In this document: positions 1-64,000 of the stretch, one piece after another
Numbering within the stretch: position 1 is the first letter of the stretch
Layout of the letters: every line of letters begins with the position of its first letter
Assembly (NCBI RefSeq): GCF_003918875.1
Contig: NW_025767522.1
Coordinates: 310,001 to 374,000 of the forward strand
Source: Haliotis rubra
Lineage: Eukaryota
DNA length: 64,000 bases
Reading direction: 5' to 3'
The notes under the pieces: model-generated
The model's input: the letters and a program-made list of their open reading frames with translations, nothing else
Database searches by the model: none
Told to the model about the DNA's origin: nothing
Translations under genes and position numbers: made by a program

Positions 1-570
1 ACCTGGCCTGAACACTAATTTGCAGTGATCTATTGATATAGTTTTCACACCTGTTTCCCCATATACACCATACAGAATTTGTTTCTGAGGATAGACAAGA
101 TTGGATAATTCATTCCAAGTGACGTTCTATATTTGATACCTCTCTTCAAGGAAAATGAATATTCTTTCATTAAGAAAGTAACACACATCTCTGACGTCGT
201 TGATATGGATGGCATGCATGGTTCTAAAACAAAGTTATAAAGGAATACATAGCGGTGGCGAACACAAAGGAATAAATACCGCCATGTCATAAATCATCAG
301 AATGTGTAGCCTATGTCAAAATGACTGCTTTATGATTCGGCTCCTGTGTGGCCAAACAGGAGTCGTGTAAGGTTAATATTTCACAAGGAACTAAGGTACC
401 TACTATCTGGCAGGTATGTGGGCTATCTTACTGTTGAGGGAGAACAAGAGGATGGGTCACAGTTTCAGTTTGATGACTTCCTCTCCTACTCTGTCGAGGA
501 CTATTGATTTATTGAGGACACAAGACATATATTGTAGGAGGGTATGGACTAACAAGATATATAGTCCATA

Positions 571-1864
571 CCGAACACCGCACAGTCCGTCTCACAGGGC
601 TGGTCCCCAATAAGGAACTTCTTGGTCCCTGGAACAACCAGCATGTGTGGACAGATGAATATATTGAAACAAAACAAATCACATGAAACAAAGTATCATC
701 GCTCCTGAAATATGACAAACCACACCACAAGTGCCAAATTTCAGAATGCAGTTTCATCCTATTCAACACATGTGGAGGAGGTCATGGAACGTCATGCAAT
801 ATTTTCCCACTTCAGTTATGATGCAATCCAGATCCCATCGTCTGTATTGCCATTGTCGGTTTCGATATAACAAGTGTCAAGTTTATATTTTGGTCCATCG
901 GAACCTACCCTCGCTGTTTAAACATATTTAACGTCTCTGTATATAATTCAGTTCACAACAGCTTAAAACTTCTGCATACCTATGAAGTCCGACAGGGATT
1001 GTAGATCCTTCTTAAACATTTCTGTTCCCTCCTCTTCTATGTGTCGGCCCAAGCCTTGACTCCATATTTGCCTTTTTACTTGTCGTTGAAACATCCAAAA
1101 CATAAACTTGCCTATTTTAAAAGCATTCAGCATCAAAGATTTGTCGTTGTCATATTGCCATCGGAAGAGGACAAGGAACCTGAAACCACAGTACCACAGT
1201 ACTACTCATTCACTATTCATTCATGCAAGCAACCTATGATGGAAATTGCCAGAAGTTTATCTTAAAGACGTAATGTGTCCCCCTAAAACATAACACCTGT
1301 TGAAAGTTACAACACATCTTACATCGTGTATTAACGTATTTTCGTTTGACGCCGTTACGTGAGTGAGTGAGTGAATTTGGTTTTACGCGGCGTTAGCAAT
1401 ATCACGGGAGACACCAAAATGGGCTTCACACATTGTACCCATGTAAGGAATCGAACCCGGGTCTTCGAACAAACGCTTTCAACACTAGGTTACCCGCCTA
1501 AGAGATCGAAGCACAGGATAGAATGAGCATGATGTTAATCACAGCATTGTCTAGTTCCGACATATACACACCGCTATCATATACAAGGATTATTCAAGCA
1601 ATCAATGTTTGCCGTAATGGCTACGATGGACAGACAAATTAAATGGCACCAACTGACTGTTTCTCACCAGTACAGATGTTCCTCCGCCATAACCTGCATC
1701 GCCAGAGCTACTCCTCTCTCAGCAGGACTCAGGTTCCTGTTGAGGTCCACTCCCAGGTTCTGGTTGAGGAACTCGATGCACAGTGTAGAGTCCGCTACTG
1801 CCTGTCCATTATACTCAATCCAAGTTAATTTGCCTTTTGATGAAGGTTGAAATCCATGGACGTT
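571..1864 (-). pseudogene. FAX/FAXC-like (metaxin/GST-like) gene copy B, fragmentary: exon 3 1864-1668, exon 4 1179-980, exon 5 628-571 (truncated); no exon 2 found upstream
   Basis: Exons translate to NVHGFQPSSKGKLTWIEYNGQAVADS..EEHLYW and FLVLFRWQYDNDK..SQGLGRH..LSDFI with AG/GT borders and the same 197/200-nt lengths as the paralogs. Exon 5 breaks mid-exon at 571 relative to copy F. Confidence 0.85.
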
Positions 1865-2113
1865 CTGTGTGGACGATCAAACTTTCATATAGAAAACTGA
1901 CACTTACATGGCTTAGGATTAAAGTGATTCATAAAGTATTGGGGTATTGGTGCTTGATCCAACTGAATATGTGTTTTGTGCAACAGCTAGGGGTATGAAT
2001 CGCTGCTCATGCAGTCAACAACTTGCTTTCTTGGACCAGATTCAGAGTGGGTGAGTGTGAGTGTGGGATTCACCCATGAGGGGAATAGAACTCGGGTCTT
2101 CAGCGTGTCGAGG

Positions 2114-2728
2114 CCTTCTTTGTCTTTTTCTCTCTATAAAATATTGTAATAGATCAAGGAACAGCTGATTATTCTCACTTGTCGCTGACATAAACTTAAA
2201 GTATTGTAACCCGGTCATTGTACGACATACACTGTGTAATTTAGTGTTCCATGATTTTAAACCGATATGCTACTCGTGACTGTTTTAAAATAGTACAATG
2301 GGCCGCTTCCGTGGTGTAGTGGTTAGAGCATCCGCCTGGAGGGCGGGAGCTCGCGGGTTCGATCTTCGGTCACGTCATACCAACATGCGTTAAAATATGG
2401 TACTTGTTGGTCCCTGCCTGGCGCTCGGCATTGATGGGTACAACAATGACTGGTCGGCTCGGAGTCTTTATAATGTGTCTGAGTGGTGTATTCATGCTTA
2501 ACTACGGCATGGCATGTCAGTGAGCGAGCTCTATAAAACCAGCTTAAATCTGGGCTAGTACAAGCAGCCGGAATGCAGTCTAATATTGTTTATAATACAC
2601 GAGGAGTCTCCTGAACAGAAAAAAATATACAGTCGAGCACCTTTAAGTTTATGTCAGCGACAAGTGAGAATAATCAGCTGTTCCTTGATCTATTACAATA
2701 TTTTATAGAGAGAAAAAGACAAAGAAGG
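2114..2728. repeat. Perfect 88-bp inverted repeat (2114-2201 / 2641-2728)
   Basis: ccttctttgtc...aaacttaaag at 2114-2201 is the reverse complement of 2641-2728. Confidence 0.9.
2301..2570 (+). mobile_element. tRNA-headed SINE with Meta-domain-like core, 3'-truncated (family S3)
   Basis: A/B-box-like head followed by the core aaaatatggtacttgttggtccctgcctggcgctcggcatt; a full copy lies at 29867-30214. Confidence 0.75.
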
Positions 2729-3256
2729 ACTGTGAGACAGACTATGTTTGACCCTACACAACGAAAATAAGGGCGAAAACGACTGTCTATCTACCCGATC
2801 CAACTGACAGTCCAAGGCCCTTACCACTTATGCCCCTTTTCAACATGATCTTGAAATACCGATAATCATGGTGGATGTTATTTAGGTCGGCCAGTTTAAC
2901 ACAGCGTAGGTTCACTGACATACCCAGAAAACGATGGAGAGTATCGTGGATAGTTTCACTGACCTGGACACATCACAGAAAGTACTGTATGTTGTCGGAG
3001 GTATTGTCGTATCAACCGTATCGCTCGTCGGCCTGAGGAAACTATGTTTCAAGTAAGTATCTCTTGTGAATAGCTAGTCAAGAGATACTCACTCGATATT
3101 TCCCTAAACAAACGGGTGACCCAGTTGTCGACGTCGCTCTGCAGAGCGTCGTGCAAAATGTCCACTGAAGTATGGGTTGGAATACAAGCTCGCCCCTCTA
3201 TGTCAACACAATACGCGTGCTCGTTGTGTAGGGTCAAACATAGTCCGTCTCACAGT
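2729..3256. repeat. 36-bp inverted repeat (2729-2764 / 3221-3256) bracketing FAX exon 1a
   Basis: actgtgagacagactatgtttgaccctacacaacga is the reverse complement of 3221-3256 with one mismatch; it is retained in the duplicate near 52961 and 53453. Confidence 0.85.
2873..2905 (+). promoter_or_regulatory. Conserved motif upstream of FAX first exons (candidate core promoter / 5'UTR element)
   Basis: ggatgttatttaggtcggccagtttaacacagc; related motifs precede exon 1b (4001-4030), exon 1 of D (29341-29377, minus) and the orphan exon 1 (20777-20808, minus). Confidence 0.4.
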
Positions 3257-6200
3257 TTCTGATTCGCATTATTTTATTTTCCGCTTCGCCCTTTCTGCAG
3301 CGGAAAGCACTGTATGAAGCAAGTCTAGATTTCCTCAGGTTCTGAATCTCCCTTCTTACTGGGGCTCCTATACAATTTCAAAGGAAGTAAATATTCAAAG
3401 ATTAAGAGTCAGCATGGGTCAGGTGTGGTCAAATGTACGTCGTTACAGGACCATTACATCTTTAGTTTTTATAACTGTCGTGCAACATTTTATTTGTTTG
3501 CCATATGTGCTTGAGTGTGATATTTCTGCTATAGCATAAACTCTTTACCTCCCCCCCCCCAGGTGAATGCATCAGTTCTGCTGACTGCACGGGGTGGTGG
3601 GGTAGCTTAGTGGTTAAAGCGTTCGCTCGTCACGCCGAAGACCGGGTTCGATTCCCCACATGGGTGCAGTGTGTGAAGCCCATATCTGGTGCCCCCCGCT
3701 GTGATATTGCTGGAATATTGCTAAATGCGGCGTAAAACAAAACTCACTCACTGACTGTACGGATTTGATGATGTATATAATTGAAAATAGTTGCTGTTAT
3801 TTATAATTTTTATACTACCATTAGAACACGATTTGAAGATATAAACAAATTCATGTTTCCAATGTATCCGTTATTCCTTTTCTTGAAACTTGATAAAACT
3901 TGAACACTGTTCACTGTGTAAACGAAATACTTTGATGAACATATATGCACCTTCTCGAAGCGACGTACGTTGACAGTGGCTTACCAGAGAGTGAATGTTT
4001 GGAGTTATTCAGGTCGATGTGTTCACCCACGTACGGCCGGTATCCAGATCAGGTACATACTTGTCGACGATTCACGAACCATGGAAGGGACATTTGGACA
4101 CTTTCGTAGACGGGTCACAGAAAATTGCATATGCAGTCGGAGGTGTTGTAGTAGCTGTTGCATCGGTCGTCGTCCTCAGGAAGCTCTTGTTAAAGTATGT
4201 AGTAAGATCTAGTTATCAAGTCAGCTGCGGAAACCACCGGTGAACGATTGTTTTGATACCCAGAGAAAACTCGCCGGGTATATCACAGTACAGTTTTTGT
4301 ATCAAACGGAAAGGGCTGCATGCCTTAGTCTATGTATGTATGAAGTTGTACCTATATGTAACAGTAAACAAAAGTACTGTGTTATTTAAAATAATAAAAT
4401 CTTTCGGTACAGCCCTGACCTCGATCGCCTTTTCGATATACATAACTTTCAGTGACTGAGAACGAAAGGTCAAAGGTCAAAAGTTAGAACAAGCACCCAA
4501 ACCGAAATCCAGGTCGTGAACAGAAAGAGACATATTTTCAGAGTTTAACAGTCATTATTCAAATATGTTAGACCCTTTTAAAGGTTCTGGATTATCGCAC
4601 TGGGTTACCAGGTTTTCTGGTTACTATAACAACAGGCGGTTTGCGGGTGTGCTAAACACGCTTACATTGACCTTGAATATCAATACGTGCAGATTCCTAT
4701 GTACATGATGACAGTGTACGGTTCTCGGTGTGAGGGGCGGTGGCGTAGATAGTGTTTAAAGCGTTCGATCGTCATGCGGAAGATCCGGGTTCGATTCCCT
4801 GGATGAGTAGAATGTGCAAAGCCAATTTCTGGTGTCCCCCACCGTGATATTGCTGGAATATTGCTAAAATCTGCGTAAAACCCAACTCACTCACTCTCGG
4901 TGTGAATCTGATAACATTGAGTATATAGTAGTCTGTAAATATTAGTTGGTTTTGGGCAGGTAGATATATATACCAGAAGAACTATTCGCCAGGTCAGCAC
5001 ACACTGATAGTTGTGGTGGCCGTGGTTCCCTAGAGCACCAAGCCTTACCCTCCGTAGGCTAATTGGAAATGATTAAGGAAGAAAAGTTTTCAGTCTCTGT
5101 CTCTCTGGATTAATACTACTACGTTGCCACTTCACATTTGTTTGTTTGTTTACGATGTCCTCATATAAGCCTCATATGGTAATAACATGTATTTCGTAAG
5201 AGCTGTGAATAATGTGAATTACCCCACCTAGGCTAGGGGTGAGTCCCCGCTCTTTGTTCCGGGACCAATATAGTCACTCGAGTGAATTGAAATTTGTACA
5301 CACTCCGATCGCGGCACCAGAGGTACATGTCTAAATAATTATTATGTACAACTTATGTATGTTATATACACATATGATGCACGAAATGGTTATGTTTACA
5401 TATCTTTTGGTTGCAAGAATAAACTATGTCTACATGTACATGCATTAAACCAGTTTAAGACACAGATTAATGATACCACAGCACAGGACAGCATGACTGT
5501 CTATAAATGTACAAAACATCAGTGATAAGGATTAACAATGGGGATTACATCTTATAATTTATAAAATTAAGGGTTCGAGACAAACATATGTCAAAGTTAA
5601 ATGGTAATTATCCTTTAGAGCTACATGTTCGACCCGTGAAGGTCCGGGTTAGAATTGACCTTCATTAGTGAGTGAGTGTGTTTAGTTTTACGCCGCACTC
5701 AGCAATATTTCAGCTATATGGCGGCGGTTTGTAAATAATCTGGGCCCCGTTTCACAAAGCGATCGTAGCGCTTAGATCGCGACCCCCACGCTTTAACATA
5801 GACTTACGACTGTCGTAGCGTTACGATCGATTTGAGAAACGGGGCCCTGGCTTTCAGTAACCCGTGCTTGTCGTAAGGCGACCAACGGGATCGGGTGGTT
5901 AGGCTCGCTGGCTTTGTTGCCACATGTCATCGGTTTCCATTTGCGATGCTCATACTGTTGATCACTGGATTGTCTGGTCCAAACTCGATTATTTACAGAC
6001 CACCGCCATATAGCTGGAATACAGCTGAGTGCGGCGTCAAACTAAATTCGCTGACTCACTCACTAAATGTTCAATCCGACTGTATAGGTGCTGAACCACG
6101 TGATTGCAGTACGTAACATGGCATTTTCAAGTGAAATATTCTTGACTTTAGCCATTCATATTGATATATTGACAATAGCCCATTGCTGCTCTTTCATAGT

Positions 6201-9200
6201 TGTGCATATGTTGTGTAAGGTAGGCAGGCGCAAAAATGGTTCTGATTATTTTCAAAGTCCACTGGACATTTGTAATTCCGAATAATTAGAAAATAAGTAG
6301 CTGTTTCAATATAGGTTTCAAACCGTGATATAACTGAAAAGTAAGGTTCAAAACGGCATTAAATGAGTGAGTGAATATGGTTTTTCATCCCTTTTAGCAA
6401 TTTTCCAGCGATTTTACTTCGGGTGACACCAGAAATGGTCTTCAGACATTGTACCCATGTGTCGAATCGACCCTGGGTCTTCGGCCTGACGAGCGAACTC
6501 TTCAACTACCCCACCACCCTTCTTAACGGCATTAAGGGGCGGTGCGGTAGCCTAGTGGTTAAAGTGTTGGCTCGTCACGCCGAGGACCCGGGTTCCAATC
6601 CCCACATGGGCACATTGTGTGCAGCCCATTTCTGGTGTCCCCCGCCATGATATTGCTGGAATATTGCTAAAAGCGGCGTAAAAACCATACTCACTCACTC
6701 ACTCTTAACGGCATTAAGACGGACCAACTTGTTTATACGCACTTATAACAACCCCTTTTCACTTGGTTGTGTACCACCTATGATAACTACCTAACAACAG
6801 ACATCACTTTAGTATCGACATGCAACAAATATTATTTGTACGTCGAACATATGCTCTTTTGTAAAACAGCACGGTGCTTGATAACTTAAGCTAATAAATT
6901 CAATATATTTCTATTGGATAGACAATTTGGTTGTTATATTGAGAACACTATGCCAATATTCCACAGGCAGAAGGCGAAGGAGTATCCCCGAGATACGGTG
7001 ATCCTTCATCAGATCGGTAGAGGTCCTTACGCCCCCAGCATGACGCCGTTTGCTGTGAAGCTGGAAACCTATCTCCGGATGGCCAGGATACCCTACCAGG
7101 TGGTGAATGATGTGTTGAGTGAGTGAGTGAGGTAAACCACTGGGAAGGACAGAACAAACCATCCAAGCAACAGACCATTATACACAGTCAGCCAGGTACA
7201 CATTGTTACCACCCGATACGCATAACTCGACTCCGACTACTCTGACTACAATGCCAGAGTTTCAATGAGTTACTGAGTGAGTATGGGTTGACGCCGGTTT
7301 TAGCAACATTCTAGCAATATCACGGCGGGGTACACCAGAAATGGGCTTCTCACATTGTACCAATGCGGGGAATCGAACCCGGGTCTTCGGCGTGACGAGC
7401 GAACGCCTTAACATTAGGCTACCCCACCGCCCCCCGAAAGTTTGGTAATTTGAACGTGGCTGTGGCACGTTGGTGGTCAGATCATCGCAGATCGTACAGA
7501 AACGTGAAGATCCGGATTAGAATAATATTATTGTTCTTCAGCAACCCATGCTTGTCGTAAGAGCAGACCAATGAGATCAGGCTTGCTGACATGGTTGACA
7601 CATCGATAAGAGATCGATGATCATGGTCCAGACTCTTTTATTTACAGACAGCTGGAATATTGCTGAGTGCTGCAACAACAAGCAAACAAAATCAGATCGT
7701 ACAGATATTTGGCTGCTGTGTTAGGCACCAACAGGGTCCAAAAGCATGTCTGAAATGCTCTATAATTTGTGTCCAGTAGCGAGATGAACCCTCCATGTCA
7801 ATGTTACCCTGCTGGTATTGCTAATGGGACTGGGGAATGATACAGAATGAAAAGTATCAATCTCTGTCTCTCAGGATTAGTATTTTGCCATCTTCACGTT
7901 TGTTTGTTTGTTTATTTAAGATGTCCTCATGTAAGCCACATATGGTAATAAAATGTAATTTGAAAGAGCCTTGAATTAATAGTACAAGTAACTTTTGCTC
8001 TGTGATCTTCCACTCAGAACCTCCAAGGGCTGAAAATGTCATCTAAGGGCAAGGTCCCCTGGATTGAGTATAATGGGAAGGCTGTGGCGGATTCGACATT
8101 ATGTATTGACTTCCTGAACGAAAAGCTGGAAGTGGACCTCCACCAGCACCTGAGTCCCCGGGACAAGGGTGCAGCTATGGCAATGCAGGTCATGACGGAG
8201 GAACATCTGTACTGGTGAGCCTAGAAAATGTTTGTTAGGATCGGTACAATGAAACCATTAAGATACATTCTACTATGAATTTGGAAAAAAAAACACGTAC
8301 ATGTGCCCGATCGATTTGAGGTTTCAAATAGCAATAACCGTTTCTGTGTGAAAGGTCGTGTTCTCGATGAAGTTAAAATATCATATAAAAGTCCCCCCCT
8401 GCTGATTAACATCGTTGACTGAAGGTATTTTGAATATATTTTGTGTAAATATTGGGAAAGTCTCATTTATTATCACTTAAAACATACTTTTCCAAATCAT
8501 TTCAAATATACTGAGGGAAACAAATAAAGGAACACAGGACAGTTCAAGCGTTCCTTTAATATATTCCAGTTTTCATCACCAGCTTGTGATGAATGGCGCT
8601 GTGGGAGGAAATCTGAGGAACACTGCAATGAAGTGGTGTTCCCTTATTTATTTCCTTCAGTATATGTCACTTAAGCTGTTGATGACTGACGATGTCCCTT
8701 GCTTCACGCTAATTACAGTCTGGACCTTGACTGGAAGCGGACGCACGACGTCGGAACTTCCCTTTAATACATGTAGTAATACTCTTTAACCAGGCCATGT
8801 AAAAGAACGTTATATCCTATGGTTAATACACGAATAAATATTAATGATAATGAACAGTTAGATTTGTGTTTCAGGTTCCTTGCTCTATTCCGCTACCAAT
8901 ATGACAACGACAAAACCTTTATTAAGCAAACGTTGAAGATAGGATGGTTTGTTGTACGGATTGCCAAGTATATGGTTGCAAATTCAACATGGTATCAAGG
9001 TTTGGGTCGCCACACAGAAGAGGAAGTGACACAGATGTTTAAGAAGGAGCTACAGGCTCTTTCTGACTTCATGGGTAAATCAAGCCCACAGGGCGTGTCA
9101 CGCTTAGAAACAGCGTTAGAAAGACATATAGGTATATAGACCCTACCCTAGTACTATATAAAAGGAAAGGGATGTAACGACGGAACCACCCCCTCCTCAG

Positions 9201-10453
9201 TCTAAGTTAGATTTCACCACGTAAACTATTTTTAAGGCCCCGTCGAGGCCTACGGCCAATTCCAAGCCAAAATCATGGATCACCCAAGACAGCGAAAACT
9301 CACTTTTTAAATTCGTTTATTAATTCCAGCCACGTTGACAGCACCTATGTAGGGCTAGATTCGATCGGCAGCGCCATTCCACGGGTCTAAAATTTTTTTG
9401 CAACATCTACAAATCATTGATTGAGGAGGGGGTGGTTCCGTCGTTACATCCCTTTTCTTTTATATAGTACTAGGGTAGGGTCTGTATACTTATATGTCTT
9501 TCTGACGCTCTTTCTAAGCGTGACACGCCCCTGTGATCAAGCCGACATATTTGTTTTCTGAGACACTATCTTGTATGTACCTGAAGTTTTACATACCAGA
9601 TCAATTATTTCATCAAAAGAGACATTATGGGTACAGAAGAATCCGTGACTATATTTACAACTTCAGACATCAACATGTATATTTATGATATCGTAATGAT
9701 ACCTGGGTGGCAACTATTCACGGAAAGCGTGCTTGATAATTGTCTTGACATACACAAGATACACCAGCTGAGTCATTCTCAAGGAGTTCAAGTCAAAGTC
9801 ACTCCGCCTCAGTAACGTCTCACCCACAAAGAAGCCTGCTGAAAATACGAAAGGATGCACGTACAATTGACGACCATATAGCTTGAGATCAGGGTTTGCA
9901 GCAAGCCATGTTTGTCGTAAGAGGCGACTGGAATATTGCTGAGTGCGGCGTTAAGCTACAAGCCATCCAAAACCTAAAACCACATTAGATACATAATTTT
10001 TATATTTATTCATTTTCGCATCAAAGTGCCAGGACTGCATCGAGGTCAACAAATAAAACCTACATTCGCTTTTGATGGTGAAGGGCAGTTTGGTACATGT
10101 TCACTGTTACGTAATAGATTACAGGTATTTATTTTGTACACTTCATTTTGATTTCGTCCTCTGAAACTGATTTGTGAAGTGGAAACTTAGTACATGTTAA
10201 GATGTAATCCTGATGCATCATTTTATCTTTAGAAACAGTAACAAATTACAAAGATACTCATACTGTTCTTTCTGTATATTTATATGATATTTAAACAGTC
10301 AGTCATATATTTAACATTTATTATCTCGTATTGGTCCGTGTCCTAGACAAATACCCAAACCTGGCCGCCTACTGTAACCGTATGAAGGAAACATTCTGGC
10401 CTGACTGGGACCAGTGCATCACTCATGGTGGAACAAGGGAGGCAACCAAGTAA
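2934..10453 (+). CDS. FAX/FAXC-like gene copy A, exon 5 deleted in frame: exons 2934-3052, 6967-7099, 8018-8214, 8875-9074, 10347-10453 (about 251 aa; may be a pseudogene)
   Basis: N-terminal hydrophobic anchor, then YPRDTVILHQIGRGPYAPSMTPFAVKLETYLRMARIPYQ, KGKVPWIEYNG..DS, GLGRH and YPNLAAYCNRMKETFWPDWD, all FAX-family motifs. AG/GT borders and phases are consistent. Exon 5 seen in copy E is absent near 9979. Confidence 0.7.
3590..3752 (+). mobile_element. Short tRNA-derived SINE (family S1) with TSD; representative of about 20 copies (e.g. 4733-4895, 6363-6517, 6536-6702, 7275-7435, 16763-16919, 20462-20628, 21014-21165, 29018-29156, 54518-54680, 56283-56449, 57013-57174, 63922-64000)
   Basis: A box tagcttagtgg, B box ggttcgattcc, tail gctggaatattgctaaa..gcggcgtaaaac..(actc)n. 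Flanked by ctgactgcac/ctgactgtac; other copies have 11-15 bp TSDs. Confidence 0.9.
4081..4194 (+). pseudogene. Second FAX first exon (1b), +1 frameshift after the ATG; duplicate at 53854-53967
   Basis: Encodes HLDTFVDGSQKIAYAVGGVVVAVASVVVLRKLLLK, homologous to exon 1a, and ends at an AA|gtatgt donor. The ATG at 4081 is out of frame. Confidence 0.7.
5631..6063 (+). mobile_element. Non-tRNA SINE (family S2, pseudoknot head), interrupted by an inverted SINE tail and a MITE
   Basis: gacccgtgaaggtccgggttagaattgaccttca...cttgtcgtaaggcgaccaacggga...gctggaatacagctgagtgcggcgtcaaactaaattc; the same structure is at 55393-55829. Confidence 0.8.
5743..5846. mobile_element. Palindromic MITE, PIF/Harbinger-like (CTG target duplication); duplicate near 55505-55607
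   Basis: TIR GGCCCCGTTTCACAAA / TTTGAGAAACGGGGCC with CTG on both flanks. Confidence 0.75.
9087..9535. mobile_element. Non-autonomous DNA transposon with ~115-bp TIRs and 8-bp TSD (P-element-like CACAG termini)
   Basis: CACAGGG...CCCTGTG ends, with ATCAAGCC duplicated at 9079-9086 and 9536-9543; inserted 12 nt into FAX intron 4. Confidence 0.85.
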
Positions 10454-10689
10454 AGGGAGACAACACGGTGTGGACATTTGTACCACATTAAGTTTATGCC
10501 TGTTTCTTTAGTCAGGTGTGATACTGAAAGCTTTTAGTTTTATGTTGGGAGTCCAAAGATACCTGGCATATAGATATAGTTCACCCGGATTATTGACTGA
10601 CCATAATGGATAATGTCTCACATCAGCTTTAGCTCCTTCGCCTTTTCACATGGTAAACTATTTTCTCATATATTTCTTGTTTATCTAAC

Positions 10690-10932
10690 TGGTGAAGGTC
10701 CGGGTTAGAATGAACCTTCATTAACCCATGCTTGTCGTAAGAGGTGATTAACGGGATCGGGTGGTCAGGCTCGCTGACTTGGTTGACACATGCCATCGGT
10801 TCCCAATTTGGCAGATCGACGCTCATGCTATTGATCACTGGATTGTCTGGTTCAGACTCGATTATTTACAGACCGCCGCCACAAGGCTGGAATATTGGTG
10901 AGTACGGCGTAAAACTAAACTCACTCACTCAC
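10690..10932 (+). mobile_element. Near full-length S2 SINE; other copies near 7503-7688, 12985-13165, 15163-15253, 21486-21689, 24415-24627(-), 26010-26205(-), 57245-57428, 60930-61172
   Basis: Shared consensus from tgaaggtccgggttagaat to (actc)n; no tRNA A/B boxes. Confidence 0.85.
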
Positions 10933-11521
10933 TCTTGTATTCCTCTGTCACAGACAAGGCATTATTTTTCAAGATTATAGCTTTTCGACTACTTCACCCT
11001 TGAAAAGTATTGACTTTCCTTCTTGAGGGTCATTTAGACTACTTCACAGTGTGCCACAACTGTATATATGGTTGTCTCCCAAAACCACTACAACCCATAA
11101 ACCCTACACCCAGTAACCCTACAATTAATTAAAACAACACGCGGCATTTACCTGTCTGGTATAATGAACTTACCCAAAGGAGAGATTACAGGGTACAGAT
11201 AAATAATTTGAGATGATTTTGGGTGGTATATACCAGGGACGTTCAAAAGGTAGTCAGCCTAACTATATTCTCGATGTCCAATGTTTGAAATGCTTCCATT
11301 TCATTTTGGAGAAATTATTAGCAAAGCCATATCCAAAATTTCACATATGTGGATGCGGTTACAACCCATTAAGGTATAATATTTCTTTAAAAAATTGAGG
11401 AAAATGAAAAACAATCATTTGGTAGGTCTTGGATAATGGTGTGCCCTCAGATAATATCATAGAAAATATGTTCAGTATAATTTTGGATGACTACCCGTCA
11501 TAAACACCATTCAAAGATTTG

Positions 11522-11645
11522 TTTCTTTGAGTGGCACTTTAGCAGTTGGGAAGTACAATATAGAACAAACTTTATGGATAACAACTTCGTTTTATTCCTG
11601 AGTACGACGTTTCGATACAGATTCTTGTACCGTTCTTGTACCGTA
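11522..11645 (-). mobile_element. Penelope pLTR fragment with partial hammerhead-like motif
   Basis: Reverse complement matches about 16090-16195 (ggtacaagaatc..tatcgaaacgtcg..gttgttatccataaa..ctgctaaagtg). Confidence 0.75.
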
Positions 11646-13186
11646 TTATGAGTTAGCTTAGTATATTTTCCATGTAATGAATCCTTAACTATGTCACAAG
11701 CAAAGCTGGAGACATATTTCTAGCCAGTGAAACTGATACATTTATCTGCAATGCGGTTAAGGGGTGAGGGTACTGGGTCTTAAGGGACGGTCATTTACAA
11801 TAACGTTGTTTCGTTGTATAGAGAGAAGCGTAAAGAGTATCCCCGAGATACGGTGATCCTTCATCAGATCGGTAGAGGTCCTTACGCCCCCAGCATGACA
11901 CCGTTTGCTGTGAAGCTGGAAACCTATCTCCGGATGGCCAGGATACCCTACCAGGTAGGTGAATGAGGTGTTGAGTGAGTGAGTGAGGTAAACCACTGGG
12001 AAGGACAGAACAAACCATCGAAGCAAAAGTCATTGTGCACAGTCAGCCAGATACACATTGTAACCACCCGATCAGCATAAATCGACTCTGACTTCACTGA
12101 CTACAATGTTCGAGATCGGAGATAACAGTCACAGCTTATTGGTAATTCCTACATTGTTGTCAACTAATATATGTATACATTGTGACCTGGCTGTTTGTGT
12201 ATATCCTGCTGTGTATACTGTTGTTCATTCTATCAACCAATGGGCAGTGAAAGTTGATGTTTGCAGTTAATCACTCATCTTCTGCCCAGAACCTCGTTAC
12301 ACAAGACATACATACTTATGGTAATATATGAGGCGATTGCTTTGTAAACCAAAACGAGATCACCGAAGAAGGCTCTGTGTGTCCGTCCGTTCGTGCGTTT
12401 GTCTGTGCATACATGCGTGTGTAAGAGGTTTAAGGGACAAGAAGAAGGTTACACCGGTTATATCGTGGAAGACCACGAGATATCGAGTAACGTCGCGTCT
12501 TCAGGTTAACTCAAGAAACACATCACTTACAGTATCATGTATAAATTTCCTAGTTTACATATACCATTAACATAGTAGGGGATATTCCATTTTTCGAGCA
12601 TACCACAAGCCAATGCCAATGCATATGAGAAAAATAATATATATCCATACAGATGAAACATTTCCAAAGGAATGGAATAAATTGTCACATTAACCCTTAA
12701 TTTCTCTTCATCATCTCTTTCCTCCTTGGCTTCATCATTTGCATTTTATCAATCTTGTAAATCCAATATCCCCTACTTTTTTGGAATGGTATATATTCAC
12801 ATAAGTCACAGTTTTTCTTCTGCGCATAGTTCCTCATGCCGTGCCACGTTTTCCATCCATGGAATGCAACCTTCACCTAAGGGCAAGGTCCCCTGGATTG
12901 AGTACAATGGCCAACCTATTGGGGACACCACGCTGTGTATACATTTCCTCAATCATAAGCTTGGGGTGGTACTGGTACGTCAACTTTAATTGGTCTTCAG
13001 TAACCCATGCAACAAGATAGGGTGGTCAGGCTCATGTCATCGTATTCCAGTTGCGCAGATCGATGCTCATGCTGTTGATCACTGGATTGTCTGGTCAAGA
13101 CTCGATTATTTACAGACCATATAGCTGGTCTATTGCTCAGTGCGGCGTAAAACTAAATTCACTCATATGGAAGACATATTAATTAA

Positions 13187-13861
13187 TTTTTTTTGGTTTA
13201 ATTTTTTTATTCATTCAGGATCAGTAGATACAAATATACAAAGTACATGATGTAACAGCACTTGTACACCGTAAAACAGATATTCATATGGGTTGGCATT
13301 ACACATATTGGAATCTTCATTAAGCTGGGAATGTGTGCAGTAGAGATGACCATTTTCTGTCAAATTGTAATATGTTTTGATTCTTACTGGCAATAAACTT
13401 TTCTGTCTTGAAAATATCACTCAATAGTTTCACAAATGTATCCAGTGATAGCTTATTTTTTTTAATACTTGATATATGGATATATTTTTTACTGGCAAGA
13501 AGTATGTGATTCATAAGGTCGTTATTAAGACTGTATATTTTGTCAGGGTAAAATTTTCTGATGATTTATCTTCAATATATTCTTTCAGTTTCAGCCAGAA
13601 CGTTTTCACACACTCACATTCCCAATAAACACGTATCAAATTTTCTGACATTAAATTACAAAATGAGCAAAGTTTATCATCTACTAATTTCATTCTAAAT
13701 AATTCTTTCTTTGTGTAGACAATATTGTGGATAAATTTAAACTGGAAGTCAATCAATTTAGTATCTTTTGTACATTTTCTATATTTTCTAAAAATATCTT
13801 GCCATGGAATTGCAATATCAAAGATAATTTGCCATTTTTCATAAGTTGAAGGTAGGTTTTA
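13187..13861 (-). mobile_element. L1/Tx1-like LINE 3' fragment (C-terminal zinc-binding region)
   Basis: DFQFKFIHNIVYTKKELFRMKLVDDKLCSFCN..ENLIRVYWEC; A-rich tail at the left end; TAATTAA on both flanks; absent from the mirror arm. Confidence 0.8.
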
Positions 13862-14228
13862 TAATTAACTGACGCATCAGTGACAAAAATTATGTCTGAT
13901 GCAATTCCCTATTTAGACATATAGCATATTTCCAACGTACTGATGATTTGAAATGATTCCGATCCAGGTTGCTTGCCCAAATCCGCTGGTTGTACAGCAG
14001 AGACGCATCGTTTATTTTGGAAACGTTTAAATTCTCCAAGTTCTTTCTATGGATGATATTAAAAAACAAACATGGAGTCAGGGATTGGGTCGCCACACGG
14101 AGGAAGAGGTCGTCGAAATGATGTATAAGGACTTCCAATCTATCTCCGACTTTATAGGTATTTATTTGTGGAAATTGAGTTTGGTAGTGAGTCTTTGAAC
14201 AGTCATTTGGTTATATTACTTAGAGGTT

Positions 14229-14544
14229 CCTGCTACGACTGTCGTGAGTCTATGTTACAGTATAGGAGGTACGAAGTCGTAGCGCTACGATACCTTTGTG
14301 AAACGGGATCCTGTGGTTGCCGTTTCACCAATGCCTCTCATAGCTATGACGTGCTAGCGGATACGACCGACTTTAGGATGTCCCAGCGTAATGATTTACG
14401 ACCCTTCCACTAAGATAAAAATTTAAGAGCTGAGGTACGACATTCGTGGTGCTACGACAGCACCCCGTTGTGAAACGGGGCCCTGGTTTACGATGTGGTT
14501 TAGGACGTCGTAGCGCTAAGAGGCTTTCGTGAAACGGCACCCTG
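14229..14544. mobile_element. Stack of Harbinger-like MITE copies/halves; mirror at about 25256-25600
   Basis: Repeated gtgaaacgg..cc|ctg ends (about 14313, 14484, 14544) and gtcgtagcgctacga cores related to the 5743 MITE. Confidence 0.65.
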
Positions 14545-15253
14545 GTTAGAACTGGTCACTGTGTTGTGTTGGTAGTAATAGGTGACCAAACGGATCGGTA
14601 GTCACTCTAACTGACTCGTTTGATAGCGTGTCACGACGGCTTGAAACATGCCTCTAAATATCATTCACAGGATTGCCCGGTACAATCTCGAATATCCACA
14701 GTCCGCTGTCTTGCAGTTGGACTAGTGCCATGCGAGGCTTAAAAGAACAAACGAAACTGACAAAACAAACACAACCTGTATCTATTTGCTTTGAACAGGA
14801 GGCAGTACTTCAACCCAAAGTTTTGCAGGTCTGAGACAGAAACTCAGAAATATAATTTTGACCCCAACTTAAGGTTCGAATCCAATTTTGCAACCCCTTG
14901 GCTCCAGACTGATTCTCATATATTGTTATATTTAGTGATTAAGTATATAGGTTACGTAAGTCTATAATTTATAAACCTTAAGTTTCCCAATCGCCCCAAA
15001 CCAGACGGTCAGTTGTTTCAAGAAGCCTTTACTCTTTTAACGTGCGCCGACCACATGTTTGAATGTCCCTACGTTATAATTAACCAGTAACAATGGAGAC
15101 AAACCAACAGAGGACATGAATATCATAATCCCTCTTCTCTTCGATGCTGTATGGAAATCTAGCGGTGAAGATCCGGGTTAGAATTGGTCTTCAGCAACCC
15201 GTGATTGTGGTAAGAGGTGACTAACGAGATCGGGTGGTCATGCTCGCCGGCTT

Positions 15254-16195
15254 GGATAACAACTTCTTTATTTCGTGAGTGCGACGTTTCGATAAAGATT
15301 CTTGTACCGTTGTCAAGCAAGAGTGATACATGAAGTGGAGGAGCTGCATATTTATACTGTGTATAACAATGAAACTACATACATTGTAATTGACAAAGGA
15401 AACAACATAATTGCCATAATTGGTTAAGCAGTATGCTGATGAAGCCAGTGAGTGCACAAAGGATAGTGAATGGAAGCCAGAGATGTATAAATACAGGAGT
15501 GGTACAATGAAGGATATGTTTATACAAAAGGTGCGATGTTTATACAATAGATTGGGCTTGGTGGAGGAGTGGATCATAAGCTGATGGAATGAAGTATCAT
15601 TGGTCACGGTTGATGGTGGGCTTATGGCGTTTGATGTGAATGGCTTCGGTGGGCTTGCGTTTAGTGAAGTCCGTTTGGTTGTTGGCGAGAATGGTGAAGT
15701 CGGACCACTCTATTTGATGATTGGGGTTTGCTTTGATGTGGTCAGAGATAGCTGATTTGGTGTCGGAGTTAGCAACAGAGGTGCGATGTTCTTTGACTCG
15801 CGTGTTGATGGGTCGGGATGTTTCACCTGTGTAGCTTTGTCCAGAATCACAGTTTATTTTATAAATAACACATTTCGGGTTGTTGTTGTTGACGGTGTTG
15901 TCCACGTCCGCCATCAATGACCTCAACACCTCCCTCAGCTCCAGCCTTGACACAGAACTCTTCTCCACTGCTTAACCAATTATGGCAATTATGTTGTTTC
16001 CTTTGTCAATTGCAATGTATGTAGTTTCATTGTTATACACAGTATAAATATGCAGCTCCTCCACTTCATGTATCACGCTTGCTTGACAACGGTACAAGAA
16101 TCTTTATCGAAACGTCGCACTCACGAAATAAAGAAGTTGTTATCCATAAAAACTTGTTCCATATTGTACGTCTCAACTGCTAAAGTGCACTCAAA
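15254..16195 (-). mobile_element. Penelope-like element, 5'-truncated: GIY-YIG endonuclease remnant plus inverted pLTRs
   Basis: ORF 15597-15968 KCVIYKINCDSGQSYTGETSRPINTRVKEH..INRD; 179-bp inverted repeats 15254-15432 / 15967-16145; absent from the mirror arm. Confidence 0.88.
16080..16119 (+). ncRNA. Minimal hammerhead-like ribozyme motif in Penelope pLTR (second copy 15280-15319, minus)
   Basis: Helix I TGC/GCA, variant core CTTGACAA, helix II GGTA..AAGA/TCTT..TATC, GAAA, palindromic ACGT helix III, and a GTC cleavage triplet. Confidence 0.6.
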
Positions 16196-18194
16196 CAAGT
16201 GGTTGTGTATAGCTGGAATATTATGAGTGCGGCGTTAAACAACAAACCAAACAACCAACTGTATGGAAATCGAAAAGGAAATAGTTTTATTTTTTCCCTT
16301 TTGTTGGATAACTTGATATGGTTTATACATACTTATCCTGTACAATCTGAATGGAGGTACAGGTACGGGGACATCATTAACTAAGTTACATCCTGTATAC
16401 TAGGGAGGAAGAAGTTCCTGATGGGAGATGATCCCTGTGAAGCGGATTGCTCTCTGTTCGGTATGCTGTCTCAGGCATATTGGCAGTTTAATGGATCTGG
16501 ATTTGAGAGTCTCATAACAGGTAAAACCCGGAAAACAGGTTGGCAGTGATATTCCAATTAATTTCCTGATCGAAATTTTCACTCTCGTCACATATACGTC
16601 ATTGTTATTCCTGAGTAGTAAAATGTGACAAGCGTTCTATTCCACTCACTTTTCATACATATTCGCGATGTGAATTCCAGATGAAAGGGTTTAGAGAAAT
16701 TTTAAATTATTCTTATAGAAAGTGTGTAATGTTTGCAAATGCTGTATAAGTCAGTATCAACGTTGGCGATGGTGTAGCTTTGTGGTTAAAGCGTTCGCTC
16801 GTCACGCCAGTGACCCGGGTTCGATTCCCTACATGGGTACAATGTGTGAAGCCCATTTCTGGTGTCCCCGACGTTATATTGCTGGAATATTGCCAAAAGC
16901 GGAGTAAACTCACTCACTCAATAGCAACGAGTTCAACTGATAAAGAAATCTGAGTTGTGTCTTACACCACGGGGAACGGTATTTTGTTTTGTTTGTTTTG
17001 CATTTTGCATGTTGATATAGTGACCAAATCCTGAGTTGATGCAGTTTTGAGTTATTTCCATGGTTATGCAGAAAAAGTGTACTTGAAACCAGGTTCAATT
17101 AAGGACATTTTGAAATGCAGTTCTCCGCAGTCAATAGCACTCTGGACGATGTTTACCTTATGGCTAAAGAAATTGCTCTAAAACTCTCGTCGGTATTGTC
17201 TCTTCTGAAGTATTTGTGTATCATGTATGACATATGCATAGTGGTGTTTGTGGAACATTTTTGTTGATAACATCTTATTTTCCCCAGATAATTATCCCAA
17301 CCTGGCTACCCACTGTGAACGTACTGTGGCCGGACTGGGACCAGTGCATCACGCACGGTGGAACAAGGGAGGCAAGCAAGTGAAGGGTGATAACTCAGGG
17401 ACTGCCCCTCCATTAACCCTTAAAACATGATATATAATAATTGTTTGACCGAATAAGGAGTTGAATTATATATTTTCATATAATTTGTGTTTGAGCGTAA
17501 GAGAATCAGTGAATATAATCTTTCGGTTCTTGCCGCTTAATTTCAGCAGTATATCGACGGGGGACTTTAGGAACGGAAAATGTATGAAAGAACGTGGACT
17601 AGTGTAGCTAAGTGGTTATATCACCAAGTCTTGTTTGAAGACCCGGGTTCGATTTCCTACATGGATGATAATACGATGCGCCAACAACGTCGCTGAAATA
17701 ATGCTCAAAACCCCTCTCACATAGGTATTTGATTGTTGAGGATATATTCACTGGCATGTGAGAAGAAGTATAATGAATTCTGCTTGTTTTTATCAAGAAT
17801 AAACGTTACTGTTTATATCTAACTGATGTATATTATATTCGGTAATATTAAGAACGTAAGAACTTTAAATAACTGTTACTCATATTAACTGGTACTAATA
17901 ACATATGCTTCGATTACGTATTTCTGTGTTCGAGTGGGTGAGTTTAGTTTTACGCCGCACTCAGCAATATTCCAGCTGTATGGCGGCGGTCTGTAACTAA
18001 TCGGGTCAGGACCAGACCATCCAGGCATCTGGACCCCATAACTCTGTGGGGTTCGCTTAAAATAATGTTCGACCGGTAGAGGGAGCGAGAGTCGATTTAA
18101 CGTTGCATTAATTCATTCGAGGTTTTTAATATTGTAATCTAAATACGTAATTTGTTTTTGGGATAAGTTATATGGTACCTTCCCTGGGGGCTGA

Positions 18195-18810
18195 TAGTTA
18201 GCATTATTGAGAGATATCCATCACATCCGCAATATTGGACTGATAAGGAAATATAACACCAAGGAAACGGCAGCAGCACTGATTCAAGCATATGCTACAT
18301 CTCGACTGGATTATTGCAATGATCTGCTTCACGGACTTCCAGAATACCCCTGATGAAGCTACAGAAGGTCCATAACTCAGCTGCGAACTAAGAAGTCAGA
18401 ACATATCACTCCTGTTCTGATGGCATTACATTGGTTGCCAATCAAAGAACGCATCCAGTACAATATGCTTGTATTAATGTTCAAATCCTTGCACGGAAAA
18501 GCGCCAGTATATCTATCTGATCTTGTGCATGAATATCAGCCGCCAAGGAACCTTAGATCATCAACACAACATATGTCAAAGTCAGCTGTTGGTCGGACAA
18601 AGACATTCGGAGACAGGTCTTTTCAATCTGGGGGTCCATCTTTATGGAACAAGCTACCACTGTCTACGATCAGAAGAGCAACTGAGTACTTTCAAATCAA
18701 AATTAAAGACTCATTTATTCTCGGCAGCCTACGACACCCACCAGTGCTTTTGAGCAACCTTCCGAGGGATGGATATTAGCGCTATACAAATGCATATACA
18801 TTGATTTCTG
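18195..18810 (+). mobile_element. L2/CR1-group LINE 3' remnant; shorter mirror copy about 22525-22795 (-)
   Basis: SRLDYCN..HITPVLMALHWLPIKERIQY..PVYLSDL..FGDRSF..LWNKLP..FKSKLKTHLF, with frameshifts. Confidence 0.85.
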
Positions 18811-19472
18811 TATATTTAGATAAATGTGGTGTGACATTGTGCCTTTAAAGTATAGGTGATACGATAGTAGTAGCGTTGTGATTGCTTTGTGAAACGCGGC
18901 CTTGGTCCACACTCGCCTGTGACAGAGATGGGAGACTGAAGAAACACCCGCTTAGGACACCATTCATTTATTGTTTCCATGGCTGCAGCTATCAGCTTTC
19001 ACAGTATGTTATTATATTATACATAACATATCTAACTGGTCATATGCTGACCTGTCAAGCGAGCATATGGAGAAACACATTTTCACTAAAACCATTCTGT
19101 GTACCATGTACAAATTTCTATTTTGTTTCAAATAAATATTTTGATATAAGATCGTTTGTTACATCGAAACACACCCGTGGGGATTTCTATTTGTTTTATG
19201 TTCCCAACAGCCAGTGATAGTCCACGAGGTGTTTGCATGGATCAGCTGTTTGCGGTTAAATTTCGCTTACTTGAAATTTATTAACCACTTGGCATAATAC
19301 CCTACCGCCATGAATCGTTGTCAGTCTCTGGTCCCCCTTGTCGAGTCGAGGCGGCGGGTTAGTCTAGCGGTAAATGCATTCGTTCGTCACGCAGAAGACC
19401 CGGGTTCGATTCTCCCAGGGATAGAATGTGTGAAGCTCATTTCTGGGGTCTTTGTGATGTCGCCCTCGCCGT

Positions 19473-19659
19473 CACTTTATGAATGAAATATTTGATAGTC
19501 CCACTTCACTCCCCGAATGGTTGAAAGATCAAAGTCGTTTTATGAATGATGTTTGTCTTTCCCTTAAAACAACTGTTAGGCCCACGTTGCTCAATGAACG
19601 ATTGAAAAACCAACTTCGACGCCTCACTGACAGACATCAAATATTTCATTCATAAAGTG
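19473..19659. mobile_element. MITE-like element with 24-bp TIRs at the inner end of the left palindrome arm
   Basis: cactttatgaatgaaatatttgat / atcaaatatttcattcataaagtg. Confidence 0.6.
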
Positions 19660-20667
19660 GGTGCCAATCAAACATCAATAGACTGAGATGTGCTTATTAA
19701 TAGTTCCTTCAGTGAGGTGTGACCATAAGTCAGCACAGTGAGCCTATCAACCAGTGAGGTAGAGGTTGAAGCGTCCTTTAAAGACTCGGGTTCGATTCCC
19801 CACATGGATCGATACAATGTGTGAAGCCTATTTCTGGAGTCCCCCGCCGTGTTATTGCTAATTTCCTATAGGTAGAAAAATGTATGGAGGCCATATTCAA
19901 AATCCACTATTCTCTTAAACTCAGATGTGAAAACTAGTGAGGAAGGCATGTAAAAATAATTCTGATCTATTGCTCCAGTGGCCTTTATTAACGCAATCTC
20001 AACAAATAGTTCTCGTTTTAAAGCTTCCCGTTTCTTAGATCTGGGACTTGAGCCCCTCGACGGAAATGATCCTCAGCAACCATGCTTGTCGTAGTAGGCT
20101 GTCAACGAGATCGGATGTTCAGCCTCGCCTGCTATGTCAATACATGTCATCGATTGTTCACACACCACCGTCATGAAGTCGGGAGATTGCTGAGTGCGGT
20201 AAATAACATGCAAAAATAAAGCTGATGTGCTACATAAAACTGTCTCTTCGACCTTGTTGCGTTCATTGAGAGAACGAAATTGAAGCATTCATTCCAAATT
20301 TAAAATTCTGAACATATTCCCAACTCTTCCTCTCCCTATATCAAAACGGCTCATAGCACCTAGCGTGTTTTCAAACGCCATGAGGATCCAGTCTATTCCT
20401 ATGAGGATACAGCAGGTTTACAGGGGTACCAAATTTACTGTTTCACCGTTTAATTGTTGAGACTGACTGACTGAGTTTGCTTTTACGCCGCTTTTAGCAA
20501 TATTCCAGCAACATCACGGCGGGGGACACCAGAAATGGGCTTCACACATTGTACCCATGTGGGGATTCGAACCCGGGTCTTCTTCGTGACGAGCCAACGC
20601 TTTAACCGTTAGACTACCCCACCACCCCTTAATTGTTGAGAACAAGCCCGTTGAACGCGTACGATTT

Positions 20668-20763
20668 CCTTGGAAATCAGTTTCCTGACGGTGATGACCG
20701 ATCCAACACCCCCGACAGTATATAGCGGTTTGTCTGATGGAAGACATCCACGAGAGTATCCAT
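20668..20763 (-). pseudogene. Orphan degenerate FAX exon 1 in the palindrome spacer
   Basis: ATGGATACTCTCGTGGAT...ACTGTCGGGGGTGTT...GTCAGGAAACTGATTTCCAA resembles exon 1a; it is frameshifted and the donor is mutated. Confidence 0.6.
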
Positions 20764-23577
20764 TGGTGATCTACTTGCTGTGGTAACAGGCTGAGCTAAA
20801 CAACTCCCAGATAGCGACTGGATATTTTATGTCACGTTGAAAGGAGAAACAAGTAATGTCTGACTGGGTTTATTCATGTAGTTCACTATGATTACTTCAC
20901 AGTCATACCAGGTTGTCTATTCACAAAACCGGATGTCTGAATAAAGCATTAAACTAAACTGTTCAGCTCAAATATCTCATGTACCTACGGTCAGTACGTC
21001 CATAACTCATTGCTGAGTGAGTGAGTGAGTGAGTTTTACGCCGCTTTTAGCAATATTCCTGCGATATCACGGCGGGGGAAACCAGAAATTGGCCATGTGG
21101 CAATCGAACCCGGGTCTTCTGCTTGACAAGCGGACGCTTTAACCACTGGCTACCCCACCGCCCCGCTACGCATACTTACGCACACTCAGGATTTAAGGTG
21201 AAACGTATATTCAGCGCCACTCTTCTTAATTTTAGCCCTGTAGTTCAATGGTTAGTCAACAAAGATGCTCATGATGTCAGTCATCTGATCATGGCATTTT
21301 GTCATACGGTCACGTCGTTCCAACCAAAGAGGTACTAAGCTTACGTAATCACTTTGACACGTGCATTATTTATATTTTCTCACAAACAAAATTATATATC
21401 AAATAACCTACTCATGATTCGGGAACTACAGAATAATTATCTTTCCTGCCGAGGTAGTACCATCCTGCAGCATTTCTCGCTGCTCGTGGATCCGGGTTCA
21501 TAAGACGCGACTAACGTGATCGGGTGGTCAGGGTCGCTGACTTGGTTGACACGTCATCGTATCCAATTGTGTCAATCGATGCTCATGCTGTTGATCACTT
21601 GATTGTCCGGTGCATACATGATTATTTACAGACAGCCGCCATATAGCTGGAATATTGCTGAGTGCGGCGTAAAACTACGCTCACTCACTCGCAGCTCGTG
21701 TTATTATTGAAATTGTTATTCGTGCACCTGACACTTGTTCCTGTTTGCGTGGCATACATGAATATTCCTGTTACATATTGTGTACATGTATATATACATA
21801 TATATATACTCGACAAGTGAGTATTGTTTAACGCCGCTGTCAGTAATATTCCAGCAACATCAAGGCGAGGGCGACATCACAGAGATCCCAGAAATGAGCT
21901 TCACACATTCTATCCCTGGGAGAATCGAACCCGGGTCTTCAGCGTGACGAACGAATGCATTAAGCGCTAGACTAACCCGCCGCCTCGACTCGACAAGGGG
22001 GACCAGAGACTGACAACGATTCATGGCGGTGGGGTGTTATGCCAAGTGGTTAATAAATTTCAAGTAAGCGAAATTTAACCGCAAACAGCTGATCCATGCA
22101 AACACCTCGTGGACTAACACTGGCTGCTGGGAACATAAAACAAATAGAAATCCCCACGGGTGTGTTTCAATGAAACAAACGATCTTATATTAAAATATTT
22201 TATTTGAAACAAAATAGAAATTTGTACATGGTACAAAGACAGGTTTTAGTGAAAATGTGTTTCTCCATATGCTCGCTTGACATGTCAGCATATGACCAGT
22301 TAGATATGTTATGTATAATTTGATGACATACTGTGAAAGCTGATAGCTGCAGCCATGGAAACAATAAATGAATGGTGTCCTAAGCGGGTGTTTCTTCAGT
22401 CTCCCATCTCTGTCACAGGCGAGTGTGGACCAAGGCCGCGTTTCACAAAGCAATCACAACGCTACGACTATCGTATCACCTATACTTTAAAGGCACAATG
22501 TCACACCACATTTATCTAAATATACAGAAATCAATGTATATGCATTTGTATAGCGCTAATATCCATCCCTCGGAAGGTTGCTCAAAAGCACTGGTGGGTG
22601 TCGTAGGCTGCCGAGAATAAATGAGTCTTTAATTTTGATTTGAAAGTACTCAGTTGCTCTTCTGATCGTAGACAGTGGTAGCTTGTTCCATAAAGATGGA
22701 CCCCCAGATTGAAAAGACCTGTCTCCGAATGTCTTTGTCCGACCAACAGCTGACTTTGACATATGTTGTGTTGATGATCTAAGGTTCCTTGGACAAGGTC
22801 AGATAGGAAACTTATCCCAAAAACAAATTACGTATTTGAATTACACTATTGAAAACTTCGAATGAATTAATGCAACGTTAAATCGACTCTCGCTCCTCGC
22901 TAAGCGAACCCCACAGAGTTATGGGGTCCAGATGCCTGGATGGTCTGGTCCGCACCCGATAACTTACAGACCGCCGCCATACAGCTGGAATATTGCTGAG
23001 TGCGGCGTAAAACTAAACTCACCCACTCGAACACAGAAATACGTAATTGAAGCATATGTTATTAGAACCAGTTAATATGAGTAACAGTTATTTAAAGTTC
23101 TTACGCTCTTAAGATTACCGAATATAATGTACATCAGTAATTAGATATAAACAGTAACGTTTATTCTTGATAAAAACAAGCAGAATTCATTATACTTCTT
23201 CTCACATGCCAGTGAATATATCATCAACAATCAAATATCTATGTGAGAGGGGTTTGAGCATTATTTCAGCGACGTTGTTGGCGCATCGTATTATCATCCA
23301 TGTTGGAAATCGAACCCGGGTCTTCAACAAGACTTAGTGATATAACCACTTAGCTACACTAGTCCACGTTCTTTCATACATTTTCCGTTCCTGAAGTCCC
23401 CCGTCGATATACTGCTGAAATTAAGCGGCAAGAGCCGAAAGATTATATTCACTGATTCTCTTACACTCAAACACAAATTATATGAAAATATATAATTCAA
23501 CTCTTTATTCGGTCAAACAATTATTATATATCATGTTTTAAGGGTTAATGGAGGGGCAGTCCCTGAGTTATCTCCCC

Positions 23578-26500
23578 TCACTTGCTTGCCTCCCTTGTTC
23601 CACCGTGCGTGATGCACTGGTCCCAGTCCGGCCAGAATGCTTCCTTCATACGTTCACAGTAGGCGGCAGGTTGGGATAATTATCTGGGGAAAATAAGATG
23701 TTATCAACAAAAATGTTCCACAAACACCACTATGCATATGTCATACATGATACACAAATACTTCAGAAGAGACAAAACCGACGAGAGTTTAGAGCAATTT
23801 CTTTAGCCATAACGTAAACTTCGTCCAGAGTGCTATTGACTGCGGAGAACTGCGGGTCTCTGGCGTGACGAGCGAACGCTTTAACCACCAAGCTACCCCA
23901 TCGCCCACGTTGATACTGACTTATACAGCATTTGCAAACATCACACACTTTCTATAAGAATAATTGAAAATTTCTCAAAACCCTTTCATGTGGAATTCAC
24001 ATCGCGAATATGTATGAAAAGTGAGTGGAATAGAACGCTTGTCACATTTTACTACTCAGGAATAACAATGACGTATATGTGACGAGAGTGAAAATTTCGA
24101 TTAGGTAATTAATTGGAATATCACTGCCAACCTGTTTTCCGGGTTTCACCTTTTATGAGACTCTCAAATCCAGATCCATTAAACTGCCAATATGCCTGAG
24201 ACAGCATACCGAACAGAGAGCAATCCGCTTCACAGGGATCATCTCCCATCAGGAACTTCTTCCTCCCTAGTATACAGGATGTAACTTAGTTAATAATGTC
24301 CCTGTACCTGTACCTCCATTCAGATTGTACAGGATAAGTATGTATAAACCATATCAAGTTATCTAACAAAGGGGAAAAAATATAAATATTTCCTTTTCGA
24401 TTTCCATACAGTTGGTTGTTTGGTTTGTTGTTTAATGCCGCTCTCATAATATTCCAGCTTACAAGACCAAACAATCCAGTGATCAACAGCATGGTCATCG
24501 ATCTACGTAATGGGGATACGATGACATATGTCAACCAATCCAGCGAGCCTGACCACCCAATCCCGTTAGTCGCCTCTTACCACAATCACGGGTTGCTGAA
24601 GACCAATTCTAACCCGGATCTTCACCGCTAGATTTCCATACAGCATCGAAGAGAAGAGGGATTATGATATTCATGTCCTCTGTTGGTTTTTCTCCATTGT
24701 TACTGGTTAATTATAATGCAGGGACATTCAAACATGTGGTCGGCGCACGTTAAAAGAGTAAAGGCTTCTTGAAACAACTGACCGTCTGGTTTGGGGCGAT
24801 TGGGAAACTTAAGGTTTATAAATTATAGACTTACGTAACCTATATACTTAATCACTAAATATAACAATATATGAAAATCTCTTCATTTCAGTCTGGAGCC
24901 AAAGGGTTGCAGAATTGGATTCGAACCTTAAGTTGGGGTCAAAATTATATTTCTGAGTTTCTGTCTCAGACCTGCAAAACTTTGGGTTGAGGTACTGCCT
25001 CCTGTTCAAAGCAAGTTGATACAGGTTGTGTTTGTTTTGTCAGTTTCGTTTGTTCTTTTAAGCCTCGCATGGCACTAGTCCAACTGCAAGACAGCGGACT
25101 GTGGATATTCGAGATTGTACCGGGCAATCCTGTGAATGATATTTAGAGGCATGTTTCAAGCCGTCATCACACGCTATCAAACCAGTCTGTTAGAGTGACT
25201 ACCGATCCGTTTGGTCACCTATTACTACCAACACAACACAGTGACCTGTTCTAACCAGGGTGCCGTTCCACGAAAGCCTCTTAGCGCTACAACGTCTTAA
25301 ACCACATCGTAAACCAGGGCCCCGTTTCACACCGGGGTTCTATCATAGCACCACGAATGTCGTACGTCCTATACTGTAACATAGGCTTACAACAGCTCTT
25401 AAATTTTTATCTTAGTGGAAGGGTCGTAAATCATTACGCTGGGACATCCTAAAGTCGGTCGTATCCGCTAGGACGTCGTAGCTATGAGAGGCATTGGTGA
25501 AACGGCAACCACAGGGTCCCGTTTCACAAAGCTATCGTAGCGCTACGACTGTCGTACCTCCTATACTGTAACATAGACTCACGACAGTCGTAGCAGGAAC
25601 CTCCAAGGTGAATGTACCCAGTAATATAACCGAATGACTATTCAAAGACTCACTACCAAACTCAATTTTCACAAAAAATACCTATAAAGTCGGAGATAGA
25701 TTGGAAGTCCTTATACATCATTTCGACGACCTCTTCCTCCGTGTGGCGACCCTATCCCTGACTCCATGTTTGTTTTCTGATATGTCGTCGTATCATCCAT
25801 AGAAAGAACTTGGAGAATTTAAACGTTTCCAAAATAAACGATGCGTCTCTGCTGTACAACCAGCAGATTTGGGCAAGCAGCCTGGATCGGAATTTCAAAT
25901 CATCAGTACGTTGGTTGATTCGTGGAAATATGGTATATGTCAACATAGGGAATTGCATCAGACATAATTTTTGTCAGTGATGCGTCAATTTTTTAAATGT
26001 CTTCCATATGAGTGAATTTTATTTTTACGCCGCACTGAGCAATAGACCAGCTATATGGCCTGTAAATAATCGAGTCTTGACCAGACAATCCAGTGATCAA
26101 CAGCATGTGCATCGATCTACGCAATGGGGATACGATGACATGTGTCAACCATGTCAGCGAGCCTGACCACCCTATCTCGTTGCATGGGTTACTGAAGACC
26201 AATTAAAGTTGACATAACAGTACAGATGTTCCTCCGTCATGACCTGCATCGCTTGCGCTATACCCTTGTCAGCTGGACTCAGGGGCTTGTTGAGGTCCAC
26301 CCCAAGCTTCTGATTGAGGAAATGTATACACAGCGTGGTGTCCCCAATAGGTTGGCCATTGTACTCAATCCAGGGGACCTTGCCCTTAGGTGAAGGTTGC
26401 ATTCCATGGACGTTCTATGGAAAACGTGACACGGCATGAGGAACTATGCGCAGAAGAAAAACTGTGACTTATGTGAATATATACCATTCAAAAAAAGTAG

Positions 26501-29275
26501 GGGATATTGGATTTACAAGATTGATAAAATGCAAATGATGAAGCCAAGGAGGAAAGAGATGATGAAGAGAAATTAAGGGTTAATGTGACAATTTATTCCA
26601 TTCCTTTGGAAATGTTTCATCTGTATGGATATATATTATTTTTCTCATATGCATCGGCATTGGCTTGTGGTATGCTCGAAAAATGGAATATGCCCTAGTA
26701 TGTTAATGGTATATGTAAACTAGGAAATTTATACATGATACTGTAAGTGATGTGTTTCTTGAGTTAACCTGAAGATGCGACGTTACTCGATATCTCGTGG
26801 TCTTCCACGATATAACCGGTGTAACCTTCTTCTTGTCCCTTAAACCTCTTACACACGCATGTATGCACAGACAAACGCACGAACGGACGGACACACAGAG
26901 CCTTCTTCGGTGATCTCGTTTTGGTTTACAAAGCAATCGCCTCATATATTACCATAAGTATGTATGTCTTGTGTAACGAGGTTCTGGGCAGAAGATGAGT
27001 GATTAACTGCAAACATCAACTTTCGCTCCCAGCGGTTGATAGAATGAACAACAATATACACATCGGGATATACACAAACAGCCAGGTCACAATGTATACA
27101 TATGTTAGATGACAACAATGTAGGAAGCTGTGATCTCGAACATTGTAGTCAGTGAAGTCAGAGTCGATTTATGCTGATCGGGTGGTTACAATGTGTATCT
27201 GGCTGACTGTGCACAATGACTTTTGCTTCGATGGTTTGTTCTGTCCTTCCCAGTGGTTTACCTCACTCACTCACTCAACACCTCATTCACCTACCTGGTA
27301 GGGTATCCTGGCCATCCGGAGATAGGTTTCCAGCTTCACAGCAAACGGTGTCATGCTGGGGGCGTAAGGACCTCTACCGATCTGATGAAGGATCACCGTA
27401 TCTCGGGGATACTCTTTACTCCTCTCTCTATACAACGAAACCACGTTATTGTAAATGACCGTCCCTAAAGACCCAGTACCCTCACCCCCTAACCGCATTA
27501 TCAGTTTCACTGGCTAGAATTATGTCTTCAGCTTTGCTTGTGACATAGTTAAGGATTCATTACATCAGGGATAATCTACATCAGGGATAGGTCACTCGCT
27601 TGCTTTCTTTACCATTTGTACTAATTGTAGCGTGTGTCTCGTCATGCTCCAACGCACACAATGACTTGGTTCGTTCCCAGCGCAACTTCGGCTGCGTTTA
27701 GCAGTACTTCAGCCAGTTTATTGTATCAGTCGGAATTTTACAATGAATGAATGAATGAATGAATTATAGCAAGAATTAAGAGCAAGAATTATATGTGAAT
27801 GAATGAAAGAATTAAAGAAAAAGAACAACAGAAAGAAATACATATGTGAATGAATGAAAGAATAAATGATACACCACGGCCATCCCTCCCCAAACATGTT
27901 AAAGAACGCAAAACTATCGCTAGAACACATGTGTTAACATCAGCTGTCCCTTTTTCTTAAAATCTACTTGGAGACATTTTTTACATTAGTAGTTAATTCA
28001 GATATCTTATCGCATGTGTGGAATGGCATGGACATTGACAGAATATTAACTGACACTGTCACACACCCCTCAAATACAGAAAGTTTAGACCAACAAGACA
28101 GAAAGAAGTTTTAGAACTATAACACTTAAGCATCACAAGCATCAATGGCGGATCAGAACAGATAGGCGATATGTCATATTTTTCACACACCTCAAATACA
28201 CCCTAACAATTTTTTTAAATTATAAAACTATCACTATTACTTGCAAACACCTTTCACCTGATGGTATATTCCCCTCATAAAAATTAAAGGTGTATGTGAA
28301 AGAAGTTTTTAGAACAATAACTAGACACTCAAACAACGCCCTATAGTATTTCAATGGGAGATCGGCGATGTCATATTTTTCACACACCTCAAATAGATTC
28401 TAACAATTTTTTCAAAGTTATAAAACTATCACTATTACTTGCAAACACCTTTCAACTAAAGGTATATTTCCCCTCTAAAATTTAATCGAATATGTGAAAG
28501 AGGTTTTTATCAGTAGAATTTAGTCTTTCTTCGCTGTGTACCGAGAACTGAAGCCAGTGAGCTATAACATGCCGACTTGAAACTTTACTACAAATCTACT
28601 GTACTAATACCGACACTAATAACAATTATTTGACTTAAAATGTAGTGACAGAATAGGTAACTTGTCTTCTACATATAGGTTTTCAGTTGTCACAACACTC
28701 AGCGAATGTAATCAGCTGTTGAAAATAAACCGGGCTCAGTCTTAAAAACTAAGCTTTAATTTTAAAGTCAGGGTTGAAGAGGAGTAACATGCACGTGCCC
28801 CTCTGGCATCCATGGGGCTGAACGGACTTGACTGACGGGTCTCTCCTGTACACTCACGTGATTTAGCAGTACTGCCATTGTTTGCATGGACAGCGTTGTA
28901 TAGACTTGAATTTTAGACCCCTCGGTATACAGTTACAGACAGATCTGAAGAGCGAAAAGCTCTGGCTAAACTTTTTGCTTTAGCGACGAAAGTACCCAGG
29001 ATTTTTCTTTAGATTATGGGGGCGGTGGGGTAGGCCAGTGGTTAAGGCATTAGCGCGTCAAACCAAAGATCCGGGTTCGATTCCCTACAGGGGTACAATG
29101 CATGAAGCCCATTTCTGGTGTCTCCCTCCGTGATATTGCTGGAATATTGCTAAAAGTATGTCTAGCTCATCAACGTGACAACTTACTTGTGAAATAGTTT
29201 CCTGACAGCGACGACTGACACGACAGCTACAACAACGCCTCCGACAGCATGCAGCACTTTCTGTGATGTGTCCAT
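23578..29275 (-). pseudogene. FAX-like copy D: exon 1 29275-29187, exon 2 27427-27295, exon 3 26414-26218 (donor GT>TT), exon 4 25881-25682 (TAG nonsense), exon 5 24266-24150, exon 6 23683-23578 (1-nt deletion)
   Basis: All six exons are recognisable (MDTSQKVLHAVGGVVVAVV..., YPRDTVILHQ..., KGKVPWIEYNG...). The lesions are read directly from the sequence. Confidence 0.88.
27566..29017. mobile_element. Possible decayed DNA transposon (CAGGG terminus) in intron 1 of copy D
   Basis: cagggataatcta at 27566 and a partial inverted end tagattat at 29010-29017 cut by a SINE; internal ~200-bp direct repeats (28165-28330 / 28363-28510). Confidence 0.35.
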
Positions 29276-29866
29276 GTCGCTTTAAGCATTCAGTCCATTA
29301 CTGATGGTCTGAGTCTTCCTGTGTTGTCACTGTTCACTGCACTGTGTTAAAAACAGGCCAACCTGTATAACACCCACAATGCTAGCGGCAGTACTAGGTC
29401 ATATTGAAAAGGGGAATAAGCGTTGAGCGAAGCAATCATTCATTAGGCTTGCGCTCGCGATATCGTTTACTGTGTGTGTAAAAATATGCATTGTCCTGCC
29501 CGATTTCCTACGATTAGGTATGTCCTTTATATAGCATACACTATACTAGAGATTTGATGTAGAATGTCCATTTTTCATTTACGTTATCATGGCTAACCTA
29601 AAAATAAATTATCACTTGACTCAACTGCTTCCTGTGATAAAACAAACCTCCAGGTAAAGGTTAAAATCTGGACCTGTTCAGGCTGACATTCGTGTCTGCA
29701 GCAAATAGCAATACCCATTCCCGTTTCGAATTTAAAATCACCAATTAAACATAGTTTACGAAAACAGATTATAGTGATGAGAGATGTGTTTATCTCCTCG
29801 CTATTATTATTCATATTCTTTTCAGGGTAGTTGGTGTATATATATTCGACATTGGATAACTTTAGA

Positions 29867-30214
29867 TGAGGTGAAATTGGGTTTAACGTCGTACTTGAGA
29901 ATATTTCGCTCATATGATGACGTGCATGCGTGTGTATGTGTATGTGCGGCTGCTTGTACTAGCCCAGACTGAAGCTGGTTTTATAGTGCTAGCCCACTGA
30001 GATACCATGCCGCAGTGAAGCATGAATACCCCACTCAGACACATTATACTGACTCCGAGCCGACCAATCCTTGTTGTACCCATTAATGCCGAGCGCCAGG
30101 CAGGGACCAACAAGTACCATATTTTAACGTCTTTAGGTATGACGCAGTCGGGGATTGAACCCGCGACCTTCCGCTCTCCGGGCGGACGCTCTAACCACTA
30201 CACCACGGAGGCGG
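29867..30214 (-). mobile_element. Full-length Meta-like tRNA SINE (family S3); 5'-truncated copy 62008-62267 (+)
   Basis: tRNA head, Meta-like core, (CA)-rich stretch and tail gagcgaaatattctcaagtacgacgttaaac; TSD ttggataactttaga / ttgggtaactttaga. Confidence 0.85.
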
Positions 30215-30482
30215 TTGGGTAACTTTAGACCTGTTTACAACATCCGAGTTAGTGTTCAAGGAATTATTAATGTACTTGTGAAGCCATGGGACAACTTTAG
30301 ACCTGTTCACAACATCACAGTTAGTAACTTCTTTGAGAGGCTTCTTAGAAGTTGTATAGATGAAGGAAAACCAAGTTCTATGGATAGTCAACTTCTTTAT
30401 TGCAATGGGTGCGACGTTTCGGTGTAGGTAGAACTTAGTTTTCCTTCATCACAGTTAGTATTGAAGGAATTATCAAGGCAGT

Positions 30483-30871
30483 TATTATCCCCCGTAGCGC
30501 GTTTTGTGGGGGTATTAAAATGCGCTCCGTCCGTGCGTCCGTGCACATTTGTCTTTTCCGGAGCTGAACTCTAAAACCGTTCACTATTTCGTCACCAAAC
30601 TTGGCACATCGATTGGTCTGGTGGTGTACTGGTGCCTTTTGGTAGTTTTGGATTTCTGAATAAAATATCTTTGCATTTCCATGCCAAAAAGTTTGACTTA
30701 GAATCTGGTGGTATTGCTTCTTTCTGGAGCAGAACTTTGAAAACCTTTCAATACTCTCCTTCCACTTTTCTATATACACACCAAAACATTTGACATAATC
30801 TTAACTCGTAGACATATTCATGAAGAGTATTTTGCCATTGCGGGGGATATTGACGACTTTGTCTTCTTGTT
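30483..30871 (+). mobile_element. Helentron-associated non-autonomous element (DINE-1/HINE-like)
   Basis: 5' TTATTATCCCCCG, GTCC-type microsatellite, ccaaacttggcaca core, subterminal inverted CGGGGGATA and a short 3' hairpin ending cttgtt. Confidence 0.65.
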
Positions 30872-31426
30872 GTATTGACATTGGGTAACATTGGACCTGT
30901 TTACAAAACCGCAGAGCAGCGTTAATCATCACTCACTCATCCCTGCGAGGAAAAACAGTTATTAACTACATATAAAAGCAAACATTTATTTAAAGATCGT
31001 AAACAAACGAAACAATTGCAGATATATGTCTGCTCATAGATACAGTGGATATTATCCCATATTCGGGAAAATACAAACAATTATATAAAACTGAAATGAA
31101 GGAAAACAAATGAACACAAACATTATGATGAGATGGAGCTTACGATAGGTTTTGTGACATGGGTTCTAGCTTCAGTGACTGGTTGATTTTAGTAAACAAT
31201 CACGTTAAAGTACATGTTTGTTCTGTTTACATTTCAGTTCCATGTCAGAAAATGATCAAATCCCTACAAACATATATTTACATTGTGTACTGCTATTGCT
31301 TACTTTCCTCAAAGAAACCGATAATATAATATATCACTAAGTTTCACCAATGTGAAAAGTATGAAATTAGAAATGATAAAGGTAAGTTCAGTTATGAAAC
31401 ACATGCTCCCATATCTAGGCAAGCAA

Positions 31427-34400
31427 CTACGCAGTATGTACAGCACGTTGAAGACTTTCCCAGAACACCTCCTGACCTTCCCGATCATCTGTGTACTCCA
31501 AGTAGGAGTCTTGGCGCATTAATTCCACAATGTTAGGGGGTAGATTCTTCACCGGGATCTTCTCCAGGATTACCACCAGCAGTGTGTTCCGTCCAGTGTA
31601 GATACTCTCCATCTTAGCCATCTCCACTTCGTACTTACACCAGTAGCTCTTCAGGAAGTTCCTTGACAGGATTATCACTGTCCTCCTGCTTGATCTGATG
31701 GCGTGCAGGATGTTTGCAGCAATAGCTTCCCCCACAAGAAAGTCTCGATGGTGGATACAGAGTCGAAGTCCCTGCTGTCCTTCCAATATCCGCCTCATGT
31801 TCTCCACAACAAATCCTCGGTCCTCGTCAGCATAGGAGATGAAAGCATCAAACTCAAACTGAGGTCCACCTTCTTCTTCCCCCTCCACAGCCAGATAACC
31901 CCGGTGTTTTATTCGTACCAGATAGTAAAGATACCTCAATTTCCATCTAAACCTGTACACTATTCCTGTTATGGACAAGCTTAGAACAAGCATCACAAGG
32001 CAGAGGACACCGATAGATAAACCTAAGTAGGAGGTACACTTTTTGTCAAGGTCAAAAACGATCTGATGGATGTCTTTCAAGAATAGTTGTCTGTTGCTGT
32101 CATCCACGCAGATCATGTTATCAAGACCAGGTAATTTAAAAGAATTATCTATCATCCATTTCAGTGAGTTCAGTGTCAAGCAATTGCACTTGAGAGGGTT
32201 GTCTTTAAAGTAAAGCTGAAAATCACGTCTAACCATGCATCTGACTTGATGGCGCAGAAGAGATGGAATTTCATCAAAAGCGTTTCTTGATAAATTGATG
32301 ACTGTCATATTGAAATTGATTATTTCGATTTTCCAGGACATCATATAATTAGAACCTAAATTTAAGAATTTAAGCCGACGGCTATTTTTGAAGATCAGCT
32401 TTGGAAGTGAACTTATTTTATTATTTGATAAGTCAAGGTGTTCCAGCAAAGGCATTTCACCAAATGTGTCATTCGTGAGGGTATATCCAAAATAATTGGA
32501 ACTGATATCCAGATACTTCAAGGATGGAAAGTATGAAAAAACTCCTTCAGCAAGGTATTCGAGGAAATTGTTAGAAGCATGTAATTTTTCTAGGTGTGTT
32601 AATCCTATGATGGGACCCGTCCACAAGGAAAAATAATTAAACGATATATCTATCTCCCGAATTTTGTTTTCACCAATTTGGAAACGTATGACTTCATAGG
32701 CCATTTTTGAATGACTTGCATCGATAAATGTAACATTTGGAGGCACATAAATTGTAACATTTCCCCTGATAGGTTTGTTATATTTATCCAGTTGAAGAAG
32801 GCGACGTGAATGAAGGCTTGTAGTGTCAAAGAAGGATATTGATGATGTACCTTGATGCGACGTATCTACCCACTCCAAATCTGTCAACAGCGACAATTCC
32901 ATCAAGTAAAGCCCAAACGAAAGGTGATTCTCTTTGATGGATATTTTTTTGAGAGACTTTGGAAGGTTAATAATTACATTTTTATCAATCATTTCTATTC
33001 TGTTTGCTTCAATGTACAATTCTTCTAACTTGGTATTCTTTAGATATTTGACATCTTCAACTGTCAACAGTGTACTACGCCCCATCATTCGACCTATTCT
33101 ATTTACGTTTAGTGTTCTCAGAGACGAATTCTGCAGTCCATACGTAGCTTGTCCCATTTTTGCAATTCCCAGATATCTGTTATGTGACACGAGGAGGGAT
33201 GTAAGATTCTTTAAAACTTCAAAAGATGATATTTCAATGTCAATCAACAGACAGTATGACACATCCAGAGTCTGTAAGTGAGGCACATCCACAAATGTGT
33301 CATTCCTCAAGTAACGTGTGTAACACGTCCTTAACTCTCCCCCTAGTGATAATGACTGGAGCTGTTTCAATGTGAATCCCTTTCCAAAGTATAGTTCTAT
33401 CGGTCCATCAATGCGCAGATCTTGTAAGGAGATTAAGGATTTGAATGCACAGCCCGGGTAAGCATCTCGTCCAAAGTTGTTTCCAGAATGCATAGGGTGA
33501 ATGTCTTTCTCAATGAAACTAGAATTTGAGCTGTCTTTCAATGATCGGCTTTCCACTCTTCGGTTTAAGCTTTCGTCATAAGGGCGAGATTCAACATTTT
33601 GGTTAATGTGGAGTACTTTCAGTTTAGCCTGACGTTTGAATAACCCTTCACGATAGACCTTTGTTGGAGATAAACGATTGTGAGTGAGATCCAAAACTTC
33701 AAGGTTTCTTAGCTCTTGAAACGCGCCGAGTTCAATGTCCTTGAGACGATTGAAAGACACATCCAATCTGGTAAGATGTGCATAACTGAGAGATCCATTT
33801 TCCAAGTGATGTATGTAGTTTCCTGAAAGATTGAGATCAGTTATGTTGGATAGTAGATGTGATGGGACTTTGTCAAGTTGCCTATTCCCACAATCAGCTA
33901 TGACTCTCTCTCCATCGTAATGACATTTGCACGGCACACACTGATCTTGATTCACATGTTGATGTGCATCATCACTTGTATCTAGATCTGCATTATTGCG
34001 TGTATCTTGACTTGCACTATTACGTACATCTGGACGTTCATTGTTACTTGCATTATTAGTTGTAAAGTAGCTAGCATCTCGACTCGCAGCTTGTATTGAT
34101 GTGATAACATTCTTAGACACTCGGAGTTCCAGAAGTAGAACCAGCACCAGAAGGTTCTGAAAGTAGCATATACAAACATTATTCGCAGATAAAGACGTCA
34201 AGAAGAATGTGTTTGAAACAAATCCCGTAGAATGTTCCAGGACAATATTTTCTTTCAGATTTGCAGTATGTGCTATAAGCTCTAACTGGACCATTTTCGG
34301 GAATTCCAAAGCGAAAGCGCAAGCCTTCTTTTGCACGTGTTGTTTACGAGTGGGATGTAGCGCGATGGTAAGGCCACCCCAATTGTTAAATTAACTAACA

Positions 34401-37400
34401 GAGTCTATAACTTCACAAATCAACACAAAGGTATCTCCACGGCAGTACAAAATAGTGTGGTAGTACAAGTTCAGTGGTAATATACATGTAATATACTCTT
34501 CCAAAAAAAAGGAAACTTGACATGCTGTTTTGAAGTTTACTTACTGAATACATATTACTGATTCAAAAATGACATCATTGCTCAATTACAGTAAAATCAT
34601 CACTTTACAAATTTCCAACACATTATTATCCAGAAAATGTTTGATAAAACTACAGAGGGTTATTAAAGCGACTTGGTCAGAGTAAAATGTCAGTATCTGG
34701 TGTGACCACTTCGAGAATCGATAGCGGTGACCCATAGAAGAAAGGATATGCCGAATTCTGTCTTGAGGAATGTTTTGATACTCTTGCTGAAGTGCTGTGT
34801 GCAGTTCTTGTTGTATCTGAGGTGGTGGAATACGCTGGCACAAGCGTCGATCAAGAGTATCCCATAGGTGTTCAATGGCGGACAAATCGGGTGATCGAGA
34901 AGGCGAAGGTAACACCTGAACATTGTTTTACTGGAGGAAGTCCTGTCAAAACACGTGCAACGTGAGGTCGAGCATCAACCGTTGATGTTGATGAAGGGAA
35001 CGACGTGACGTTGATCTGGTCTTCTGGCAAAAAGTCTGGCTTCCCATAGCCAATTGCGCAATGTTTGGTCGGAGATTCGGCGCAGTCCAGGGATTTGGAT
35101 TGTTGTGGATGATGCGGCCGTGGCGTTTTAATGAAGATGTCTCAACCGGATATAGCGATCCTGGGCGGCGGTTTAAACTCTAGGTCGACCTGACCTGGGT
35201 CTGTCATTAACGCTCCTAGTATTGTTGTATCGGATCCATAGGTTTGAGATGGTCTCTCTGGACACGCTGAAGTGCCTTGCAACCTCATGCTGCGATGCCC
35301 CTCCTTGTAAACGGCCGATGGCGTTGTGTCGTTGAGCTTCTGTCGGTCTTTTCATTCTCTTGTCGTCTATAGTGGCTTAAAGCAATGCATGTTGAGTACC
35401 ATTGATGTGTTTCTTTAACGCCTACAGTCAGCTCAGGGTGATACACAATTAAATGATGCACGTGCATTTCATATAGGGTGCGTTTTAGCGATTCACGATA
35501 GACGTTAGTGTAATGTAACGTTTTTGTTTCTTTTTCCAAACGTTTTGTCATCGGCAAACATTCCCCAACTTGTTGGGATTCAGCATGGATTAGTTTGTGC
35601 CAAATATTTTCCTAAATTCAAATGTTTCGAGAACGCGTTTACGAGAAATAGGCGGTGCACGGCAATGATCTGAAGTGCGAGGCAAAGGTTATCTCTCAAC
35701 TCAACCCACAACTCTAAATATAGCTCAAAACTATATATAGCAGACCTGGGACATTGTTACACTATATATGTCACTGTAAGGCATCAGTATCAAATTTATC
35801 TTTGGGATGCGACCGTTAAGATTTATAAATCTTCAAATCGTTATGGCACAGGGGCTTGTATTGCTGAAAATATTACAAAATACAGGTATTTTATTTTTAA
35901 TCAATCAGAGAGCAGCTCGTCGTTGATGCGAGCAGATTGAAAGTGAAGGACAAACAAACATGGCGGACTCGATCACTCGAAACAGCTATTTTTCTAATAG
36001 AGTCGTGTGTGACAGGTAAAATCAATAACTTATTTCATATGAGAGGTTAAAATACGAAAGCGGAATATCTAGCGATTACGGTTACCTGTTTTCGCCGATT
36101 GCGTGTTTTCAGTTGAAATACTTAGCATTTCTTCGTGAATTCCAGCTGTGTATTCCAGAATTTCAAGAGGCAAAAACAGTTTCGACATGTTACATGTTTC
36201 TTAGAAATTAACTTTACTGCAATATTTTGAACATATTATTTTGAAAGAGTACTCGCTGGCATTTACGTAAGAACTATCAGCCATCGTGATTTGGACATGT
36301 CGCGGTTGTGAATCATAAGTATTTTGACAGACAGACAGACAGACAGACAGAATAACAATTTATTTCAAGTATTCAAGGCCATGGCCCATTTTACAAAACA
36401 ATTTTAATAAGTGTATTCATGCTGGTCTTGTTATAGGTATTTGGTCACCACCGGAACAAAGACGATCTCGTAAAATAATATAGATGCTGCACTAAACTAT
36501 CAAATAATATTTCAGCATAAATACTGAAGATATAATTTTAATTTGTTGTATTTCTTATCCTAAAACCTTTATATAAAATCCTTGCCAAATTGAATATTAC
36601 ATTTTTATCAGTACTTGACATAATTCTAACAAAATTGTCCCTAGAAGAGCTATTTCTTATACTATTATGAAGATATTCTCTTCTTTGGGCTTCATAGCAC
36701 TGACAGATCATCAAGACTTCTACAAAAAATAAATTTTTACAATGACAATATAAGCAAATCTTTCACTAGCTATTAAATTGCAATGCCTTCCTGTTTCAAT
36801 AGCTAGCCTGAAATTATTACACCTGAATTTACAGAAAATAGTTCTTAAATGTTGTTGAATGTCAATTGAAAGATAAGACTGAACATGTAATATTGTTTTA
36901 AATTGACAATAAGTTTGACACTTGCTCAATTGTGGAGTAATACAGTGCTATTCCTGGCTCAAGGAGTCACATAATCGCTGTTTAAATATAGAAATAAACA
37001 TTTTCACATTGCCAATATCTTGACCTATCCACCATGAGAGGCCCAAGTAGTTCTACCAACATCATCGAGGTATTTAAGCATTAAGTAAGACTGCTAAGGT
37101 AAACGATTGTAACCTAAATGAATTATTCTACACCAGTATTTTATTAGTTTTAACATATATACTAGGCACATAAAGAAACTGTGCATACAAAAATTTAAAA
37201 TCTAAATTTATCAAACCTGTGTAGACACATAAGGATTTAAACTCAGACATTAGTGACATGTATCCAACATGCATGCACGTGCCACGTTCCGTGACGTCAG
37301 TGGGTTCGTCCTTGAGACGTGCAATACGTTGTTGCACGTGCATTCCGGGAAAGGGAAACAGAGCAAATGAATGCCACACAATACTGTCACCTTGGAAAGC

Positions 37401-40400
37401 TCAACCCCTGCCCTTGCGATCGTTCAAAAAATTAAACGGCTATTGAAACGCATAGCATGCCAAGGCTCACATCTGCACAACGTCATGAGGCAATTGGGAT
37501 GGTCCGTGGGGGAATGTCTCAACGACAAGTGGCTGCACATTTCCACTGCCACCGGTGAGACGCTACCAGAACACAAATGACGTCATCGATCGGCCACGTT
37601 CTGGACGTCCACGTGTAACAACGCCAAGACAGGACATATGGATAAGGGTGACCCGTCTTCGCCACAGGTTTCAGACTGCAGTGATGACTGTCCGAACCAT
37701 CCCAGTACTTCGCCGTATCCACCCCAACACAGTTCGACAACGTTTACGTCATCACGGGATCAGACCACGACGTCCCGCCATACGGCCTATCCTGACACAA
37801 CGTCATCAACAAGCTCGCCGAATGTGGTGCCGAAATCATGTCCGCAGACCCTTGTTTTGGTGGAGGAATGTTGTTTTTACAGATGAGTCCAGGTTTAACA
37901 TTTCCCATAGTGATGGACGTCAACGTGCCTATAGACGCGTGGGAGAACGTTATGCACAGGCCTGTGTCGTGGAGAGGAATCGCTTTGGTGGTGGTTCCGT
38001 GATGATTTGGGGTGGAATAACAGCACGCAAAAGAACTCCTTTGGTGATTGTTCAGGGCAACTTAACTGGTGTGGGCTACAGGGATCAGATTCTTCGACCT
38101 GTGGCAATTCCTTTTCTGCAACGTCATGGCCCTGGGTTAACATTCCAACAGGACAATGCCCGCCCTCATACGGCAAGGGTTGCTATGGATTTCTTGCAAC
38201 ACCACAACGTTGACTTACTGCCTTGGCCTGCAAATCCACCGGATCTCTCCCCGATAGAGCATGCTTGGGACGAGATGGGATCGACGTCTACGCCGTCTTC
38301 CTCAATCGCCAAATAACGTCCTTGACCTTGCAACAGAACTTGAGAGAATCTGGCGTGACATCCCACAAGCCTTCCTTGCACGTTTGATAGGCTCTATGCG
38401 TCGTCGTTGCATTGCTGTTCTCAATGCCGATGGTGGACATACCCGTTATTGAGCTTGTGACATGGTCGTTTGACCACTGTCCCGCTTGTGGACTCTTGAC
38501 GTCATTGTGATTGACTTTTCAATTGAAATTCTCCCGACTTGTTATGGTCTCATGATCCCTCCATTAAAGTTTATATGTACCTTTGACATTGTTATCGTAC
38601 TTATCAACTGGGATAATATTTTGACAATGCACAGTTTCTTTATGTGGCTAGTATAGTTGTACTGAAGTGGTACTCTTCTACATTCACCAAGTGCCATAAC
38701 ATCACATGTGTTCTTATGTATCCTTAATATTCTCTTGCAGAATCTAGTGTGTACTCTTTCAATGGTTTTAGAATACTGTGTACCCCAAAACTCAGCTCCA
38801 TATGAAATAATTCGAACAATCATTGTATCAAATAGCTTGAAGGCATCAGTACAAGAGACAAAACCATGCTTTCTTTGATAATTATATAATGACATCAGTG
38901 CCTTGTTAGCCTGGGCGGCTAAACAGCTTTGTGCCTTTGACCATGAACGAGTTGGTGTGAAAACAACCCCAAGGTACAGTACAACCAGAAACTATTGAGA
39001 ATTTAAAGATTTTTGAATGCTTTGAACGATGTTTTTGGTCGTTGTCCTGCTGGAAAATCCGAAATATTTCCATAGAACACGTGAGCAGATGGAAGTAAAT
39101 GTCCCTCGAGAATATCTGTGTACCGCTCACTGTTCATATTCCCTTCAAACACACAGAGGGGCGTTGCCCCTAACACAGATATGCCACTCCACACGTTAAA
39201 TTTCGGACTGTACTTTGGGCACTGATACAAACGTAAGGTTTTTCAGTTTGTTTGGTCCAGAATTTCAGTGTATTAGGAAACAGCCACACAGAACTTTCAT
39301 CTGAGAAAATCACATTGTCCCAGCTAAAATATCTATGCTGTAAGCACCAGTTCAACCTTCGCTCCTTTTGTTCAGGTTTCATGATCGGTGATGGAATTCT
39401 TCGACTTTTCTGCCAACCCATTGCATGCAGCTCAGTTCTAATTGTCTCCTTATAGACAGCCACAGTTCCTCTATCAATCATATCCAGCCTTAAGTTTTCT
39501 AAACTCCTTCGTTTATTTTTAGAAACAAGAATGCCTGCGCCTCCCTGGTGCTCAATGCCATATCCATTTGCAATATTTTTCAAAACACGATAAACAGTGG
39601 GCAAAGGGATGCCTGTTCTACTTGAAATCATTTTAGCTGATCTGATGTCCTTCTTATAATACTCTAAAATCAACTTCCTTTTCTCTATATCATCCATACT
39701 GAGGATCACTGAAAATGTCGTCTGCTAGCAAGTGAACAAAGGGGGATAACTCTTCATCAACTAATGTAAAAGGATTAACGGAGTTGTCTCTCTTGAATGA
39801 AACCAAGCACTTGATAGCTGGTCAAGGTTGTTTATACTAGAAATTCAATTAAACATATTCCTAAAATTCTCAATAATTTCTGGTCATACCATACCTATGA
39901 TTATTAACAACATCAATTTTCTGACCTTTAAAGTACCACTTCTCGTAACCTTTTAGAGGACCACCACTTTGGAATACCATTATCTTAGTTTTCTGTATAT
40001 TTATCTTCATACCAGTTGCTTCACAAAACTGTTCTAAAACATTTATTTTCCATTGTAGATTGATAACAGAATCAGATACACCTGATACATCATCCGCAAA
40101 GAATAATGCTACAACATATGGATGTTTTTGGGAAACAAATATACTATTATCTCCTTTCTCTTCGAGCATTACAGACAATTGGTTTATAAACATAACAAAT
40201 ATAAGAGGACTCATAATACAACCCTGACGGGTTCCAATATGACCTCGTACACCTATATTGTATAAACTTTGAAGCAAAACAATCTATAGATTTACAATAA
40301 AATCTGCCTTCTTTATTAGATATGCACTTCGGAATCATAGCTTGTAAAGTAAATACCTGATCGATAGTGGAGTGACCAGGTCTAAAACCTGCCTGGAGTT

Positions 40401-42987
40401 CAGAGATAACATGGTTCTCCTCACATCATACAGGAAGTCTCTTGTTCAGGATAGCGGCTAAAGCTTTACTTAGAGTATCAATTAATGAAATTCCTCTATA
40501 ATTTTCTATGTCATTCTTATTACCTGATGGGAAATATTCCATCATGAAAAAGTTTATTATATATGTTAGTCAATAATGGTACAATATAACAACTAGTGGA
40601 CTTTAAAAATTTACTTTGTATACGATATTAACACAGGGATTTTCCCATTTTTTAAGTTTGCCAAGCTCTGCTTTACTTCGTCTTCTGTGATAGGTACATT
40701 TAAATTACAAGTTGAAGCATTTACATCCTCACAAGATGGCATGAAATGAAAATAAGAGGTTGTCTGAGAATTACAACTATCATTCTCATGAGAAACCTAC
40801 ACAAATTATTAAAATATCTAAACCAATTATATATAGTGATATTTTTGGGCAAGGAAATATTAATCCTATCTCTCTTTAGCACTTCCCAAAACCTTTTGGG
40901 GTCACGTCTGGCATTTACAAGTAGCATTCTCTGTTGGCTCTGAAAAACTTCTCTCTTAACACAATATAACCTCTTAAATGTATTTCTTAATTGTCTACAC
41001 AGATCGAAGTTGAGGCCACACTGCCGATAATTGTTCAATGCTGCATATTGTCTATGTTTATAATACTCCAGTTCTTCGTCCCACCAAGGTGGTTGAGTGA
41101 CATCATTAGTTGTGACTTGACGTAATGGATAGTTTTCTTCATGACACTAGCAGCTGACTGATATAAACAAGTAATATCTTCTATGCACTTGAAAATATTA
41201 TCTTTGGCTGAAGCATGTAAGCAATCACAAGATTGAAGAAATAGTTCTTGAAACTTAGTTAAAAATACTGTTGCAAGGTCATTGTTGCAAACATATTTCA
41301 CTCAAGACTCACAATTGGAATGATAAGATACATCTGACTTATCAACACTAACTTAGTGATTAGCTTCTACTATTCTATCAAATTTCCAAGAAAGTGTACA
41401 AGATAGCGGAAAATGTGATTAATCATCACGAGATAATATTCTAAAATCAATAAAGTATGGGAAATGAGGCCAACACATAATCAACTACGCTGAAACCATT
41501 GTAACACAAGTAATGTTTGCCTGTACATCCCCAAACAACCTTCCATTCATTGCATGGACATCAAACCATAGGTATTATAATGTTTATTGTCGCGATTATT
41601 TCTAGGCATATCTGATGGATAATCATCCCAGTCCTGACCGACCCACGATATGTAAAAGATCATCATTTGGTATATAGTCCAAGAAGTCTCTCATTCTTGC
41701 GTTGAAGTCACCGGCTGACATATAATGATGGTTGCCGTACAACTATTTGACAAGTTCCATATAACTAACGTGAAATAAGGATTTTGTATTATATGAACGC
41801 TTATCAAGTGCTCCCTAGTGGGAACTGCCAGGTAATGCGTGGAAGTTGTGGCGCTGTAGAAACTCCTGACAGCCGGTGCAACACGTAGCCGGGCGTTGCC
41901 AAGATGGGGCAGTCCACCGTTGACGTTCACGTGCGGAATGACGTGGTGTTGCGGGATCTGATGCCTGTCAGTGCTACTGTTACTTGCACAAGGCAAGTCA
42001 AAACATTGATTACACAACAGTCTCGTTTCCTGCTGACTGGGTTTCCTCTTATTGCGCAACATAGTACAATAACCAGTCCAGAATTTTGAGACCAATTCAT
42101 TCAACTGAATTCATTCAACATTCACAGGGGCAGTCTGTGAATATTTAGTTAAGGTCGTGCTGCCTAAACCTAGACATAAAATATAGAAATACGTTTTGGT
42201 AATGGTCAGGCTTCTTTAAATAGTGCTTTCATCCCGTCGAAATATGGCACGTACGGACGCACCCACGTACGAATACACATCTGTCAACTAGCGTTCCCTT
42301 TCAACAGCAGTAATTTGAACGTGGTTGCAGTTGCACTACTTCAACAATACCTGTCTAGATCATTTTATGTAGACGACACTGATGACACTGGTGATACTGC
42401 TAAAGATATAAGCAACGATTAATATCTTAGAGCAGTCAAACGATACAATTAGATAGAGTCTAGATGAACCACATGCACGCACAAAACACACACATACACA
42501 CACACGTGTGTCATTGACAGGTTTCGTCGTCTTTTCCTTCTTGCAAATTCCTATATTTTCTGTACACGTTTGGAAGCGTTCACGGAAACATATTGTCGAA
42601 TCCATACATGGGTAAAATACATGTATGTGAGGTGTGTTTTTCTGATGTTCCTGTCATGATATGCGGCGAATGTTGCTAAAAACAGCGTCTGACTCAGAAA
42701 CTGAATACCACACATCTCATTAACATAATTCACAATGGAAAATGAAACATGGGTTCCATGAATACTTTGTCTTCCTGTTTTCGAGTAGGCACTGAGGAGA
42801 CATGGTAATACCTCTGATCAAGTCCTAGGTTCGCCCTTGTTATGTAACTAGACTTTTCAGAACCACGCCCGTGATTAACCAAAGAGCTACAAACTTTCAT
42901 AGCATATTTCCGTGAAGACATTACTGTTAATGACGTCAAACTAAACTCACTATCTCTAACTCCACTACTCACCTGAACGAGCTCCAT
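31427..42987 (-). CDS. Toll-like receptor (single-cysteine-cluster type), about 914 aa; exon 1 42987-42973 (MELVQ, predicted), exon 2 34156-31427
   Basis: LRRNT (CVPCKC..DC), many LxxLxLxxN repeats, LRRCT (NPLKCNC), TM LGLSIGVLCLVMLVLSLSITGIVY, and TIR (FDAFISYA, LCIHHRDF, FW). Acceptor tgctactttcag at 34157; exon 1 has gacATGG and CAG|gtgagt in matching phase and completes a signal peptide. The main exon is near-certain; exon 1 is an inference. Confidence 0.9.
34494..35640 (-). mobile_element. Tc1/mariner element, degenerate and internally deleted
   Basis: MKRPTEAQRHNAIGRLQGG..RPRSGRPRV HTH, SPDLSAIEHLW and SGHTRY end; one putative TIR tactcttccaaaaaa at 34494, the other end not found. Confidence 0.85.
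37162..38651 (+). mobile_element. Full-length Tc1 (DD34E-type) transposon with a frameshifted transposase (37457-38452)
   Basis: 25-bp TIRs ctaggcacataaagaaactgtgcat / atgcacagtttctttatgtggctag, TA TSDs; motifs VFTDESRF, FQQDNARPH and PDLSPIEHAW. Confidence 0.93.
38977..39891 (-). mobile_element. IS630/Tc1-family transposon, internally deleted
   Basis: Imperfect 28-bp TIRs cagtacaaccagaaactattgagaattt with TA TSDs; VIFSDESSVW, VWSGIS and FQQDNDQKH motifs; inserted in the YLG motif of the LINE. Confidence 0.88.
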
Positions 42988-43147
42988 GTCCGAATCTTGA
43001 CTAGCTCTATTCAGCGTTCGGGACCCATATATGTGTATATCATAAGGAAAACTGCTTATCTAACCAATGGCTGAGTGCACACGCCTTAGCTGTAGATTAG
43101 ATTGAAGCATTTTCCTGTCTCGTGTTATACAGCCCCCTAATTAATAT

Positions 43148-43272
43148 TGTGGGAAAAACTCACATTCTCGCAACCTCGCGAATTCGAGATCGAAATACGA
43201 TAAATTTGCCAAAACTTGTGATCTCGTATTCGAAACGTCGAGATCACGAGAACGCGAGGATGTTCCCAACAA
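43148..43272. mobile_element. Short imperfect-palindrome MITE-like element
   Basis: ttgtgggaa..cattctcgcaacctcg / cgagatcacgagaacg..ttcccaacaa. Confidence 0.5.
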
Positions 43273-44798
43273 CACTCCATAGTTATGTAAACGCTACGTA
43301 ACAAAGTTACATCAAAGTCAAAACATTGATTAACAGTCTTGTTTCCTCCTGACTGGGATCCGTCCTATTCCGCAACTTAGTACAATAACCAGTCCATAAT
43401 CGTGCAGCGTGCTCTGTCGTACAGCTTGCTCTGACAAACGGAAATCCGGAAATCGTGGAAACCTCAAAATGCGGCTCGGCCGCTAGAAAAGTTTGGCGGT
43501 CTGGTACGGAATTGATATTCTACCAATCACATTGTACGTTACAAAAATACATTTAAAAAGCGCAAAGAATACGTAACAGGTGTAACCAGTGAGCCAGATG
43601 AATTGTGAGTCATTGTACGACCTCTTCAGACAGGGGCAGTCTGTGACGTCTTATTTAACGACATGCTGCCTGAACTTCGTCCCAAAATATAGAAAATATA
43701 CGACTTTTTTAAAGTTTAAAATTAAAATTCATTTGTAAATACCATTTTTCTTATGAAACAAGGAATTGAAATTCGCTGTAACCATAGTTGTTTGTAGTGT
43801 CTTTTTTCACTTTCACACGAGAAAATTCGGATCGGCTTATAAGAAGGTCATTGTCTGATATGGTTAAGACTCATGTTTCGCTTTGTTACCCCTTAGTTAC
43901 ATGTATATTAAACATCAAACCTAAGTGTATCAGCACACTATTGGCATGAGTGAGGGAGGAGGCGTGTGTGCTTGATGTGGATGACAAGTCATGCGATATA
44001 GCGATGTACATTTTGGACGTACAAATTTTGTTTTATCCCCAGGACCACCGGATTGTGCCAAGAGAACGGTAAATGTGTATTTTAAAAGTGACGACATAAA
44101 ACGATATAAAAGTGTAATGAAAATAAAACAATATAACAGTGTAATGGAAAGTGTTTTTAACGAATTCTATATGAATAAGAAGAGCCACTTATCACTTCAG
44201 AACTTCAACAAAAAAAACATACTGTGTTCTTTCTGCCCCATGGTGTGCTGTAAAGAAACAGTGGAACTTCATTGCATGAAATTATGTTCCACAGTGGTTT
44301 CATTTTTTTTAAAACTATCTCCAGACAGACCCAAACAGCGATGATGACTGGCATTTGAAGAAAGGATTACGTGCCCTGGATGCAACCCGCCACAAAAGCA
44401 TGGCCGTTATGGTACTAGTCGAAATACGCTGATGCAACACTTTGAAAAATTTAGGAATTAAATTGGAGATGAATATCAGCGGATTTGAATATGCCGTTGC
44501 TTCCAGTACTTCATTCATTGATCTGAATGAACTGAACTTTTAGTGATTAAATTTCATTGTGGATTTGTTGTCAAAACAAGGTGTGAACATGAAGAGATTA
44601 GATAGAAACGGCTTCAAGACGAGAAAATACAGGCTTCAACAATTAGTTTTCTGTAGGAAAACATTAAAAGTCCGCTGCTGATATGTTCGAGTTTAACTAA
44701 GGAAAGCTAAACATCGACGCTGTGATAGGACATGTGTAAGTATTGATTAAAAACATAGGCTGAGAAATGCTCTGTAGATTTTGTCAGTGTATACTATA

Positions 44799-44968
44799 CA
44801 GGGTACATAGAGAATCTCACCCAAGTGTCTACTGATATCAACTACATCAACACAAGTTGATAAAGTTACAAATATGGGAGGCTTGCCGAGGGTATTTTTA
44901 CCTTTATCAACGAGTGTTGATATAATTGATATCAGTAGACACTTTGGTGAGATTCTGTATGTACCCTG
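44799..44968. mobile_element. Hairpin MITE, Tc1/mariner-like (TA flanks)
   Basis: cagggtacatagagaatctcacc / ggtgagattctgtatgtaccctg; nearly the whole element is self-complementary. Confidence 0.8.
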
Positions 44969-45920
44969 TATGATCCTGATCTACGTTGATGACGCCATAG
45001 CATTTTCAGGGCATTGTACAAAATCTACTGTAAATACATATAATGATTGGATTTTCATGATGTTGAATTTATCGAACTGTAGACTCTGAAAGCGAAAGAC
45101 ACAGAAATGCTTCTGTTGCGAACAAGTGCAAAGGATCTGATGCTGGGATTATGGAGAAAGATTTAAGATATATGTAGATTTTGGAACACAACTCAGGCTT
45201 ATAATGCAGTCGGAATGGTAAGAGAGATTGCTTTTGTCAAAGATTATGATTATGGAAATCATTTGCAAGTGATTATGCAGTCACGAGTCATTCAATAACT
45301 ATTTGATCGTTTTTCGCATTTTGAAGGTGTTTGATGATTTATCTAGTTAGTCGTGCACAAATGATGGAAAAAAGAACATAAAATGAAGTATGATATTCAC
45401 CTATTACTATTCCCGGCCACGCTATCATCGATCTCATAAATGAGCAGTACTGCAAACCCTTTCTCATGTTGAGCAACGCCAGATTATCTCCAGCTGAAGA
45501 GAGCGGCATTTAGCCATACTTTAGGGTAGATCCTTCGACGGTGATGTTGAGTCAGCATACGTGTTTAAAACAGTAAATCATCGGCTTTATTGTGAGCTTA
45601 TATATCGGGATCATGCAATTTTGCAAACCATAAATAGCTTGTTACTTTGTCACAACTATATTGGCAGCTACGGATAGTGCAGAGTAACGGTACTGGAGCA
45701 CAATCGGCCATGCCGAGGTTTGGAAGAGGAGTTGGGGAGGCTGGGAAAGAGTTAAACATTCTTAATATACACGTGTGGTAATGTAAGAAATGCATTGATT
45801 CAGTGGTTTTGTCACTATTCCTCGATTTCACTCTTGATGTGGATGCGTCCGACGGACACATTACACTGATTCAGATCCAGGTAACAGTAACTGCCATCTT
45901 GTTTGGAACGGCGTGACCAG

Positions 45921-46082
45921 GGGCTCCTTTTACGAAGCAACCTTTACTAAGGTTAACCTTAACCCCCATTCTTTAACATTGCACTAAAATTACCTTAGTG
46001 ACTTACGATCACCATTCTTTAACACTGCACTAAGGTTACCTTAGTGACTTACGAATACCTTAGTGCTTTGTGAAAGGAGGCC
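45921..46082. mobile_element. Harbinger-like MITE (CWG flanks)
   Basis: gggctccttttacgaagca / tgctttgtgaaaggaggcc with an internal tandem duplication. Confidence 0.6.
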
Positions 46083-47563
46083 CTGGAGGACAACCACTGC
46101 AAACCGTTCAGTGTGATAACAGTGAAATCAAGGTAGGAAAATTAGTTTTGCATATATATACTTACTAATACTAATTCATTCATTATTTCATTCATGATTC
46201 ATTCATTCGAGTTTTAAGTTGGTCCTGTGTGTAGAGAAGAGGTAATATTAAACGAGGGTAGGGGCGGAAAGTTGTTGGATGGGTGGAATAGATGATATTT
46301 CGGTATGTTTGAGTCTCAAGGGCTTCCGTCCTACCGGAATACAGAAGATGATGTATCTTTGAATAAGTGAATTCGTAGAACCTGCAGACAATTGGAACCC
46401 AGTAGAGTGAGAAGGGGATGAAATCGTAAATCCTTCTGATACCTGAAGACAGCTTGCTGAACACTCCCCTTTGAATTGTCTTGTTGAAATCAGCGATTGT
46501 TGGTCTGAGCAAGTCCGTCTACCAGACCCTCGAGGATATATTGAATAGGAGTCCGTCTCGAGTTTAGAATGATTTGGCAAGTCTTGATTGCCTCAGTTCT
46601 AGAAAATGACACATTGTAATGAGTTCCATTTGGATATTAAGTATAAAATATATTTCTGGGACCAAATGTCAGTCGAGGTCTGTACATGCACAAATATGAG
46701 CTACTGTCCATGTACTTCAGGCACAATTACACGCGGTCAACCCACAGAAACTGACCACAGATCCAGAAATACATGTATTGTAGTCAACGTAAGGCATACA
46801 GATTACTGGGGTCAAATTCTACCTGTAATCTCTATGCTAGAAAACAATGACAATGACATGATTCCATTGTTCAAAGCACAGATAGTCTGACATGTTCTTC
46901 CATATAATCATATTCGAAACAGTTTATCTTCTCACCTTGGGTTAAGATGCAGAGGCAATTAATTTCCTAGTGCCCGGTTGTAAACTTCCTGTGATATACT
47001 GTCCAAACAGTCAACCTGCAACAAGGTGGTTTCTGGGCAGAGGAAATAGCCATTGATATCAGTTAGTGACACAGACTAATAGCTAGATGTAAGCTGAATG
47101 TAAACATCTGGACCAGGATAATGCGTTACTGAAACAATTTGATAAGGCGATGTGTACACACAAAGGTGTTCTGACTAAAATCAATATTGTTTGTTATTTG
47201 CAATATAAGCTGCAGGGCAAGAAAAGTATGTTTGATAGTGGTTAAAATGAAACAGTTAGTCTAGAGATTGGTTACGTACCTAAAGCGGAAATGTTAACGG
47301 TTTGAGAGCGTTTGCAATTGTTTGGTCAAGTTAATTGTTAGTTGACACGATTGGACACTGTGATCAAGTATGACTTTAGAACAACTGATGTGAAATAGTC
47401 TGATATTTCAGACTTTCAATAAGCACAATCGAACTGATTGATCGAAATGCAATGTTGTACATTCCAGGATCTCTTACAAACCTTATAACAATCATCATTC
47501 TTTGGGGTCATGCAGGCTAGAATTGTACAGCTGGACGAACAGATGTTGGCAGGGCATTCGTAG

Positions 47564-47670
47564 ACAAATACCCCAACCTGGCCGTCTACTGTGAACGTAT
47601 GCAGGAAATGTTCTGGCCCGACTGGGACCAGTGCATCACACATGGTGGAACAAGGAAGACAACCAAGTAG
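47564..47670 (+). pseudogene. Orphan inverted FAX exon 6
   Basis: (D)KYPNLAVYCERMQEMFWPDWDQCITHGGTRKTTK*, 107 nt; no upstream exons on this strand and no polypyrimidine tract. Confidence 0.8.
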
Positions 47671-48251
47671 TAACTTTTTCGTACCCTTTTAACGAACACC
47701 TGGCCTGAACACTAATTTGCAGTGATCTATTGGTATAGTGTTCACACCTGTTTCCCCATTTACACCATACAGAATTTGTTTCTGAGGATAGACAAGATTG
47801 GATAATTCATTCGAAGTGACGTTCTATATTTGATACCTCTCTTCAAGGAAAATGATATACTTTATGATTGTTTTCCAGACATCCTTGCTATTCAATTCAG
47901 AATATTCTTTCATTAAGAAAGTAACACACATCTCTGACGTCGTTGATATGGATGGCATGCATGGTTCTAAAACACAGTTATAAAGGAATACATAGCGGTG
48001 GCGAACACAAAGGAATAAATACCGCCATGTCATAAATTATTAGAAAGTGCAGCCTATGTCAAAATGACTGCTTTATGATTCTGCTCCTGTGAGGCCAAAC
48101 AGGAGTCGTGTAAGGTTAATATTTCACAAGGAACTAAGGCACCTACTATCTGGCAGGGATGTGGGCTATCTTACTGTTGAGGGAGAACAAGAGGATGGGT
48201 AGCAGTTTCAGTTTGATGACTTCCTCTCCTACTCTGTCGAGGACTATTGAT

Positions 48252-50583
48252 TTATTGAGGACACAAGACAGATATTGTAAACACTTCCTTCACACGTTCA
48301 CAGTAGACGGCCAGGTTGGGGTATTTGTCTACGAACAAAAGGGAGAGGACATAAGCATCACGTAATTAACAACAAATGATAACTGTAATTCATATGTAAC
48401 CAGCTAGATCATTTCAATTTATCCAAATTAAACAAATTCATACAGAACTGAAACATAGTCAAAATACATTGAGAATTGAAAGTTAAAATCTTCAGGTAAT
48501 GATGTAGTTTGGTGGATTAATTGTGTTGCCTTTGTTTTTATGTATATTTGAATCAGTCTGATATCGAAAATGTCAATCTAACGGAAAGAAATACACAACT
48601 CCCTTTATACATGTAACGACATATTGACAGCCAGTTACAATAATGGAGGAATATTTGTCAAACTTGATTCTGTTGATGTTTATCGACTGATACGGTTTAC
48701 ATACCTATACAACACATTTTGTAATTGTGATGAGGAAAAGGTAGGTGTACATTATGTACGCTATGTTAACAGTACCCTGCAATGTTTTGAGGTTGGTACA
48801 GAGTTCTTTAATGTATGGTTCTGAGCCAGGAAATCTCTGGTCATTCTGAACGAATATGTAAAGAAACCTGACGCAACTATTGGTAATTATAGAGAAACTA
48901 TGCATCAACCATGTTATGGTATTAAGTCAGGATGAGAGTGGGGGTGGGGGTGGTGGTGGAGAAAAGAAATGTTTTTAAACCTGTGAAGTAGAAATAATAA
49001 CTTTAAAAGCAACAAAATGATCCTACGCTACCGTTCTTGTAACTGGTTCTGTGCCAGGGATTCTCTGGTCATTCTAAACGAAAATTAAAAGTACAACTGA
49101 TGCAACCATTTGTGATTATTGAGGAACTATACATCAGCCATGGTTTGATGAGAGAGAGAGGAGGGGGTGGGGGTTTGGGGGTTGGAGTTCAAAACCGTGA
49201 AGTGGAAATGATAACTTAAAAGTCACTTGCCCTTGAGGATGTCCTTATGTCCAGTGCCCATGAACTGCCAGTAGAACTCTGACAGCTGGCCGAACACCGC
49301 ACAGTCCGTCTCACAGGGCTGGTCCCCCATCAGGAACTTCTTGGTCCCTGGAACAACCAGCATGTGTGGCCAGATGAATATATTGAAACAAAACAAATCA
49401 CATGAAACAAAGTATCATCGCTCCTGAAATATAACAAACCACACCACAAGTGCCAAATTTCAGGATACAGTTTCATCCTATTCAACACATGTGGAGGAGG
49501 TCATGGAACGTCATGCAATATTTTCCAACTTCAGTTATGATGCAATCAAGATCCCATCGTCTGTATTGCCATTGTCGGTTTCGATATAACAAGTGTCAAG
49601 TATATATTGTGGTCCATCGGAACCTTCCCTCACTGCTCAAACATATTTAACGTCTCTGTATATAATTCAGTTCACAACAGCTTGAAACTTCTGCATACCT
49701 ATGAAGTCCGACAGGGATTGTAGATCCTTCTTAAACATTTCTGTTCCCTCCTCTTCTATGTGTCGGCCCAAGCCTTGACTCCATATTTGCTTTTTTACTT
49801 GTCGTTGAAACATCCAAAACATAAACTTGCCTATTTTAAAAACATTCAGCATGAAAGATTTGTCGTTGTCATATTGCCATCGGAAGAGGACAAGGAACCT
49901 GAAACCACAGTACCACAGTACTACTCATTCACTATTCATTCATGCAAGCAACCTATGATGGAAATTGCCAGAAGTTTATCTTAAAGACGTAATGTGTCCC
50001 CCTAAAACATAACACCTGTCGAAAGTTACAAAACATCGTACATCGTGTATTAACGTATTTTCGTTTGACGCCGTTACGTGAGTGAGTGAGTGAGTGAATT
50101 TGGTTTTACGCGGCGTTAGCAATATCACGGGAGACACCAAAATGGGCTTCACACATTGTACTCATGTAAGGAATCGAACCCGGGTCTTCGAACAAACGCT
50201 TTCAACACTAGGTTACCCGCGTAAGGGATCGAAGCACAGGATAGAATGAGCATGATGTTAATCACTGCATTGTCTAGTTCCGACATGTACACACCGCTAT
50301 CATATACAAGGATTATTCAAGCAATCAATGTTTGCCGTAATGGCCACGATGGACAGACAAATTAAATGGCACCAACTGACTGTTTCTCACCAGTACAGAT
50401 GTTCCTCCGCCATAACCTGCATCGCCTGAGCTACTCCTCTGTCAGCAGAACTCAGGTTCCTGTTGAGGTCCACTCCCAACTTCTTGTTGAGGAACTCGAT
50501 GCACTGTGTCCGCCACTGCCTGTCCATTATACTCAAATCCAAGTGAATTTGCCCTTTGATGAAGGTTGAAACCCATGGACGTT
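48252..50583 (-). pseudogene. FAX-like copy F (duplicate of B): exon 3 50583-50391 (frameshifted), exon 4 49898-49699, exon 5 49347-49231 (GC donor), exon 6 from 48328, truncated near 48279
   Basis: Exon 3 is 193 vs 197 nt; exon 5 reads TKKFLMGDQPCETDCAVFGQLSEFYW; exon 6 runs into inverted sequence. Confidence 0.87.
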
Positions 50584-50595
50584 CTGTGTGGACGA

Positions 50596-50654
50596 GGCAC
50601 CCCTTGAAGAGCAACCCCCTCGTGGTGGGTGCTGGGTAACGCCAATGGCTCTTT
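50596..50654 (+). ncRNA. Compact HDV-like self-cleaving ribozyme fold at the LINE 5' end
   Basis: P1 GGCACCC/GGGTGCT (G1-U wobble), P2 GAAGAGC/GCTCTTT, P3 ACC/GGT, L3 CCCTCGT, P1.1 CC/GG, J4/2 GCCAA; starts exactly at the insertion junction. Confidence 0.8.
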
Positions 50655-50730
50655 GCCCCCGTGTGGACCCGGGGTCGAATAGGTCCACAGCACCCCATTG
50701 CTGGTTGTAAGAGGCGACCAAATTGGGCAA
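50653..50730 (+). ncRNA. Second pseudoknotted RNA element in the LINE 5'UTR, homologous to the S2 SINE head
   Basis: Outer TTGCCC/GGGCAA, stem TGTGGACC/GGTCCACA, loop-flank pairing GGGGT/ACCCC, hairpin GGTTG-taagagg-CGACC; compensatory changes versus SINE copies. Confidence 0.7.
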
Positions 50731-51247
50731 CCCGTTTGCCCTGGGTTGCATCCCTGTGTCGGCAGAGGAAGGGAGTCTGGTGGTTGAGGATGACGGAACC
50801 GGCAATAGTGTTCAATAATCCAACACACCACTTCGACACTAACTTTGCCTAGACGGGTGGTAGAATAGGCCCGATTCTACCAATCGGCTGGTCACGCTTT
50901 GCCCTGTGCATGGAATGTCTATACAAAATTTGGTATTACATAACACTTTTGACAATGTTCAAAATGTTAACTTATATTCTACCAAAACAAATTAGCCTCG
51001 CAGACCCATGCACAGAAGGCGGTGGCTCATGGGCCAATCTGGTGATGCTGACCTCCGATTTCTGTACGTCTCCAATTGATTGTCATGGACAGAACCATCC
51101 TGACCTTTAATCTGGTAGGCAGCTACACCATTTCATGTCAAATTCGCTGGAGTATAACACCCCCTTATCCCTGGTCTTTGCAGCTTGGAGACCCGCTGCA
51201 GTATAAGATCGTCCTTGTTGACACTCCACGGTGGGTGGGGAGAGGGG

Positions 51248-52528
51248 ATGCCGAACCACATTACTAACGACATGGCTTCCCAATACCCAGGTTCAAAACG
51301 AAGACACATGGATACTGACAACTCCTCGTCTGACGAGAGTACGCCCCTCCGACCTGACCACTGGCCACGTTTCCTGATCATTTAGGCTTGTGACAAGCAA
51401 CCTTTGCAATTGAACCCTTTTGCAATCTCCAAAGGTATCGTTGGTATCTGTGGAGAGGTTGCCAATGTTACAAAGCTTCGATCTGGCTCTCTTCTGATAG
51501 AATGTACCCGGAAACAACAATCACTAAATCTCCTCAAAATACAAGAATTTGTCAATATCAAGGTCGCTCTCTCAGCACACAAAACACTTAACTCGTGTAG
51601 AGGCATTGTGCGGGACAGAGCTCGATGCCTGTCTGACATGACTGAAGAACAAATTGTCAAGGAACTCTCTCAGCAATCCGTCACAGCCGTAAAACGATTC
51701 ACCTTCAAAAAGGACGGTGTTGTTCAACCAACGAACACCTATCTCTTCACGTTCGCGCGAGCAAACATTCCTGACTCGATTAGAGCTGGTTATTGTAGCA
51801 TTGGAGTGGAGGTGTATGTCCCCAATCCACTCCGGTGCTACAACTGCCAAAAGTTTGGACATGGATCCAAGTCCTGTCGTTCCTCTGCTGTTTGTTACCG
51901 CTGTGGTGACAAGCATGAGGGCAACGACTGTACTAAGGAAGTGAAGTGCACAAACTGCGGTGGTAACCATATGGCCTCTTCCAAGTTCTGTCCAGTGTGG
52001 AAACGCGAATCCGAGATACTAAAGATCAAGCACAAAGTAAATATCTCCTTTCACGAAGCAAAGAAGAGGGTTGCAAGTTTAACTGCAGCCCCTTCAACCA
52101 TCACCTACTCTTCTGCTGTCTCCCGTCCTACAATCACTACTGCAACCATCTCATGTCAGACCGACCTGACATGGATCATGTCTTCTCAGCCAACTGAACT
52201 CAACACAACTCAGCCTATCTCAGCAACTCCATCTCCAACGCCAAAAGTCAAAACCTCTGAATCACAAACACCAGAACAAATGCCAAAACCAGAAACAGAA
52301 ACTGCGCGCAGAAAAAGGGAAAAAAAGAGTCTAGAGAGACTAAAACAACTTGAACAACTGCCAAACACAAAACCAAAGGCCACCTCTCCTTCAGAGGTCC
52401 CCATCGAGGTCCATAACTCCTTTGGCCCTCTGGATATGGAGGAAACTCCAACTCCACCTCACACCAATAGGAGTTCATCAAACGCTTTCTCACGTTCACG
52501 TGACATGTCACCAGTGGAAGCACCATGA
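51248..52528 (+). CDS. LINE ORF1 gag-like nucleic-acid-binding protein (one in-frame TAG at 51383-51385)
   Basis: WPRFLII*..NPFAISKGI..KLRSGSLLIEC; YVPNPLRCYNCQKFGH, CYRCGDKH and CTNCGGNH zinc knuckles; Pro/Thr-rich tail. Confidence 0.88.
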
Positions 52529-53166
52529 ATCCACAAAACATGATCCAATGGAATTGCAGAGGACTTAAGAATAATTATAATGAATAACAGCTATTTATTC
52601 AAGACTTCATACCAACATGCGTTAAAAATATGGTACTTGTTGGTCCCTGCCTGGCGCTCGGCATTAATGGGTACAACAATGACTGGTCGGCTCGGAGTCT
52701 TTTTAATGTGTCTGAGTGGTGTATTCATGCTTAACTACGGCATGGCATGTCAGTGAGCGAGCTCTATAAAACCAGCTTAAATCTGGGCTAGTACAAGCAG
52801 CCGGAATGCAGTCTCATATTGTTAATCATACACGAGGAGTCTTCTGAACAGAAAAAAATATACAGTCGAGCACCTTTAAGTTTATGTCAGCGACAAGTGA
52901 GAATAATCAGCTGTTCCTTGATCTATTACAGTATTTTATAGAGAGAAAAAGACAAAGAAGGACTGTGAGACAGACTATGTTTGACCCTACACAACGAAAA
53001 TAAGGGCGAAAACGACTGTCTATCTACCCGATCCAACTGACAGTCCAAGGCCCTTACCACTTATGCCCCTTTTCAACATGATCTTGAAATACCGATAATC
53101 ATGGTGGATGTTATTTAGGTCGGCCAGTTTAACACAGCGTGGGTTCAGTGACATACCCAGAAAACG

Positions 53167-56100
53167 ATGGAGAGTATCGTGGATAGTTTCACCGACCTGG
53201 ACACATCACAGAAAGTACTGTATGTTGTCGGAGGTATTGTCGCATCAACCGTATCGGTCGTCGGCCTGAGGAAACTATGTTTCAAGTAAGTATCTCGTGT
53301 GAATAGCTAGTCAAGAGATACTCACTCGATATTTCCCTAAACAAACGGATGACCCAGTTGTCGACGTCGCTCTGCAGAGCGTCGTGCAAAATGTCCACTG
53401 AAGTATGGGTTGGAATACAGGCTCGCCCCTCTATGTGAGCACAATACGCGTGCTCGTTGTGTAGGGTCAAACATAGTCTGTCTCACGGTTGCTGATTGGC
53501 ATTATTATTTTCCTCTTCGCCCTTTCTGCAGCGGAAAGCACTGTATGAAGCACACTAGATTTCCTCAGGTTCTGAATCTCCCTTCTTACTGGGGCTCCTA
53601 TGCAATTTCAAAGGAAGTAAATATTCAAAGATAAAGAGTCAGCATAGGTCAAGTGTGGTCAAATGTACGTCGTTACGGGATCATTACATCTTCAGTTTTT
53701 TATAACTGTCATGCTACATTTTATTTGTTTGCCATATGTGCTTGAGTGTGATATTTCTGCTCGAGCATAAACTCTTGCTCTTTACGTCGGTGTGTTCACC
53801 CACTTACGGCCGGTATCCAGTTCAGGTACATACTAGTCGACGATTCACGAACCATGGAAGGGACATTTGGACACTTTCGTAGACGGGTCACAGAAAATTG
53901 CATATGCAGTCGGAGGTGTTGTAGTAGCTGTTGCATTGGTCGTCGTCCTCAGGAAGCTCTTGTTAAAGTATGTAGTAACATCTAGTTATCAAGTCAGCTG
54001 CGGAAACCACCGGTGAACGATTGTTTTGATACCCAGAGAAAACTCGCCGGGTATATCACAGTACAGTTTTTGTATCGAACGGAAAGGGCTGCATGTCTTA
54101 GTCTATGTATGTATGAAGTCGTACCTATATGTAACAGTAAACAAAAGTACTGTGTTATTTAAAATGATAAAATCTTTTGGTACAGCCCTGACCTCGATCG
54201 CCTTTTCGATATACATAACTTTCAGTGACTGAGAACGAAAGGTCAAAGGTCAGATCAAAGGTCAAAAGTTAGAACAAGCACCCAAACCGAAATCCAGGTC
54301 GTGAACAGAAAGAGACATATTTTCAGAGTTTAACAGTCATTATTCAAATATGTTAGACCCTTTTAAAGGTTCTGGATTATCGCACTGGGTTACCAGGTTT
54401 TCTGGTTACTATAACAACAGGCGGTTTGCGGGTGTGCTAAACAGGCTTACATTGACCTTGAATATCAATACGTCCAGATTCCTATGTACATGATGACAGT
54501 GTACGGTTCTCGGTGTGAGGGGCGGTGGGGTAGATAGTGATGGAAGCGTTCGATCGTCATGCCGAAGATCCGGGTTCGATTCCCTGGATGAGTACAATGT
54601 GTGAAGCCCATTTCTGGTGTCCCCCACCGTGATATTGCTGGAATATTGCTAAAAGCTGCGTAGAACCCAACTCACTCACTCTCGGTGTGATCTGATAACA
54701 TTGAGTCGATAGTTTTCTGTAAATATATAAATAAACCAGAAGAACTATTCGCCAGGTCAGCACACACTGATAGTTGTGGTGGCCGTGGTTCCCTAGAGCA
54801 CCAAGCCTTACCCTCCGAAGGCTAATTGGAAATGATTAAGGGAGAAATGTTTTCAGTCTCTGTCTCTCAGGATTAATACTACTACGTTGCCACTTCACAT
54901 TTTGTTTGTTTGTTTACGATGTCCTCATATAAGCCTCATATGGTAATAACATGTATTTCGTAAGAGCTGTGAATAATGTGAATTACCCCACCTAGGCTAG
55001 GGGTGAGTACCCGCTCTTTGTTCCGGGACCAATATAGTCACACGAGTGAATTGAAATTTATACACACTCCGATCGCGGCACCGAGGTACATGTCTTAATA
55101 ATTATTATGTACAACTTATGTATGTTAAATACACATATGATGCACGAAATGGTTATGTTTACATATCTTTTGGTTGCAAGAATAGACTATGTCTACATGT
55201 ACATGCATTAAACCAGTTAAGACACAGATTAATGATACCACAGCACAGGACAGCATGACTGTCCATAAATGTAAAAGAAATAAGTGATAAGGATTAACAA
55301 TGGGGATTACATCTTATAATTTATAACATTAAGGGTTCGAGACAAACATATGTCAAAGTTAAATGGTAATTATCCTTTAGAACTACATGTTCGACCCGTA
55401 AAGATCCGGGTTAGAATTGACCTTCATTAGTGAGTGAGTGTGTTTAGTTTTACGCCGCACTCAGCAATATTTCAGCTATATGGCGGCGGTTTGTAAATAA
55501 TCTGGGCCCCGTTCCACAAAGCGATCGTAGCGCTTAGATCGCGAACCCCACGCTTTAACATAGACTTACGACTGTCGTAGCGTTACGATCGCTTTGAGAA
55601 ACGGGGCCCTGGCCTTCAGTAACCCGTGACTTGTCGTAAGAGGCGACCAACGGGATCGGGTGGTTAGGCTCGCTGGCTTGGTTGCCACATGTCATCGGTT
55701 TCCATTTGCGATGCTTATGCTGTTGATCACTGGATTGTCTGGTCTAAACTCGATTATTTACAGACCGCCGCCATATAGCTGGAATACAGCTGAGTGCGGC
55801 GTAAAACTAAATTCACTCACTCACTCACTAAATGTTCAATCCGACTGTATAGGTGCTGAACCACGTGATTGCAGTACGTAACATGGCATTTTCAAGTGAA
55901 ATAATCTTGACTTTAGTCATTCATATTGATATATTGACATGACCCATTGCTGCTCTTTCACAGTTGTGCGTATGTCGTGTAAGTTAGGCAGGCGCAAAAA
56001 TGGTTCTGATTATTTTCAAAGTCCACTGGACATTTTTAATTCCGAATAATTCTGAAAAATAAGTACCTGTTTCAATATAGGTTTCAAGCCGTGATATAAC

Positions 56101-59100
56101 TGATAAGTAAGGTTCAAAACGGCATTAAATGAGTGAGTGAATATGGTTTTTCATCCCTTTTAGCAATATTCCAGCAATTTTACGTCGGGTGACACCAGAA
56201 ACGGTCTTCTGACATTGTACCCATGTGTCGAATCGACGCCGGGTCTTCGGCCTGACGAGCGAACACTTCTTAACGGCATTAAGGGGCGATAGGGTAGCCT
56301 AGTGGTTAAAGCGTTCGCTCGTCACGCCGAGGACCCGCGTTCGAATCCCCACATGGGCACATTGTGTGCAGCCCATTTCTGGTGTCCCCCGCCATGATAT
56401 TGCTGGAATATTGCTAAAAGCGGCGTAAAACCATATTCACTCACTCACTCTTAACGGCATTAAGACGAACCAACTCGTTTATACGCACCAATAACAACCC
56501 CTTTTCACTTGGTTGTGTACCACCTATGATAACTACAGACATCACTTTATTATCGACATGCAACAAATTATATTTGTACATCGAACATATGCTCTTTTGT
56601 AAAACAGCAGGGTGCTTGATAACCGAAGCTAATAAATTCAATACATTTCTATTGGATAGACAATTTGGTTGTTATATTGAGGACACTATGCCAATATTCC
56701 ACAGGCAGAAGGCGAAGGAGTATCCCCGAGATACGGTGATCCTTCATCAGATCGGTAGAGGACCTTACGCCCCCAGCATGACGCCGTTTGCTGTGAAGCT
56801 GGAAACCTACCTCCGGATGGCCAGGATACCCTACCAGGTAGGTGAATGATGTGTTGAGCGAGTGAGTGAGGTAAACCACTGGGAATGACAGAACAAACCA
56901 TCCAAGCAACAGACCATTATACACAGTCAGCCAGGTAGACATTGTTACCACCCGATACGCATAACTCGACTCCGACTACTCTGACTACAATGCCAACGTT
57001 TCAATGAGTTACTGAGTGAGAATGGGTTTACGCCGGTTTTATCAAAATTCTAGCAATATCACGGCGGGGTACACCAGAAATGGGCTTCTCACATTGTACC
57101 AATGCGGGTGATCGAGCCCGGGTCTTTGGCGTGACGAGCGAACGCCTTAACATTAGGCTACCCCACCGCCCCCCAAAACAGTTTGGTCATTTGAACGTGA
57201 TTGTGGCACGTTGGTGGTCAGATCATCGCACATCGTACAGAAACATGAAGATCCGGATTAGAATAATATTATTGTTCTTCAGCAACCCATGCTTGTCGTA
57301 AGATTAGACCAATGGGATCAGGCTCGCTGACATGGTTGACACATCGATAAGAGATCGATGATCATGGTCAAGACTCGATTATTTACAGACAGCTGGAATA
57401 TTGCTGAGTGCTGCAACAACAAGCAAACAAAATCAGATCGTACAGATATTTGGCTTCTGTGTTAGGCACCAACAGGGTCCGAAAGCATGTCTGAAATGCT
57501 CTATAATTTTTGTTCAGTAGCGAGATGAACCCTCCATGTCTATGTTACCCTGCTGGTATTGCTAATGTGACTGAGGAATGATACAGAATGAAAAGTATCA
57601 ATCTCTAGATCTGTCTCTCAGCATTAGTATTTTGCCATCTTCACGTTTGTTTGTTTGTTTGTTTGTTTGTTTGTTTGTTTGTTTATTTAAGATGTCCTCG
57701 TGTAAGCCACATATGGTAATAAAATGTAATTTGAAAGAGCCTTGAATTAATAGTACAAGTAACTTTTGCTCTGTGATCTTCCACTCAGAACGTCCACGGG
57801 CTGAAAATGTCATCTAAGGGCAAGGTCCCCTGGATTGAGTATAATGGGAAGGCTGTGGCGGATTCGACATTATGTATTGACTTCCTGAACGAAAAGCTGG
57901 AAGTGGACCTCCACCAGCACCTGAGTCCCCGGGACAAGGGTGCAGCTATGGCAATGCAGGTCATGACGGAGGAACATCTGTACTGGTGAGCCTAGAAACT
58001 GTTTGTACAATGAAACCATTAAGATAGATTCTACTATGAATTTGGAAAATACACGTACATGTGCCCGATCGATTTGAGGTTTCAAATAGCAATAACCATT
58101 TCTATGAGAAAGGTCGCGTTCTTGATGAAGTTAAAATATCATATAAAAGTACCCACCCGCCCACCCCCCAACCCCCTGCTGATTAACATCGTTGACTGAA
58201 GGTATTTTGAATATACATGTATTTTGTATAAATATTGGGAAAGTCTCATTTATTATCACTTATAACATAATTTTCCAAATCATTGCAAATATACTGAGGG
58301 AAACAAATAAAAGAACACAGGACAGTTCAAGCGTTCCTTTAATATATTCCAGTTTTCATCACCAGCTTGTGATGAATGGCGCTGTGGGAGGAATTCTGAG
58401 AATAAATAAAGGAACACTGCAATGAAGTGGTGTTCCCTTATTTATTTCCTTCAGTATATGTCACTTAAGCTGTTGATGACTGACAATGTCCCTTACTTCA
58501 CGCTAATTACAGTCTGGGCCTTGACTGGAAGCGGACGCACGACGTCGGAACTTCCCTTTAATACATGTAGTTGGTTTGTGTGATATCGTCACTCTTTAAC
58601 CAGGCCATGTAAAAGAACGTATATATCCGCTGGTTAAACACGAATTAATATTAATGATAATGAACAGTAAGATTTGTGTTTCAGGTTCCTTGCTGTATTC
58701 CGCTACCAATATGACAACGACAAAACCTTTATTAAGCAAACGTTGAAGATAGGATGGTTTGTTGTACGGATTGCCAAGTATATGGTTGCAAAATCAACAT
58801 GGTATCAAGGTTTGGGTCGCCACACAGAAGAGGAAGTGACACAGATGTTTAAGAAGGAGCTACAGGCTCTTTCTGACTTCATGGGTAAATCAAGCCCACA
58901 GGGGCGTGTCACGCTTAGAAACAGCGTTAGAAAGACATATAAGTGTATAGACCCTACCCTAGTACTATTATATAAAAGGAAAGGGATGTAACGACGGAAC
59001 CACCCCCTCCTCAATCTAAGTTAGATTTCACCACGTAAACTATTTTTAAGGCCCCGTCGAGGCCTACGGATCAAATGCAAGATGATTTCCCTACCAAATG

Positions 59101-60718
59101 AGCTATAAATAGTCACAATCGGATCATTATTTCAAAAGTTATACGCCACGACTCACCGAAAACAGCTACCTCCGCAATTCCAAGCCAAAATCATGGATCA
59201 CCCAAGACAGCGAAAACTCACCTTTTAAATTCGTTTATTAATTCCAGCCACGTTGACAGCACCTATGTAGGGCTAAGTTCGATCGGCAGCGCCATTCCAC
59301 GGGTCTAAAAACCTTTTGCAACATCTACAAATCATTGATTGAGGAGGGGGTGGTTCCGTCGTTAAACCCCTTTCCTTTTATATAGTACTAGGGTAGGGTC
59401 TATATACCTATATGTTTTTCTGACGCTGTTTCTAAGCGTGACACGCCCCTGTGGTCAAGCCGACATATTTGTTTTCTGTGACACTATCTTGTATGTACCT
59501 GAAGTTTTACATACCAGATCAATTATTTTATCAACAGAGACATTATGGGTACAGAAGAATCCGTGACTATATTTACAACTTCAGACATCAACATGTATAT
59601 TTATGATATCGCAATGATACCTGGGTAGCAACTATTCATGGAAAGCGTGCTTGATAATTGTCTTGACATACACAAGATACACCGGCTGAGTCATTCTCAA
59701 GGAGTTCAAGCCAAAGTCACTCCGCCTCAGTAACGTCTCACCCACAAAGAAGCCCGCTGAAAATACGAAAGGATGCACGTACAATTGACGACCATATAGC
59801 TTGAGATACAGGACAAAGATGTTTATGCAGGCGAATAGGGTCACATGTTTGCAGCACTGTTTATATACTAGTCAGTAATAGTTACTGCCTACTAGCTGAC
59901 CCGTGACGATCAGGGTTACAATTGGTTAGCAGCAACCCATGTTTGTCGTAAGAGGTGACTGGAATATTGCCGAGTGCGGTGTTAAGCTACAAGCCAGCCA
60001 AAACCTAAAAGCTAACTTAGAACACAATGGATTTTACAATGTCATGCATCAGTTCTCTCAAAGTGAACCACAAGCATACAATTCATGACACAGCAATGAT
60101 ACATCGGTGCCAAGTGTCTGTGTACTGCATGTTCCTTTATATTCCTTCTATTTTCCTCTCGTCTCAGGGGAGAGGAAGTTCCTGATGGGAGATGAACCTT
60201 GTGAATCTGACTGCGCGGTGTTCGGACAACTGTCTCAGCTGTACTGGCATTTTCTTGGAACAGGGCATGAAAATCTCATCAGAGGTACCACATTAAATAC
60301 ATAATTTTTATATTTATTCATTTTCGCATCAAAGTGCCAGGACTGCATCGAGGTCAACATATAAAACCTACATTCGTTTTTGATGGTTAAGGGCAGTTTG
60401 GTACATGTGTGCTGTTACGTAATAGATTGCAGGTATTTGTGAAGTGGAAACTTGGTACATGTTAAGATGTAATCCTGATGCATCATTTTGTCTTTAGAGA
60501 CAGTGACAAATTACAAAGATACTCATACTGTTCTTTCTGTTTATTTATATGATGTTTAAACAGTCAGTCATATATTTAACATTTATTATCTCGTATTGTT
60601 CCTTGTCCTAGACAAATACCCAAACCTGGCCGCCTACTGTAACCGTATGAAGGAAACATTCTGGCCTGACTGGGACCAGTGCATCACTCATGGTGGAACA
60701 AAGGAGGCAACCAAGTAA
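53167..60718 (+). CDS. FAXC: Failed axon connections homolog (FAX/FAXC-like, metaxin/GST-like), copy E, intact 290 aa: exons 53167-53285, 56705-56837, 57789-57985, 58685-58884, 60168-60284, 60612-60718
   Basis: Exon lengths 119+133+197+200+117+107 = 873 nt, all AG/GT, no stops. TM anchor, GST-N-like (PFAVKLETYLR, KGKVPWIEYNG..DS) and GST-C-like (KFLMGDEPCESDCAVFGQL, YPNLAAYCNRMK..FWPDWD) regions. The choice of first exon is inferred. Confidence 0.88.
57646..57684 (+). repeat. (GTTT)n microsatellite, longer than its counterpart near 7897
   Basis: Direct reading of the sequence. Confidence 0.9.
58897..59453. mobile_element. Longer copy of the P-like MITE of 9087-9535
   Basis: Same TIRs, TSD atcaagcc/gtcaagcc, about 110 extra internal bases. 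Confidence 0.85.
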
Positions 60719-63448
60719 AGGGAGACAACACGGTGTGGACATTTGCACCACATTAATTTTATACCCTGTTTCTTTAGTTTTATGATGGGAGTCCAAAGAT
60801 ACCTGGTATATAGATATAGTTCACCCGGATTACTGACTGACCATAATGGATAATGTCTCACATCAGCTTTAGTTCCTTCGCCTTTTCACATGGTTAACTA
60901 TTTTCTCATATATTTCTTGTTTATCTAACCGGTGAAGGTCCGGGTTAGAATGAACCTTCAGTAACTCATGCTTGTCGTAAGAGGTGATTAATGGGATCGG
61001 GTGGTCAGGCTCGCTGACTTGGTTGACACATGTCATCGGTTCCAAATTGCGCAGATCGACGCTCATGCTGTTGATTATTGGATTGTCTGGTCCAGACTCG
61101 ATTATTTACAGACCGCCGCCACAAGGCTGGAATATTGCTGAGTGCGGCGTAAAACTAAACTCACTCACTCACTCTTGTATTCCTCTGTCACAGACAAGGC
61201 ATTATTTTTCAAGATTATACCCTTTGGACTACTTCACTCTTGAAAAGTATTGACTTTCCTTCTTGGGGGTCATTTAGACTACTTCACAGTGTGCCACAAC
61301 TGTCTATATGGTTGTCTCCCAAAACCACTACAACCCATAAACCCTACAGCCCAGTAACCCTACAATGAATTAAAACAACACGCGGCATTTACCTGTCTGG
61401 TATAATGAACTGACCCAAAGGAGAGATTACAGGATACAGATAAATAATTTGAGATGATTTTGGGTGGTATATACCAGGGGCGTTCAAAAAGTAGTCAGCC
61501 TAAGTATATTCTCGATGTCCAATGTTTGAAATGCTTCCATTTTATTTTGGAGAAATTATTAGCAAAGCCATATCCAAAATTTCACATATGTGGATGCGGT
61601 AACAACCCATTAAGGTATAATATTTCTTTAAAAAATGAAGGAAAATGAAAAACAATCATTTGGTACGTCTTGGATAATTGTGTACCCTCAGATAATATCA
61701 TAGAAAATATGTTCAGTATAATTTTGGATGACTACCCGTCATAATCAGCATTCAAAGATTTGGATTGCTTGATTTACATTAAGACGGGTGCTGTTTTTCA
61801 AGGACACCCCCATTTTAATCTTTCAAAAACATTGTGTCCAGATATTCATGCTGGCACTGTTTACAATATATTGAGAGCTGACACTTGTGTGACCATTACT
61901 TTTTTATGCACTTTAATATCTAAGTTTCATTCTAGCCGACTTCTGCCTGTCTCAAACACACAACATGTTTCTTGCATATTTTGTTTCCTAAAGTTTGTGG
62001 ACTTTATGGTACTTGTTGGTCCCTGCCTGGCGCTCGGCATTAATGGGTACAACAAGGACTGGCCGGCTCGGAGTCAGTATCATGTGTCTGAGTGGGGTAT
62101 TCATGCTTCACTGCGGCATGGTATCTCAGTGGGCTAGCACTATAAAACCAGCTTAAGTCTGGGCTAGTACAAGCAGCCGCACATACACATACACACGCAT
62201 GCACGTCGTCATATGAGCGAAATATTCTCAAGTACGACGTAAAACCCAATTTCACCTCACCTCACCTCCTAAAGTTTGTGATGCATTTATTGCAGATTTT
62301 TTCGTTTTGGGGGGGATATCAAGATAAAAAGTAAAAAAAAAAATGGGGATCGTGAGGCTGGAAAATAGCAAAACCAATTTGCTTGAGGCTGACACATAAT
62401 ATGTAGAAAAATAAAAACATGTTATGACATAATGATATTTAAAGAAGTTAATTAAACCTCAAGTTCAATATTATCGAACTTTTGTTAAAATATTTTAGTT
62501 ATCATCCATTAAAACCATTATCTCAAACCCAATTCCACCACCACCAGTTCGGCAAACACCGATAACACCGCGTGCGACAGTTTTCGATGTACGGAGCAAT
62601 CGTTTACATTCCATATATGACAAGTGTTATCTGTTTGGAAGCTGTATGCCTCGAAGTTTCAATTATCGATTTCAGGCAACAGGTACGGGATAATAAGTCT
62701 TCAACTGCATCAATAGGAAGCTTAAGTGAGTGCATATATGACTAAAATATAGGCCAAAATATAGTCGAAAATGTGTGACATTGTGCCTTTAACGTAGAGT
62801 TACGACAGTCATAGCTAAGATGGCTTGAGTCCAGACCCGATTATTTACAGACCGCCGCCATATAACTGGAATATTGCTGAGTGTGGCATAAAACTAAACT
62901 CACTCACTCACTTGAACATAAAAACAAGCAATTGAAGCATATATGTTATTAGTAACAGTTAATATGAGTAACAATTATTTAAAGCACTTACGTTCTTAAT
63001 ATTACCGAACACAACGTACATCAGTTAGATGTAAACAGTTACTCTGGATTAAAAGAAGTTGAATTCATTATACTTCTTCTCACAGGTCAGTGAATATTTC
63101 ATGAACAATAAAATATCTATGTGAGAGGGGTTTTGAGCATTATTTCGGCGACGTTATTCGCGCATCGTATTCGAAATCGAACCCGGGTCTTCAAACAAGA
63201 CAAAGTGATGTAACCACTTGGCTACACTAGTTCACATTCTTTCAAACATTTTCCGTTCCTGGAGTTCCCCGTCGATACACTGCTGAAATTCTGCGGCAAG
63301 AGCCGTAAAATTATATTCACTGATTCTCTTACACTCAAACACATATTATATGAATACATAATATAATTCAGCTCCATATTCGGTCAAACAATTATAATAT
63401 CTCATGTTTGAAGGCTTAATGGACGGGCAGTCACTGAGTTATCTCCCT

Positions 63449-63555
63449 TCATTTGGTTGCCTCCCTTGTTCCACCGTGTGTGATGCACTGGTCCCAGTCG
63501 GGCCAGAATGCTTCCTTCATACGTTCACAGTAGGCGGCCAGGTTGGGATATTTAT
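63449..63555 (-). CDS. Last exon of FAX-like copy G (C/D type); gene continues beyond the window
   Basis: ccccag|ATAAATATCCC..: (D)KYPNLAAYCERMKEAFWPDWDQCITHGGTREATK*, intact 107 nt; flanks match about 22945-23850. Confidence 0.8.
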
Positions 63556-64000
63556 CTGGGGAAAATAAGATGTTATCAACAAAAATGTTCCACAAACACC
63601 ACTATGCATATGTCATACATGATACACAAATACTTCAAAAGAGACAACACCGACGAGAGTTTTGGAGCAATTTCTTTAGCCATAAGGTAAACATCGTCCA
63701 GAGCGCTATTGACTGCGGAGAACTGCACTTCAAAATGTCCTTAAATGAACCTGGTTTCAAGTACTCTTCTTTTGCATAACCACGGACATAACTCAGAACT
63801 GCATCAACTGGGATTTGGTCACTATATCAACATGCAAAATACAAAACAAACAAAACAAAATACCGTTCCCTGTGGTGTAAGACACAACTCAGCCTTCTTT
63901 ATCAGTTGAACTCGTTGCTATTGAGTGAGTGAGTTTAGTTTTACTCCGCTTTTGGCAATATTCCAGCAATATAACGTCGGGGACACCAGAAATGGGCTTC

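Follow-up and report, generated by a model that had tools for sequence, protein, structure and literature searches.

A predicted P4-less HDV-like ribozyme in tandem with a covarying LP domain at the 5′ end of an abalone LINE

The window analyzed here is a 64,000-nucleotide stretch of Haliotis rubra DNA (NCBI RefSeq assembly GCF_003918875.1, contig NW_025767522.1, positions 310,001 to 374,000 of the forward strand), in which positions 50596-50730 form the 5′ end of an I/Nimb-type LINE in Haliotis. This LINE copy occupies 50596-52603 on the plus strand and is deleted on its 3′ side: it holds a 5′ UTR and ORF1, and its ORF2 breaks off after the first ~20 codons. Its limits follow from paralogous segments of the window that match the DNA on both sides of the insertion: segment 571-1876 matches 49290-50595 and segment 2372-3545 matches 52604-53776, placing the junction with the LINE-free paralogous segment at 50595/50596. 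ORF1 (51185-52528, plus strand), read from the list of open reading frames and their frames, carries three CCHC knuckles (Pfam zf-CCHC_6), and its homologues are Haliotis LINE ORF1s without exception. A single in-frame stop at 51383-85 is private to the window copy, which has a T at 51383 where all related genomic contigs have G. ORF2 of full-length relatives encodes APE-RT-RNase H. Comparison with public genomic contigs, which inform on the bases of repeat copies and cannot reveal the 5′ ends of RNAs, shows the 5′ region of the LINE to be highly repeated.

The element opens with a sequence (50596-50654, plus strand) that, by its fold and by the 5′ ends of its copies, is a minimal P4-less HDV-like ribozyme of presumed catalytic activity. 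The assignment draws on sub-threshold matches to Rfam HDV models, covariation, TSDs and the junction with the LINE-free segment. Helices P1 (50596-602/50627-33), P2 (50606-12/50648-54), P3 (50614-16/50624-26) and a 2-bp P1.1 (50618-19/50634-35) together make up the nested double pseudoknot. Over these four helices, 152 of 152 cells are paired in eight copies from four Haliotis species, against at most 48% in slid controls, and three pairs change in a compensatory manner (C-G/U-A in P1, A-U/G-C and A-U/C-G in P2). The cleavage-site G-U wobble is invariant in the eight copies, and so is the J4/2 sequence C-N-A-A (C50642, A50644 and A50645), which aligns with C75-A77-A78 in the Rfam alignment; C50642 is the putative catalytic cytosine.

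TSDs of the full-length LINEs L127, L128 and L129, together with the LINE-free paralogous segment, place the first base of the element exactly at G1, evidence that bears on the outcome of cleavage rather than on its chemistry. The ribozyme would cut the element RNA out of read-through transcripts at G50596, and this G would become the first base of each new copy. Scores stay below the Rfam gathering thresholds (25.8 bits against 50 for RF00094, 22.7 against 44 for RF02682), as is expected since the variant has no P4 and covariance models cannot score pseudoknots. A P4-less HDV-like ribozyme of Haliotis discus has already been published (Webb & Luptak 2011, as cited in PMC3774820), and by that account it resembles the window ribozyme in its nested double pseudoknot, its cleavage-site G-U and the 5-nt linker that replaces P4. 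The HDV-like ribozymes of R2, RTE and L1Tc LINEs likewise begin with the first base of their non-LTR retrotransposon, where self-cleavage sets the 5′ end, and the window ribozyme shows no essential difference from the known HDV-like ribozymes. Its novelty lies in the direct fusion to the domain that follows it, and in the coexistence within one LINE group of lineages with and without the ribozyme.

That domain spans about 50655-50727 on the plus strand, directly 3′ of the ribozyme, in which 50654 is the last base of the P2 3′ strand. It is very probably the LP domain of LP-SINEs, the match being to the published description rather than letter by letter to Hdi_LP or Nimb-17_LMi. Matetovici et al. 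(2016; PMC4758252) described LP at the sequence level as a ~70-bp LINE-derived head of LP-SINEs, including those of Haliotis, that is common to the 5′ UTR starts of Nimb/I and RTE LINEs (Nimb-17_LMi, I-3_DR and RTE-9_CPB carry it at that position); they proposed it to be a LINE promoter. By the literature, LP is present in molluscs, insects, fish and a turtle. The window module is homologous to the start of Nimb/I-type LINE 5′ UTRs as well, with covariance-model scores of 67-85 bits in 5′ UTRs from Haliotis and ENA, in LINEs with APE, RT and RNase H domains in ORF2. The original prediction had announced a conserved structured RNA module that adjoins the 3′ end of the ribozyme and heads a SINE family, and such a module is indeed present. 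Its presentation as an undescribed system does not stand, given the LP head published in 2016 (PMC4758252) and the abalone P4-less ribozyme of 2011 (as cited in PMC3774820); each piece had been described separately, and it is the LP fold and the ribozyme-LP tandem that appear to be new.

Matches to LP were obtained with nhmmer and the covariance model in the SINEs of the window, in Haliotis LINEs, in ENA contigs and in metagenome or IMG/VR contigs, and LP units stand in tandem in L105 and L153. The pattern scans of metagenomes and the second scan of IMG/VR were too loose and returned mostly chance loci; filtering with nhmmer and the covariance model left ~15 true LP instances, and a tblastn search found no ORF1 or ORF2 homologues beside LP in the metagenome contigs. 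Rfam, which the original prediction had proposed to consult along with a covariance model, holds no family that matches LP, either in the whole window at gathering thresholds or, with permissive settings, in the LINE module, a pair of SINE heads and 11 contigs from metagenomes; the sole signal in those scans was the sub-threshold HDV matches at 50594-50688. Literal sequence strings compared with literature texts gave chance 10-mer matches only.

LP is shared between the LINE and a family of SINEs that begins with it. A full-length LP-SINE at 60921-61176 (plus strand) starts with LP, ends in GTAAAACTAAA(CTCA)n, has the short TSD TCTTGT and is duplicated paralogously at 10681-10936. The LP-SINE at 24421-24630 (minus strand) is flanked by a 13-nt TSD, CTGTATGGAAATC, and has a truncated relative at 15156+. 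Another, at 7501-7693 (plus strand), also has a 13-nt TSD, CAGATCGTACAGA, and a paralogous duplicate at 57242-57434, while that at 55389-55830 (plus strand) has its head split by an insertion into parts 55389-55429 and 55610-55830, with a paralogous duplicate at 5627-6066. As in the LP-SINEs of PMC4758252, the ~70-nt LINE-derived domain is at the extreme 5′ end of TSD-flanked elements that have no tRNA, 5S or 7SL head, and an ACTAAA hexamer precedes the terminal tandem repeats, as it does in the published Haliotis LP-SINEs. No tRNA or other Rfam family matched the SINE heads. A tRNA-derived Pol III head was considered and rejected: the B-box-like GGGTTAGAAT is without the critical C and is only ~10 nt from the A-box-like start, and no tRNA model matches. 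The ~60 nt of the SINE tail are homologous to the 3′ end of the LINE. Whereas PMC4758252 treats LP as a sequence domain and putative promoter without RNA structure, leaves the partner LINE of the Haliotis SINE unidentified and does not mention an HDV-like ribozyme, we find a covarying RNA fold, a LINE family with both the head and the ~60-nt tail, and a ribozyme that often precedes LP in abalone LINEs.

Support for the LP fold comes from comparing copies, as single-sequence folding is no better than chance: MFE z-scores against shuffles are -0.88 for 50655-50728 and -0.38 for 50596-50730, within an overall range of -1.84 to +0.83. On the comparative evidence LP is a predicted sense-strand RNA structure, with a covarying 7-8-bp helix I that carries the conserved loop CGGGG-UUAGAAU. 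In the window copy, the 5′ strand of helix I (TGTGGACC, 50662-50669, plus strand) pairs with its 3′ strand (GGTCCACA, 50682-50689, plus strand) around loop I (CGGGGTCGAATA, 50670-50681, plus strand), which is highly conserved across taxa. Among 24 LP copies helix I is 84.8% paired with double-sided changes at five of its eight pairs, although the sequences are related and few independent compensatory events underlie the covariation of LP. One position holds pair types UA:14 AU:6 CG:2 GC:1 GU:1 and another GC:12 AU:10, and the duplex energy of each helix with itself compared with permuted partners gives z = -8.8. The earlier claim that pairings are preserved by compensatory changes in the SINE holds for this 8-bp stem; for the loop pseudoknot that had also been proposed, it comes down to a single event.

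The second part of LP is, on the same grounds, a predicted bipartite hairpin: a basal helix that covaries is followed by an internal loop containing UAAA, a GUCG/CGAC stem and the loop UAAGAGG. In the window its upper hairpin reads GGTTG-TAAGAGG-CGACC (50703-50719, plus strand), for a family consensus of GUCG-UAAGAGG-CGAC followed by UAAA and with C at 50706. The GUCG/CGAC hairpin is paired at 94.8% in the 24 copies and is near-invariant in sequence across all taxa. The basal helix of this hairpin II joins CCCA (50694-50697, plus strand) to TGGG (50724-50727, plus strand), and its 5′ strand overlaps the 3′ strand of the loop pseudoknot first proposed. It exists in covarying versions (CCCAU/AUGGG, CCCAAU/AUUGGG, CCUGG/CCAGG, CCUCCU/AGGAGG and, in L136, AUCUU/AAGAU), reaches z = -2.1 in a permutation test and is predicted by the MFE fold of the 135-nt stretch. 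A column-wise count gives 69% paired in the 24 copies, a figure that is understated because, in the alignments made with MAFFT and the covariance model, the basal helix is shifted out of register in one group of sequences. G-U pairs are frequent in both helix I and the basal helix, which argues for a constraint on the sense RNA.

The G-tract of loop I fits two C-tracts in most sequences, one in the 5′ leader and one on the 3′ side, and the choice between them separates our model from the fold of the original prediction. We consider it most likely, within this ambiguity, that the loop pairs with the leader C-tract CCCCCG (50656-50661, plus strand), which is complementary to the loop CGGGG at 50670-74, as the 5′ strand of a compact terminal H-type pseudoknot. 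The sequences that discriminate favor this pairing: the leader and loop vary together as UCCG/CGGA in L136, GCCG/CGGC in L229, CGCCC/GGGCG in L134 and CUAACC/GGUUAG in the abalone SINE, and L136, L229 and L134 are able to form the leader-loop pairing and unable to form the rival one. On a fixed alignment the leader-loop pairing is 73.8% paired with no covariation, and in the permutation test on representatives its z of -1.6 is marginal against -2.7 for pairing of the loop with the 3′ tract.

The rival fold placed helix I inside an outer stem (TTGCCC at 50653-58 with GGGCAA at 50725-30), drew the loop into a pseudoknot with the 3′ tract (GGGGT at 50671-75 with ACCCC at 50692-96) and closed a hairpin (GGTTG at 50703-07 with CGACC at 50715-19) over the loop TAAGAGG. 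All four complementarities are present at these positions in the window copy. The loop-3′ pairing is found in 86% of cases among the 24 copies with a permutation z of -2.7 to -3.2, and the step from GGGGU/ACCCC in the LINE to GGGUU/AACCC in the SINE is compensatory for it; yet among those copies the changes are one-sided only (G-C to G-U), its 3′ strand overlaps the covarying basal helix, and a 2-3-nt linker spanning an 8-bp helix would be sterically strained by the rules of classical H-type geometry. The outer stem is 43% paired in the 24 copies, a level that controls made by shuffling or sliding match, and it needs bases that are peculiar to the window copy, such as 50654, which is C in nearly all related genomic copies; the SINEs moreover start inside it. 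With an unconserved outer stem and an ambiguous loop pseudoknot, the comparison of this fold to an HDV core lacking P1 falls away, and we judge the fold as a whole very unlikely.

The LINEs differ in whether they carry the ribozyme. Some LINEs (L006, with TSD GTTGCTGCTACT, L001 and L133) and all SINEs start at LP without a ribozyme. In the ribozyme-bearing LINEs of H. asinina and H. rubra half of LP, hairpin II, is gone. Such loss is seen in L132 and in L128 and L129, two young H. asinina copies that are 99.87% identical with intact ORFs. Helix I still covaries within the ribozyme-bearing lineages; LP therefore has some function there too, a point that a pure 5′-end role leaves unexplained.

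A defined, heritable 5′ end in the absence of an upstream promoter is an old problem of non-LTR retrotransposons and SINEs, to which internal promoters and HDV-like ribozymes are the known answers. Since ribozyme-free LINEs and SINEs start at the LP leader, we tentatively propose, at somewhat less than even confidence, that LP is a cis-acting 5′-terminal element that fixes the 5′ end of the retrotransposition template, protects it, or does both. The mechanism might be a stalling of 5′-3′ decay on read-through transcripts, or the binding of a host factor that is conserved. Abalone LINEs may then have gained an HDV ribozyme upstream of LP that partly took over its role, which would explain the half-loss of LP in the ribozyme-bearing lineages of H. 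asinina and H. rubra. The SINE, having LP at its head and ~60 nt of the LINE 3′ end at its tail, would use the machinery of the LINE. The account in its entirety, that of an I/Nimb LINE 5′ end in which a tandem of ribozyme and LP serves as 5′-terminal element, seems to us about as probable as not.

Several known systems bear on this proposal. Pr77/L1TcRz of the Trypanosoma cruzi elements L1Tc and NARTc is, as described in PMC3185411 and PMC3383444, a ~77-nt 5′ module common to a LINE and its short non-autonomous partner, which defines the 5′ end at the RNA level and is also a promoter at the DNA level. Pr77 is itself an HDV-like ribozyme, whereas LP is without the P3/L3/P1.1 core and in abalone adjoins a separate HDV-like ribozyme; the two have no sequence similarity. 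The xrRNAs of flaviviruses and plant viruses are compact pseudoknots, often in tandem, that set a new 5′ end a few nt upstream, a likeness drawn by reasoning. They could serve as a working analogy for an LP that fixes the 5′ ends of read-through transcripts, the ends seen here being those of DNA copies; LP differs in having no three-way junction, and no curated xrRNA family matched the LINE module or SINE heads in Rfam at E up to 10. SINEU and Tx1 LINEs (Kojima 2015, as cited in PMC4758252) are likewise SINE and LINE families with one 5′ module in common, but by that account their module is a recognizable snRNA-derived cellular RNA with its own promoter, whereas LP matches no known small RNA family.

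There are other possible explanations for the position of LP. The first is that LP acts as DNA, as an internal promoter (probably for RNA polymerase II) whose own first base is the transcription start, the RNA structure being secondary or otherwise used. The 'LINE promoter' hypothesis is the published one (PMC4758252), TSD-flanked SINEs and ribozyme-free LINEs begin precisely with LP, and its long near-invariant blocks, GTCGTAAGAGGCGACTAAA and CGGGG.TAGAAT, could bind protein as DNA; Pr77 of L1Tc offers a precedent, in PMC3383444, for a 5′ module that is both promoter and RNA element. Against this, helix I and the basal helix vary yet keep their pairing with many G-U pairs, a constraint on RNA and not on DNA, and the start of LP shows no conserved initiator-like motif. 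Firing at that point would moreover strip off the upstream ribozyme, yet there are eight ribozyme copies with exact G1 ends in four species. We regard this reading as unlikely, although a DNA-level promoter role could coexist with one at the RNA level.

Alternatively, LP may be a platform for retrotransposition or translation, either a signal for RNP assembly or for the 5′ end that LINE proteins recognize, or an IRES-like or ribosome-tethering element. An IRES-like LP would serve uncapped LINE RNA and would let the SINE capture nascent LINE protein. Such a role would suit a module common to the LINE and to a SINE that also has the LINE 3′ tail, near-invariant loops like those of protein- or ribosome-binding sites, and the persistence of the pairing constraint on helix I in ribozyme-bearing lineages; LINE HDV-like ribozymes have, going by the title of Ruminski et al. 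(2011; listed in PMC3774820), been reported to support translation initiation. However, LP stands at the head of LINEs from clades that are unrelated (Nimb/I and RTE) and of SINEs whose tails differ (PMC4758252), which argues against a LINE-specific protein. The young H. asinina LINEs with intact ORFs do without hairpin II, and the SINE has no ORF to translate. This reading, too, is unlikely in our estimate.

Highly improbable is a reading that takes up the second ribozyme of the original prediction, in which LP would be a self-cleaving RNA of a new kind with the cut at its 5′ edge; this would explain the fixed 5′ ends of SINEs without a promoter-like head. In SINEs and LP-first LINEs these ends do lie a few nt before helix I, the position is that of HDV-like ribozymes in other LINEs, LP has near-invariant nucleotides and a possible pseudoknot, and it partly decays once an HDV ribozyme is upstream, but an efficient cut would remove the HDV unit from the template, and that unit is inherited in eight retrotransposed copies, as the upstream LP unit is retained in the tandems of L105 and L153, while the topology is without the HDV P3/L3/P1.1 core and no Rfam ribozyme matches. 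The other small self-cleaving ribozymes (hammerhead, twister, pistol, hatchet and others) gave no Rfam match on LP. A fold of HDV-like, pistol, hatchet or tRNA-like type was rejected for LP on wrong helix order, missing conserved cores and absence of an Rfam match. A hammerhead-like CUGAUGA...GAAA that follows LP in contigs L103 and L054 was likewise set aside, having no Rfam match.

Returning to LP as a 5′-terminal element, it adds a third type to the modules found repeatedly at the 5′ end of retrotransposons, and was known previously as a conserved sequence only. To this the present analysis adds that LP is a covarying RNA, that it can stand behind a ribozyme, that it decays in ribozyme lineages and that the SINE which it heads also has the LINE 3′ end. 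In a bolder form of the proposal, which we hold to be quite unlikely, LP would represent a new class of RNA, spanning phyla, whose role is to define 5′ ends, either as a terminal pseudoknot that halts 5′-3′ exonucleolytic decay of read-through transcripts or by processing itself on them. If so, LP would create the exact 5′ end of promoterless LINEs and SINEs and would be interchangeable with HDV-like ribozymes, which would explain its loss after a ribozyme is gained. The series of gains and losses among abalone LINEs is a natural test set for the hypotheses on LP, and LP is a candidate for a new Rfam family.

The LINE copy at 50596-52603 (forward strand) opens with an HDV-like ribozyme. At 50594-50688 both Rfam HDV models give alignments that score under their thresholds, and the predicted fold comprises, on the forward strand, P1 (50596-602/50627-33, with a G-U pair at its base), P2 (50606-12/50648-54), P3 (50614-16/50624-26, with CCCUCGU as L3) and P1.1 (50618-19/50634-35), together with a 5-nt linker at the position of P4 and a J4/2 of C50642-C-A-A. 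Eight copies from four Haliotis species, retrieved via the ORF1 proteins of related LINE loci, align over the ribozyme unit; 152 of 152 pair cells are standard and three pairs show two-sided change, while pairing falls to 39-48% in slid-partner controls. The target-site duplications (TSDs) of three full-length relatives stop exactly before G1, the first LINE base (G50596): TTAGAAAAAG in L127, CAACTGCTTTG in L128 and TTCTCCAAGA in L129. The LINE RNA is probably cut by the ribozyme at G1. L128 and L129 are H. asinina elements on different chromosomes (L128:7327-13481 and L129:7327-13481), with an ORF1 of 441 aa, an ORF2 of 1231 aa and TSDs of 10-11 nt. Their 99.87% identity across 6155 bp and their intact ORFs point to a ribozyme-headed family whose activity is recent or ongoing. 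The ribozyme type is not new, a P4-less abalone HDV-like ribozyme having been published in 2011 (cited in PMC3774820).

The ORF directly downstream (51404-52528) was identified from the ORF list and a domain search as a gag-like ORF1 with CCHC knuckles; the best homologues come from H. rufescens, H. cracherodii, H. asinina and H. rubra, and every one is an uncharacterised protein. Full-length relatives encode APE endonuclease, reverse transcriptase and RNase H domains in ORF2, which makes the element an I/Nimb-type LINE. The window copy lacks ORF2 beyond its first ~20 codons, and its ORF1 has one in-frame stop, private to that copy when compared with related contigs. The window, which is free of N runs, also records the insertion: 571-1876 matches 49290-50595 at 96%, 2372-3545 matches 52604-53776, and the LINE sits between the duplicated blocks in the second segment only, so that the two segments part exactly at the LINE 5′ junction (50595|50596). 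When contigs assembled from a DNA run were mapped on 50300-51500, their summed depth rose ~200-fold at ~50587, confirming that a high-copy family starts there. The segmental duplication as a whole covers ~12-14 kb (1-11521 versus 47698-61762, ~48-50 kb apart, 86-97% identity), which makes many of the window's SINE 'copies' paralogous pairs and not separate insertions. The insertion point lies ~3 nt short of the end of another repeat family (50400-50595) with at least five window copies (also 1677-1876, 26227-26419, 57777-57976 and 8006-8205). A distinct, abundant tRNA-derived SINE family is found at 2303-2449, 30068-30214, 7300-7433 (minus strand) and many other places, with Rfam tRNA matches at 7365-7422 and 30140-30204 (minus strand). 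One of its members lost its 5′ half in the same deletion that shortened the LINE (2303-2372 versus 52604).

Directly after the ribozyme lies a second module, LP (~50655-50727). As originally predicted, it is common to a SINE head: sensitive searches of the window found 50658-50722 at the start of a family of short retroposons. Rfam scans of two heads found no tRNA-like head. The SINEs end in ...GTAAAACTAAA(CTCA)n, and two window members have clean 13-nt TSDs that place the 5′ end a few nt upstream of an 8-bp stem. Two Haliotis LINEs, L127 and L128, also finish in (ACTC)n, and their 3′ ends are homologous to the last ~60 nt of the SINEs. With its LP start and this 3′ homology, the SINE combines head and tail of this LINE family. 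The module is very probably the published LP domain, matched by description since the published consensus is available only as a figure. Matetovici et al. 2016 (PMC4758252) described LP-SINEs of Littorina, Haliotis, oysters and scallops, headed by ~70 bp that share homology with the opening 68 bp of the 5′ UTR in Nimb-17_LMi (locust), I-3_DR (zebrafish) and RTE-9_CPB (turtle), with the hexamer ACTAAA preceding the terminal repeats in Haliotis. They proposed a promoter function for the head, called the partner LINE unidentified, and discussed neither RNA structure nor an adjacent ribozyme. We found no later LP-SINE papers in the literature searched. The original observation largely holds, but both modules had been published, separately, and the pair does not constitute the undescribed system first proposed.

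The fold of LP was assessed on relatives, including ~15 further instances that remained after nhmmer and a covariance model had been applied to the hits of three pattern scans (one of metagenomes, two of IMG/VR). Over 24 copies the whole structure is 82.6% paired, above every shuffle and slid control. Helix I, the 8-bp stem (50662-69/50682-89), has 84.8% of cells paired and two-sided changes at five of eight pairs (at one position UA:14 AU:6 CG:2 GC:1 GU:1); in a permutation test comparing the duplex energy of each strand's own partner with that of partners from other sequences, it scores z = -8.8. The GUCG/CGAC stem below the UAAGAGG loop (50703-19) is 94.8% paired and near-invariant. Both of these helices were part of the original prediction. 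Hairpin II is closed by a basal helix (50694-97/50724-27) that swaps entirely between groups (CCCAU/AUGGG, CCCAAU/AUUGGG, CCCG/CGGG, CCUGG/CCAGG, CCUCCU/AGGAGG, AUCUU/AAGAU; z = -2.1), with a column-wise pairing of 69% that is lowered by one group's register error. The originally predicted outer stem fared no better than controls (43% paired); SINEs start inside it, and it requires T50654 and G50655, private to this copy, with C at 50654 in related genomic contigs. Pairing kept through sequence change and frequent G-U pairs suggest that LP works as sense-strand RNA.

The G-tract of loop I (50671-74) fits two C-tracts, one in the 5′ leader (50656-60) and one 3′ of helix I (50692-96). The latter pairing, drawn originally (50671-75/50692-96), is 86% paired in fixed columns and better than chance by permutation (z = -3.2 over 25 copies, -2.7 over 21 representatives), but its changes are one-sided only; leader-loop pairing is 74% paired without covariation and likewise exceeds chance by permutation (z = -2.9 and a marginal -1.6, respectively). 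In the abalone SINE, where the loop reads GGGUUAG instead of GGGG, both tracts match the change: CUAACC stands at the 5′ end and AACCC on the 3′ side. The discriminating sequences favor the leader: L136 (UCCG/CGGA, with a basal helix lacking the C-tract), L229 (GCCG/CGGC) and L134 (CGCCC/GGGCG) have no 3′ partner for the loop. The 3′ pairing would probably also be sterically strained, with 2-3 nt to bridge the 8 bp of helix I, and the covarying basal helix competes for its 3′ strand. Leader pairing would give a classical H-type pseudoknot (5-bp stem, 0-1-nt loop, 7-8-bp stem, 7-9-nt A-rich loop UUAGAAUA). We prefer this 5′-terminal pseudoknot, at roughly even chances of being right.

Several variants and neighbors of LP were also observed. 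Two LP units stand back to back in L105:1366-1519, and ~110 nt apart, in an apparent repeated unit, in L153:1-156 (minus strand). The IMG/VR contigs L134 (1796-1866) and L135, filed as viral and probably eukaryotic repeats, carry a divergent LP with a 4-bp helix I, the CGCCC/GGGCG leader-loop pairing and an additional small hairpin (GCCUUCAGGC) ahead of the GUCG-UAAGAGG-CGAC hairpin. One metagenome family (L103, L054, L061, L072) shares CTGATGATGGACTGGAGTGAAAGAGGGGCCCCTC ~60-120 nt downstream of LP; its surface likeness to the hammerhead core CUGAUGA...GAAA is not accompanied by a match to any Rfam hammerhead model. In the LINE, LP is directly followed by a hairpin, GCAACCC/GGGTTGC (50727-50749), which covaries (GCAGCC/GGCTGC in L001, GCGGCC/GGCTGC in L133), and by a block (50750-50800) near-invariant in Haliotis and ENA LINEs, CCCTGTGTCGG..GAGGA.GGGA..CTGGTGGTTGAGG; both are missing from the SINE. 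A second covarying 5′ UTR hairpin, GGTAGAAT...ATTCTACC (50857-50882), reads GGTAGGAT/GTCCTATC in L130, GGTAAGAT/GTCTTATC in L131 and GGTTGAAT/GTTCAATC in L132, and its sole Rfam match is a chance-level miRNA.

An HDV-like ribozyme cuts the RNA out of read-through transcripts and so gives it a 5′ end that is defined and structured. LP alone also accompanies a defined 5′ end in LINEs and SINEs, since some LINEs of the same group lack the ribozyme and start at LP: the LINEs L001 (H. rufescens) and L133 begin there, and the TSD of the full-length, ribozyme-less L006 (GTTGCTGCTACT) puts its first base at CCCCG. The locust, zebrafish and turtle LINEs likewise begin with an LP-type domain (PMC4758252). 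Among ribozyme-bearing elements, L128 and L129 (H. asinina) and L132 (H. rubra) have lost 39 nt, comprising the 3′ C-tract and the entire UAAGAGG hairpin, and their loop I motif is also altered; L128 and L129 are young and intact despite this loss. The simplest reading of these sequences is that the ribozyme was gained upstream of an LP-first element, after which part of LP became dispensable, so that the functions of the two modules would overlap. LP is not wholly idle in ribozyme-bearing copies, as helix I shows a compensatory change among them (GGACC/GGUCC versus GGAAC/[U]UUCC).

The sequences show the folds, the precise 5′ ends of the DNA copies, the common head and tail and the pattern of gain and loss; the role of LP has several possible explanations. 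It may be a stall site for 5′-3′ decay, which would fit every arrangement: the unit nearest the 5′ end would be the only one to count, and Xrn1 acts poorly on 5′-OH ends such as the ribozyme leaves. No Rfam xrRNA model matches the LINE module or the two SINE heads scanned. A promoter inside the element that starts transcription where LP begins could account for elements that open with LP, but the retained upstream ribozyme would be hard to explain. That LP, originally suggested as a possible second ribozyme, cuts efficiently at its own 5′ edge is unlikely, since the HDV unit persists, as does the upstream LP of each tandem pair (L105, L153). Within the literature searched, the covariation-backed LP fold, its direct fusion to a ribozyme, its decay in ribozyme-bearing lineages and a single LINE family holding the head and ~60-nt tail of the abalone LP-SINE all appear to be new. 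LP, acting as sense RNA, would help to set the template's 5′ end or to shield it.

What the first reader, a model, noticed from the sequence alone, without database searches (positions are those of the whole stretch)
50596..50654. LINE begins exactly at G1 of a minimal, almost P4-less HDV-like ribozyme
The empty site in unit 1 (ggacga|tcaa, 1876) fixes the junction at 50595/50596. The next 59 nt form the nested double pseudoknot with a G-U at the cut site, L3 CCCUCGU and a J4/2 C followed by NAA. HDV-like ribozymes are established at the 5' ends of R2, L1Tc/ingi and some other LINEs; one on a CCHC-ORF1 I/Nimb-like mollusc element, with the junction independently fixed, is notable. P2 has one bulge or mismatch in this copy.
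Basis: partly seen in the sequence, partly recalled or inferred. Interest (0 to 1): 0.75.

Follow-up and report, generated by a model that had tools for sequence, protein, structure and literature searches.

The report
P4-less HDV-like ribozyme heading abalone LINE
The first 60 bases of this retrotransposon copy are a very small self-cutting RNA of the hepatitis-delta type that marks the exact start of thousands of LINE copies in an abalone genome; this is a well-supported example of a mechanism already known, and such a ribozyme was already reported from abalone in 2011.

Summary
Window 50596-50655 folds as a nested double pseudoknot of the HDV type. It has a 7-bp P1 with G1·U38, a 3-bp P3, L3 CCCUCGU, a 2-bp P1.1 and an 8-bp P2. 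Five bases (GUAAC) stand in place of P4, and J4/2 is GCCAA with C50642 as the catalytic C.

The element starts at G1 in 28 of 30 sister copies. Target-site duplications abut G1 in two full-length copies.

The same ribozyme heads other LINE families in this genome, Haliotis asinina and H. rufescens, although their ORF1 proteins are only 42-60% identical. Five base pairs show compensatory changes (four in P2, one in P1). The P3/L3 core matches the validated drz-Agam-1 and Drosophila R2 ribozymes.

The window copy itself is dead: it is cut to 2 kb, has a U-to-C change in L3, and lies antisense to its host gene.

It is not very new. HDV-like ribozymes at LINE 5' ends are established, and a P4-less one "with only 5 nucleotides" was reported from Haliotis discus (cited in PMC3774820). 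This scan also found it before on other DNA of this genome (s1-352093).

The side result of most interest is that sister LINE families start directly at the next RNA module and lack the ribozyme.

The parts
50573..50595 (+). Target DNA directly upstream of the element (host intron). It is identical to unit 1 at 1854-1876.
50596..50655 (+). The whole HDV-like ribozyme (60 nt). The predicted cleavage is 5' of G50596.
50596..50602 (+). P1 5' strand, GGCACCC. It pairs with 50627-50633; G1·U38 is the wobble at the cut site.
   Evidence: G·U in 29/29 sequences. The pair C6-G33 is replaced by U-A in two H. rufescens copies.
50605..50612 (+). P2 5' strand, UGAAGAGC. It pairs with 50648-50655 and forms the pseudoknot helix.
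   Evidence: four of its eight pairs show changes on both sides.
50614..50626 (+). P3 (ACC/GGU) closing L3 (CCCUCGU). Most copies have UCCUCGU; C50617 is a private change of this copy.
   Evidence: The majority core ACCUCCUCGUGGU is identical to drz-Agam-1-3 and to the Drosophila R2 catalytic region.
50627..50633 (+). P1 3' strand, GGGUGCU.
50634..50635 (+). The two Gs of P1.1. They pair with C50619 and C50618 in L3.
   Evidence: 98% of cells paired.
50636..50640 (+). Five-base stand-in for P4 (GUAAC; GUCAC in other families), with a single possible G-C pair.
   Evidence: It matches the description 'only 5 nucleotides instead of a P4 stem' in PMC3774820.
50641..50647 (+). J4/2, GCCAAUG. C50642 is the candidate catalytic cytosine (the C75 equivalent), followed by Y-A-A.
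   Evidence: C47, A49 and A50 are invariant; position 48 is C or U.
50648..50655 (+). P2 3' strand, GCUCUUUG. U50654 is C in most copies.
50656..50920 (+). Conserved, structured rest of the 5' UTR, roughly element nt 61-325. Its first part (CCCCGUG-hairpin) is the 5' end of sister LINE families that lack the ribozyme.
51404..52528 (+). ORF1 with three CCHC zinc knuckles.
50596..52623 (+). The window's copy of the LINE. It holds only the first 2.0 kb of a roughly 5.85-kb element; the rest was lost in a deletion that also took 495 bp of flank.
50390..50583 (-). Host exon (GST_N_4-like) on the opposite strand. Its acceptor AG lies 10 nt from the LINE start.

Best explanation
Window 50596-50655 is a copy of a P4-less HDV-like (delta-like) self-cleaving ribozyme that forms the first 60 nt of a large group of abalone LINEs. 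These LINEs carry a CCHC ORF1, an ORF2 with AP-endonuclease, RT and RNase H, and a (CTCAA)n tail.

Proposed mechanism. Steps 1-3 are inferred from the family's known chemistry; step 4 is shown.
1. The element is transcribed from outside, or from a start at or upstream of G1.
2. The RNA folds into the double pseudoknot. P1 stacks on P1.1 and the GUAAC turn, and P2 stacks on P3.
3. C47 (50642) and a metal ion held by the L3 U·G pair catalyse attack of the 2'-OH of the upstream nucleotide. This cuts exactly 5' of G1 and leaves the LINE RNA with a 5'-OH and no flanking sequence.
4. That RNA is reverse-transcribed, so every full-length new copy starts at G1.

The window copy is a dead relic. It is truncated to 2 kb, has U22C in L3 and C59U in P2, and lies antisense to its host gene.
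For: 1. All core features are present in the right order.
2. Two Rfam HDV models align it end to end with G1 at 50596. RF00094 scores 25.8 bits (E 0.069) and RF02682 scores 22.7 bits (E 0.031).
3. 28/30 sister copies start at G1 with unrelated flanks. The same holds for other families. 9-bp target-site duplications abut G1 in L031 and L034.
4. The ribozyme is kept in LINE families whose ORF1 is only 42-60% identical, in three genomes.
5. On 29 distinct sequences, 97.5% of cells pair, against 40-50% when partners are slid. Five pairs change on both sides (P2: A-U to G-C, G-C to A-U, A-U to C-G, A-U to G-C; P1: C-G to U-A). 0/500 shuffles reach the covariation score. A DNA promoter would not need compensatory changes in a pseudoknot helix.
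6. C47, A49, A50, L3 positions 23-28 and G1·U38 are invariant.
7. [quoted passage not shown]
8. There are 1847 exact genomic matches to the 5' half and 0 in the reversed control.
9. The literature already reports an HDV-like ribozyme with 5 nt instead of P4 in Haliotis discus (PMC3774820).
Against: No cleavage assay and no RNA 5'-end data are available. The only public runs are contigs and none covers the first 50 nt informatively.

Both Rfam matches are below the gathering scores (25.8-30.4 against 50; 22.7-28.5 against 44).

P3, P1.1 and most of P1 never vary, so they carry no covariation evidence. Copies with A19 changed keep U31.

Much of the covariation comes from a few lineages, so independent events are fewer than cells.

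Sister families manage a defined 5' end without the ribozyme, so another way of defining the 5' end exists in this group.
Confidence: 0.85

Rival explanations
1. The conserved 5' end is mainly an internal promoter or initiator. Transcription starts at G1, and the RNA fold serves another purpose, such as binding of the LINE proteins, translation or stability, without self-cleavage.
For: Identical 5' ends in many copies are also what an internal promoter gives. The whole first 325 nt or so of the 5' UTR is conserved across families, not just the ribozyme. Sister families without the ribozyme still have a sharp 5' end. Matetovici et al. read a roughly 70-bp LINE-derived head in mollusc SINEs as a promoter (PMC4758252).
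Against: Compensatory changes keep a pseudoknot helix paired, which is selection on RNA, not DNA. The fold reproduces the full HDV active site, with a core identical to two validated ribozymes. The position where such a ribozyme would cut is exactly the element boundary. A non-catalytic RNA has no reason to keep C47, the G1·U38 pair and the L3 sequence invariant.
Confidence: 0.05
2. Dual element, as in L1Tc Pr77. The same 60-nt stretch, or the adjoining conserved UTR, acts both as an internal promoter at the DNA level and as a ribozyme at the RNA level. The ribozyme then trims only read-through transcripts.
For: There is precedent in L1Tc/NARTc (PMC3383444, PMC3185411). About 265 further conserved bases follow the ribozyme. 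The elements spread to over 1800 full-length-headed copies, many presumably at sites with no upstream promoter.
Against: Nothing here tests promoter activity. This reading is an extension of the best explanation rather than a contradiction of it.
Confidence: 0.09
3. The HDV-like fold is a chance match at a LINE end.
For: The strict descriptor alone hits shuffled windows 0.25 times per 64 kb. The Rfam scores are below threshold.
Against: Covariation, conservation across species and families, coincidence with the 1-nt boundary, and an identical core to validated ribozymes.
Confidence: 0.01

Closest known systems
HDV-like ribozyme of Haliotis discus with 5 nt in place of P4 (Webb & Luptak 2011, RNA Biol 8:719, as cited in PMC3774820)
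   Same: Same genus-level host (abalone), same ribozyme class, and the same unusual feature: five nucleotides where P4 should be. This is very probably the same ribozyme family.
   Different: The review is not held in the library. I could compare neither the sequence nor whether its authors tied it to a LINE 5' end. The present genome appears to be another Haliotis species.
drz-Agam-1 (Anopheles gambiae) and Drosophila R2 5' ribozymes
   Same: The P3-L3-P3' core ACCUCCUCGUGGU is identical, followed by P1 3' and GG. R2 ribozymes cut at or near the element's 5' junction.
   Different: Those ribozymes have a real P4 and often a long J1/2. R2 is site-specific in rDNA, has a single ORF and a restriction-like endonuclease. 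The abalone element is dispersed and has a CCHC ORF1 and an AP endonuclease.
L1Tc/ingi Pr77 ribozyme (L1TcRz) of trypanosomatids
   Same: An HDV-like ribozyme in the first 77 nt or so of an APE-type LINE. It is shared between otherwise divergent LINE families and their non-autonomous partners, and it cuts at +1 (PMC3185411, PMC4035085).
   Different: The host kingdom and the sequence differ. Pr77 has been shown to be a promoter as well. No promoter test exists here.
Minimal (P4-less) HDV-like ribozymes drz-Mtgn and theta ribozymes of gut phages (Riccitelli 2014; bioRxiv 10.1101/2023.06.13.544163)
   Same: The same reduced architecture without a P4 domain, in about 50-60 nt.
   Different: Those are from microbiome or phage DNA and, for theta, process tRNA 3' trailers. 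Here the context is a eukaryotic LINE 5' end.
LINE-derived 'LP' heads of mollusc LP-SINEs and Nimb/RTE LINEs (Matetovici et al. 2016, PMC4758252)
   Same: A module of about 68-70 bp confined to the extreme 5' end. It is shared between unrelated LINE families and SINEs, including Haliotis SINEs.
   Different: It was interpreted as a promoter.

Membership tests
HDV-like (delta-like) self-cleaving ribozymes | Nested double pseudoknot in the order P1-J1/2-P2-P3-L3-P3'-P1'-P1.1-(P4)-J4/2-P2'. | tested here: met
   Read directly from the sequence. Found by the descriptor scan. 97.5% of cells pair on 29 sequences, against 40-50% when partners are slid.
HDV-like (delta-like) self-cleaving ribozymes | The cleavage site is immediately 5' of G1, which forms a G·U wobble closing P1. 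| tested here: met
   G1·U38 in 29/29 sequences. The element boundary is at G1. Cleavage itself was not observed.
HDV-like (delta-like) self-cleaving ribozymes | A catalytic cytosine in J4/2 (the C75 equivalent) followed by N-A-A. | tested here: met
   C47, A49 and A50 are invariant; position 48 is C/U. The catalytic role is inferred.
HDV-like (delta-like) self-cleaving ribozymes | L3 of type UCCUCGN, supplying the two Cs of P1.1 and the U/G pair at the metal site. | tested here: met
   UCCUCGU in nearly all copies, identical to drz-Agam-1-3 and Drosophila R2. The window copy itself has C at the first L3 position. The role of the U·G pair rests on my knowledge of HDV structures.
HDV-like (delta-like) self-cleaving ribozymes | Covariation supporting the helices. 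| tested here: met
   P2 has 4 pairs and P1 has 1 pair with changes on both sides. P3 and P1.1 are invariant and so uninformative. A19 variants are not compensated.
HDV-like (delta-like) self-cleaving ribozymes | A score above the Rfam gathering threshold (RF00094, RF02682). | tested here: not met
   25.8-30.4 bits against 50, and 22.7-28.5 bits against 44. Both models expect a P4 stem, which this RNA lacks.
HDV-like (delta-like) self-cleaving ribozymes | Site-specific self-scission giving 2',3'-cyclic phosphate and 5'-OH ends. | not testable with these tools
   Needs an in vitro transcription and cleavage assay, or 5'-OH-specific RNA sequencing. The public runs are contigs only.
5'-terminal ribozymes of non-LTR retrotransposons (R2, R4/Dong, RTE, Baggins, L1Tc type) | The ribozyme's cut site coincides with the 5' boundary of full-length copies. 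| tested here: met
   28/30 copies. Other families agree. TSDs abut G1. The empty site in unit 1 agrees.
5'-terminal ribozymes of non-LTR retrotransposons (R2, R4/Dong, RTE, Baggins, L1Tc type) | Release of the element RNA from a longer co-transcript. | not testable with these tools
   No raw RNA reads are available.
Minimal (P4-less) HDV-like ribozymes | The P4 domain is replaced by a few nucleotides. | tested here: met
   GUAAC or GUCAC, 5 nt, in all 29 sequences.
I/Nimb-like LINE (I superfamily) | CCHC ORF1, plus an ORF2 with AP endonuclease, RT and RNase H. | tested here: met
   Pfam zf-CCHC_6, Exo_endo_phos(_2), RVT_1 and RNase_H on pieces of several copies.
I/Nimb-like LINE (I superfamily) | Placement of the RT inside the I or Nimb clade by phylogeny. 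| not tested
No reference LINE RT set was available.

The most novel reading that the evidence does not exclude
The 60-nt ribozyme is a portable 5' cassette. It sits in front of an older structured 5' module (CCCCGUG-hairpin...). That module by itself forms the 5' end of sister LINE families (L036, L040, L041, L080-L082) and occurs inside SINEs.

The roughly 68-70-bp 'LP head' may then be this HDV-like ribozyme or a remnant of it. Matetovici et al. (2016) found that head at the 5' ends of Nimb and RTE LINEs from locust, zebrafish and turtle and of mollusc LP-SINEs, and read it as a LINE promoter. 'LP-SINEs' would in that case be ribozyme-headed, Pol II or read-through-dependent SINEs, and ribozyme cassettes would be exchanged between LINE clades across phyla.
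Probability: 0.3. Interest if true: 0.55.

Novelty: new member of a known kind. Interest (0 to 1): 0.3.

Why it matters
It gives a clean example, rich in covariation, of how a dispersed LINE gets a precise 5' end wherever it lands. A 60-nt ribozyme that needs no upstream sequence trims any read-through transcript to the element's first base.

With over 1800 headed copies and several families in one genome, abalone LINEs are a good natural data set for the sequence tolerance of minimal, P4-less HDV-like ribozymes. Sister families with and without the cassette make it possible to test how such modules are gained or lost.

For genome annotation, the motif marks full-length LINE 5' ends in Haliotis.

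It does not change the picture of ribozyme biology. Both the mechanism and an abalone P4-less example were already published.

Tried and rejected
1. Rfam at gathering thresholds on the whole window gave only two tRNA-like hits and no ribozyme. The HDV matches appear only in E-value mode.
2. Searching the whole genome with RF00094 scored 84 of 8867 candidates. It returned one sub-threshold copy of the same family and was useless for finding diverged relatives.
3. MFE folding of 85 nt cannot see pseudoknots and gave z = -0.77, which is uninformative.
4. RNA evidence. The only runs are Logan contigs, four of them merely guessed to be RNA. They show the host exon and parts of the LINE from about 50646 onward. 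They show nothing about the RNA 5' end or cleavage. This is not evidence against expression.
5. C8U and G53A occur together in three copies. I first took this for covariation. In the correct register G53 pairs with C17, so G53A breaks a pair. The two changes are just linked by descent.
6. The 'bulge in P2' is rejected. It came from pairing A18-U51 and C17-G52. The cross-family alignment shows C17-G53 and a contiguous helix.
7. P3 covariation. Copies with A19 changed (35 found) all keep U31, giving G·U or a mismatch, so there is no compensation.
8. My loose descriptor gives about 22 hits per window and is not specific. Only the strict form was used.
9. Recurrent weak descriptor hits at about +240 and just upstream of ORF1 in other families look like conserved hairpins, not HDV folds.
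10. Webb & Luptak 2011, Ruminski 2011, Webb 2009 and Jimenez 2015 are not held. The supplements of PMC4758252 are not held. The published H. discus and LP-head sequences could therefore not be compared.
11. A search for LP-SINE heads by pattern returned only mutated LINE heads.

Full report
**1. The observation**

The window holds two copies of a segment that are about 96% identical: unit 1 from 1 onward and unit 2 from 47698 onward. Homology runs 571-1876 against 49290-50595 and stops there. The 23 bases before the break are identical in both units. So 50595/50596 is a real breakpoint.

It is not a clean empty site. Homology resumes at 2372/52604, so 495 bp of unit 1 have no counterpart in unit 2. 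The inserted DNA aligns with only the first 2.0 kb (94.9% identity) of a roughly 5.85-kb element. About 20 bp of similarity at 52604-52623 suggest a later deletion that removed the rest of the element and some flank.

The 5' boundary is confirmed independently in three ways:
- Of the 30 best genomic matches to 50596-50900, 28 begin with GGCACCC preceded by unrelated sequence. The other two are short 5' truncations.
- In the full-length copies L031 and L034, 9-bp target-site duplications (CACAAGATA; AAGTTTGTC) lie directly against G1 and after the (CTCAA)n tail.
- The same boundary is seen in other families.

**2. The fold**

Numbering 50596 as G1, the sequence gives:

| Element | Positions | Sequence |
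|---|---|---|
| P1 | 1-7 / 32-38 | GGCACCC / GGGUGCU, with G1·U38 |
| J1/2 | 8-9 | CU |
| P2 | 10-17 / 53-60 | UGAAGAGC / GCUCUUUG |
| linker | 18 | A |
| P3 | 19-21 / 29-31 | ACC / GGU |
| L3 | 22-28 | CCCUCGU |
| P1.1 | C23, C24 with G40, G39 | |
| in place of P4 | 41-45 | GUAAC |
| J4/2 | 46-52 | GCCAAUG |

Two Rfam HDV models align it end to end with G1 at 50596. RF00094 gives 25.8 bits and RF02682 gives 22.7 bits. Both are below their gathering scores, as expected for models that contain a P4 stem. The best copy genome-wide scores 30.4 bits.

A strict descriptor of my own finds exactly this site in the window. It finds 0.25 sites per dinucleotide-shuffled window. The fold alone is therefore not decisive. 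The context is.

**3. What it belongs to**

The element has an ORF1 with three CCHC knuckles (51404-52528). Its ORF2 carries AP-endonuclease, RT and RNase H domains, and all copies examined are broken. ORF1 homologues are almost all Haliotis proteins, at 61% identity at best. The genome is therefore an abalone or a close relative. The I/Nimb label fits the domain set but was not tested by phylogeny.

**4. Comparative evidence**

Taking ORF1 relatives from H. asinina and H. rufescens, and using distant ORF1 proteins as probes on the window's own genome, I found the same ribozyme 600-900 nt upstream of ORF1. It occurs in families whose ORF1 is only 42-60% identical to the window's.

The core is unchanged across these families. 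That core is P1, P3, L3, P1.1, the 5-nt turn and GC(Y)AA. P2 differs between families and always in pairs:
- GAAGAGC / GCUCUUC
- GAAGGGC / GCCCUUC
- GAAAGGC / GCCUUUC
- GGCGAGC / GCUCGCC

In H. rufescens the P1 pair C6-G33 is replaced by U-A.

On 29 distinct sequences (alignment A1) with the pseudoknotted structure written out:
- 97.5% of cells are paired, against 40-50% for slid partners.
- Five pairs have changes on both sides.
- No shuffle of 500 reaches the observed covariation score.

C47, A49, A50, G1·U38 and L3 positions 23-28 are invariant. Position 48 is C or U, so the catalytic C is 50642 and not 50643.

The 13-nt core ACCUCCUCGUGGU is letter for letter that of drz-Agam-1-3 (sequence list in bioRxiv 10.64898/2026.10.01.755752). 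It is also that of the 'conserved catalytic region' used as a primer site for Drosophila R2 ribozymes (PMC3414825).

The genome holds 1847 exact matches to a pattern for ribozyme nt 1-30 and none to the reversed pattern.

**5. How it most likely works**

Shown:
- an RNA-level constraint, from the compensatory changes in a pseudoknot helix
- a complete HDV-type active-site sequence
- coincidence of the predicted cut site with the first base of thousands of copies

Inferred from the known chemistry of the family: transcripts that enter the element from upstream fold and cut 5' of G1 through C47 and an L3-bound metal ion. This yields a LINE RNA with a 5'-OH and no host sequence, which is then copied into new full-length insertions.

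The main rival, a DNA promoter with a start at G1, does not explain the covariation or the catalytic-core identity. A dual promoter-plus-ribozyme arrangement, as in L1Tc Pr77 (PMC3383444), remains open. The next 265 nt or so of the UTR are also conserved between families, after which similarity drops to noise.

**6. This particular copy**

- It has C instead of U at the first L3 position. None of the other 29 copies has this. By my knowledge of HDV structures, this is the U that pairs with the L3 G at the metal site.
- It has U59 instead of C, which gives a G·U pair in P2.
- It lacks everything beyond element nt ~2028.
- It lies antisense to a host exon (50390-50583, minus strand, GST_N_4-like), 10 nt from that exon's acceptor AG.

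It is a relic. Its value is as a witness of the family.

**7. Comparison with what is known**

HDV-like ribozymes at LINE 5' ends are established for R2, R4/Dong, RTE, Baggins and L1Tc/ingi (PMC3774820, PMC3185411, PMC4035085).

[quoted passage not shown] That description fits this RNA exactly. The review is not held, so I could not compare sequences or see whether a LINE was mentioned.

Earlier notes of this scan report the same ribozyme at another place in this genome (s1-352093) and a derived SINE head (s1-349420). I treat them as leads. My own tests agree with the first.

I therefore class the finding as a new member of a known kind.

**8. A side result**

Related LINEs in two ENA assemblies (L040, L041, L080-L082) and one H. 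rufescens family (L036) share the conserved UTR. They begin, with unrelated flanks, at CCCCGUGGGGAC... That is the module that follows the ribozyme in the window's element, at about nt 61. Part of that module also occurs in SINE copies in the window.

So the ribozyme behaves as a separable cassette. Matetovici et al. (PMC4758252) described a 5' 'LP head' of about 68-70 bp. It is shared by Nimb and RTE LINEs of insects and vertebrates and by mollusc LP-SINEs, including those of Haliotis, and they read it as a promoter. Whether that head is this ribozyme could not be tested here.

**9. Limits**

- No cleavage assay and no raw RNA reads were available.
- Covariation events are few and come from related lineages.

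Noticed in passing
L040:3409, L041:145 and 3217, L080:2413, L081:2414, L082:249 and 2283, L036:3378; window 50656 onward: Sister LINE families share the conserved 5' UTR but start, with unrelated flanks, at CCCCGUGGGGAC... This is the module directly after the ribozyme, so they have no HDV-like head. How their 5' end is defined is unexplained.
   Followed up: partly
window 24566-24625 (-), 7530-7571 (+), 55617-55650 (+); LINE nt 66-126 = 50661-50721: SINE-like repeats in the window share a segment of about 40-60 nt (…CAGCAACCCRTG…GTAAGAGGCGACYAA…) with the LINE's 5' UTR. The window's LINE family carries an extra segment of about 35-40 nt here compared with other families.
   Followed up: partly
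window 50596-50920; alignment: About the first 325 nt of the 5' UTR are 70-90% conserved between families whose ORF1 is only 42-60% identical. Similarity then falls to noise. The region includes a conserved hairpin, GGGUGGUAGAAU…AUUCUACC, at about 50856-50890.
   Followed up: partly
window 50390-50595 (-) and unit 1 1670-1876: The LINE sits 10 nt upstream of the acceptor AG (12 nt from the exon's first base) of a GST_N_4-like exon in one of two duplicated gene units. It replaces that copy's branch-site and polypyrimidine region, so splicing of this paralogue may be affected.
   Followed up: no
window 1-6000 against 47698-55765: A large segmental duplication (95-97% identity) spans the window ends. 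The two units differ by the LINE fragment, a 495-bp loss and a gap of about 1 kb at 48279-49290.
   Followed up: no
window 7365-7422 (-) and 30140-30204 (-): Two weak tRNA matches just over the Rfam threshold (29.8 and 29.6 bits). They lie in repeated SINE-like sequence and are probably tRNA-derived SINE heads.
   Followed up: no
L068:505-570 and 866-931; L043:1214 and 3315: Two ribozyme heads lie 361 nt apart in L068 and 2.1 kb apart in L043. LINE 5' fragments are followed by a second full head, through nested insertion or 3'-deleted copies like the one in the window.
   Followed up: no
L054:1364, L056:1380, L073:1369: A recurrent weak hit of my HDV descriptor (P1 with one mismatch, long P4-like insert, 7-10-bp P2) lies about 130 nt upstream of ORF1 in several families. 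It is probably a conserved structure and not a second ribozyme.
   Followed up: no
proteins P0095, P0096: LINE ORF1 homologues are filed in public databases as 'hypothetical protein [Thiolapillus sp.]'. This is most likely host (mollusc) DNA in a symbiont metagenome bin.
   Followed up: no
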